From the NCBI GenBank assembly GCA_004431415.1, contig QPMI01000695.1, forward strand, positions 1-64,000: a stretch of DNA of 64,000 nucleotides. Reading direction: 5' to 3'. Positions 1-64,000 of the stretch are shown in pieces. A program made the translations under genes and the position numbers. Numbering within the stretch: the stretch's first letter is position 1; each line of letters opens with the position of its first letter. This DNA comes from Cyanophora paradoxa CCMP329. Lineage: Eukaryota > Plantae > Glaucophyta. The notes beneath the pieces were generated by a model. The model was given only the letters and a program-made list of their open reading frames with translations, did no database searches and was not told the DNA's origin.

Positions 1-12875: not shown

Positions 12876-15132
12876 TCAGGGCCAGAGGTAGAAAGTGTCG
12901 TCGAGGGAGACCACCTCGCCCCGCACCTGCCGCCCCGCCCCTTGCGATCGGCCCCGAGAGGCGGGGGCGGGGGCGGGGGCGGCGCGCGCCCGCGTGTGGT
13001 TGTGCCGCAGGAAGGTCGCCACCTCAGCGACCAGGCGCCCGATCTGCAGCGCGGGGCGGGGCGCTCGGCGGGGCGGGGCGGGGCGGCGGGGCGGCGGACG
13101 TTGCTGGAGAAGGTGACGACGGAGGCGCCGCACGTCGCCAGCGCCACCACGTCCACCATCGCAGCCTGCCCGCCCCGCCCCGCCTCGCCCGCGGCCCGCG
13201 GGGCGGGGGCGCGGGGGCCACCTTCCACTCGCGCGTGCGCGTGCCGCCCCTCCGCCGCTCCCGCAGGTGGCCCGCGTGGTCGAAGACCTGGCCCCGCCGG
13301 CCCGGCCTGAGCCGCGGCTCGCCCCGGCCGGCGGGGCCCCGCCCACCGCGCGGTCCTTCCCGGGGCGTGGAGGAAGGCGTAGCGCGGCTCGTACGCCCCG
13401 CCTCCTCCCGCAGCACCGCCGCCTCGTCTGCCCCCGCCCCTCGCCGCCCGGCCGCCGGCGGGGCGGAGAGGGGCCGGGGCGCACCAGTGGCGACGAAGAG
13501 GAGGGTCGTGTCGAGGGCGCGGAGGAATGGCCCTGCCCGCTCCACGTACTGGCCGGGCCGCCCCGCCGGTCGGCCCCGCCCGCGGGGGCGCAGCGGGCGC
13601 GGCACCCGGGCCAGCGGCAGCGGCCTCGCCTCCGACTTCTTGTCCTGCCGCCTGCCCGCCCGCTCGGCGGCCGCGGGCGCAGGGGCGCCGGGGCGGGGCG
13701 GGCGGACCGGACGTGGATGGAGACGCAGGGGGCGCCGGGGGCGAGGCCGGCGGCGCGGAGGCCCTCCTCGAGCCACGCCGCGCTCCGCGCGTTGAAGCGC
13801 AGCAGGAACGCGACGACCTGCCGCGCCGGCACGTGAGGGGGCGCCCGCGCGGGGGCCCGCCCGGCCCGGGGCCGGGGGCGCGCCTGGGCGTGGGCCCACT
13901 CGGGGCCCCACTTCTCGAAGCCCGGGGGCCGCGCCTCGCCGGGGGACGCCACGGAGCGCGCGAGCGCCGCGTCGCTCCACGCCGCGAAGTCGTAGTAGAG
14001 GACCGTCTTGTTCGCCTGCGCCCCGCCGCCGGCTCGACTCCGAGGCGGGGGGGCGAGGGGGCCGGCGCGCAGCACGCCTCCTGGTTGCGGAGAGAGATGG
14101 GCGCCGCCCCGCTCTGCAGGTCCCCCAGGTCCGAGAGGCTGCCCCGCGCCGGCGCGTGAGGCGGGCTGGGGGAGGTGCGCCGCGGCCGTCACCGCGTGGC
14201 CGCGCCGGCGCACGAGCAGGTGGAGAGCGGGAGCATGTGGCAGTCGAGGCTGCGGCACTCCTCCGCGCAGAGATCGTGGTCCGCGTATCTGCCGCCGGGC
14301 CGCCCGCCCTCAATCGGGCGGGGCGGGGGCAGACTCTGAGAGGGGCAGCGGGGGCGCGCGCACAGCCAGTCTTGGTGCGGGGCCACCAGGAGCACGCGCC
14401 GCGTCTTGAGGGCGAGTCCCAGGGCGTAGGCCATGTGGTGGAGCTCCGAGCCGAACCCTGCGCCCGCCCCAGGGCCCCGCCCGGGGTCACGGCCGCGGGG
14501 CGTGCGGGATCCGGCGCGCGCGCCTGCGGCGCCGAAGCGAAAGAGGAGGAACTGCGACACGCGGGGGCTGCAATCCTCGCGGGATCGGTACTGGTTCCGG
14601 TAGATGACGCGCTGGGGGCGTCGGCGCGGCCGCGGGTCGACGTCAGACGGCAAGACGCGGCCGCTGGGCGGCTCGCGATCGGGTCGACGCCGCAGCAGGT
14701 CGAGCGCACCCGAAACTCACGCATCGCTTCAAGCTGCTCGTCGCTCGCGCGTCCCGAGCCGAGGGCGAGCGAGTAGAGGAAGTCGTATCGCGGGATCGGC
14801 AGGAACTTCGAATGCGTCTCGTTGGATGAAACCGAGCTCGACTTCGAATTCGGGAGCGCAAGCTGCGCGCGGGAGGAACTCTGCAGAAGCTTCCGCGGCG
14901 TCCTATCTCCGTGATCGATGTCTGGAGTGGGCGTCGGCCCTGGCAGGCGCGAAAGCTCCGAATCCAGCGCCCGCATGACCAGCGAAGCTGCGCGCGAACC
15001 GTCGGTGCCGAACACCCTCGACGCAGCGAGCGCAATCGCACCCAAACGAAAGGAGCTTAGGGCCAGAATGATGAGCGGCGCGGCCAGCAGCAGCTTCAAC
15101 CAGCGGCCGTAGCACCGTGGCCGGAGGCGCAT
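12876..15132 (-). CDS. Alpha-1,6-fucosyltransferase-like (GT23/FUT8 family), multi-exon
   Basis: N-terminal hydrophobic anchor. Exon peptides GFGSELHHMAYALGLAL, SIHVR..DKKSEA, LFVAT.DE and DVVALATC..VVTFSSN.IGRLVAE match FUT8-family motifs. Ends FYLWP-TGA. Exon boundaries not fully resolved. Confidence 0.82.
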
Positions 15133-15849
15133 CGCCGAATCCCTCGTATAGGTGCCGCAGGGCGCGCCCCGCGGCTGGCGCTAGATCACCCGCGCGCGCA
15201 GCAGACTCTTCCGGCCGGTCCCGGCCCCCACGCCCGGCGCCTGCGGGGGCGCCGGGGGCGCTGCCAGTAATTACAGCGGCACTAGCTGTGCAATTGCAAC
15301 ACGCTGTTGCTGTGACGAACGCGCGCTCAGCGACGCAGCGCTGACGCTGGTGATTGGGGGTAGTTGTAGTCCTAATTCAGGGGGTAAGCGAACACAAGGG
15401 AGCTGCCTCTGTGGTCCTAGACTGCGGATCCGGAGCTGTGCACCAAGCAACACGGAAGTTTGCACCAGGAAACACGGCAGCTTTCGCTGAGCCGCGACCG
15501 AGTCCCGAAGTCCCGAGGTTCGAAACGACCTCGCTCAGTCCGGCGGCCTGCAATGGAATCCAGGTGCGTGAAAGTGTCCCCGCCCGCGCATGCGAGTGCC
15601 TCAGAGGCGCAGCCGCAGGCGGGCGGCGAGCTACATCGAAGAGACCGCACGCCTGGCACGCTTGGCCCTCGGCCCGACGGGCGCGCCCTTCGAAGTCCCC
15701 CGACACGCCTTCGCCGCGGCTGCGCGTGCGCGGGAGGCCGCTGGAGTCGCGGCCTGGGACGCGCCGGTGCGCTTGCCCGCCTCGGCCCGCGCCGCGCTCG
15801 GGGCCCGACCGGGCGCGCGGCGCCGGCGCTCGCGCAGGCGCCCGGCGGC

Positions 15850-16830
15850 GGGCTCCACGACGGTCCCTGGGTCCGGGCCTATCCCTTGCCGGGGCCCCTC
15901 TATGGCGCCGGGCTCCAGCCTCCGGCGCCGCCGGCCGGAGCAGGCCCCTCTCCCGTCCGCCTCGGGGCCGGGGCTGTGCCCGCGGGGGCAGAGGGGCCCG
16001 AGTACGCGGGCCCGGCCGCCCCGCTCCCCGCCGTGCACGTGCGCCCCCTCCGCCCCCGGGGCCGCGCCTGAAAGCCGTTCGACGTTTCACAGCCCTGAAC
16101 GTGTTAACTCTGAATTCGTTAGTTCTTGATACGCACTGTTTCGTAACTCTGGACCTGTTAGCTCTAAATTCGTTAGTTCCTGATATGCACCCCATAAAGC
16201 CTCGAAGTCGGCGAAGGGTCTCAGTTTCATCGAACGAGCCCGCCCTCGCCCCGCGCCGCGCTCGGCCCTCGGCGGACCGCGCGGCTGCGCGCCTCCCGCC
16301 CGCCCTCGGCGCGCTCACGCCCCGCCTCCCGCCAGCAGGGGCCGGCCCGGGCGCCCCCCACGCGGGAGGCCATCGCGGACCTCTTCCACCTCCCCGTCCC
16401 CGTGCCCGCCCCGCCCCGCCCGGCCCCGCCCCGCCCCGCCTGGCGCGGGCCGAGGCTCGGGCAGGAGGCGGTGCGGGCGCTGGGCCTGGGGACGACGACC
16501 TTCAAGCGGCTCTGCCGCGAGGCCGGCATCGGCCGCTGGCCCCACCGCAAGCTCGACGCCCTCGCCCGCTGGGGCGCCCGCGCCGACGTGCCCGCCCGCC
16601 CCCCGCCCCCCCGCCGCGCGCCGAGGCGGGGCGGCAGGCGGCGCTGGCGCTGGGGCCGGGGAGGCGCCGCGGGGGCTCGACCGCGCGGCCCTCGCGGCGG
16701 CGCGGCGCGCGCTGCTCGCCGCCGCCGCCCGCGTCCGCGCCGACCCATCCGCCTCCGGTGCGCCCCCGCCGCCCCCGCCCCGCGCCCGCCCGCGCCCGCC
16801 CGGCGGCCCCGCCCGACCCGCCGCAGTGAC
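15850..16830 (+). CDS. RWP-RK domain transcription factor, probably disrupted by a 161-bp insertion
   Basis: Exons TREAIADLFHLP (about 16360-16395) and EAVRALGLGTTTFKRLCREAGIGRWPHRKL (16465-16555). Gene ends uncertain. Confidence 0.8.
16069..16229. mobile_element. 161-bp AT-richer insertion with TGAAA...TTTCA ends (solo-LTR-like)
   Basis: Abrupt composition change, 5-bp terminal inverted repeat with TG..CA ends and an internal diverged direct repeat of about 34 bp. No TSD seen. Confidence 0.55.
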
Positions 16831-17439
16831 CGAGCCGGTGTTGCTCGTGCGGAAGATCCTCGGGCCCCACGGGCTGTAGCTGCCGCCGGGGCCCGCCCCG
16901 CCCCGCCCCGGGGCCGGGGCCCCCTCCGCCCCCGCCGACGCCGACGGTGTCGCGGCATTCGCGTTCTGAATATTAATGAAGATATGAATATTGCAATTTG
17001 TATCCAATGATTGAGTCGACATGTGCACTTGGACAAGCTTGAGTCTACAAAGACGGAACTAAACGAACGAGGGAAGAAGAATCAAGGGACGGGCACACAC
17101 GTATTACGGACAGGAAGCAAAACAGCAAAACTACACGAGCGACCGCGGGGGAGGAACGATCAAGAGACGGGCACACTGTGACTCACATGTTGATCATAGG
17201 CCGTAACGGACAGGACAACTGCGCTGCAGCTGCCGCATTGCGACCGGGACGAGCTGACGTGCAGTGGAGACGGGCCCCCGCAGACGGGTGCAGCGCGCCT
17301 GCGCAGAGGCCTCGCAGAGGGCCCGCGGCCCGACGGTGCGTGCGCTGCGGGCCGCCGCGCGCCACGCTGCGCCCCCGAGGCGCACTGCGCCGGCCTGCCC
17401 GCCGGCGCCCCGAGCGTCGCAGACGCCCGCGCGGGCGAC

Positions 17440-18544
17440 GGCAGCGGCGCTCGTGATCGAGGGCGAGCTCTGTTGGAGGCGGCGCCGCTGCGTCACCCGA
17501 GGCGGGTCGGTCGAACTGCGCCCCCGCCGGCGTGCGGGGGGCCGCCGGGGGCGCCCCGCAGGCCGCCGAGCTCGCCCCGGAAGGGGTCCTCGTCGGCCGG
17601 CCAGACGGGGCCGGCCCTCCCGGCGGCCGCCTGCGCGGGGCCGGCCTCCAGCAGCGGCGCGAAGTGGGCGCGGGGCGGGGCGGCTCTGGGGGCGGCCGGC
17701 CGCGCGGGGCCGGGGCCGCGCCCGCCGCCGCCAGCGCCGTCGCGCCCATCTGCGCCGCCGTCGGCGCGGGGCGGGCCGGGACGGGACAAGGCCGGGCCCG
17801 GGGGCGGGCCTGGAGGAGGAGGAGGCGGTCAAGAGCGGCGGGCCCGAGGGCCCGAGGGCGGCGGGAGGGCGGCGGCGGGGCGGCGGGGCGGGGTGCGGCG
17901 CACTGCCAGGAGCCGCACTGCCAGGTGCGGCCCGCCGCGCCCGCTCAGGGCGGCGCTCGGGCGCGCACGACGGCCGCCCCCGAGAAGTCGTTCGCGCTGA
18001 GCCAGCGCTGGAAGGGCGCGGTGGCGACGTCCCGGCCGCGCACCCTCAGCATGCAGGACGAGATGGGCGCGCCCGCCTCGTCTGCGGGGCGCGTCGGGGC
18101 GGAGGGCGGGGGCGCGGGCGCCGGGGAGCCGGCGGGCCGTGCAGGGCCGCCTCGAGGGCGCTGGGCCGCGGCGACGGCGTCGAGCGCGGCACGCGCGGCG
18201 AGTCGATGTCCACGCGGAAGGGCACGATCTTGGACTGCGCGGGGCGCGCTCGGCGGGGGCGACGCGGCCCGGGCCGGCACGCCGACCTGGTTGCCCCCGA
18301 TGAAGAAGGGCTCTGCCGCAGGGCAGGACTCGTCAGCTCATTCTAGGCGCGTGGCAGCAGTAGAATGCCGACCTCCGGTCTGCCCGTGGATGTGCTCCGT
18401 GAGGAGCGTGGCCCGCAGGCGGGTGCCGCAGCTCCGGATGCGCTCCCGCACGACCGCGTACATGTGCGCGTGCGATAGCGCGGAAGCGTGCGTCAAGCGC
18501 TGATCGCTGATCTCGGGCGTCGTGGAGCATGGACGTCGGACCAT
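17440..18544 (-). CDS. Hypothetical multi-exon gene
   Basis: Protein-like exon peptides (ISDQRLTHASALSHAHMYAVVRERIR, KIVPFRVDIDS, SSCMLRVRGRDVATAPFQRWLSANDF) separated by short GC-rich intron-like segments. No family recognised. Confidence 0.4.
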
Positions 18545-21107
18545 AGCTATATAGCTAGATCAACTTGCTGGCAAGCTGGCTAGGTCGGCGGCCCTAATAC
18601 AGCCAGCTGCGGCGGGTTAGGACCGAGACCAAGACTGTGACGAGCCGTTTGATCCGTGTAGCCATCTAGCTGGTGTCAGTGTACCGAAGACGACGCCGGC
18701 GCCGACGTCAGTGTACCGAAGACGGTGTCTAGCTTTGACGTCTCGGTGATCATGATGACGCCGTGGCCCACGCTACCTTCGCCCCGCCCCGCGGCCGCTC
18801 GCCGCCCGATTCGACGCTGCACGCGCGCGCGCCGCCAGCCAGCCGTTTCCTGACCTCGGCGCTGCAGCTGCGCGCCGCCGGCTCGGCCGCGGATCGGCCG
18901 CCGGCCGCTGTCGCTGCGTTACGTATACGACGGCGCCGGCGGCGCGGCGCGGAGATCGACTTAAGCTGTCGGAGATCGACTTAAGACTTTCTCTCGGGCG
19001 CCTCGCCGGCCCTGGACGCGTCGTTCGCCGCCCGCGCCCTCCGCTCCGCCTCGCCGAGTCAGTCGCGCGCCAGCTGCAGGCCCCGCCGCGGCGCGGCCTC
19101 TCACGCGCGCCCCTCGCCTCGCTGGAAAGGGCGCCGCGCACCGCGGCGCGGCAGCGCTTTACGAGGCGAAGAACTCCCGGGGCCCGCGAGAACGTCCGGA
19201 GGAGCCCGGCCGAGAGGACATCTCGAGCTTCGCCACCGACCACCGCGCCTCTCTCTTTGGCGCGCGCCCGCACCCCCGCCCCGCCCCGCCCCGCCCGCCT
19301 CGTGGCTGACCCCGGGCCCATGCGTGCGTGCGTCGTGCGCAGGCGTCCGGCTTGAGACCCTCCGCCATCGACCACTGCGCGCGCCGGAGACCCTCCGCCC
19401 ACGCACCGCCCCGCCCGCCTCGTGGCTGACCCCCGCCCCGCCCCCGCCCCGTGGCTGACCTCGCCCGCAGCTGGAGCCGGCGGCCGGCCCCGCAGGCTCC
19501 CCCGCCCGCGGAGCTCATCGAGCCTCGAGCACACCGCCCTCGAGCGCGGCGCGGCGGTGGGGCGCCCCCGCCTCGCCGGCTCCGTTTCCCTCTGAACTCC
19601 CTCCCGCCCCGCCCCGGCTTCGTTCGCGCCCGACGCCGGCGTGCCTCGCGCCGCACGTGCCCCCGCCAGCCGCCCGCGCCCCCTGGGCCCGAGCTCGCGG
19701 GCTTCCCGGCCTTTCTTCGTGAGAGGTTGCCCCTCCAAGCCGCCGAGCCTCGGAGCTCCCGATCCCACTCCCCCGCCCCCTCCCTCCCTCCCTCTCCCGA
19801 CGACATCGCCCCTCCTCTGCGCACTAGCTTCAGCCTCCGGCCTGATGCGCTCCAACCCCCGCAGCTCAGCAGCCCCGCGACCCTCACACCGCCGAGCGGG
19901 CGGCGGCCCGGGCGGGCTCGCGCTCGGCCGGCGGGCCCTCCTGCAGCCCCCGCGGGCCGGCGCCCCCGCCCCCGGCTCGCCCCCCCGCCCCCGACGGCCG
20001 CATGCGCGGGGAGGCGGCACGGCCCGGGGCGTTCCGGCCAGCCCCGCCCCCCGATGCCGCCGGCGCCCCCCTCGCTGGCCCCCTCGACCCGGCGCCGGCC
20101 TCTGACCCGGGCCCGAGACCGAGCCCGAGGCCGGAGGCCCCGTCCGCCGAGGCAGCGCCCCGCGGGGGGCGCCGCGCGCGGCCCTCTCCTCCCCCCTCAG
20201 CCTCCGCCCACCTTCCGCCCTCCCGGACTTGGTGCGCCCCAGGGATCCCCCGAGCACAGTGTCCCGCGCGGGAGGGCGCGGGCAGCGCCCACCAGCGCGC
20301 CCCCAGAGGTCCGCCCGCCCTCTCCGCCTCTCCCTTCGGCCCTTCTCCGCCCCCCCCCCCCCCCCCCCCCCCCCTCCCCGAGTCTGCTGCGCTCCTGTAC
20401 CCCCGTTCCGCGTCAAGCCGCTGCATGAGACGCCGACGCCTCGATGGGCGCGGCGGTGCACGGCGCGACGCCCGCCCGGCCGGCGGCCCCGTCGCCGATC
20501 TCTCCCCCGCCTCCTCCTTCCCCCCCTCCTTCCTTCCCCCCGTCCTCGTTCCACTCCCTGACCTCCTCCCCTCCCTCTCCCCTCTCACCGGGCAGCGGCA
20601 GGGGGCCGCCCCGAGGACGACCCCTCGCGCCCCATCGCCTCCTCCGGTGCGTCCCGCCCCTCTCTCGCCCGCCCGCCTAGCCCTCGCGTGGCCCGACCCC
20701 ACCCGCCTCGGCCTCTGCCGCCGCGCCGCAGGCCTCACCGCGGCGGCCGCGGTGCCCGCCCGCGGAGGAGGCCGGCGGCGGCGGTAGGTAGGATTAACTG
20801 CGGGAGCGCAGCCAGCGGCAGGGTCAAGCCACCGAAGCGGAGCGGCGGCGGGGGCGCACCAGCCTCCCGCCTCACCGCCGAGTCGCCGGCGCGCTCCTCG
20901 GCGGGCGCCGCCGCCGCCGCCGCCGCCACTTCGGCCGGCGGCTCGGGCGCGGCCCGGTCGGAGGGGTGCCCGGGGGTACGGGGCCGTCGGAGGGCGGGGC
21001 GGGGGCCCCGCCCGAGCCGCCGGAGCCGCACCGCGTGGGCCAGCAGCTCGCCCCCTTGAGGCGAGGCTCCTTTCCCTTTCGCTTCGCCCCTTCGTTCTCT
21101 GTCTTCT

Positions 21108-23620
21108 TTGACCTGTTCGGCAGCATCGAGGTGCACGCCAACACGCGCGGCGAGATGCGGTGCGCTGCCGGCCATGGCCACCCCTACCTCCCCTTTCTCC
21201 CTTCGCCGATCGTGTACCCCCGTCAGGCCCGACCCCCGGGCGGACGCGGTGGCGGCGATCGTGTACGCCGTCCTGAAGGAGGAGCTGCAGGACCGGGCGG
21301 GACACGGGCCGGGGCAGGACCGGCCCCGCCTCGGCATCCTCCTCGTCGAGCCCTGCGCCCCGCCCCCGGAGCCCCCGCCCCCGCCAACTCAGCCGTCGGC
21401 CCCGCTGGACGCCTCTGCTCCCGCCCCCGCCGCCCCTTTGGACCCCCATGCCCCCGCCCCCGCCGCGCCCGCCCGCCCCGCCTCCCCCGACGGGCCTGGG
21501 GCCCGCGCCGCCTGGAGCGAGCCTTCTCCGACGCCCGCTCCTTCCCCGACGAGCCCGCCCTCTTCCGGGGTACCCGATTTCTCTTCCCTTCCACCGTACC
21601 CCGTCCTTAAAGCAGCGCACCAGGGTTCGCGGAGTTGGTGCGGGGGATGAACCCGGACGTGCTTTTGGGGTACAGGGCGCAGGGCGGCTGGCTGGGGTAC
21701 CTCCTAGAGCGCGCCCCGGCCCTCGGTGGCGCCTCCTTCGCCTTCGAAGGGCCTCTCGACCGGCCTCCACGTCTCCGGCCGGTCCGCCCCTCTCTGCCCT
21801 CCTCCCTTCCCCTTCTCCCTGGTCTGATCGCCCACAGGCACGTGCTGAACGTGCGGCGGCTGATGCGGGGGGGGGGGGGGGGGGGGGGGGAGAACGTCGC
21901 CTGGCACCCCCTCAAGGTACCCCCCCCCCCCCCCCCCCCGCGCCGCCTGAGGGCTCCCCTCAGACGCGGCTGCCGCACCACCCCTTTTCGGTGCTGACGC
22001 GGTGGCGGCGGGGCGCGCCGGGGGCGCCCCCGGGCCCCGCGGCGGGGCGCCCCGCCCCGCTGGCGCGCACCTTCAGCATCGACTTCTTGGCCGCCCTCGC
22101 CTGCGGCTCCCAGGTCCCACGCGGTCCCCAAGGCGAACTGGGGAGCTAGGGAGCGTTATTGGGAGCGGGCCCCGGGTCCTCTCTCTCTCCGCGTTATTGT
22201 CACTTCAGCTCATTCAGAGCAAACTATTTGCTTTAATTACGACAAATTGGAAAATACCCTTCGTCGTCGTCGCCTTATTGTCTCGTTGTCTTCTCGTCTT
22301 AGTCTCTCTTACTCTCCCTCCTCAGGTGATGGAGCCATGGCGCCTCGACTTCCAGGCGCCCCTGCACCCGCGCCATGGCCCGCCCGCCCCCTCCCTCTGG
22401 ACCTCTAACCCGTGCCTGAGCCCCGCCCCCGCAGGTGGAGCGGGCGATGAAGGATGCGGGGGGCGGTGCGGGGCGATGGGAGCGGGCCCTGCCCCGAGGT
22501 TGAGGTTGGGGGCGCGGGCAGTTCGGCCCGAAGATGCCTCTCGGGGCGCATGCATATGCATGTGCCCTGCGCCGAGATCGCCGACGACATCGTCGAGGCC
22601 CGCCGCCCCGCCCGTCTGCTGCACCTCGGATCTCACCTGCAGGCGGAACGAACGGACCCGCCGCTAGATTGGTTGGATCGCCGTATTCAACGTCCAGTCG
22701 ATGTCGGGGCCGCGCAGGCGGGGCAGGAGACGCTGACGTGGGCGACCGTGTTGGTGGAGTCGGGCCGCTGGGACGCCCGCGTCGTCTACGGCGACACCGA
22801 CAGGCGCGCCCGCCCGCCCGCCACGGCTCTGGGTCTCCGCTCGGCACCCGCGCCGGCCCTTCCGACCGTCGGGGCCGCCGCAGCATGTTCGTGGTGGTGC
22901 CGGGGGCGAGCCGGGAGGAGGCCCTCCGCTGGGGGGCCGAGATCGCCGCCGCCGTCACTTGGCAAGCTCTGGGGCCCGAGGACCCGGGGGACGCCGCCCG
23001 GGATCCCAGAGTCTAAATCTGAGTCATGGATCCGACCCGACCCCCCCGCTGCGGATCATGGAGAAGGCGATCCGGCCGCTCGTCTCCGACCCCGACCTCT
23101 CCCGCGTCGAAGGCAGGCCGCCCCCAAAATCCACGCCCTCCGTTTCTGCGCCTGACGGGGCGGGGCAGCGGTACCTAGCCTGTGCAAGCAGTGGACGAAG
23201 ATCCTCACCGGCCGCGTCACCTCCAGGCCCGCCCCGCCCCGCCCCTCCCTCGAGCTGATCGCCGCGCAGGGTCTGATCTTCGCCGGCGAGGTCCGCCTCG
23301 GCACCTGCAGGTGCGCGGGCCCTCTGCTCCTCCACTTGCTTCCTCCGACCTCGCCTCCCTCCCGCGCGCAGCGGGTGGGGCCCGCTGCCGCCGCCGGCCG
23401 CCGTCACCGCCCGCCCCGTCAAAGGGGACCCCCCGCGCCGAGCCCCGGTGCACCGCCCCGCCCCCACTTCCGCCTTGGCGACCACGCGCGGCCTCAAGCT
23501 CCGCCCTTCGGCTCTTCGGCAGTGGTGTGTGCATCGCACCCGGCCCGTGGAAGCCCCGCCCCCCCGCCCCGCCCCGAGCACGTCGTCCCGTACACGTACC
23601 CTCCTGGCCGCCGGGGCCAG
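21108..23620 (+). pseudogene. REV3: Decayed DNA polymerase zeta catalytic subunit (family B)
   Basis: Colinear REV3-like peptides: IEVHANTRG..PDPRADAVAAIVY, PDVLLGY..GYLLERA, VLNVRRLMR, FSIDFL..GSQ, VMEP, PCAEIADDIV, ARVVYGDTD/SMFV, QWTKILTGRV and IFAGEVRLGT. Motif A is degenerate (DFQAPLHP) and other blocks are missing. Upstream limit unclear. Confidence 0.82.
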
Positions 23621-26194
23621 GGCGACGCGAGGCCCTGATCATGAGCGGACGCCGCAAAGCCTCCGCTCGTGGCGGGCGGCTCTCCGTCGAGCGTGCTCGC
23701 GGGCTTTTAGGCCGCCGCGGGGGCGGGCCGCCCGCTCTGGCCAGCGTGCGAAAGCCCCCTCTTGCCAGCGTGCGGGAGCGTCAATCGGGGTACGCGCAGT
23801 TCTACTGCTCGCACCCGGCCCCCTCCCCCCGCCCTGTCCCCCCTCGCCCCTCTAATCGCGTACCCCAGGACGCAGAAGAGCGCGTGGAACGGCTTCGGGT
23901 CTGCGGCGCGCCCCTCTCTCATCTCATCTGAGCCCTCTCCGGGCGAGGGTACGCGTGCAGGAGCTGCCGCCCTGGGAGCGCGTGGCGGAGTACGGCGATA
24001 AACGCGGTACGGGTTAGGTCGCATGGCGGGGAGCGCGTGGGAGGTCGGGGGGCGGGGCGGGCCCGTGCCTGCCGCCCCCTGCCCCGCCCCGCCCGGCGGC
24101 CCCGCGCCTTTCTTACCTGCGCCTGCGACCCCTGCCCCCCGCCTCAGCCTGCGGAGGGTTGCGTGGTGGAGGGGGTGCAGGTACCCCCCGGGGCCGCCTT
24201 CCGAGGCGGGGTGGGGGGGAGGGTGGAGAGATCGAGGGGACCGGTTCTTCGACCGTTCGGTTCCTCACAGGCAGCGCCCGGCGAGAGCTTAATATCCCAG
24301 CCCCGAACTCGAACCGCGTTTGGCTGAACCGTACCCCTATGAACACAGGTCCGGGGTACGCCCCTACGGGTACCCCGATCCAGGAGGTCCAGCTCGTCAA
24401 GCTCTTCTCGTGAAGATCCGGGCGGGTCGAATCCGTCTGGGGCGCTCTAAACTCCGAACTCAGGCCTCCATCGCCGAGGGGCCCCTGGCCCGCCTCTCCG
24501 GGTGCTCGCGGTACGCCCCGCCTCTCGTGCTCCCGGCCCCAGTGCCTCTCGCCGCAGCCGCCTGCGCATCGAGGAGAGCCGGAGGGGGGGCACGGTCGCC
24601 TTCGAATACGCCGGTGCTCGTGCCGATCACAGCTTTCCTCTCAGGTTTCAGATGCGTGCTGACCCCAGACCAGACCCGCTCCTTGACGGCTCCGACGGGT
24701 CCGACCTCGGCCCCCGCGACCCGCGCGGGCGCACGGTGCACCTTTACCCTTCCAGCGCCGGCTCTGCCCAGGCCCTGGACGCCCGGCCCCCTAGCCTGCT
24801 GCGCATGCGGGTGCGGGGCAGATGGGGCTGGGGGGCGCTGTCGTCGCGTTCCTGGAGCGCGCACGCGGGCCCCGCGCTTTCCGAGCGCTCGCTCGAGGTG
24901 GGGGCGGACCTCTCTGACCTGCGAAGCGCCGCTCGGCTCTGACCCTCGCCCCCGCAGCGCGCCGGCGCCGGCGACCTCGGCGTGCGGGCCGCCGGAGCCG
25001 ATCCCCCCGAAATCGAAGAGGAGGCATTTCCCCCCCTTCAGTGAGGCGCCTTCGCCCCCTCTCCGCCGTCCGCGCCGTCGCGCCCGCCCCCGCCGGCCCC
25101 CGCCCCGCCCCGCCCCGCCCCGCCCCGTTGCTGCTGGCGACGAGGGCGACGCCGGCCCTCGCGCGTGCCGCCCCGCGGCTGACGGCGAGCTCGAGGGCGG
25201 GGCGGGCGGGGCTCCGGGCGCTCAGGTGGGGCTCATCCCCGTCCGCGGCCCCGTCCGCCCTAACCCCCGCTGCGGGGCGCGCGCGGAGGTGCCGGCGCGG
25301 CACCGGGGCAGCAGTGCTCCCCGACCCCCTCCGGCCACCCTGAGCGTGCGGGAGGTGCCGGCGAGGTGCCACCCCGGGAGCCGATCCCCGAGTTCGACGA
25401 CGCGCCGTCGTCCCGCCGCCGTCCGCGCCGTCGTCCCCGCCCCTGCCGCGCCGCTGGAGGCGACGAGGGCGACGCATGCACGGCGGGCGCCGGCGCGCCG
25501 CTCCCCGCCTCGCCAACGCCGGACCGTGGCCTGCAGCTGTCCGGCCCCCCGAACAGCAGGCGGGGTCCGCGTGCGCGAGGGTCGCAGCGACCTTCACCGC
25601 CGTCTCAGCTCTGCGGCCGACAGATCTGGAGCGCCGTCAGCGGGCGGACGCCCCCCGCTTCCCCTTCTCGCGGCCCGCCGGCTCGCATCCGCCCCACCGC
25701 ACGCTCCGCCCAGGAGACCGCCGTGGAGCGCCGGAGCGCCGCGCCATGCCGCCGAGCCGCAGCGGCCGCCCGAGATCTAGACCCCGCGGCGCGACGCGGC
25801 CTAGCCCAGTTCGGGGACGGTCCGATTCGTCCTCCCCGACGGCTCCAAGGGCTCCCGACGCGCGCCTCGTGCGGCAGGCCGCCGACGCAGCAGGACGGGG
25901 CAGGACGCGGCAGGACAGGCCGCCGGGTGCTGCCACTCGGGATCCTACGCCGGCAGGGACCCCGTCCGGGCCCTCGGGGGCGTCCTCCCGCCCTCCACGC
26001 TCTTCCAGCTCCGGCGCCGGGCGCGCCGGGGACATCGGACTCCTCCCGGTGCGCCTGCCCCGGCGCCGCTCCGCGCCCGCCCCCTCGCCCCATCCCGCCG
26101 GCCGCGCGCAGGACCCCTCGACGACGGCCCCGCCGCCTGCGCGCCGTCGCCCAGCGCCTCGGCCGCCGGCGCCCCCAGCATCGGTATCGCCGGC

Positions 26195-26646
26195 TATCCC
26201 GGGACTTTTGTGCCACCGAGTCAATGACTCGAAAAATGACTCGAACCCGAGTCATTGACTCGAAACCCGAGTCACTCCGGAAATGACTCGAAATCCGAGT
26301 CAGCCCGAGTCAGCCCGAGTCATTTCGAGTCACTCCGAGTCGGTGAAAATTTGTTCGAGTCAGCCCGAGTCAGCCCGGGTCAGCCCGAGTCACTCCGAGT
26401 CACTCGAATTCGAATATTTATTAACTATAAAATTAAATATATATATTTATAAATCGAGAGCCCCGCATGCGCACGCCCTGGCAGTGCTGGCACTGCGGCA
26501 TGCGCACGGCCGCCGAGCTAGCGCTGGGCAGCCTGGGCTCGACCACGCCGCCATACGTATACACCGGCGCCACGTTACATATATATCATAGTATAATTAA
26601 AGACGTTGCGCATGCCGCGATGCGCGCGCCCCGGGCCCCGCCCTGG
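26195..26646. mobile_element. Left arm of a foldback/TIR element: TIR plus a subterminal array of GAGTCA/TGACTC motifs
   Basis: Starts TATCCCGGGACTTTTG, which resembles the TACCCCGGCACTTTTG end of the 39764-48299 element. Followed by more than a dozen GAGTCA/TGACTC motifs. The other end is not identified in the window. Confidence 0.6.
26380..26646. repeat. 267-bp direct repeat, left copy
   Basis: Identical by eye to 63306-63572. Confidence 0.95.
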
Positions 26647-27518
26647 AGAGACTCTACGGGCACTCCGTGCTAGCCAGCTGTCAACAACAGCTGTGCCAGC
26701 CGAGGCCGTAGGAGTGCGGCGCGTCTACGCGGTGGTGCAGCAGCAGCGGTTCATCCGGCCAGCTAGCGACTACGGGGGAGGGACAACAGCCTCAGATCGT
26801 GAGGTGCGCACCGGCGCAAGCCGCCCGGGCACGTCGCCCGTGGTCGGTCCGGTGCGCAACGGGCAACTTGTCTCTTGGACCATCGCCGGCCCAGCGAAGC
26901 CAGCGGACGAGCGATCAGTGCTCAGAGGACACTGCGCGAGCAGTGGGAGCCCGCGAATTGCGCACCGCATCGCGGCCGCGATCATCGGATCTTCGTAAGC
27001 TCCAGGCAGCTACGGTCGAAAGAGGCTTGCGGGGGCGTTTCGGCAACCCCGTAGGTCCGCCTTTCATCGTAGTAAAGAGACGTCGTCAGGGGTCGTTTCG
27101 GCTGCCCCGCGCGTACGCTCTCGAGCCTTCCGGCGACCCAGCGTCAGCAGGCGGTCGCCAGCCCAACTCGCCACCAGACGAGCGCGCGCGTGCGGGGACG
27201 CCACCCACGGGTCGTACGCAGTGTTCGGTGGACGTGGGTGCACGCGGAGCTCGGCGGACGGAGTAACGGCGGCAACTTGCGGAGGCCCGCTCACGACCTC
27301 GACCAAGCCCGCCACGACGCCCGCTTCAGCGCCGCGCATCCCTCGGCCTTTCGAAGGGGGAGACTCTGCCAAAATTTTTGGCTCAGCTCGTCGCCGGCTC
27401 GCCAGCGATCAGCCGACAGTCGCCCCGTACCAGCCCGCGGACAGCTTCCAGCACCGCGAGCTACAGCCTCGCCCCTGACCGTCCCTTCTTTCTCCCCTTC
27501 AACTACTACCTCTCTACG

Positions 27519-30500
27519 ATGCACTCGAGCTCCGGATCCGGGCGGCTCGGGCGGCCGCCACCGGTGACGACGGCGGGCATGTCCCACATCGCGGCCATCA
27601 CCAACCGGAAGGCGGCGGAGCAGCAGACCTACAACCAGCGGATGCAGTACACGGAGCCGCCGGTGCCGGTCACGCTCGCCAAGGGCGCCGTCGTCATGAG
27701 CTTCGGCACCCCGCTGACGATGTCGAACGTCAAGCAAACGCTCGACCAGTTCACGAAGGTGGCGCACACCAAGAACTACTTCGCAGACATCCCCACCACG
27801 CCGGAAGAACGCCGCATGGTCAACTACACTCTCACGGAGTTCTCCCAGCTACTCTCGGCCCGGGACAAGGCCGACTTCCTTCAGCACCTGCACCGCCAAG
27901 AGCAGCACGACGCGGCGCTGGCCAAACTGGCGGCGGACGTCGCCGCGCAGGAGCGGGCATTGGCAGGCATCCCGTTGGCGGACGTCCTCCGGCGGACGCA
28001 GGAGCAGAACCGACTCGACGAGCTGCAGCGGACACTGCAGGCAGCGCAGCGGCGGGCCCCACAACCACCGTTGCGTCACGTCGGCGACCTCGCCCGCTGG
28101 CTCCACGCTCGCATCGACCCCGTCGACAAGGCTCGCATCATCGGCTTCACGCGCGAGATGTACATGGGCCTGCGGCCCAGCCACCAATTCGAGGCTACGG
28201 TGGAGGCGATCGAGCTCAGCGGCAGGACCCCGACCCCAGCAGTCGTCCTGGCGGCGCTGGAGGAGCAGATCCTTCTCCGCCAGCAACAGCACGTCGACGC
28301 CTGGGAGATGTTCGGCACCGAGGCCCATCACCGGCGCAAGAACTTCGCGACAATGGTCGACAAAGTGATGCCCCAGCTTTGGGAGCTCCGTCGGCAGCTC
28401 GAGACCGACATGCCGGGCAACACCGAGCTCCAGACTTCCTCCTTCCTCGCGTCCGCCCCGGCGATCTTCCTGCAGCCGCCGATCCACAGCAACAGCTGGG
28501 ACATCAACCTGGGGGAGGAGGACGCGAAGTCGTCCACGGCGCACGCGATCCGGATGGCGGCAGCGGCATCGGCTGAGGAGGGCGCAGCGTCCAACACTGA
28601 GGAGATGTCGGCACTCTTCGGAGCCAGCGGAGGCGACTCGTTCGACACGACACCGACCAAGCGGCCTCGCCACGAGCTCAGCGGCTCTCCGACGATTGAC
28701 CGGCAGCTTTCGACGGCGAGCCCGGCGACACGGTTGGCGTCGGACGTCGCAGCGGCATCGTTTACGCTCGGGACCGACCGTGAGCTCCGTCGCCTCTCCG
28801 ATCAGCAGGCGGCGCTGCAGCAGCAGCTGTTGCAGCAGCAGCAGCAACAGGCGCAGCAGTTCCTGACCCTCCAGCAGCAGCAGCAGCAGCAGCAGGCGGC
28901 GACGCACGCGCACATCATGGCGGTGCAGGCGACGCAGCTCACCACGGCACAGCAGATCGGCTCAGCCTTCAACGCGGCACCGTACGCCCCGCGGCCCCAG
29001 GGCCCGACCGCCCCCAGCGGCGCGACGCCGCCCCCGTTCCAGCCCCCGCTCGGCGGCGCGCGGGACGGAGCGCGGGCGCAGCCGCAGGGCAAGGTTTGCG
29101 GCCTCCTCTGCCACCGTGGATCTCGGCGGGGCCAAGTCTGCGGCGTGAACCACGCCAAGCAGAACGCGGTCTGGCGCTCGGCGATCCAGCTCCACGATCT
29201 GGCGCACCCGGGGCGCACGGTGAACGCGACGGCGGCGGGAATCCTGCAGCGGAACCCGGTGCCGGAGTGCCCGGGTGAGGACTGCCGGCGGTGCTACACT
29301 ATCTTCCCCCAGCTGTACGACACGCGGGACCTCCCGCCCCACCGGCACGACGAGAGCGAGGAGTGCCCGGTGCTGCGAGCCCTGCGGAACATGGCGCCCC
29401 TGCCCCACCTTCCGCAGCTGCCAGTCGGCTGGCGCGAACACCTGATCCAGGCGGGCGTCATCCAGGAGTCGCGGATCCCGACGGCGCAGCCCCCGCGCTT
29501 CCAGCCCCAGCCCATGCTCCCGGCGCCGGTGCCGGCAGCAGCGAACCCGTGGACGGCCAACTCCTACCCCCCCGCAGCGTACCCGGCCGGCTACGGCGTG
29601 CAGTACCCCCCGCTCGGCCAGGCGCCGGCGTCGGCACCGACCCCGCCGCCGCCCGCGAAGCCCCCTCAGACCTGCCACATCTGCAAGCAACCCGGCCACT
29701 TCGCTCACGAGTGCCAGCAGTCGAGGCAGCAGGCGGCGCCGGCGGGCCGCGGAGGCGGCCGCCGGGAGAACTTCCGCTCGGTCCCGCCCCCGCAGCAGTA
29801 CCACCCCCAGCAGCCGGCACAGGTGAACTACGCGGCGACGGGAGCCAACGCGTCCCCCGTGGCACCGGCGGGCTACATCCCGGTGGCACCGGCTGCACCG
29901 GCAGCGGCACCCGTGGACGCCAACTCGCCGCAGTTCTTCGCGGAGGTCATGGCGATCATGCAGCAGAAGCTCGCAGTGCGGGCGGCGCAGACGAACGCGG
30001 TGGCGGTCAGCAACGCCGATCTCGACGCTATGGTGGAGGCTGAGATGGACGCCTTGCTGGCGGCACGGGCGGCGCAGACGCGACCGGCCAACCGCCCGGA
30101 CTCCTACTCCCTGGACGCCCTCCGCTTCGGCGACGAGGCACGCGGCTACCGCGCGGGCGCGCCGGAAGACGCAGGGCGCACGGAGTGGAGGTCGGGCGCT
30201 ACGACCCCGTCGACGACGTGGGCCACCCCGGCGGGCTCGGAGCACGGCAGCGCCTCGGTGACGACATCCCCGCAGCCGGCAGCGACGGCCCCTAGCATCA
30301 CCGCGACGGCGGGGGTGGACTCGGGCGCACCGCCAGCCGAGCGACGGCAGCGGTCGGCTCTCCTGGCGCTTATCACCGAGGGCGCGCGTGCACGGCTGGC
30401 GGACATGGCACTGGAGCGGGAGACGGTGATGACCATGCCGGAGGAGGAGCGCGAGGCGCACCAGCAGCTCCGTGAGGAGGACGACGATCCGGGGGAGGCG

Positions 30501-33500
30501 GCGACGGACTCGGAGACGGACAGCCTCGACGGCGAGCCCCTCCGTCTCCGCGGCGGCGGCTACTCCGACGGGGACGCTGACGCTGACACCGACGCCGACG
30601 AGATGGTGCTCGACGGCGGTGGGAACGCTGACTCTGACGGCGAGGAGCTCGACGGCGAGCCTCTGCGCCTTCGCGGCGGCGGCTATCCCGACGGGGACGA
30701 GGACGGCGACACGTACTCTGACGTGGAGGAGTTCGGAGCCGACGGCGGGCTGACGGAACCAGAGTACGCCGGGGCGACGGAGGGCCTCGGCATCGGCGAC
30801 AGCTTGGGAGGGCCGGCAGCTCCACTGAGGCTCCGCGGAGGAGGCGGCGCGACGCGGAGGGTGCCCGACGGCGGCGCGGAGGCCTTCAACTCGGACGATG
30901 TGCAGGATGTTCTTGACCCGGTTCCCCCCCTGGTACAGCTGGGGCCGATGGGCTCACCGGCCCCACTACCGGAGCCGGTCGCGACGCTGGAACCGGCGGA
31001 ACTGGATCTCCTCGGCGTCGTGGTCAGTCCGACGATCCTTGCGAACCAGACGGAGCCGGCAGCGGCCGCGGAGCCGGAGGACACCCCGGAGTCCCGGTGC
31101 AGCACCGACGACGACTACACTCATTGGCCGGAGGGTTACAACTACGACAGCGACGGCAGCGTCAAGTACCCGACCAACGCGCTGGACATCGAGCTGGCCG
31201 ACGCCCGCGAGGAAGCGGAGAGCCGGGGAATCACGGTCAGCCAACTCTTGGACGAGAGGATGGCGGAGCTGGAGGCGTCCCACCGCTACGGTGCCGCGGT
31301 CGCAGTGTCGACGAACATCGCGGTCGTGGAGACGCCGCCGGCCTTCGTCGCCTACATCGACGACCTCATCGCGCGCAAAACGGCGGGGCCGTACACGTCG
31401 ATGGCGAGCGCAAGGCGCACAGTGGATGCGGGGCGAACACCGGACGCGGAGGAGGAGCTGCGGACAACAGACCAACCAGGGCTGTTGCTCGCACGACGGG
31501 CGATCGCTGCGATGGCGGCGAACCGGGGCGTCGACTACGCGACGATGCAGATGGAGCTGCGCGGCCGCGGAAACGCCATGCGGGAGGCGCTCCGGGCGCA
31601 AGTCAGCGCAGACCTTCAGCGGCTGTGGGACTCGGGGGTGCGGAATCCTTACGGCGAGGACGCAACAACACCGGGAACTAGCTCGATGGATGTGACACCT
31701 GACCACAGGACGGTGAGGGGGGCCGACGTGGAGCACCCGACAGCCGAGGACGACCCCGGCGGGTCGACGGCGGCGATGGTCGCCGCCGCTATTGCTGAAC
31801 GGATCGCAAACCGCGACTGCGTCGCAAGCCTCATGCCCACGGCATCCGGCTCGAGGACGACGCGGGCGGCACCGACGGCGGCCCGTCGGACTCCTCTCGG
31901 GGCGAGCAGCAGCTTCGCACGACGGGCAATCATGGCACGGTTCAGATCCCGCGACGTCAGCTTTGCGGAGGTGCAGCAGGAGGTGCGGGAGAACCCGACG
32001 CTCCGGGCAGCAATCGTGGCCTACATCCATGCGGCCATCACGGACCCCGACGAACTCTGGATCGTCGCTCAGGACGCGTTCGAGTGGCGCGTCGCGGAGA
32101 CGGCGGCAGACCGCAACAGCGACCGTCGATCCGTGATGCAGACTATTCGCGACGACCCTGCGGCTCGGGAGGTGATGGTGGCGTCCATTACTCAAGACCT
32201 TGCGCAGTGGCGGCGGGAGGCCGAGACAGCAGCGATGGAGGCCACGATGGAGAGCTGCACCACTATGCCGATGCATTACCTCTCCTGCGACCTCTCACTG
32301 GCCTATTTCACGCCCAACGCGGCAGAACAGCAGCTTCAGATGATCCCCCCCGACTCTCAGGACCATCAGCCTACAATGACGCCGATGTTCCCCGAACGTG
32401 AACACCGCTGGGAGGCGTTCGACCGAGCAGTCGCCGACCTCCAAGAGATCCGACGGGCGAGGCCCCTCGACGCGCACTGCGACGGCACGACCGACCTGAC
32501 GGCGGCCCTGTCCAACATAGATCTGGTCGGCCCGGAAGGGGTCCGGCAAGCGGATCTGGGCTCGGGTGCGGACCTGACGATCTCCACGGACACGGTGACG
32601 CCAGCACAGCCCACCCCGGCGGCGCGGCGCCGCCGGCGCCAGCGCAGGCGCGCAGCGCGGGGCGGACGATGCAAGCCAGACGGCGCTCGGGCATCGCCCC
32701 CTGAGGACGACGGCGACGATCCAGACGAGGCGCACGCAGCGGGCGGGAACGGGACTGAACGGACCTCTCGCACGGCAACGCAAGCGTGGAGCGCGACGGC
32801 GAGCTCGACGACCACGACGGTGACGCGGCCGACGAACCAGACTCAAGGCCCGAGAGCAACGATCGCCAAGTCGCAAGGGCGGCCCTGGCTGTACGGACTG
32901 ACGGTCACGGACGGCAAGGCGACGGTGGGCCTGCGCCAGCTGTCAGGATACTCGAACCTCTCGACGGCGACGACGGGCGTACTGCGCCTGCGGGGCGGGA
33001 CACGCCGGCGACAGAAGCCGGCGGAGGAGGCGCCAGCTACGACTCTGACGGCGGAGACCGCGGCGACGGCGACGCCGATGACGGGCGGAGTCCCGAGTGT
33101 GATGTTCACGGCGCCGACGGCGCCGGCTGCGACTCTGACGGCGGAGGCCGCGGCGACGGCGACACCGATGGCGGGCGGAGGCCCGGGTGTGATGTTCACG
33201 GCGCCGACAGCGCCGGCTACGACTCTGACGGCGGAGGCCGCGGCGACAGCGACGCCGATGACGGGCGGAGTCCCGGGTGTGATGTTCACGGCGCCGACAG
33301 CGCCGGCTACGACTCTGACGGCGGAGGCCGCGGCGACGGCGACGCCGATGGCGGGCGGAGGCCCGGGTGTGATGTTCACGGCGCCGACGGCGCCAGCTAC
33401 GACTCTGACGGCGGAGGACGCGGCGGTGGCGACGCCGATGACGGGCGGAGGCCCGGATGTGACGTTCACGGCGCCCCCGGCGCCGGCTACGACTCTGACG

Positions 33501-36500
33501 GCGGAGGCCGCGGCGACGGCAATGCCGATGGCGGGCGGAGGCCCGGATGTGAGGTTCACGGCGCCCACGGCGCCGGCTACGACTCCGACGGCGGAGGACG
33601 CGGCGATGGCGATGCTGATGGCGGGCGGAGGACCGAATGTGACGGTGGACGCCGCACTGATGGCGACCCTGACGGCGGACGCCGCACTGACGGTGACGGC
33701 GATGCCGGACGGACACTACATGGTGCGGCCCACGAACAGGCCGACAGCACCAGCAACGTACGTGACGCGCTCGGCGCTGGCGACGATCATGGAGACGGTG
33801 CCCATGATGACGGCGGCAATGGAGACTTCGGCGACACTGACGGCGGGCGTCGGCCCGGGCACGGAGACTCTCATCGGGAGCCGGCCGGCCCCGGGGGCGA
33901 TGACAGACGCGGGCGCTGAGGAGCCGACGGCAACGGTCACGGGCGAGCACTCGCGCACGACGCCGGTCGAGCGGTCGGCGCCGGAGACGGCAGCGACGCT
34001 GGCGACGGGTGTGGGCTTACCGACGGGCGTCGGCCCGAGGCCCACACGGGAACAGCGGGACACGATGGAGCAACTGACGGGAGACGACCACGAGGAGGCG
34101 AGGCCGGAATCACCGGAGCGCATGGAGCCGATGGAGTTCGACGACGCTGCAGCACTGCACAACGCTCAGACAGGCAATGCGGGCTACGGGATCAATGTTG
34201 TCGACGTGCATGACTGGCATCCTCCGCCACCTGCGCGACGGCACGATGGGTCTGGGGACATACCGACGCCTCAGACTCAGATCATCGCGCTGGCACAGAT
34301 GGCGGCGGACGCGGAGCAGGTGCCGCAGAACGCGCCTCGGCGGCGGCACATCACGGAGACCATTGTCAGAGCCATGTCGCAGAGGTATGACAGCAACCTC
34401 ACGCTCCAAGTGGCCATGACCGTCGACGACGTCGACCTTGTGGGCCACCTGCTGGCGACGAACACGAGCACGCTCTTGGAACCGGGGGCAACGATGCTCG
34501 AGGCGGGGAGCGTCGCGATGTGGGGCAACACCTCCGACGTTGCACGCTGGCTCTTGCTGCGACGCGACGCGGCGCGGCTGGGAGTCGACGTCGGGCAGGT
34601 GGCTCTACAGCAGTACTCAGAGCGGAAGGCGGTCCTGGATTCACTAATCAGCACGGGCGAGTTCGTACGGTACCGGCCAACCGATGAACCGGACCGGAAC
34701 GCGCCGAGTGACGACGGCGGACTGGCCGCAGTCGACGCTATCCAGGACATCATCGATCGCAACATGCAGAAGGGGGTGAGCCCGGCGAACACGTTGCAGC
34801 AGCGGGCGGAGCAGCAGATCGCGCGGGACCGGCATGTCGCGTTCGGCTTGGACCTCGCTCAGCACTTGAGGGCGATGTGGCGGCCGGAGGAGATGGTGCA
34901 GGCGAACGACCCGACGGGCCCAGTTGGCGAACCACCACCACCTCGATTCGGGCTCCAATCATCGCTCTCGCTCGACGACGCCCAGCAGGGCACGCAGGAG
35001 GGGGCGTGGAGGCGGCAGGCGATGCTGCGGATCGCGTACCTGACGCGAACGACGGCGGGATGGGAGGAGATGACGGATGTAGACCGCTTTGACGGCTTGA
35101 AGGAGGAGGCAATCAAGCGGAGCTTGACAGAAGCACAGACTGCGGAGGCGCTGATGAACGACTGGCGTGAGCTGCTGAACCTTACCGTCCACATGGGATA
35201 CCTACGGCAGGAACTCATCGACGGTTGGGAACAGTGGATTTCACCAAACAACCAGTACGTTTACCTGCGGAACATGATCCAACGGCTCGACGGGAAGCGA
35301 GCGCGGGACCCGACGGCAACGTGGTACACGCTGTTCCGGGACCTAGCGGCGAAGGCGCTGGGGCTCCTGCCTGAGGGGAAGCCGACGTTCTCGCAAGCCC
35401 GAGCTACACCGTCCCAACGGGCTCACACGGAGGTGGTGACGAAGCTGCAGAGGACGACGCTCAGGGGCGCTCAGCAAGACGAGTACTCCCTGCCGCACCC
35501 GGCGGCGTGGAAATACACGTCGCGGCTGCTCATGCACCCTGAATGTCTACGCACGTCGTTAGGACCGTTCACCTCAGCTCCGCTGGCACGCTCGGAGATG
35601 TATGACGACATCAACGACCCGTACAAGATGCGCCAGGAGTTCCCGCGACGCTCGTACGCTACATTCCTCCAACGCCAGTCTCCGAACGCGTGGGATGCAA
35701 TGTCGAAGCGGATGGTATCATACGCGTGGCGGCCCCGCGACGACCGGGCGGAGGAACTCCACATCTACTCGCCGGTTGAGGTGCAGGCGGCGAAGCTACA
35801 GCAGAACATGCCCCACTTCCGACGTGCATGGGAACTGTTGGTGATGCTCGGTTTCTACGGGTACAAGGACCCGTTCTACGACCACGGCCTGTACGACGAC
35901 ACGGCGGAGCCACATATCTACCAGGAGTCTCAGGCAGCGGCTGCATCAGCACGGGAGCTTCCGTGCCTCGGCCAGGACAGCGTTCTGGCACTGTTCGACG
36001 TCGACCCGCTGGATTACGCCTTCTTCACACAGGCCGAGTACTGCCTCATCCCCGCCCTGATCGTCACGGCGATTGAGCTGGGGCGGCACCTGGCGCACGC
36101 GTTCGCCACGCGAGGATGGAGGGCACCGATCACGGTCGACACGCAACTCGTGGAGCAGGCATGCGCGGCAAAGACGATGGAGGAGGCGAACCGCTACCTC
36201 ATTCTGGCAGCGCGTAGCATCGAGACGCCGCCGGCCGTGGAGACCTGCCCGGACTTGCCGGGCGCCTTGCTCATGCGATGCCGGGCCCAGGCTTGCGCAC
36301 TGACGCACGTCATGGCGTTGGGACATACGGGCTACGACTTCACTCGCGACCTGTTGGACGGTGGATACCAGCCACAGTGGCTTCAGAGCTTCTTTAGCTT
36401 TGGCGAGATCCTGGACCTGAACCTCCCCAGTGCCTACACCATGACCTACGCGGTCAAGCTCGGCGAACAGTTCCTGAACATGGTCGCGAGGGGCAGAGTC

Positions 36501-36746
36501 ATCAACGGTGACTACGTGCGGGGGCTGGAGGTGCCCCGCACTGCCGACCCGGAGGATCTGACGCTGTTCACGGAGACGGCCATCGGCTCACCACCACTCC
36601 GCTGGAATGAAGCGTTCACTCAGTACCTGGAGCAGACCGACAGCATGCAGAACTTCATCGAGATGGTCGCGAGTCTCCTCTACGACACCTCCATGGCCAT
36701 CGATCTTCCCCTCCCCATCGTCGACGACGACATGATGCAGGCGTAA
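27519..36746 (+). CDS. gag: Gag-like polyprotein, N-terminal part (over 3,000 aa)
   Basis: Zinc knuckle CHICKQPGHFAHEC near 29670-29715, an upstream Cys/His cluster, Gln/Pro-rich tracts and four LRLRGG motifs. First ATG at 27519. No capsid fold recognised by eye. Confidence 0.75.
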   Translation: MHSSSGSGRLGRPPPVTTAGMSHIAAITNRKAAEQQTYNQRMQYTEPPVPVTLAKGAVVMSFGTPLTMSNVKQTLDQFTKVAHTKNYFADIPTTPEERRMVNYTLTEFSQLLSARDKADFLQHLHRQEQHDAALAKLAADVAAQERALAGIPLADVLRRTQEQNRLDELQRTLQAAQRRAPQPPLRHVGDLARWLHARIDPVDKARIIGFTREMYMGLRPSHQFEATVEAIELSGRTPTPAVVLAALEEQILLRQQQHVDAWEMFGTEAHHRRKNFATMVDKVMPQLWELRRQLETDMPGNTELQTSSFLASAPAIFLQPPIHSNSWDINLGEEDAKSSTAHAIRMAAAASAEEGAASNTEEMSALFGASGGDSFDTTPTKRPRHELSGSPTIDRQLSTASPATRLASDVAAASFTLGTDRELRRLSDQQAALQQQLLQQQQQQAQQFLTLQQQQQQQQAATHAHIMAVQATQLTTAQQIGSAFNAAPYAPRPQGPTAPSGATPPPFQPPLGGARDGARAQPQGKVCGLLCHRGSRRGQVCGVNHAKQNAVWRSAIQLHDLAHPGRTVNATAAGILQRNPVPECPGEDCRRCYTIFPQLYDTRDLPPHRHDESEECPVLRALRNMAPLPHLPQLPVGWREHLIQAGVIQESRIPTAQPPRFQPQPMLPAPVPAAANPWTANSYPPAAYPAGYGVQYPPLGQAPASAPTPPPPAKPPQTCHICKQPGHFAHECQQSRQQAAPAGRGGGRRENFRSVPPPQQYHPQQPAQVNYAATGANASPVAPAGYIPVAPAAPAAAPVDANSPQFFAEVMAIMQQKLAVRAAQTNAVAVSNADLDAMVEAEMDALLAARAAQTRPANRPDSYSLDALRFGDEARGYRAGAPEDAGRTEWRSGATTPSTTWATPAGSEHGSASVTTSPQPAATAPSITATAGVDSGAPPAERRQRSALLALITEGARARLADMALERETVMTMPEEEREAHQQLREEDDDPGEAATDSETDSLDGEPLRLRGGGYSDGDADADTDADEMVLDGGGNADSDGEELDGEPLRLRGGGYPDGDEDGDTYSDVEEFGADGGLTEPEYAGATEGLGIGDSLGGPAAPLRLRGGGGATRRVPDGGAEAFNSDDVQDVLDPVPPLVQLGPMGSPAPLPEPVATLEPAELDLLGVVVSPTILANQTEPAAAAEPEDTPESRCSTDDDYTHWPEGYNYDSDGSVKYPTNALDIELADAREEAESRGITVSQLLDERMAELEASHRYGAAVAVSTNIAVVETPPAFVAYIDDLIARKTAGPYTSMASARRTVDAGRTPDAEEELRTTDQPGLLLARRAIAAMAANRGVDYATMQMELRGRGNAMREALRAQVSADLQRLWDSGVRNPYGEDATTPGTSSMDVTPDHRTVRGADVEHPTAEDDPGGSTAAMVAAAIAERIANRDCVASLMPTASGSRTTRAAPTAARRTPLGASSSFARRAIMARFRSRDVSFAEVQQEVRENPTLRAAIVAYIHAAITDPDELWIVAQDAFEWRVAETAADRNSDRRSVMQTIRDDPAAREVMVASITQDLAQWRREAETAAMEATMESCTTMPMHYLSCDLSLAYFTPNAAEQQLQMIPPDSQDHQPTMTPMFPEREHRWEAFDRAVADLQEIRRARPLDAHCDGTTDLTAALSNIDLVGPEGVRQADLGSGADLTISTDTVTPAQPTPAARRRRRQRRRAARGGRCKPDGARASPPEDDGDDPDEAHAAGGNGTERTSRTATQAWSATASSTTTTVTRPTNQTQGPRATIAKSQGRPWLYGLTVTDGKATVGLRQLSGYSNLSTATTGVLRLRGGTRRRQKPAEEAPATTLTAETAATATPMTGGVPSVMFTAPTAPAATLTAEAAATATPMAGGGPGVMFTAPTAPATTLTAEAAATATPMTGGVPGVMFTAPTAPATTLTAEAAATATPMAGGGPGVMFTAPTAPATTLTAEDAAVATPMTGGGPDVTFTAPPAPATTLTAEAAATAMPMAGGGPDVRFTAPTAPATTPTAEDAAMAMLMAGGGPNVTVDAALMATLTADAALTVTAMPDGHYMVRPTNRPTAPATYVTRSALATIMETVPMMTAAMETSATLTAGVGPGTETLIGSRPAPGAMTDAGAEEPTATVTGEHSRTTPVERSAPETAATLATGVGLPTGVGPRPTREQRDTMEQLTGDDHEEARPESPERMEPMEFDDAAALHNAQTGNAGYGINVVDVHDWHPPPPARRHDGSGDIPTPQTQIIALAQMAADAEQVPQNAPRRRHITETIVRAMSQRYDSNLTLQVAMTVDDVDLVGHLLATNTSTLLEPGATMLEAGSVAMWGNTSDVARWLLLRRDAARLGVDVGQVALQQYSERKAVLDSLISTGEFVRYRPTDEPDRNAPSDDGGLAAVDAIQDIIDRNMQKGVSPANTLQQRAEQQIARDRHVAFGLDLAQHLRAMWRPEEMVQANDPTGPVGEPPPPRFGLQSSLSLDDAQQGTQEGAWRRQAMLRIAYLTRTTAGWEEMTDVDRFDGLKEEAIKRSLTEAQTAEALMNDWRELLNLTVHMGYLRQELIDGWEQWISPNNQYVYLRNMIQRLDGKRARDPTATWYTLFRDLAAKALGLLPEGKPTFSQARATPSQRAHTEVVTKLQRTTLRGAQQDEYSLPHPAAWKYTSRLLMHPECLRTSLGPFTSAPLARSEMYDDINDPYKMRQEFPRRSYATFLQRQSPNAWDAMSKRMVSYAWRPRDDRAEELHIYSPVEVQAAKLQQNMPHFRRAWELLVMLGFYGYKDPFYDHGLYDDTAEPHIYQESQAAAASARELPCLGQDSVLALFDVDPLDYAFFTQAEYCLIPALIVTAIELGRHLAHAFATRGWRAPITVDTQLVEQACAAKTMEEANRYLILAARSIETPPAVETCPDLPGALLMRCRAQACALTHVMALGHTGYDFTRDLLDGGYQPQWLQSFFSFGEILDLNLPSAYTMTYAVKLGEQFLNMVARGRVINGDYVRGLEVPRTADPEDLTLFTETAIGSPPLRWNEAFTQYLEQTDSMQNFIEMVASLLYDTSMAIDLPLPIVDDDMMQA
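33030..33650 (+). repeat. Coding 90-bp (30-aa) tandem repeat, about 6-7 copies
   Basis: Units of the form APATTLTAEAAATATPMxGGxPGVMFTAPT. Confidence 0.93.
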
Positions 36747-37035
36747 GGAGCTGTTTCGCATGTCGCAGACGGCCCCGGACGGACCTCGACGGGCCGAAAA
36801 CGGCGCGACCTTTCGGACATCCCGCTAGTTCGCGAGCTTTAACAATGGATGGAATTTGAATTTCGAACACGGCGGCTATCAGCCGGCTGAGTTCGAGTTC
36901 GAGCTGGCTAGACCAATTTCTATATCCCCCCAAGCCATCTCCCCCCCCCTACCAAGCCACGGCCAGCTGCAGCTAGATTGCCAGACTTGCGCGGGAAAAG
37001 CAAAAGCGCTTATAGCTTAGCGTTCGGCGATCGAG

Positions 37036-40000
37036 ATGCCGCTCTCTGTGCTGTCTGCCAAGGTCGGCTCAGCGTTCGGTTCCATTAGAGCGTGGCTGGG
37101 CGGCGCCAGCGATGGCAGGCCGCGGCACGGCCAGATTGGCGGCAGCACCTGCGGCAGCCAGGACGACCTCGGCGAGGACGTGAATCCAGACGACTTTGGC
37201 GACGCAGCTTTGAGCGAGCAAGTCGTTCAGCCTGCGCATGCAGCGCCAGCTGCGCATGCGACGGCCGCGGTCGCGCTGGCGCCTCCCGCGGCGGAGCCGG
37301 CGGGCGGGAGCGACTCCCCACAAGTCTCGCCAGTACGCTCAGAGCTCGAGCAGAGCCCCGGCAGCGGCTGCTGTGAGACGCCAGGGACGCCTTTGGGTGG
37401 GGGTACGCCTGTACAGCCGTGTACGCCGCCAGTCGCAGCTGCCTCATCAGCGACCCCCGTGTACACGCCTGATCGCCCGCGTCGCAAGCGGGTAGTGGAG
37501 GCGCTGGAGGCGGAGGCACGCCGCCTCGTGAGCATCATCGGGCCACACGCAGTGCGCGTTATTATATATATATATATACATAAAAAGAGCTACCGAGAAT
37601 CGTACTTTATAGGCTACAAAATCGTTGGAGAAGAGCACCTTTCTGAACCACCGTCCGCAGGCCCAACGAGCCCTGGAAACGAGCAAATCGGGTCAGCTGC
37701 AAGTGAAGAAGGCGATGAGCATCGCCTGCAGGAAGCTGCGGGACACCTTCCCCGACTGCGAGATTCTAGAGTGGAAGGACCGCCACTGCATCTCGGACGT
37801 GCGCCCTTTCTCGAATGTTTTAACCCCCCATCCCGTTCTAAACCGACCCCGGGCAGGCGACGTACTTTGAGTTCACGAAGCTCCTGAAGAAGGCCCTGAA
37901 GAAGCACTTCGTGGGGCTGCGAGCCTTCCTCCCGTCGAAGCACTGCATCACGAAGCTACGGGGCAAGGTCAACGATGACCTCGAGAAGGCGCGGCGCGCG
38001 CGCGGGGCGGGGGTGAGGGACGAGGCTCACCGAGCGGTGCAGATCGTGCAGATCGTCGAAACAGCGGCGGGCGTCGGCGACGAGGAGAACAAGGGCAAGC
38101 CGGGCGTCATGCTCGAGCTCTTTGTGCCTCCGTCGAGCGCAGCGCCGGCGGCGGGCGGAGAGGCGGCAGCGCCGGCGGCGGGCGGAGAGGCGGCAGCGCC
38201 GGCGGCGGGCGGAGAGGCGGCAGCGCCGCCGCCCCGCAGAGCTGTCACGCCGACGCCCGCCCTGTCGGCCCTCATCAGCGCTTTCGTCCCGCTGCACAAG
38301 CACAGGGGGAAGAAGATCAGACCTCGAGTCCGCCTGGCGGGCGACGGGACGATCGCGTTCCGCGGGAAGAGCGTCTCCACGACCGACGGCATGACCTGCA
38401 TCGTGGCAATCGTCGACGGCTACTACGTCATCGAGGAGGACGGGACGCAGGCGTACCACGCGCTGAAGGGCGTTCAGAGCAGCTACGCCATCCTGCCCCT
38501 AATGCTCTTCGGCGGTAGCGACAGCGAGGAGAACCTGCGCCCACGCATCAAGCCCCTCGCCGACATGGTCGAGTACCTGAACGAGAACCCGCTCACCCTG
38601 ATCCCCGGGTACGAGCACGACAAGCCCGTCGAGGTCGAATTCTTGGTGACGGGCGACTACAAGTTCCTGCGCGTCCTCCTCGGCTTCGACCTGTGCCCGC
38701 ACTGCGATTCTGTCCACCGACGCGGGTCAGTTCGCCGAGTCACACGCGCTGAGATTCGGCATGGGGCTCACGTTGCTGCAGGTCCGAGTGCTCGGCGGTC
38801 GAAGTCGTGCGCGCAGCAGGGCCGCGGGATCGGGACGGCCTCCCTCCAGCCAGCGAACAGAGAATCCGCACCCCCGAGCACGACGCCAACGCCCTCCTGC
38901 AGCCGCTCCCGAACAGCATGCTGCCCGTCGCTGCCGTCGAGGTGAGAAGCCCGCGACACCTCGCCTCAGCAGACGCCAACGCGCACCTCAGGTCCGGCTC
39001 GACGACGCCCTGCACGGCATCAAGAGCTGGGTGGCCGGGTTCTTCGTCTACTTCTTCCTCGCCCTCGCCTGTGGTGCCTCCGAGGACCAGCAGAAGCGCA
39101 TCGAAGACCTGCAGCGTCATCTTCGCGATAAATACGCGCGGAACATCAAGTTCGAGAAGACCGAGAACGGGGCCACGTACAAGTTCTTCCAGAAGATCTC
39201 CGCCAACACCGCCAAGAAGATCCTGGAGGACCCCGAGGCGCCCGACACCCTCTTCAGCATCTGCTTCGGCGACAGTAAGGAGAGCTGGAGCGAGAAGACG
39301 AGGGGCATGCACGAGATTTGGCAGCTCCGCCAGATAATCTACCAGTACGAGCGGAACATGAAGCCCGACGAGGAGGCGCGGCAGCAAGTTATCGAGGCCG
39401 TCGCCGAGCTCCAGGGCCTGATGGAGACACACTTCCCGTTATGGAAGATCTTCACACGCTACATGCACTCGACGCTTGCGCACCTCGCGTTCTGGGCGCG
39501 CGTCGACAACACGAACGCGCCCGGCCGTTGGAGCTGCGAGGTCATCGAGTCCTACATGGGCCTCCTTCGGCGCCTGCGACACACCGTCACGTCTCTCGGT
39601 GGCGGGTGGAACAAGGACCTCGACATGCTCAAGCAGATCATGACGCACCAGCGGCGGCGCCTGGCGCTGTGGATGCGGAACATGACGGAGGCGAGCGTCG
39701 GCGGGAAGGACGCTGCCCACGCCGAGTACGACGCGCCCGTCGCCGCCAAGGCCTGGCCAGATGTACCCCGGCACTTTTGGCTCACCCACGCATTGCGTCG
39801 AAATTTGAGTCATTTTTCGACGCAGTGCTCCGAAATTTCACGCAATGCTTGAAAATGCGTCGGGGTTTCAAGCAGCGCTTGAAACCCCACGCAGTGCGAC
39901 GCAGCTGCCCGAAACTTCGAAGCACCGCGACTGCGCCAAATTCCCACTGCGTCTGGCTGCGTCGAGCGATGCAGCCTGGCAGCGCTAGCAGGCGTATCCT

Positions 40001-43000
40001 ATAGCTAGTACTAGTAGCTCGTAACCCATGCGGATTGCGGATTCAATGATTAATATTGCAGCGCGCGCGCTCGGGATCCACTGGGGCAGATCCGAGTGCG
40101 CGGGCGGATTGCAGCGCGCGCGCGGCTGTACCAGTACCGCAGTACTAGTATATCCGTACGTGCATGCTTAGTTTGCTCGCGCTTCTGGGCCGCTGGGCCG
40201 CGGCCGGGCCACAGCGGCGACAGGCCCGTGGCCAGCTATTGTGAATCTGTGGCATGCGCTGTTCATAAAAAGATGATGAACTGGAAGTATACAGGCTGTC
40301 CGGGATCCGAAATCTATCCCACGCACCAGCCCCTGAAGCCCGAATCCGAGCGCTAGCTAGTTGCCGAGAAAACGAAAACTAACTGCAATCAGCTGCCGAA
40401 CAGCGGGTAGTGCTGCTGTCCTGCCTGCAGCATCGTCCGCCGGCGGCACAGGCAGAATGCGCCCTCGCCGCACTCGCTGCGGCAAGTCACCGCGCTCGCT
40501 GCGCTCAGAATAAGCGGACTCCTAGCTTAAAGAGAGAAGTGGGAAGCAAGGGGACGTCTGCGCACCGAGGAGAGGGTAGCAGTCCCGCTTCCTCCGCATC
40601 CAGCATCCCTTGCCCGTGCCCGACTCCGTTTGACCTGTTTGAAATTGTGGAGTAAGGGAGACCAGGATGCGCTGCGGTGGAGAGCCCAGCGCCGACGCAC
40701 CGAGATTGCATTGCGTCCCGTGCTGGAGGCCGCAGCCAGTTCTTGCCCTGCGTGCTCTTCAAAGTGCAAGGCCGGAATTCGGGGTACACAGCTGTTGGGC
40801 GAAAGCGGCAGCGACACCAACAGCGATATCGATCGAGGATGCTTGAGGACGCCCTTCGGCTCAGCTTTCCGAGGAAGCCTGAGCGGTCCCATGCTCCTTC
40901 GCAGCTCGCTCGGCCGCGGTGCCGAGCACGTTGGCGGAAGCTCGCAGATGCGGCGCGCGGCCCTTTCGTTAGCTATAGCTAGGCGCATGTGGCCCGTGTT
41001 CTCGCAGCTGCATGTCTATGCCCTGGCGTGGCCGTGTTTCCGTGCGGCGCCGCGTTCACGGCCTGCCTTCCTCCCACAAACCGACGACGTGCGTCTATGC
41101 CGTGCCCTCCGCGTTCCACGCGTGACGTACAGCTCACTCGATTTCGCAGGGATCGCCGGCGGTGAGCCCCGTCGGCCCAGTTGGTTGGCCCTGCGCCCAA
41201 GCCGAGCCAAGGTGCGGCTACCGCCTGGACGGGGTGCGGGATCAGACGGGCTGCATCCCGTTTCTCGCTGTTGATCTCTCCTTCGTAGCGGGCGATGGCG
41301 TGCCGGCAAGCTGCTGGGCGGCGATCGCGCCCTGCCGAGCGCGTCGCCATCGCCGGGGGTGGGCCACCGGACTATAGCTTTGCGTCAGCGGCGCGCGAAC
41401 GCATGTCTCACGATTCTTGCTTGCGTTCCAGGCGCTGGATCGCGCGCGCCGTCTCCAGGCTCCGAATTCTGGACCCCTCTTCCACAGCTTGGTGAGGCTC
41501 AGGCCTAGACGAGGTGAGTTGAGCGGTCTGTGTGCGTACGCGTCGCTGACAAGGCGCTCCTGTCGCGCAGGATGATCGAGTCCCGGGGCGATGGTCGGAG
41601 GGAGCGGAGGGCGGCAGCATGGATTGCACGGCGGGGCGTAGGATCGGCGGGCGGCGGCCCGGGCGCACGCCTCGCGCGCCGCCGGCTGCCCGCCCGCCCC
41701 GGCCCGCCCCGCGCCGTCGCTTCGCCCGCCCCGGCGCCTTCGCCCCGCTCCGCCCCGTCGCTTTCGCCCCGCCCCGCAGAGTCGGTGCGCCGTGCTGAGC
41801 GCCCTGCCCGGCACAGCCCGGCCTGCCTGCTGCTGACGCCCTCGCAGCTCTCGAGGATTTTGAATTTTCGGGGCGTCCCGCTGCCGCGGGAGAGGATCTT
41901 CGAGCGCCCCGCCGCCCCGCCGTCCTCAGGGGACAGCGCCGGGGGTCGCTGAAGCTCGCAGGGCGGGGCGGAGGCGCGGCGAGCGGAGGCGCGGCTCGCC
42001 GCACGGGGTGGAGGCGCGGCGGGCGGCGGCGCGGCTCACCTGGCGGGGCGGAGGCGCGGCGGGCGGCGGCACGGCTCGCCGGGAGGGGCGGCGGCGCGGC
42101 GGGCGGCGCGCAGCTCGCCGGGCGGGTGAGGGTGCGGCGGGCGGCGGCGAAGCTCGGCGGGCAGGGCGGAGGCGCGGCGGGCGGCGGCACGGCTCGCCGG
42201 GAGGGCGGCGGCGCGGCGGGCGGCGCGCAGCTCGCCGGGCGGGGCGAGGGTGCGGCGGGCGGCGGCGAAGCTCGGCGGGCGGGGCGCGGGAGCGGCGGGC
42301 GGCGGCGCGGCTCGCCAGGCGGGGCGGAGGCGCGGCGGGCGGCGCCGCGGCTCGCGGGGCGGGGCGGAGGCGCAGCGTGCTGCGGCCCGGCTCGCCGCAC
42401 GGGGTGGAGGCGCGGCTGGCGGCGGCGCGGCTCGCCAGGGGGGCGGAGGCGCAGCAGGCGGACAGGACGGCAGGCGCGGCGGGCGGCGGCGTGGCTCGCG
42501 GGGCGCCGCGGTGGCGCGACGCGGCTTCGATTCGTGATCACTGATCATGAGCGTGATGATCTCTTGTCATTCAATTTAAACAGATCCGAGGCTGCGCTGC
42601 CCTGCAACTTGGCACAAATGAAGTGTTGGCAATTGGGGCCCACTATTGCTTGGCGAGGCACCAGCACCTTTTCAGCGCTTGCCACTATTAAAATCAAATC
42701 TAGCGCCTTTGATATAGTCCAGGTACGCTTCTCCAGTCAGTGAAAAGGCCGGGATCTCAGAGTCTTTTCCTGGCTTCATGATCAATTCTCATGATCATCA
42801 TGAACACTGCATGCATGGGTGCTCAGATCCTCACTGCGAGCCAAATTGAAACTCGGGGCCCATATTGCATACGCCCGCGAGCATGCTGTTGGGGGTTCTC
42901 GAGGGCGCTGGATTTGATTATGAAGTTGGTTTAAGACAGATCCGAGGCTGCGGTGCCCTGCAACTTGGCACAAATGAAGTGTTGGCAATTGGGGCCCACT

Positions 43001-46000
43001 ATTGCTTGGCGAGGCACCAGCACCTTTTCAGCGCTTGCCACTATAAAAATCAAATCTAGCGCCTTTGATATAGCCTAGGTACGCTTCTCCAGTCAGTGAA
43101 AAGGCCGGGATCTTTTCCTGGCTTCATGATCAATTTTCATGATCATCATGAACACTGCATGCATGGGTGCTCAGATCCTCACTGCGAGCCAAATTGAAAC
43201 TCGGGGCCCATATTGCATACGCCCGCGAGCATGCTGTTGGGGGTTCTCGAGGCTGGATTTGATTATGAAGTCGGTTGAAGACAGATCCGAGGCTGCGCTG
43301 CCCTGCAACTTGGCACAAATGAAGTGTTGGCAATTGGGGTCCACTATTGCTTGGCGAGGCACCAGCACCTTTTCAGCGCTTGCCACTATTAAAATCAAAT
43401 CTAGCGCCTTTGATATAGTCCAGGTACGCTTCTCCAGTCAGTGAAAAGGCCGGGATCTTTTCCTGGCTTCATGATCAATTCTCATGATCATCATGAACAC
43501 TGCATGCATGGGTGCTCAGATTATCACTGCGAGCCAAATCGAAACTCGGGGCCCATATTGCATACGCCCGTGAGTATGCAGATGGGGGTTCTCGAGGGCG
43601 CTGGATTTGATTATGAAGTCGGTTTAAGACAGATCCGAGGCTGCGGTGCCCTGCAACTTGGCACAAATGAAGTGTTGGCAATTGGGGCCCACTATTGCTT
43701 GGCGAGGTACAAGCACCTTTTCAGCGCTTGCCACTATAAAAATCAAATCTAGCGCCTTTGATATAGCCTAGGTACGCTTCTCCAGTCAGTCAAAAGGTCG
43801 GGATCTTTGCAAAGCCTCATGATCAGTGATCATGATCATCATGAACACTGCATGCATGGGTGCTCAGATTATCACTGCGAGCCAAATCGAAACTCGGGGC
43901 CCATATTGCATACGCCCGTGAGTATGCAGATGGGGGTTCTCGAGGGCGCTGGATTTGATTATGAAGTCGGTTTAAGACAGATCCGAGGCTGCGGTGCCCT
44001 GCAACTTGGCACAAATGAAGTGTTGGCAATTGGGGCCCACTATTGCTTGGCGAGGTACAAGCACCTTTTCAGCGCTTGCCACTATAAAAATCAAATCTAG
44101 CGCCTTTGATATAGCCTAGGTACGCTTCTCCAGTCAGTCAAAAGGTCGGGATCTTTGCAAAGCCTCATGATCAGTGATCATGATCATCATGAACACTGCA
44201 TGCATCATGGGCATGGGTGCTCAGATTATCACTGCGAGCCAAATCGAAACTCGGGGCCCATATTGCATACGCCCGTGAGTATGCAGATGGGGGTTCTCGA
44301 GGGCGTTGGATTTGATTATGAAGTCGGTTTAAGACAGATCCGAGGCTGCGGTGCCCTGCAACTTGGCACAAATGAAGTGTTGGCAATTGGGGCCCACTAT
44401 TGCAAATTGCTTGGCGAGGTACAAGCATCTTTTCAGCGCTTGCCACTATCAAAATCAAATCTAGCGCCTTTGATATAGCCAAGGTACGCTTCTCCAGTCA
44501 GTCAAAAGGTCGGGATCTTTGCAAAGCCTCATGATCGTGATCAGTGATCATGATCATCATGAGCACTACACCGCCCGGCGACCCGCGCCACCGCCCGCCG
44601 CGCCTCCGCCCCGCCCCGCGAGCCGCGCCGCCACCCCTGAGCCCCCGCCCCGTCCGACGAGCCGCGTCGCCGCCCGACGCGTTTCCGCCCCGCCCCGCGA
44701 GCCGCGGCGCCGCCCGCCGCGCCTCCGCCCGCCCCGCGAGCCGCGGCGCCGCCCGCCGCGCCCGCGCCCCGCCCGGCGACCCGCGCCTCCGCCCGCCGCG
44801 CCTCCGACCTGCCCGGCGAGCCGCGCCTCCGCCCGCCGCGCCTCCGCCCCGCCCCGCGAGCCGCGGCGCCGCCCGCCGCGCCTCCGACCTGCCCGGCGAG
44901 CCGCGCCTCCGCCCGCCGCGCCTCCGCCCCGCCCCGCGAGCCGCGCCTCCGCCCGCCGCGCCTCCGCCCCGCCCGCGAGCCGCGCCTCCGCCCGCCGCGC
45001 CCCGCCCCGCCCGGCGAGCCGCGCCGCCCCCGACACGCCTCCGCCCTGCCCGGCGAGCCGCGCCTCCGCCCGCCGCGCCTCCGCCCGCCCCGCGAGCCGT
45101 GTCTCCGCCCGCCGCGCCGCCGCCCCGCCCTGCGAGCTGCGCCGCAACCCGCTGAGCCCCGCCCTGCCCGGCGAGCCGAGTCGCTGCCCGACGCGCCTCC
45201 GCCCCGTCCGGCGAGCCGCGTCGCCGCCCGCCGAGCCTCCGCCCCGCCCCGCGAGCCGTGTCTCCGCCCGCCGCGCCGCCGCCCCGCCCTGCGAGCTGCG
45301 CCGCAACCCGCTGAGCCCCCGCCCTGCCCGGCGAGCCGAGTCGCTGCCCGACGCGCCTCCGCCCCGTCCGGCGAGCCGCGTCGCCGCCCGCCGAGCCTCC
45401 GTCCCGCCCCGCGAGCTGCGCCGCCGCCCGCCGCGCCCCCGCCCGCCCAGTGAGCCGCGCCGCCACCCTGCCCGGAGAGCCGCGCTCGCCGCGTCTCCTA
45501 CCTGGCCGGAGGGAGCCGTGCCACCGCCCGCTGTCTCGCTGAACCCGCCAGGCAAGTTTAGCGGGGGGAGAGAGGGGGGGGGGAGGGAGACAGGACGGGC
45601 AGCTGGCGGCGCGCGAGGCGCGCGCCCCGGGCGGCGGGCGATCGGACCTACAGGACGTGGCGGCTGGTGCCAAGGAGGCGGTAGCTGCGGCGACGGGGAA
45701 GCCTCGGCAGCTGCGGCGGCGGGCTCGGCGACGTGCGAGGCGTGCGCCCCGGGCCGCCGCCCGCCGATCCTACGTCCCGCCGTGCGATCCCTGCTGCCGC
45801 CCTCCGCGCTACTGAACGCGAAGCTATGGTCTGGAAGCGCACCCGCGGCCATGGCGATGGCAGGGCGCGTTCGCCGCCAGCGGCGTGCCGGCACTCCATC
45901 GCCCGCTACGAAGGAGAGATCAACAGCGAGAAGCGTGCGGCAGTTCGCCTGTCCCCCCGTTCCCGGCCAGGCGGCCGCCGCACCTTGGCTCGGCTTGGGC

Positions 46001-48692
46001 GCGGGGCCAACCAACTGGGCCGACGGGGCTCACCGCCGGCGATCCCTGCGAAATCGAGTGAGCTGTACGACACGCGGGGAACGCGGAGGGCACGGCATAG
46101 ACGCACGTCGTCGGTTTGTGGGAGGAAGGCAGGCCGTCAACGCAGCGCCGCACGGAAACACGGCCACGCCAGGGAATAGACCCAGCTGCGAGAGCACGGA
46201 CCACACGCGCCTAGCTATAGCTAACTTAAGGGCCGCGCGCCGCGTCTGCGAGCTTCCGAAGTTCCGCCAACGTGCGCGGAACCAAGCGAGCTGCGAAGGA
46301 GCCGGGACCGCTTCAGGCGCCCTCGAAAAGCTGAGCCGAGGGGCGTCAGGCGCCCTCGCTGTTTGGTCTCGCAAGGCGGGGTGCCGCTTTCGCCGAACAG
46401 CTGTGTACCCCAAATACGCTGCCTTGGAACGCTTTGAAGAGCACGCAGCTGCAGGGCAAGAACTGGCCGCGGCTTCCAGCACGGGACGCGATGGACTCTC
46501 GGTTCGTCGGCGCTGGGCTCTCCACCGCAGCGCATCCGGTCCTTACTCCGCATTTCAAACAGGTCAAACGGAGTCCGCACAGCTGCCGCGAACTTGACGA
46601 GCCTCGAGCGCGAACGACGCTCGAAGGTGCCTACTTGCATCCTCTCGCGTCCCCCGCCTGTCGCCGGCCTGATTTCAAACGCAGAGCGCTGCCCCAGCGC
46701 GGCGGGCGCCCGCTCGTGGCGGAGAGCGCTCGTGCACGCGTCGTTCTTGCCTCTTCAAGCGCCCTTGATCTGCATTCTTAGCCCGGCCGCCGCCGCCAAG
46801 TGTTCCTGCTTTTGGTCGGCTCGCGCAGAAAGGAGAAGGCGGCTGCCGATGCGAAGCAAGGTGCTTTTTCGTTTCATCTCCTTTGCCCCAATCCCTCATT
46901 CCGCTTGCGGTCCAGGGAACGGGGTGACTGGTCCGCGCGAGCAGAGCACCACCATCCAGTTCGCCTAGCGTCTTCTCCCGCAGGCCAGGTGCTCGCTCTT
47001 GTTTCCGCTACTCTCGCGTCGATGTTTTTGTGACGCCGGCCGCGTGCGCAGCGGAGCGGGTGCCGTTCTCGGACGCGTGGCTGCTGGACGCCCTCGGAGT
47101 TCATGCGCTTGCGGCCGCTGTGGCGCAGATGCGGCGGGTGCGGTCGTTTGACGGCGCGCATTCTTCTCTTCTTTCGGTTGACGCTCCGAGCGCAGCGAGC
47201 GCTGCGCCGTCGCGGCGACCGCGTTCCGGGCGCTCTCAAACTCGGTGTGGGCGCTCGGCGACAGGTGCGGTCTGTTTATTGGCGCGCGTTCTATCTTCTT
47301 TTGATTGACATTCCTCTCCGTGCGCAGCGAGCGCTCTGCCTTCGACGTCGGGCACGGGCAAGGGATGCTGGAAGCGGGGACGGGCCTGCTGCTCTCTCCT
47401 TGCTGCGGTGCGCAGACGTCCCCTTGCTTCCCACTTCTCTCTTTATGGTAGGAGCCCGCTTATCCTGATGCGCGCAGCGCAGCGAGCGCGGCGACGTTCC
47501 GCAGCGAGTGCGGCGAGGGCGCATTCTGCCTGGGCCGGAGGCGGGCTGCTGGCGACCGGCTGGGCATGCGCAGGCAGCGGACGATGCCGCAGGCAGGACA
47601 GCGCTAGCAGCACTACCTGCTGTTCGGCAGCTGATTGCAGTTAGTTTTCCTTTTCTCGGCAACTAGCGCGGGGGGACGACGCCGCTTGCAGGTCATTGCG
47701 TATTGTGTAAACCCCTCACAGCCTGAGTTGCAGGCGGGGCAGATTGGGGCAGATGAGCTCGAGGGCGCCCGCGCACGATCGGCCACGAGGCCGCTAGCTG
47801 TTTCACAGTGGGCGCACATGTACATCTACACGAGGCGCCGCGCGGGCTCGGGATTGGCCCAAAAGCCGCTGAGCTGTATGCGCATGCGCACATGTACTAC
47901 GGTACGACCTAGGGGCGCCGGCGCCACGCGTGCCCCGTCGAGCTTGACGACCGACTCTAGATCTCTCTCTCGGCGAGCTCGAGCGCTAGCCGCGTCGAGC
48001 TCAGGCCCATAGCAACGAGCTCGACGACCGTCGACCGGCCGGCGCCACGCTGCTGGCTATAGCTACGTATACGTACGCCGCGGCGCCGGCGCATGCGCAG
48101 TGCGTCCAGCTGCGTCGAGCGACGCAGTGCGTCGAACTTCGAGTGCGTCGAGCGACGCAGTTTCGTGAAACTTGGCGCACTGCTTGAAACTGCGTGGAGA
48201 TTTCGAGCAGTGCTTCATTTCCGACGCAATGCTTGAAATTCCCACGCAATGCTTGAAATTTCCGACGCAATGCGTGGGTGAGCCAAAAGTGCCGGGGTAC
48301 CAGATGGGCCCTTCATCCCCCGACCTGCGGCCCGTCCCCACCGGTCAGCGGCTATGCAGGGCGAAGGGGCGGCGGCGGCGCCGCCAGGGGGCGAGGAGGT
48401 GGCAGTGGTGCCCCTGCCTGCGGACGAGGAGGAGATCGACGAGGATATCGAGCTGCAGGAGGGGGATCCGGTGCCGGAGGACGAGGTGCCCGAGGAGAGC
48501 GGGGACGAGGAGGAGGAGGAGGAGGAGACCGCCGAGTACGACGCCGAGGCAGAGGAGGAGGCGGAGGAGGAGATGGAGGCGGAGGATGAGGGCGCCAACA
48601 TGCTCGATTTCGATGATAGGGCCCTAGCGGAGGTTCTAGCAGACGATCTAGCGGAGGGGGAAATAGACGAAATGGATTTGGACCAGACATAG
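37036..48692 (+). CDS. RAG1/Transib/Chapaev-like DDE transposase (962 aa reconstructed), interrupted by a foldback element
   Basis: Exons 37036-37551, 37613-37798, 37857-38725, 38782-38941 and 38992-39763 + 48307-48692, with four frame-preserving GT-AG introns. Motifs LAGDG, PLMLFGGSDSEENL, GDYKFL..LG..CPHC, DALH, TRYMHSTLAH and GRWSCEVIES, plus an acidic C-tail. Confidence 0.82.
39764..48299. mobile_element. Non-autonomous foldback element, 8,536 bp
   Basis: Perfect terminal inverted repeat TACCCCGGCACTTTTGGCTCACCCACGCATTGCGTCG. TSD CCAGATG at 39757-39763 and 48300-48306. Imperfect inverted arms of about 2.8 and 3.7 kb. No credible ORF. Confidence 0.93.
42545..44565. repeat. Tandem repeat of about 348 bp, about 5.7 copies
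   Basis: TGATCATCATGAACACTGCATGCAT recurs near 42792, 43140, 43486, 43833 and 44181. Confidence 0.95.
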
Positions 48693-48699
48693 CGCACCT

Positions 48700-50728
48700 T
48701 GTAACCTAGATAGTGCGATTCTCAGTAGCAGCTTCACGACTTTGCCCTCTTGCGCGCCGCCACCGCGGCCGCGAGCTGTGCCGCGCGATCCTTCCTGCTG
48801 CAGGATTAGGCGAGCAAGTAGCCGAGCGGGGGCGAGGGGAGGGGCGCACTTGGGGACCGAGGCGGATGCGGCGGGGGCAGGTAGGGCGGCAGCGGCCGGT
48901 GGGGCAGCAGCAGCAGGGGCCGACAGGGCGGCGACCGGCGGGGCGGGGCGGGCGGGCGGCGGCGGCGGGGGCCGGCGGGGCGGCGACGGCGGGGGCCGGC
49001 AGGGCGGCGGCAGCGGGGCCGGCAGGGCGGCGGCGGCGGGGCCGGCAGGGCGGCGGCGGCAGGTTCTGAAGGGGCTGCTTCGGGGACAGGCGGCGCCTTG
49101 GCGACGGTGTTGGCGCCGGCGCGGCACCGGCGCGGGCGCTTCACAGGGACAGCCGCGAGGGGCCCCGCGAGGCTGGCGATGCGCTCGCCGTCGGGCCGTA
49201 CTCGTAGCTCGGAAGCTCGAGCGTGACGTGCCCACCTTTCCTGCCGAGCGCTTCGTGGCCACGATCCGACCGGGACCTGCCGCGCCCAAGGAGCAGAGCT
49301 TCGTAAGCGAGCGGCGCGGCGAGGGCGGGCCGGGCGCACGCTCGTCGAACTGGACGACGTCATGGGAGCCCGTGTGGCGCGGCACGATTAAGCCGCCGTA
49401 CGCCTTCTCGACGGTGACGGTCTTCATCTCGCTGTGCTTCCGGATCGCCTTCCCGTCCGCGTCCCGCTTGCAGACGCGCTTGGACGCTTGCGCCACGCCG
49501 GAGGGACCGAGAACAGCTGCAAAGAGGTCGGAAAAAGAACAGCGAGCGGGATAAAGGAAGCGGCTTCCACCAGTAGTGGTCTCGCGGTCCGGAAGCTCGA
49601 TAACGAAGCGATTCGCCGCCGGCAGCTTGTCAACCGGGATCGGCTGGCCCGTCTTCGGGTCGATGGGCGTGGCGACGTGCGCGACCTGCGCCATGATGTT
49701 CTCCTGCGATGCGCACCGTTAGAGGATAGGAAAATGAACTTCGAACGATTCATAAGAGCCGCAGACCAACATTGCCGGCCCGGCCACCGGGATCTTGACG
49801 TTGACAAGCTGCGTCCCGGTCTTCCGGCGCTTGAGGGCGTTCGCGGCGGCGTCCTGAAGGTAGCCAATCGCCTCCACGCGCTCCTCCGGCCTCGACAGCG
49901 GCCGGAGGAAGCACGCCATCTTCTTCTTCGCCACTCGCTTGAGCCTCGCGTTGAAGGCGAGGGCGACGTCGAACTGGAAGGAGCCGTCGCCCGGGAACGT
50001 CATGATTTGCTTACAGACGTAGATGTGGGGATCGGCGTGGTTGAGGGCTTTGTACTCGTCCGCGGCCACCACCTTCGCGAGTGCGTGAACCTGCGCGCAC
50101 GGGCATCGGACGCTGGAACGGGGCGCGGGCGCGGCGGGCGGACCGTCACGTTCGAGTAGTAGATGAGGTGGTTTGCGATGGCCACGGCTGCCTGCTCCCC
50201 GTCTGCCTTGATGATCACGCTGCCGAGCCCGCAGTCCTTCACATCGGAGTCCTCCGGGCGCACGAAGCGCCGAAGGATGACGCCGTTGACGAAGTAGTTG
50301 AAGTCGCCGCGCTTCGCCTTCGTCTGTGTTGGGAACTCGCCCTCGACTCGCGCCAAAATCGTTTCACCTGGGCGCGGGAAATGGAAGGGCTTCGGGCGAA
50401 CGACGCTGAGTTCTGGACACAGCTGGGTGTCTGAGCTAACTGAACAGATGATGAAGTCGCCAAGGCGAACGTGGTAGGCGCGGCCGCTGGTGTCCAGGCA
50501 GCGGACCGTTGCCGCGGGGTGCTCGCCCTTGAGGATGTCGAGGTCAGGGAGCTTGGGCTCCTTCGCCTTGCGCGCCTGCTGAGTGATCTTGTTGACACGC
50601 TTCATGTTGCCCTTGCCGGCCCACGAGCTGCTGCTGTCGGGTCGCTTGCCGTGCCAGCGGTGCCGACGTCGGGCCTCGTCGAAGCCGTCATCCCAGAGGC
50701 TGGGTTCCTTTCGCTTTGACTGCTTCAT
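48700..50728 (-). CDS. BAH-like domain protein, partner gene of the transposase, multi-exon
   Basis: Pattern YHVRLGDFI..ILARVE..RRFVRPEDS..LIYYS..VVAADEY..IYVCK resembles a BAH domain. Introns at 50091-50143 and about 49704-49766. 3' end uncertain. Confidence 0.55.
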
Positions 50729-50985
50729 GCACGGTGGCGTGCAGGAATGCTCGCGCTCGGGCGTGCGCGATGGCGGGAAGCTAGCTAGTCCGGCCTAGCC
50801 GAGGGAAGCTGACTAGCAAGCCGGCCTGCTGACCGTTACTGTGACCGTTGTGGCCGCGTGTGTACGCCACTGTGTACGAGGCCAAGTTCGAGCTCAAGTT
50901 TGCGCTGGGCTAATTTCATTGGCGGAAGAAGTTAACAATGGGCGGGGCGTGACGCAAACTCCGTTCAGTTTGAAACGAGGGCCGA

Positions 50986-53900
50986 CGAATGCAGCTGCTG
51001 CGGACGTACATGCAACAACGCATGCTTCGGGCTCGGCATCTCTCGACAGCGAAGGGCGTCGAGTGCCGTCAGCGTGCCATCGTTCATCTCCCCTACTCCA
51101 CGGCGTTGATTCGCTTGCGCTACGACAACATGATCCTGAGGGACACCGTCGCGACCATCGCGGTCGAGCTTCACGCCCAGTGCAACGTGAATTGGGCCTA
51201 CCCCAATGTCCTCTTCACGTGGTCGCCGCAACAGCCATCGGTCCGGATGACACTTCACTTCGAAGACACGAAGTATGCGGCCCCGTTCGAGTGCTCTACG
51301 ATTCAGATCGGGCCGCAAGGTGAACACCTGACACTCGACGCGGCTGCGGTGGCGGCAACACTTGACCAGGCGCTGTTCAAGCAAATCGTCTTCCGACGAC
51401 TCCGTCAGGAGCTCACGCGACCGATCGAGCAGGCAGCACTGTCTCTGGAGTGGTCGGCGGGGCAAACGATGTCGATCATCACTCGGTTGGCAGCGTGGAT
51501 TCTCAAACTCGCCAGCACGACGTTCTAGCGCTACACGCTGGCACGGATCATGGGCCACCCCACGCAGCTCTGGACACTGATCCGCACGCTCTACCGGGCT
51601 CAGCTCGCACCGGACAAGGGGCCGCGTTACGCGAGTCGCTTCCCAGTAGTCCCCAATCGGTGTCTCCCAGTGGTGATGTGGGAGGATCGGGATGTCTGGC
51701 ACAAGCAGAAGCCGGCGCCGCACGCGCATCTGCAGCGTCACGACCCGCAGCACCCGCCGGCGTCTTGGCGGTACTAGGCGGATCTCAACGACTTTGGTCT
51801 TCCGAAGCACTGGGAGGGCGCGTTTCCGGAGCGCGAACTTCACTCGGCCCTCGATTGGATCTGGCGCGTACAAGGCCACGACAATATGCTGACGGAGCGT
51901 CGGACGCCGCCGCCGGCAGACGACGGATCGACTTGCTCGTCCGAGAATCGGGTCACGGGCCACACGGGGGAGCCGCCGGAGGTACTACAGGGCGGCTCCG
52001 CTCGAGTACCTCCGGCCTGGCCGGGGGTGCGGCGCTTCGTGAACCGCCCGATCCTTGCGACGGACATGCTCACTCGCGGCGGACCGTTGGCACAAGTGGT
52101 GGGCAAGGCGGCGCTTCACGGCGAACTGGCCCTCACAAACGACGACATCGCGATCCGCAACGAGACGTACGTCCCGCGTCGTCCGCGAACCGAGGAGGTG
52201 GATATCGGCAATCTGTCTGACGCGCCGGAGCCGGTGCGGGGCTACTACGGCGTGGCGCTATACGTGGACCTGCGGGACCGCGCGGAGCCGACAACGGGGG
52301 TCGTGGAGGCTACGCAAGGACGCCGTCGGGTGGCACCAGCTTTCGGGGCAGTCAACATCTTCCGGGGCGCTCTGGCGGCAGCGACGCGCACGACAGCTCC
52401 GGAGGGCCCCGACACCACTCCAGCCTCGTCGACAACACCGTCGACGACACGGCAGACGTCCCCTGCGGCGCCCGCAGCGGGCCCGTCGGCAGACGACCCC
52501 TGGCAGCGCTACTCGGTCCAGATCCAGAGGGCGACAACGGCTCCGGCGCGGCTCCACGCGCTCGCGGACGAGAAGGCGGGCCTGGACGCGGCCAAGAGTC
52601 GACCTGAGTTTCGCGCCATCGTCCGGGCGACGGACGTATGGACGAAACCGAGTCACCCGCGCACAGGCGAGCTCCTCCCAACGACGTCGAGCAGTGTCAC
52701 CTACGAACGCGACGACGACGTCCACGCTGTCATGCTGATGGCTGCGGATCTTCCGGAAGACTTCGCTCGGAGCGCGCGGAGCCGAGATCCGAACTCCACG
52801 CGCATCGATCAGCATCTGGGCGTCAGCCACGTCCCTGACCCGCGAAGGGAACGGAGGGGACTGACAGTCCTCTCGACGGCGATCATGGCGACGGCCCTGC
52901 GGGGGCAAGCGCTGGTTCCCAACCTCACCGAGTTCCTCGTGGCGTTGTTCGGTATGCCGCAGGAGCAGGCGAGACCGGAGGAGCCGGAGACCGTGCCAGG
53001 CCTCAGCGTCGTCGACGCGCTCTTTCTCCGCGACCCGAAGCTCCGGCGCTTCTTCACGTCCGCTGATGCACTCCGCGCCGTCGTCATGCGCGAGGGCATG
53101 ATCCTCTTCAACCTGGGCACACTCTTGTGTCGGACGATCGACTTCCTCCAGGACTTCCGACGTCCAGAAATCATGTCGCGATACGACTGGCCAACCAGGC
53201 TCGCGTTCGACGAGCTCGGCCAGCCCCCAGCCCCGGATGCCGTGCACCAAGTCGCGCCGTTCCACTTCGGCAACATCACGGTGCACCGGATCCCGACGGA
53301 GCTCTGCGCGGAGTTCCCCGAGGAGGGCCCCCAGCTCCCGGCGACCGTACAGCCGTGGTCCCCGCCGCCCAGGGAGCAGTGGATCAGGACCCCGGAGGGG
53401 ACAGTCAAGCCGTTCGCCAAAGCCGTCATCTACCTGCGACGCGCGGACAACACGGAGGACCCTCGAGCGGTGGCGCTCCAACACCATGAGATCGTCCAGA
53501 ACCTCCTCGGCCTCCGCGGCGAACCGGGCACAGCACCCTTGTCCACGTACGGGCACTACATTGGGCCGCACGCGCTGGTGACGAAGCTCGGTCGCTCCCC
53601 TGACCTCGACGAGACTCGGAGATTCTACGCGGCCGCGGGGGTCGACTACGACTCCCTCAGCTCCTCTCGCCCGCTCCCGGCCCGCCCGGACGTCTACGGC
53701 ATCTTCCCGCTGACCGACGACGGAGTGAGCATGCAGTATGCAACGGCCTTCTTCGTGGCAATGGGGGCGAACTTGCACGCGAGCGACCCGACGTCGTTCG
53801 AGGCCCTTCATCCCACGATCTCTCGACTGGTGCAGGAGACCTGTTGTATGGGGCCGGGTGGCGGCCAACCAGCGTTCATGACGGCGTCCGAGGAGCCGAG

Positions 53901-56900
53901 GACGACGAGGATGAGTGACGGCGCATACTTCGTGTCGACCGAACTGCAGAGTCAGCTGGCGTCTCTCGACCTGCAGGCCCCGTCACCAGCGCAGCTCGCA
54001 GCGTGCATCCGGGCGGGAATCCTCCACGGCACGCAGTTCTGGCGTAGCATCCGCTTCCACCGCTGCCCGCGAGGAGAGGAGCCGTCGCTGGACAATCTCT
54101 GGGCGGTCCCAATCCCCAAGGCGTTCACCATTGGAGAAGCCGACGGGAGACCTCGACTCTACGTTGACGAGAGCACCCTCCGCGAGCACGTTGCAAGCTT
54201 CGGGCTGGACGTCGCCTACGTGTGGCTATCAGCACACCGGGCACTTACGCACAGCACGGACTCGAACAATCTGCGGGACCCGCTCCGTCGACGCTACGTG
54301 GAGGCACTGCTGCAGAGCAGGGCGTACTCGACGGCGTCGGGACACACGGCCTGGGAGACGCTGGAGGCGTGGCTCCGGACCGTCTTCGGCGACTACACGC
54401 TGCGCATCACGGTGGCGGGGCCGCTGGAATACGACGCGGTGACGAACTCGGTCTCTGAATCGGTTGACATCACGACAACATTCCAAACGGCGGACCCGCT
54501 GACGTACTGGCGCGACGAGTCGCCGAAGCGCAAAGGGGACGTGTTCCTCTGCTACGACGCCGGTCTACACTGGGATGAGAGAACCCGCTTTCATCACTGG
54601 AACAGCGTGAACAACAAGCGCGTGTGGGTGGCACTTCCCCCGCGCCCAGGCGGTGGCCCGTCGGGCGGACGGCCCCCGGGGCCGCCGGGAAGCGGTGGCG
54701 GTGGAGGTCGTGACGGCGCTGGCGGCAAGCGCAAGGGCGACGGTGGCAAGGGCAAGGGCCCCCCCGCAGCCTCAACGTCAACTAGCTCGTCGGCTAGCGT
54801 CTCTTTCCCGTCGGCGAACTCGTCGGCGACGACGTCGTCCAAGAAGCCGCGCACGTGCATGGGGCGCAAGAAGCTGCGACGGCTGGAGGCGGCCAGCGCC
54901 AGGGCCACGCGAGGCGATGCGTCCACGGTGGCGGTGACCACGGAGACTGTGACGCTGAGCACGGCTCCGGGGACCACGACGGCACCGTCAGAGTCGGCTG
55001 CAGCCGACGGTACGGCGTCAGCGTCGTCGGAGTACGAGACAGCAGCGTCGGACATCTCGGAAGGCGACAACGGGGAGCCGGTTCGGATCGCACGAGCAGC
55101 GCTCGCCCCAGGATTTGGACTCTCGGGCGCGATCAAGCGCTACCTGCACACGATGGTGTTCAACGAGTTCCGCTACGTCGTTTTCCTCAAGACGGCGTAC
55201 ACGTGGATGGATCACCACGCGGTACCACCGCTTCAGTTCCTGGCGGGCTGCGGCGAGCGGGAGGAGAGGGGCAGAACACGCGGCGCGTGGTACGACCGGG
55301 ACTTCGTCGCGGAAGTCGACAACACGGACTGGGGGCAGTTCAAGGCGTCGCATGAATTCGTCATCAATCGCATGACCTCGCTGGCCAGCTACATCATGCG
55401 AACGACGGCGCGCTGGGCGTGCGGCAACAAGTCCGACGAGGCGGCGGCGGCCATGGAGATTCACCGCCAAGCAACGTTCTACCTCACGGTAGTCAGCAAC
55501 GCGTGCGGACGGACGACGCGGGACACTCTCCGGGCGAATGCAGTCCCACCGCTCGATCCCCGAGCAATGCATCCTGACCTGCCGAAAGAGACGGCCCTCA
55601 CGGTTCCCGACACGGTCACGTGGTACACCCGCCTCACGGGGGTGAACCGCGATGTCTTCGACTCGACCGTCTCCGAACTGGCCAAGTTCGTCAACGACTT
55701 CAACAACACCTCCCAATCCTTCGAGCTGCCATGTGACAAGCGTCGCCCCCTCCACGTTCCCATCGAGGATCACGCTGCCGTTAACGTCATCTACGCAAAC
55801 CGCACGACGCTGGACGACGACCGTCGGTTCAACGACCTGCGTCACGACGCCAGGCGCAGCAAGCACATCAACTCCAACCTGAGGCAGCTGCGGGTGGAGG
55901 CGGCAACGCGGGTCGCGGAGGCCAAGGGCATCACGTTGGAGGCGGCGGACGCGTCGCTCGCGAGCATCGATGTCGACGGTATCCTTCGCATGCTGGTGAC
56001 CGTCGCGGCGTTCGAGAAGCCCTACCTTCACATGCGCTTCGGCGAAGGCCCACGGAAGCAGCGGACGGTGCTGCAGAAGTCGGGAGTCGGAGCTTTCGGG
56101 AAGCACCGCGACACCCCGCTCGTGATGTCGGCGTGGCAGCCGTCGCGGAGCCGCACGCTGGCGGAGGAGCGACGCGCACGGAAGCGCGACAGGCGGGGTC
56201 ACGACGGACCCGGACCGCCGACAGAGCAGGAGGCCGAGGTGAGATCCTCAGACGGTGACGACGGTGACGACGCGGCGGGGCAGTCGACGAGCACGGCAGT
56301 GCAACGGGCACTGAGGCGGAAGCTCCACGTCCTCCGTCTCTCACGTGGCACCGACGCCATCTCCAGGCAGATGCGGGTCGATCGCAACATGCTCACGTCC
56401 AGCACGGACCCTCACTTCGTCTTCCAGCCCGCGGGTCTCCCGCTGCTATCTCGGGTGTTGGCAACGCGCACCGACTCGACGGGCCGGCCGCTTACGGAGA
56501 TCCCGTCGACGTTCATGATCCTCGCGCAAGAACTGGCCAAGCAGGTGTTGGACGCTGTCGGAGGCGACGTCGGTGAGCAGCTCGCAGCACAGGTCCTCAA
56601 GACCGCAGCCGCGCGCCAGGAGCAGTCGTGGATGGACAGGCTGAGGGCGACTCGACTCGTCGTCGAGGGGAGAATCGCGGCGCTGGGCACGAACGGGTGG
56701 GCACAGGAGAGCAAGCCGGTGCAGATCTTGATCGACTCCGGGGCGGAGCTGGACGTGGCGAGCGCCGACGTCGTGGAGCACCTCCCGGGCTTCCGGTACC
56801 TCGACGAGCGCGTCCCGTTGGTCGGGTTCCAGACCAACATCACGACGTACGGACGGACCGCGCACGTGGTGCTGCAGATCGGGCCCGTACGCATCGCGCG

Positions 56901-57249
56901 TACGCTCGTCGTCACGACGGCGAACTCGATGGGGGACGTCAAGATGCTCCTGGGACTCTCGACGCTCATCGCGCTCCGGGCACAGATCAGCTGCGCCCCG
57001 GAGAAGTGGGGCATGCACGTCACATCGCCTGACGACCAAGAACTCCACTTCGTCCCTTTTCAGCCTCGGACCGAGAGGGAGGGACCCTTCCGGTCCGCTT
57101 ACTACGTCCCACCACCGTCCACCGCGGCGAAGCCATGGTACGCGGCTACGTGCCCGACATGCACGGCTTGCTCCCTGTGGACAAAGATGAAGTTCGCATC
57201 ACGGCGGCACCGGAGTACGATGGTGGCCCGCCGCCAGACTCGTCAGTGA
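50986..57249 (+). CDS. Continuation of the polyprotein: large unknown region plus aspartic protease
   Basis: ORFs at 50989, 51550 and 51886 are in one frame, separated only by TAG codons. Retropepsin motifs ILIDSGAEL and MLLGL. Confidence 0.82.
57054..57097 (+). promoter_or_regulatory. Candidate -1 programmed ribosomal frameshift signal
   Basis: In-phase C CCT TTT heptamer, 6-nt spacer and a hairpin CGGACCG..CGGTCCG. The -1 frame is open into RT. Confidence 0.65.
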
Positions 57250-60200
57250 TCTTGCAGGGCGACGAGACGCCCTTCCTCCCCCCCTCCTTCACCACCCCCG
57301 CTCAACTCTGGCGCCACGCCTCCCGCACAGTCCGCCACCTCACCGTCCACATCTGCAACCCCTCCCGCAAACCTCTCGAACTCGCCGAGGGCACCATCGT
57401 CGGCTACGCGGAGTTCGGCCGCTGGCCGGAGGGCGATTTCACTCCCGACGCGACCCCCTTCCCTGCAGGCCCGTCGTCAACATGGACCAACGACCAGCGC
57501 CGCGCGGCCGCCCGTCGAATCCTTCAGGCAGCCAAACCCGTCGTTGTCACGCGACGAGTCGGCCCCAAGCACTTCCGACGCGTCGCGCGCCAGACGTGGC
57601 CGTCGTGTTTCACGCGCACCAACCTCGACGACGTCGGGGAGGACCCCACTCCGCTGACAGCCGAGGAGGTCGTCGAGCTCGATAAGGCTCTCGACAAATG
57701 GTCCACGTTGATGGCCAACCGCACCGACACCGACGCCGAGGCGGCGCGCGTTCACATCGCCGACTTGCGACTGTTAGTCAAGCATTGGCGAGACAAACAC
57801 GCAACGGCTGCAGACGGCAACACGACCAGTGGAGCCGCCGTCGCGGTGCGTCAGACGGCGTTCAGCACAGGCGCGATGGACCCCCCGACGTCCGACAAGC
57901 CGCCCGACGAGAAGCCGCCGGAGCAAGTCTGGAAGGAGGCGTTGGCTTCGTTACTGGGCCAGCTGCCGGAGACGCAGAAGCTGCACCTGCAGCGACTCGC
58001 GACGCTCCTCAACAAGAACCAACGCTCGTTTACCAACAGGCTCGACCCGCGCGACCTCCTCAAGTTCGAACATTCGCTGACGCTGTTGCCGGATGTCAAC
58101 AAGACGCATCTCCCTCTCTACACGCATCCGCGTCGCATGTCGCCAACAGCGGAGGAGGCGACACGCAAGGAGATCGAGAAGCTGCTCCGGGACGACCTCA
58201 TCGAGCCGTCACAGGCGGGTTACGGCTCGCCCGTGGTGCTGGCGCCGAAGAAGGACGGCACGCTGCGGTTCTGCATCGATTACCGCAAGCTCAACTTGCT
58301 GACGGAGCGTGACGTCTTCCCCCTACCTCGCATCGACGATCAGCTGGAGCGTCTGCGCCACGCGCGCGTGTTCTCGACCTGCGACGCGACGTCGGGCTTC
58401 TGGCAGCTGCCGTTGTCGGAGGAGTCGCGCAAGTACACCACGTTCCTCGTTCCATGGGGATGCTACCAATGGAAAGTGACCCCGTTCGGTGTGATGAATG
58501 GACCGTCGGCGTTCTGTCGGGCGATCTCGTCCATCATGGGACCGCTCCTGTCGACTTGCGTTGTGGCGTACGTCGACGACCTCACCATCTTCTCCTCAAC
58601 GGTCGATCAGCACCTCCTCGACCTCGAGGCGTTCTTCGCAGCTGTGGAACGCGGCAACTTGAAGCTCAAGCCTAGCAAGTGCCGCTTCATGGTGCGCGAG
58701 ATCGAGCTCCTGGGGCACCGCGTCTCCGGCGACGGCGTGCGCAAGGACAAGAAGAAGATGGACATGATCGCCAAGTGGCCGGAGCCCAACAACGTCGACA
58801 ACCTCCACTCCTTCGTCGGCTTGACGGGCTACTACCGGCGCTTCGTCCGCAACTACGCGCGCATCGCCCAGCCGCTCTACGACATCTTGAAGCGACGGGG
58901 TTCGGCGCAGTCGTTCGCCGAGGCGTGGACCGACGCCTGCCGCGAGGCCTTCAAGGAGCTGCAACGGATCCTCATCGAAGACGTCGCCCTCCCTTCCCCA
59001 CTTCAACGACCCGACCCGGCCGTTCATCATCACGACGGACTGGAGCAAGCAGGCGATGGGCGCCATCCTGCACCAGGCCGACGCGGCCTCGAACGTCCGG
59101 CCCCTCACCTTCAGCAGCCGTACCTGCAGCGACTCAGAGCGGAACTACGGCGCGGTTGAAGGCGAGGCGATGACGCTGCTGTGGGCCCTCAAGCAGTGGC
59201 ACCACTACTTCGAGTGCAACCAGCCGTTCGAGATCCACACGGATCACGAACCGCTGCTGTCACTGCGGAACACCGACCTCCGCCAGCCAGCGAACCGCTA
59301 CCTGGCGAAGGTGGCCATGTACTTGCAAGGCTACAACTACACCATCAAGCACTGCAAGGGCACGAGCAACAGCGCACCGGACGCTCTGACGCGGGCGCCA
59401 CTGTCCCATCCCGTCTACAACGGCGAGGCAGACGGCTCGGAGAACGCCCCGGGAGCGGCGGCGGGGGCCAAGGGCTTCGCTGTCCCCGTTCCTGGAGACC
59501 CCGACGAGCCGATCGGCATGTACTTCGTCCGGCCGCTCCGGACTGACCCGGCGCTCGAGGCGGTGCGAATGGCACGGACGACACCGGAGGGTGAGGCGGC
59601 TCTGCAGCCACCGCGGCGCCAACCCCGCGAGCTCCTCAACCTCGGCGACACGCTGGGCCCGGCCTGGCAGTCAACGGCTCTGAGACGGCGAACGGCGGGC
59701 CCGTCGGCGGCCAACGCGATCGACGTCGACGCCTGGCTGAACATCAACTTCCCGGACGGACCGCCGGAGCCGAAGCGAGCACGACCGGCTTCAGCAGACG
59801 CCGAGGAGGCGGTGCAGCAGACACGGCGGCGCGAGCAGCACAACCTGGCGTCGTCTCTCGGACCGGCTTGGCGGACGGCACCCGGACCCCGCCCCCGGAC
59901 GCGGCGAGCCCAGCTCCCGGCGCCCCCATCCGAGGCGTCGACAGCGATGAGCTCGTTGGTCAACGGCGCCCTGTACGGCAACGAGGAGGCTGCGCGGCGC
60001 ATGGCGGACCCGCTACCGCTCTCGGAGGCGGAGCTCCACGACTTCGACCCGGAGAACCCGCGGCCTCGGCGTGACTCCGACGTCGACGGCGACCACCCGA
60101 ACCTCACTCCGCAAGTCTTCGACAGGGATGGCGGCCCGCGCTCTCCAACGGAGAAACGGGCCCAGCGGCGCGCGCGCAAGGCGTACTTGTACGGCGGCAA

Positions 60201-62145
60201 GACGCTCGAGGGCAAGCCGAGGCCAGCGCTGGCGACGGAGGAGGAGCGCGCTAGCTACGCGGCGTCACAGCTGCAACGCAAGCGCCTCCGAGGCTGGAAG
60301 TCGCGACAAGGGCGGTACTCGATCGCCCCATCTTCAATCCCGGAGTACGCGGCAGCGGATGCGGACGCGGCCGCCGACGAGGGCGTCGGCTCATCTGGAC
60401 CCCCCCAAGCGGAGCAGCAGCCTCGCAGACCCCGCAAGCGCGGGCAGTGGAAACAGCTCCCACAGGAGGCGCGCGACGGGGCGGCGTCAGTCCGCAGCGA
60501 CGCGGAGGCGGGCGCAGTCCGGGTTACACCGGGCTTCGTGGCACCTCTGTACGGCCCGACGGGCGACCGCGTTCGACCAATCGACGTGACGCTCGATGTG
60601 CCTGTCATGGACACGTGGGCGGAGGGCGCCCGGCGCAGTGTCGACCCGCCAATCCCGGACAGGCTACGCCGACACGTCTCCGACGCGACGGCGATGACGC
60701 TGGAGCAGCGGAACGACCCGTGGTGTCAACGCGTGCGGGACTTCATCCTGCAAGGGGTGAACCCGGCACGCTGCCGCTCGCACAAGGGGCTGGACCTCGT
60801 GGAAGATCAGATCACGTGCGAACACTGCTTGCGAGCCAAGTCGGGCCTCGAACGCGAGATGAAGGGCTACGAGATCGTGGATGGCGTCGTTCGACGGCTG
60901 CCGCCCAGGCCGGGCATGCGCTCCCTGATCGTGGTACCTGAGACGATGCGGGAGGCGATCCTCGAAGCGTTCCACGATGACTGGGCGCATCGCGGCGCTG
61001 ACATCGTGACGCGGCGCATCATCACGCGCTTCTGGTGGGACGGTATGACGTCAGCGGTGCACCGTTTCGTACGGACCTGTAAGCACTGCCAATCGGCACG
61101 GGCGAAGCGTCAGCCGAAGGTCCTTTGCAAGATCATTGAATCTGGCTACGCGAACGACTTGCACCAGGCCGACATCGCGCACCTCGACTTGTCCATTGAC
61201 GGCCATGTTGGCGTGTTTCTCGACATCGATGCGTACACCAAGTGGCCGGAGGCGATCCCGATCAAGGACGAGAAGGCGAGCACGATGCGCCGCTGCGGCG
61301 AGAAGATCTACGGCGCGACGGGCATCATCCAGCGCTACTTGATCGACAACGGGTCACAGCTCAAGCAGTCGGAGTGGTACAACTTTTGGAAGAGCAAGGG
61401 CACGCGCATCATCAGGGCGCCAGCATTCCACCAGTCGTCGAACGGCGGCGCCGAGCGTCTCGGACAAACCTTCAAGCGCCTGGTGTACGGACTCTGCAAG
61501 GCAGCGGGGAAACCGCACAACCACTGGTCGAACTACGTGCATCAGGCGCTGCTGGCCATGCGGACGGGCGTTCACGCGGCAACGGGCTTCCCGCCAGCGG
61601 TACTGCACTTCGGGCGGGACCTCGCGCTCCCGGGTGACCTTCGCTTCGATCCCGACGAGCGCCAGCGGCCACTCGATCCGACGTTCCTCAACGAACGTCT
61701 GCTCGACTACGCGCGCGCGGCGGAGAGTCGGGAGGCGGCGGTCGCGGCGCACCGACGGGCGTACAACAAGCGGATCCTGCGCTCGCATGGCGGCCGCCCG
61801 TTGAGCCGCTCGTTCAAGCCGGGGGAGAAAGTGCTCTGCTGGTTCGAAGGCCTCAAGCGGGGAATCCACACGGGCTGGACGGGCCCGTTCGTCGTCTTGC
61901 GGAAGCTCTCCGGAGGCCACATCTACGAGGTCAAGGCGCTGGAGGGCGCAGAGCGGCACCGAAGGACGCGGGCGATCGCTGTCCACCTCGACCTGATGAT
62001 CCCTTACCGTGACCGGCCTGAACATGTAACGCGGCGTCAACGTGTTGGGAGACCTCCGAAGGCGGCGCAACAGTCGGCGGCCCCCGAGGCACCTCCGGGG
62101 TCGGCGGCTGACGCGCCTGGAGTAGCTCCGATGTCTGATGCGTGA
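57060..62145 (+). CDS. pol: Pol: RT, RNase H and integrase
   Basis: RT motifs LRFCIDYRKLN, FPLPRID, PFGVMNGPS and YVDD. RNase H motifs TDWS, E and TDH. Integrase HHCC, D-D35-E and GPF. One frameshift in C-runs near 58990. Confidence 0.95.
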
Positions 62146-62232
62146 ACAACGTGGAATCGTTGACAGTCCGAAATCGTCATTGTCAGTCCGGTAAGCCACG
62201 TCACGCCTAACGGGCTCGTGCGCTAAAGAAAA

Positions 62233-62327
62233 GCCATAGTGGCACGCGAGCCATAGCGGCATCAAACGCCATCGTGGCACGCAAGCCATAGCGGCAGAGT
62301 CACAGCGACTCGAGAGCCATAGCGGCC
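62233..62327. repeat. Cluster of five GCCATMGYGGC quasi-palindromes
   Basis: Read directly, just 3' of the integrase stop. Confidence 0.8.
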
Positions 62328-62896
62328 AAACCCGGCGCGGCATCGTGCCCCGGACAACCTCTTTGTCGTTGTCAAAATGCCGCTGCTCTTCTCTTTTCGC
62401 CGGCGCATAAAGCTCTGCGCTGCGTTGCGATGCGAGCGCAACTGCTCACTTACTTGCGCCACGCGCGATCCAGATCCTCCACGGGATCCATTCTCCCCGG
62501 CTTCCCCTCGCCGCGCGACCAGCGGCGGGGTCCCATCTTCACGGCACCTTCTCGCCGCACGGAGGCGGCGGGAACTTCGCACACGGGGCGATGGGATTTT
62601 CGCTGTTGTTGGCGGCACGGCAGAGGTTTTTCGCCCGGTTTTCCTCTGGCCGTTAGTGACCCTCGGGGGCAGCATCTGGGCCCGGGCCCCTCACATTTTT
62701 GCCCCCGAGCGGCAGTCGGCGCGGTCTCTCACATGACCGGTTTCTGTTGTTCAGACTCAGGCAGAATTCCTGTACTGTGGTCTCGAGCCGATTGGACTTT
62801 AGTCTATATTAGTCTGTATCTTTATCTATGGATTTCTGACCGGCGGGCGCGTAGGCTAGATAGGCGTCCCGGTCCTTTACATTTATGCTCCTCATT

Positions 62897-63198
62897 CCAC
62901 GAGCCTACTGTCTCGTGAAATAGTAACATCCCTCGGCATTGTACCACGAGCCTACTGTCTCGTGAAATAGTAACATCCCCTGGTCCTGTATCATGAGCCT
63001 AGCGTCTCGTGAAATAGTAACATGCTGGTAGGCGGCAGACAATTTTTCTGTATTCCCCTGACGACTCTCTTTCTCTCTCTCTTGTACCCTCTTCTTTGTA
63101 CCCAGCACTGATCGCTCTCTTGTATTCCTCCACTTGTCACTTGTTTCTTCTCTTATTGTTCCAGTGCGCGAGGACGCGCACTCGTGAAATAGTAACAT
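62897..63198 (+). repeat. 47-bp-period hairpin repeats ending CTCGTGAAATAGTAACAT (4 copies)
   Basis: Core at 62912, 62959, 63006 and 63181. Confidence 0.88.
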
Positions 63199-63305
63199 AT
63201 TGCAGCAGTGATATACTGTCCAAGTCCCTGTAGCCCTGTACCCCTGTAGCTCAGTCTGCCTGTACCCCCAATACACCACCTTGCCAGCTATCTAGCCTGG
63301 CAATA

Positions 63306-63572
63306 TCAGCCCGAGTCACTCCGAGTCACTCGAATTCGAATATTTATTAACTATAAAATTAAATATATATATTTATAAATCGAGAGCCCCGCATGCGCAC
63401 GCCCTGGCAGTGCTGGCACTGCGGCATGCGCACGGCCGCCGAGCTAGCGCTGGGCAGCCTGGGCTCGACCACGCCGCCATACGTATACACCGGCGCCACG
63501 TTACATATATATCATAGTATAATTAAAGACGTTGCGCATGCCGCGATGCGCGCGCCCCGGGCCCCGCCCTGG
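63306..63572. repeat. 267-bp direct repeat, right copy
   Basis: Identical by eye to 26380-26646. Confidence 0.95.
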
Positions 63573-64000
63573 CTCGGATCGTGCGGCCGCCGGGCCGCGG
63601 GCCGGGCGCCGTCCAGACGGTCCTGGACCTGGCTCGCCTGCCCGGCCGGTGCAATGCATGCGCCGGGTTATTCACGACGAGCTGCGTAATAGCCTGCAAT
63701 CCGCCAACGAGAGAAAAACATTATAAGCCACTGAAAACAGACTGCATATAGCTAAGTATATCTGGGGATTCCGGTACCCCGGAAAATTGCGCGAAGGCCC
63801 GCGAGCGAGTAAGCCGGCGCAGTGGGGCTTCCCCAACGAGGGTGCCTGCTAGCACTGCACGTGGCCGGTCCCAAAACTCGCGGCGCCGACGCCCAACGAC
63901 CAGCACGGCCCGAACGCGCAAAGTAGGTCCGCCGGGCGGGCAACGACAGCCGCAGCGACACCACAGACATCTCGAAGAGCAGCTGCGCCCCTGTTGGCGC

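What the first reader, a model, noticed from the sequence alone, without database searches (positions are those of the whole stretch)
30540..32999. Four ubiquitin C-terminal LRLRGG motifs in the retroelement polyprotein: candidate deubiquitinase cleavage sites
Seen: LRLRGG at 30540-30557, 30663-30680, 30825-30842 and 32982-32999. They lie in acidic or low-complexity linkers with no ubiquitin fold, and each uses different synonymous codons, which argues for protein-level selection. Known: LRLRGG is the ubiquitin/ISG15 C-terminus cut by deubiquitinases, and pestiviruses use ubiquitin inserts as processing signals. No OTU or Ulp protease motif was recognised in the element. Inference: host DUBs help process this huge polyprotein and release the Gag part and accessory modules, whose new Gly-Gly ends might even be conjugated.
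Basis: partly seen in the sequence, partly recalled or inferred. Interest (0 to 1): 0.85.

Follow-up and report, generated by a model that had tools for sequence, protein, structure and literature searches.

The report
Eroded ubiquitin tails in giant retrotransposon
A giant retrotransposon of an alga carries four in-frame copies of ubiquitin's cutting-site tail (LRLRGG), one still attached to a worn-down ubiquitin sequence, and these likely mark places where a ubiquitin-tail-reading protease would cut its very long protein, though no cutting has been shown.

Summary
Observation confirmed: four LRLRGG motifs lie in frame in the Gag-bearing ORF (27267-36746) of a decayed Ty3/gypsy element whose relatives are labelled Cyanophora paradoxa; 0.0005 are expected by chance. 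New here: motif 4 ends an eroded ubiquitin (32775-32999). With the tail left out, the 66 residues before it are the best ubiquitin match among 3,093 ORF windows (2 of 20,000 shuffles reach the score), but only 5 of 19 hydrophobic positions survive, so the fold is likely lost. Motifs 1-3 have no ubiquitin body; motifs 1-2 are a duplicated unit that a sister copy has expanded. A nested 14.2-kb insertion supplies the ORF's stop; the original Gag-Pol was probably about 6,800 residues. Against: no LRGG in 54 same-species gene models, most deubiquitinases need folded ubiquitin, one sister unit probably has a changed Arg, no protease was found in the element, and cleavage is untested. Best reading (0.42): ubiquitin capture as in pestiviruses, then erosion to tail-only cut sites read by a host protease. 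The scan has one tail-only LRLRGG note on other DNA (a fungal fusion gene) and returned none for a retrotransposon.

The parts
26380..26646 (+). Left copy of a 267-bp exact direct repeat that bounds the element (LTR or long target duplication; not resolved)
   Evidence: 100% identical to 63306-63572; begins TC and ends GG
27519..36741 (+). 5' part of the giant polyprotein ORF (Gag plus accessory region), first Met at 27519
   Evidence: N-terminal ~400 residues match same-species proteins at 71% and 32-37% identity; sister copy shows 13 silent vs 7 replacement codons in 30230-30488
29670..29720 (+). CCHC zinc knuckle (nucleocapsid)
   Evidence: Pfam zf-CCHC E=0.0017, 18.8 bits, just under the cut-off of 20.8
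30540..30557 (+). LRLRGG motif 1, followed by Gly, in an acidic repeat unit; no ubiquitin body before it
   Evidence: 2,042 of 5,000 shuffles reach its upstream ubiquitin score
30663..30680 (+). LRLRGG motif 2, followed by Gly; duplicate of the motif 1 unit
   Evidence: 5 silent and 0 replacement changes in the 13-codon core; 514 of 5,000 shuffles reach its upstream ubiquitin score
30825..30842 (+). LRLRGG motif 3, followed by Gly; shares P-LRLRGG-G with motifs 1-2, flanks unrelated
   Evidence: 3,230 of 5,000 shuffles reach its upstream ubiquitin score
32775..32999 (+). Eroded ubiquitin (ORF residues 1837-1911) ending in LRLRGG motif 4 (32982-32999), followed by Thr and a short basic run
   Evidence: (alignment to ubiquitin 10-76 with one gap)
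32929..33738 (+). 90-bp (30-residue) Ala/Thr/Pro-rich tandem repeat starting just after motif 4
   Evidence: family D3, 7 copies
36742..50977 (.). Nested 14.2-kb insertion of high-copy DNA; it holds the TAA that ends the ORF and contains a further inverted-repeat element (39763-48300)
   Evidence: contig depth about 1,800-2,300 from about 36742 vs 130-150 in the ORF; AGG on both sides; sister model reads straight across
50978..57249 (+). Continuation of the polyprotein: accessory region and aspartic protease (56713-56967); in-frame TAG stops at 51526 and 51775
   Evidence: (gag-asp_proteas E=0.0008)
58245..58724 (+). Reverse transcriptase (in a different frame from the protease and from RNase H in this copy)
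   Evidence: RVT_1 E=1.8e-32
59008..61410 (+). RNase H (59008-59334) and integrase (60934-61410); reading frame ends at 62145
   Evidence: RT_RNaseH E=4.6e-26, Integrase_H2C2 E=6.7e-15, rve E=2.5e-06
63306..63572 (+). Right copy of the 267-bp direct repeat

Best explanation
The four LRLRGG motifs are ubiquitin-tail sequences kept in the Gag-Pol polyprotein of a giant Ty3/gypsy element, one of them still ending an eroded captured ubiquitin, and they likely act as cut sites where a host protease that reads only the tail would split the polyprotein. Shown: the motifs, their frame, the ubiquitin remnant before motif 4, silent-only divergence of the motifs, tandem expansion of the motif 1-2 unit in a sister copy. 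Inferred history: an ancestor took up a host ubiquitin coding sequence in frame, which gave a deubiquitinase cut site as in cytopathic pestiviruses; the ubiquitin body then decayed (core Ile/Leu/Val mostly to Thr) while the last six residues were kept, and tail-only sites arose or were copied into the acidic linker behind the nucleocapsid knuckle. Predicted products, counted from Met 27519: Gag 1-1013, acidic peptides of 41 and 54 residues, a 719-residue module, and the remainder with the accessory region and Pol. The protease is inferred to be a fold-independent deubiquitinase such as a ZUFSP-family enzyme; whether the host has one was not tested.
For: Far above chance. Ubiquitin remnant: PDB search aligns ORF residues 1846-1911 with ubiquitin 10-76; with the tail excluded, residues 1837-1902 are the best of 3,093 ORF windows against 93 natural ubiquitins, one residue off the tail's register, reached by 2 of 20,000 shuffles and 1 of 21,279 background windows; each half matches on its own (44 and 18 of 5,000 shuffles); DNA identity in register 36.6% vs 25.7% mean and 35.1% maximum in 40 shifted registers. 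Tail 6 of 6 kept against a median 12 of 66 in the body. Motif 1 vs 2: core 5 silent/0 replacement, ungapped flanks 1/11, Fisher p=0.001. The ORF is under purifying selection. Sites lie in unstructured-looking linkers, three just behind the Gag knuckle, with Gly or Thr after the GG. Precedents read as passages: ubiquitin inserts cut by host hydrolases in BVDV (PMC8310069); ZUFSP enzymes cut RLRGG-AMC faster than ubiquitin-AMC (PMC8776766); a ubiquitin/SUMO-like domain inside the giant Burro polyprotein (PMC6431247).
Against: Most deubiquitinase classes need a fully folded ubiquitin (PMC8776766), and no motif here has one: 5 of 19 hydrophobic columns kept, Pro in the helix; single-sequence AlphaFold pLDDT 49.5 with only a hairpin; Pfam does not call ubiquitin even at E<=10; the PDB search finds nothing once the tail is removed. 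The ZUFSP data are for a fluorogenic peptide, not an internal peptide bond. The motif is not shared by the clade: 0 LRGG in 17 of 17 and 37 of 37 same-species gene models, including a 4,924-residue Gag-Pol, in 103 of 103 other Ty3 proteins, and no RLRGG in long ORFs of 80 of 80 metagenome loci; most of these cover pol rather than a homologous accessory region. One of three extra units in a sister copy probably carries a replacement at the motif's first Arg (inferred from contig structure, not read directly). The element has its own aspartic protease, which suffices for ordinary Ty3 elements (established knowledge). The tail-versus-body contrast is inflated because the site was found by its tail.
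Confidence: 0.42

Rival explanations
1. The sites are cut, but the point is turnover or decoy, not maturation: each cut leaves a Gly-Gly C-terminus that is a degradation signal, or frees short acidic peptides ending in LRLRGG that would occupy host E1 or ubiquitin-tail readers.
For: Three sites within 101 residues release only 41- and 54-residue acidic peptides, more than maturation needs; a sister copy has at least three further units. Deubiquitinase products ending in diGly are removed through KLHDC2 in human cells (PMC8013793, passages). Tail peptides on a foreign frame load onto E1 but not E2 (PMC6136576).
Against: Clustered sites can be plain redundancy or replication slippage. The free VLRLRGG peptide is a very poor E1 substrate in that paper's table. 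Presence of the degron pathway in this alga was not tested.
Confidence: 0.15
2. The motifs are leftovers without present function: a captured ubiquitin is decaying, and a tail-bearing linker unit has been copied by tandem duplication.
For: Absent from related families; the ubiquitin body has lost its core; motifs 1-2 are a duplication; one sister unit probably has a changed Arg (inferred); an internally deleted copy lacks all four (joint 27825-36123).
Against: All pairwise differences among the four motifs are silent (3-6 nt) while flanks of motifs 1, 3 and 4 cannot be aligned; 6 of 6 kept at a 12/66 retention rate has a nominal chance of 4e-5 (before correction for how the site was found). 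The deleted copy also lacks most of Gag, so it says little.
Confidence: 0.15
3. The motifs are not cut; they are internal binding or modification sites (bait for ubiquitin-pathway proteins, or Arg-Gly-Gly boxes for RNA binding or Arg methylation).
For: Fits the lack of a ubiquitin fold and the fold requirement of most deubiquitinases; explains selection without a special protease.
Against: Known readers of the ubiquitin tail such as ZnF-UBP domains want a free C-terminus (recalled); an RGG role does not explain the fixed Leu-Arg-Leu or the ubiquitin ancestry.
Confidence: 0.15
4. An unrecognised cysteine protease encoded by the element itself cuts at LRLRGG, as coronavirus papain-like proteases cut LxGG sites.
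For: About 4,500 accessory residues have no homologue outside the species. Transposon-encoded deubiquitinases exist, and one Helitron VTD domain cuts RLRGG-AMC (PMC9741609, passages). A dedicated enzyme would explain tail-only sites limited to one family.
Against: No protease family other than the aspartic protease in Pfam scans of the whole ORFs and of fragments, PDB sequence searches or two Atlas searches; the 780-residue model was unusable but mostly helical (pLDDT 37). These blanks are weak.
Confidence: 0.13

Closest known systems
Ubiquitin insertions in cytopathic pestivirus (BVDV Osloss, CP1, CP Rit) polyproteins (PMC8310069, passages)
   Same: Host ubiquitin coding sequence captured in frame in a mobile-element polyprotein, with the Gly-Gly as a candidate processing site.
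   Different: There the ubiquitin is nearly whole and cleavage is shown; here the body is eroded to about 18% identity, three sites have no body at all, and cleavage is untested.
Burro/GYPSM1 giant gypsy-like elements of planarians (PMC6431247, section 7 read)
   Same: Ty3/gypsy element over 20 kb with a single huge polyprotein (4,873-5,140 residues) carrying captured host domains between Gag and protease, among them a Ubi2/SUMO-like motif.
   Different: Different host kingdom; no MATH, BIR, BCL2 or env family was found here; that section does not mention tail motifs or ubiquitin-type processing; relationship of the reverse transcriptases was not tested.
Gly-Gly-processed precursors FAU, SDE2, TUG and USP1 autocleavage (PMC8013793, passages)
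   Same: Internal di-glycine sites cut by deubiquitinases, leaving diGly C-ends.
   Different: FAU, SDE2 and TUG keep a ubiquitin-like domain; USP1 cuts itself; none is a transposon or has repeated tail-only sites.
Transposon-encoded deubiquitinases: Helitron OTU and VTD domains (PMC9741609, passages)
   Same: Transposons that engage the host ubiquitin system.
   Different: Those carry the enzyme; this element carries the substrate motif, and no such enzyme was found in it.
Non-canonical ubiquitin fusion genes of Guillardia theta and Bigelowiella natans (PMC6332867, abstract; term search)
   Same: Ubiquitin at internal positions of longer algal proteins.
   Different: Host genes with recognisable ubiquitin; the text has no occurrence of 'transpos', 'RGG' or 'Cyanophora'.

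Membership tests
Ty3/gypsy LTR retrotransposon | Domain order protease, reverse transcriptase, RNase H, integrase | tested here: met
   best RT relatives are Ty3-type proteins
Ty3/gypsy LTR retrotransposon | Gag upstream of pol in the same element | tested here: met
   CCHC knuckle E=0.0017; sister model P0005 joins the ORF's start and end to the protease-bearing part; capsid fold itself not identified
Ty3/gypsy LTR retrotransposon | Long terminal repeats with TG...CA ends, primer-binding site and polypurine tract | tested here: inconclusive
   267-bp exact direct repeat at both ends, but it starts TC and ends GG, no purine tract stands before the right copy, and the left copy runs on from a flanking 10-bp repeat array; no tRNA match was tested
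Ty3/gypsy LTR retrotransposon | Intact coding capacity (active copy) | tested here: not met
   nested 14.2-kb insertion, two TAG stops, two frame breaks in pol
Ubiquitin-insert processing signal (pestivirus type) / ubiquitin-like fusion precursor | Sequence derived from ubiquitin, in frame, ending in Gly-Gly | tested here: met
   met for motif 4; no ubiquitin body for motifs 1-3
Ubiquitin-insert processing signal (pestivirus type) / ubiquitin-like fusion precursor | Folded beta-grasp domain before the cut | tested here: not met
   5 of 19 hydrophobic columns kept, 8 are Thr; no Pfam ubiquitin hit; single-sequence model pLDDT 49.5, no fold match; the model alone is weak evidence
Ubiquitin-insert processing signal (pestivirus type) / ubiquitin-like fusion precursor | Cleavage after Gly-Gly by a host deubiquitinase | not testable with these tools
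   needs reporter or proteomic work; presence of a ZUFSP-type enzyme in the host could not be searched (no genome held)
Transposon encoding its own deubiquitinase (OTU, VTD, Ulp1, Josephin) | Papain-fold protease domain in the element | tested here: inconclusive
   none found in Pfam, PDB or Atlas; accessory regions lack homologues for sensitive profiles
Burro-like giant gypsy elements | Single polyprotein of about 5,000 residues or more with captured domains between Gag and protease | tested here: met
   about 6,800 codons by arithmetic once the nested insertion is left out; a related family has a 4,924-residue model
Burro-like giant gypsy elements | MATH, BIR, BCL2, ankyrin and env-like domains; common descent | tested here: not met
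   no such Pfam hits; only a weak ankyrin-like Atlas signal below its recognition threshold; no tree was built

The most novel reading that the evidence does not exclude
A retrotransposon has reduced captured ubiquitin to a six-residue, fold-free cleavage tag and multiplies it in an expanding tandem array, so that host enzymes both mature its 6,800-residue polyprotein and release short acidic ubiquitin-tail mimics that jam E1 or tail-reading proteins, a counter-defence against ubiquitin-mediated clearance of its particles.
Probability: 0.12. Interest if true: 0.88.

Novelty: new variant of a known kind. Interest (0 to 1): 0.62.

Why it matters
If the sites are cut, this is a natural case of a ubiquitin processing signal shrunk to its last six residues, caught mid-way: one site still drags an eroded ubiquitin body, three have none. 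It would give natural substrates for fold-independent deubiquitinases such as the ZUFSP family, whose peptide activity has no clear role in the paper read (PMC8776766), and would show that a giant LTR retrotransposon can hand part of its polyprotein processing to the host ubiquitin system. It is testable with short reporters. It also points to an apparently undescribed clade of very large Ty3/gypsy elements in a glaucophyte.

Tried and rejected
Own-genome search: no genome held, so copy-wide conservation and host deubiquitinase content could not be read from an assembly. Homologue searches for the ORF returned only same-species proteins. Viral-contig scan with the RT: 18 pattern matches, none confirmed. 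Sequencing runs: no RNA holder listed; this says nothing on expression. The sister copy that carries extra units gave no contig of 80% likeness or more over most of 30640-33000, so its motifs 3-4 could not be examined. AlphaFold on residues 2380-3159 (pLDDT 37.4) and on the ubiquitin remnant (49.5) gave unusable models; Foldseek found nothing at E<=0.001. Atlas: weak ankyrin-like features below threshold for the ORF's C-terminal part, no usable hit for the second accessory region. Rejected: an alternative genetic code reading TAG as sense, because the sister model has Lys and Tyr at the two TAG positions. Rejected: the ORF ends naturally at 36746, because the stop lies inside the nested insertion. 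Rejected: ubiquitin remnants before motifs 1-3 (six half-window and three full-window tests, none better than 514 of 5,000 shuffles). Very large summed E-values against polyubiquitin chains were not counted as evidence; single-domain E-values were 0.01-0.7 with the tail included. Literature: no paper held both LRLRGG and retrotransposon; listings showed none describing ubiquitin tails in a retrotransposon polyprotein (titles and abstract starts only; subscription papers and Repbase reports are outside the library; no supplements were read).

Full report
Observation. The expected number is 0.0005 by composition and 0.0024 by a dipeptide model; 0 of 20,000 local shuffles gave two or more copies. 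Apart from the 30-residue tandem repeat, LRLRGG and its overlaps are the only hexamers that recur three or more times in the ORF. Motifs 1 and 2 are a local duplication of LDGEPLRLRGGGY, so at most three occurrences are independent. The four 18-mers differ pairwise at 3-6 nucleotides, all silent. Between motifs 1 and 2 the 13-codon core has 5 silent and 0 replacement changes, the ungapped flanks 1 and 11 (Fisher p=0.001; the flank alignment may be off).

The element. The ORF has a CCHC knuckle at residues 802-818, and protease, reverse transcriptase, RNase H and integrase follow in Ty3/gypsy order between 56713 and 61410. A 267-bp exact direct repeat bounds it (26380-26646, 63306-63572), but it lacks the usual LTR ends, so LTR versus target duplication is open. 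All close relatives are gene models labelled Cyanophora paradoxa. The 14.2 kb from 36742 to 50977 is a nested insertion: contig depth rises from 130-150 to about 1,800-2,300 at that point, a sister contig leaves the window at 36741, AGG stands on both sides, and sister model P0005 reads straight from the ORF's last residues into the part that resumes at 50978. The ORF's TAA therefore belongs to the insertion, and the original polyprotein was probably continuous, about 6,800 codons (arithmetic). This copy is decayed: two TAG stops where the sister has Lys and Tyr, and two frame breaks in pol. The ORF is really coding: a sister contig 8.5% diverged over 319 bases shows 13 silent and 7 replacement codons, 16 of 26 listed changes at third positions.

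What the motifs are. A PDB sequence search with the whole ORF gave weak hits (E about 0.5) to ubiquitin-eS31 at residues 1846-1923. The fragment aligns with ubiquitin 10-76 with a single gap. To remove the pull of the tail, I scored only the 66 residues upstream against 93 distinct natural ubiquitins from viral loci: residues 1837-1902 score best of 3,093 ORF windows, one residue off the register set by the tail; 2 of 20,000 shuffles (best of seven registers) and 1 of 21,279 windows from nine other retroelement proteins reach that score. Both halves match separately (44 and 18 of 5,000 shuffles), and DNA identity in register is 36.6% against a mean of 25.7% and maximum of 35.1% in 40 shifted registers. 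Against this: the match is weak in absolute terms (median 12 of 66 identities), Pfam does not call it and the PDB search without the tail is blank. Only 5 of 19 hydrophobic columns are kept, 8 have become Thr and one helix position is Pro; the single-sequence model shows only a hairpin at pLDDT 49.5. I read motif 4 as the intact tail of a captured ubiquitin whose body has probably lost its fold. Motifs 1-3 show no ubiquitin body.

Conservation. In public contigs of four DNA runs of the same organism, a sister copy shows at least three further units of the motif 1-type repeat; the one change listed inside the motif is silent (30548, three contigs). Changes close to contig ends are not listed, and two of these contigs begin at the same place and so should differ at 30544, the middle base of the first Arg codon: one unit probably has a replacement there (inference from graph structure, not read). 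Another copy has an internal deletion, 27825-36123, that removes all four motifs and most of Gag (the same jump is in P0005). Beyond the family the motif is absent: 0 LRGG in 17 same-species pol models (28,370 residues) and 103 other Ty3 proteins, 0 in 37 further same-species models (45,736 residues), including P0157, a 4,924-residue model from Gag knuckle to integrase, and no RLRGG in ORFs of 200 or more residues in 80 metagenome loci. Their accessory regions are not homologous to this one and gene models may skip parts, so this shows a family-specific trait, not loss.

Mechanism. The pattern of a kept tail on an eroded body, plus tail-only repeats in acidic linkers behind the nucleocapsid, is best explained by selection on a protease site. 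Cuts after GG would give Gag (1,013 residues from Met 27519), peptides of 41 and 54 residues, a 719-residue module and the remainder. The origin parallels BVDV, where host hydrolases cut captured ubiquitin inserts (PMC8310069, passages). The difficulty is enzymology: most deubiquitinases need folded ubiquitin, while ZUFSP enzymes cut the RLRGG peptide faster than ubiquitin-AMC (PMC8776766, passages) and one Helitron VTD domain also cuts it (PMC9741609, passages). No such enzyme was found in the element, with weak power, and the host could not be searched. I give 0.42 to processing by a host tail-reading protease, 0.15 to cutting for degron or decoy purposes (PMC8013793, passages; PMC6136576, abstract and passages), 0.13 to a hidden element protease, 0.15 to an uncut binding motif and 0.15 to a functionless relic.

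Known versus new. It works like a pestivirus ubiquitin insert or a FAU/SDE2-type precursor but fails their folded-domain feature, so it is not filed as a member. Giant gypsy polyproteins with a ubiquitin/SUMO-like motif are known from planarian Burro elements (PMC6431247, section 7 read). Searches showed no paper on ubiquitin tails in a retrotransposon polyprotein or on these Cyanophora elements, judged from listings; PMC6332867 (abstract, term search) and PMC9940879 (passages) did not cover it; supplements and subscription papers were not seen. Earlier scan notes: none for all words together, by sequence or in this genome; 8 of 11 LRLRGG notes were shown, of which one describes a tail-only junction in a fungal fusion gene and one a leftover tail beside a ubiquitin repeat; both are unchecked leads.

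Verdict. Real, non-random and now tied to ubiquitin by descent; function as a cut site is plausible but unshown and limited to one family. New variant of a known kind; interest 0.62.

Noticed in passing
window 26380-63572 and proteins P0137, P0139, P0147, P0149, P0157, P0158, P0163: The species seems to hold several families of very large Ty3/gypsy elements (RT 51-88% identical to this one) with 1,000-3,000 residues of unrelated accessory sequence before the protease; no paper on them turned up.
   Followed up: partly
window 26380-26646 and 63306-63572: The bounding 267-bp repeat is 100% identical although the interior is decayed, lacks TG...CA ends, and the left copy continues a flanking 10-bp repeat array (26227-26411); it may be a long target duplication or an unusual LTR.
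   Followed up: partly
window 36742-50977: High-copy nested insertion with AGG on both sides and almost no terminal inverted repeat; a transposase-like gene near 37842-39760 (a GDYKF...CPHC stretch recalled as RAG1/Transib-like, no Pfam support) is itself interrupted by an element at 39763-48300 with terminal inverted repeats and CAGAT on both sides.
   Followed up: partly
window 40437-47544: Long inverted repeats (40622-41395 with 45805-46575) enclose a 40-bp satellite in both orientations and a roughly 348-bp tandem repeat of five to six copies (42551-44567).
   Followed up: no
window 33000-33020: A short basic run (TRRRQK) follows motif 4, and the best single-domain PDB hits were ubiquitin-eS31 fusions; the captured mRNA may have been ubiquitin-eS31. 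Too short to test.
   Followed up: no
window 57200-57420: Between protease and reverse transcriptase a stretch (VHICNPS...GTIVGYAE) resembles the C-terminal part of a dUTPase-like domain (recalled motif; no Pfam hit).
   Followed up: no
window 5575-5680 and 5780-5840: Two interstitial TTAGGG telomere-type arrays at the edge of a 46% GC stretch (1-6000) in an otherwise 60-78% GC window.
   Followed up: no
window 62850-63200: Four copies of a roughly 25-bp motif containing CTCGTGAAATAGTAACAT in the element's 3' untranslated part.
   Followed up: no
window 34404-36743: The ORF's C-terminal 780 residues gave ankyrin-like Atlas features (0.91-0.93, recognition below threshold); a lead only.
   Followed up: partly
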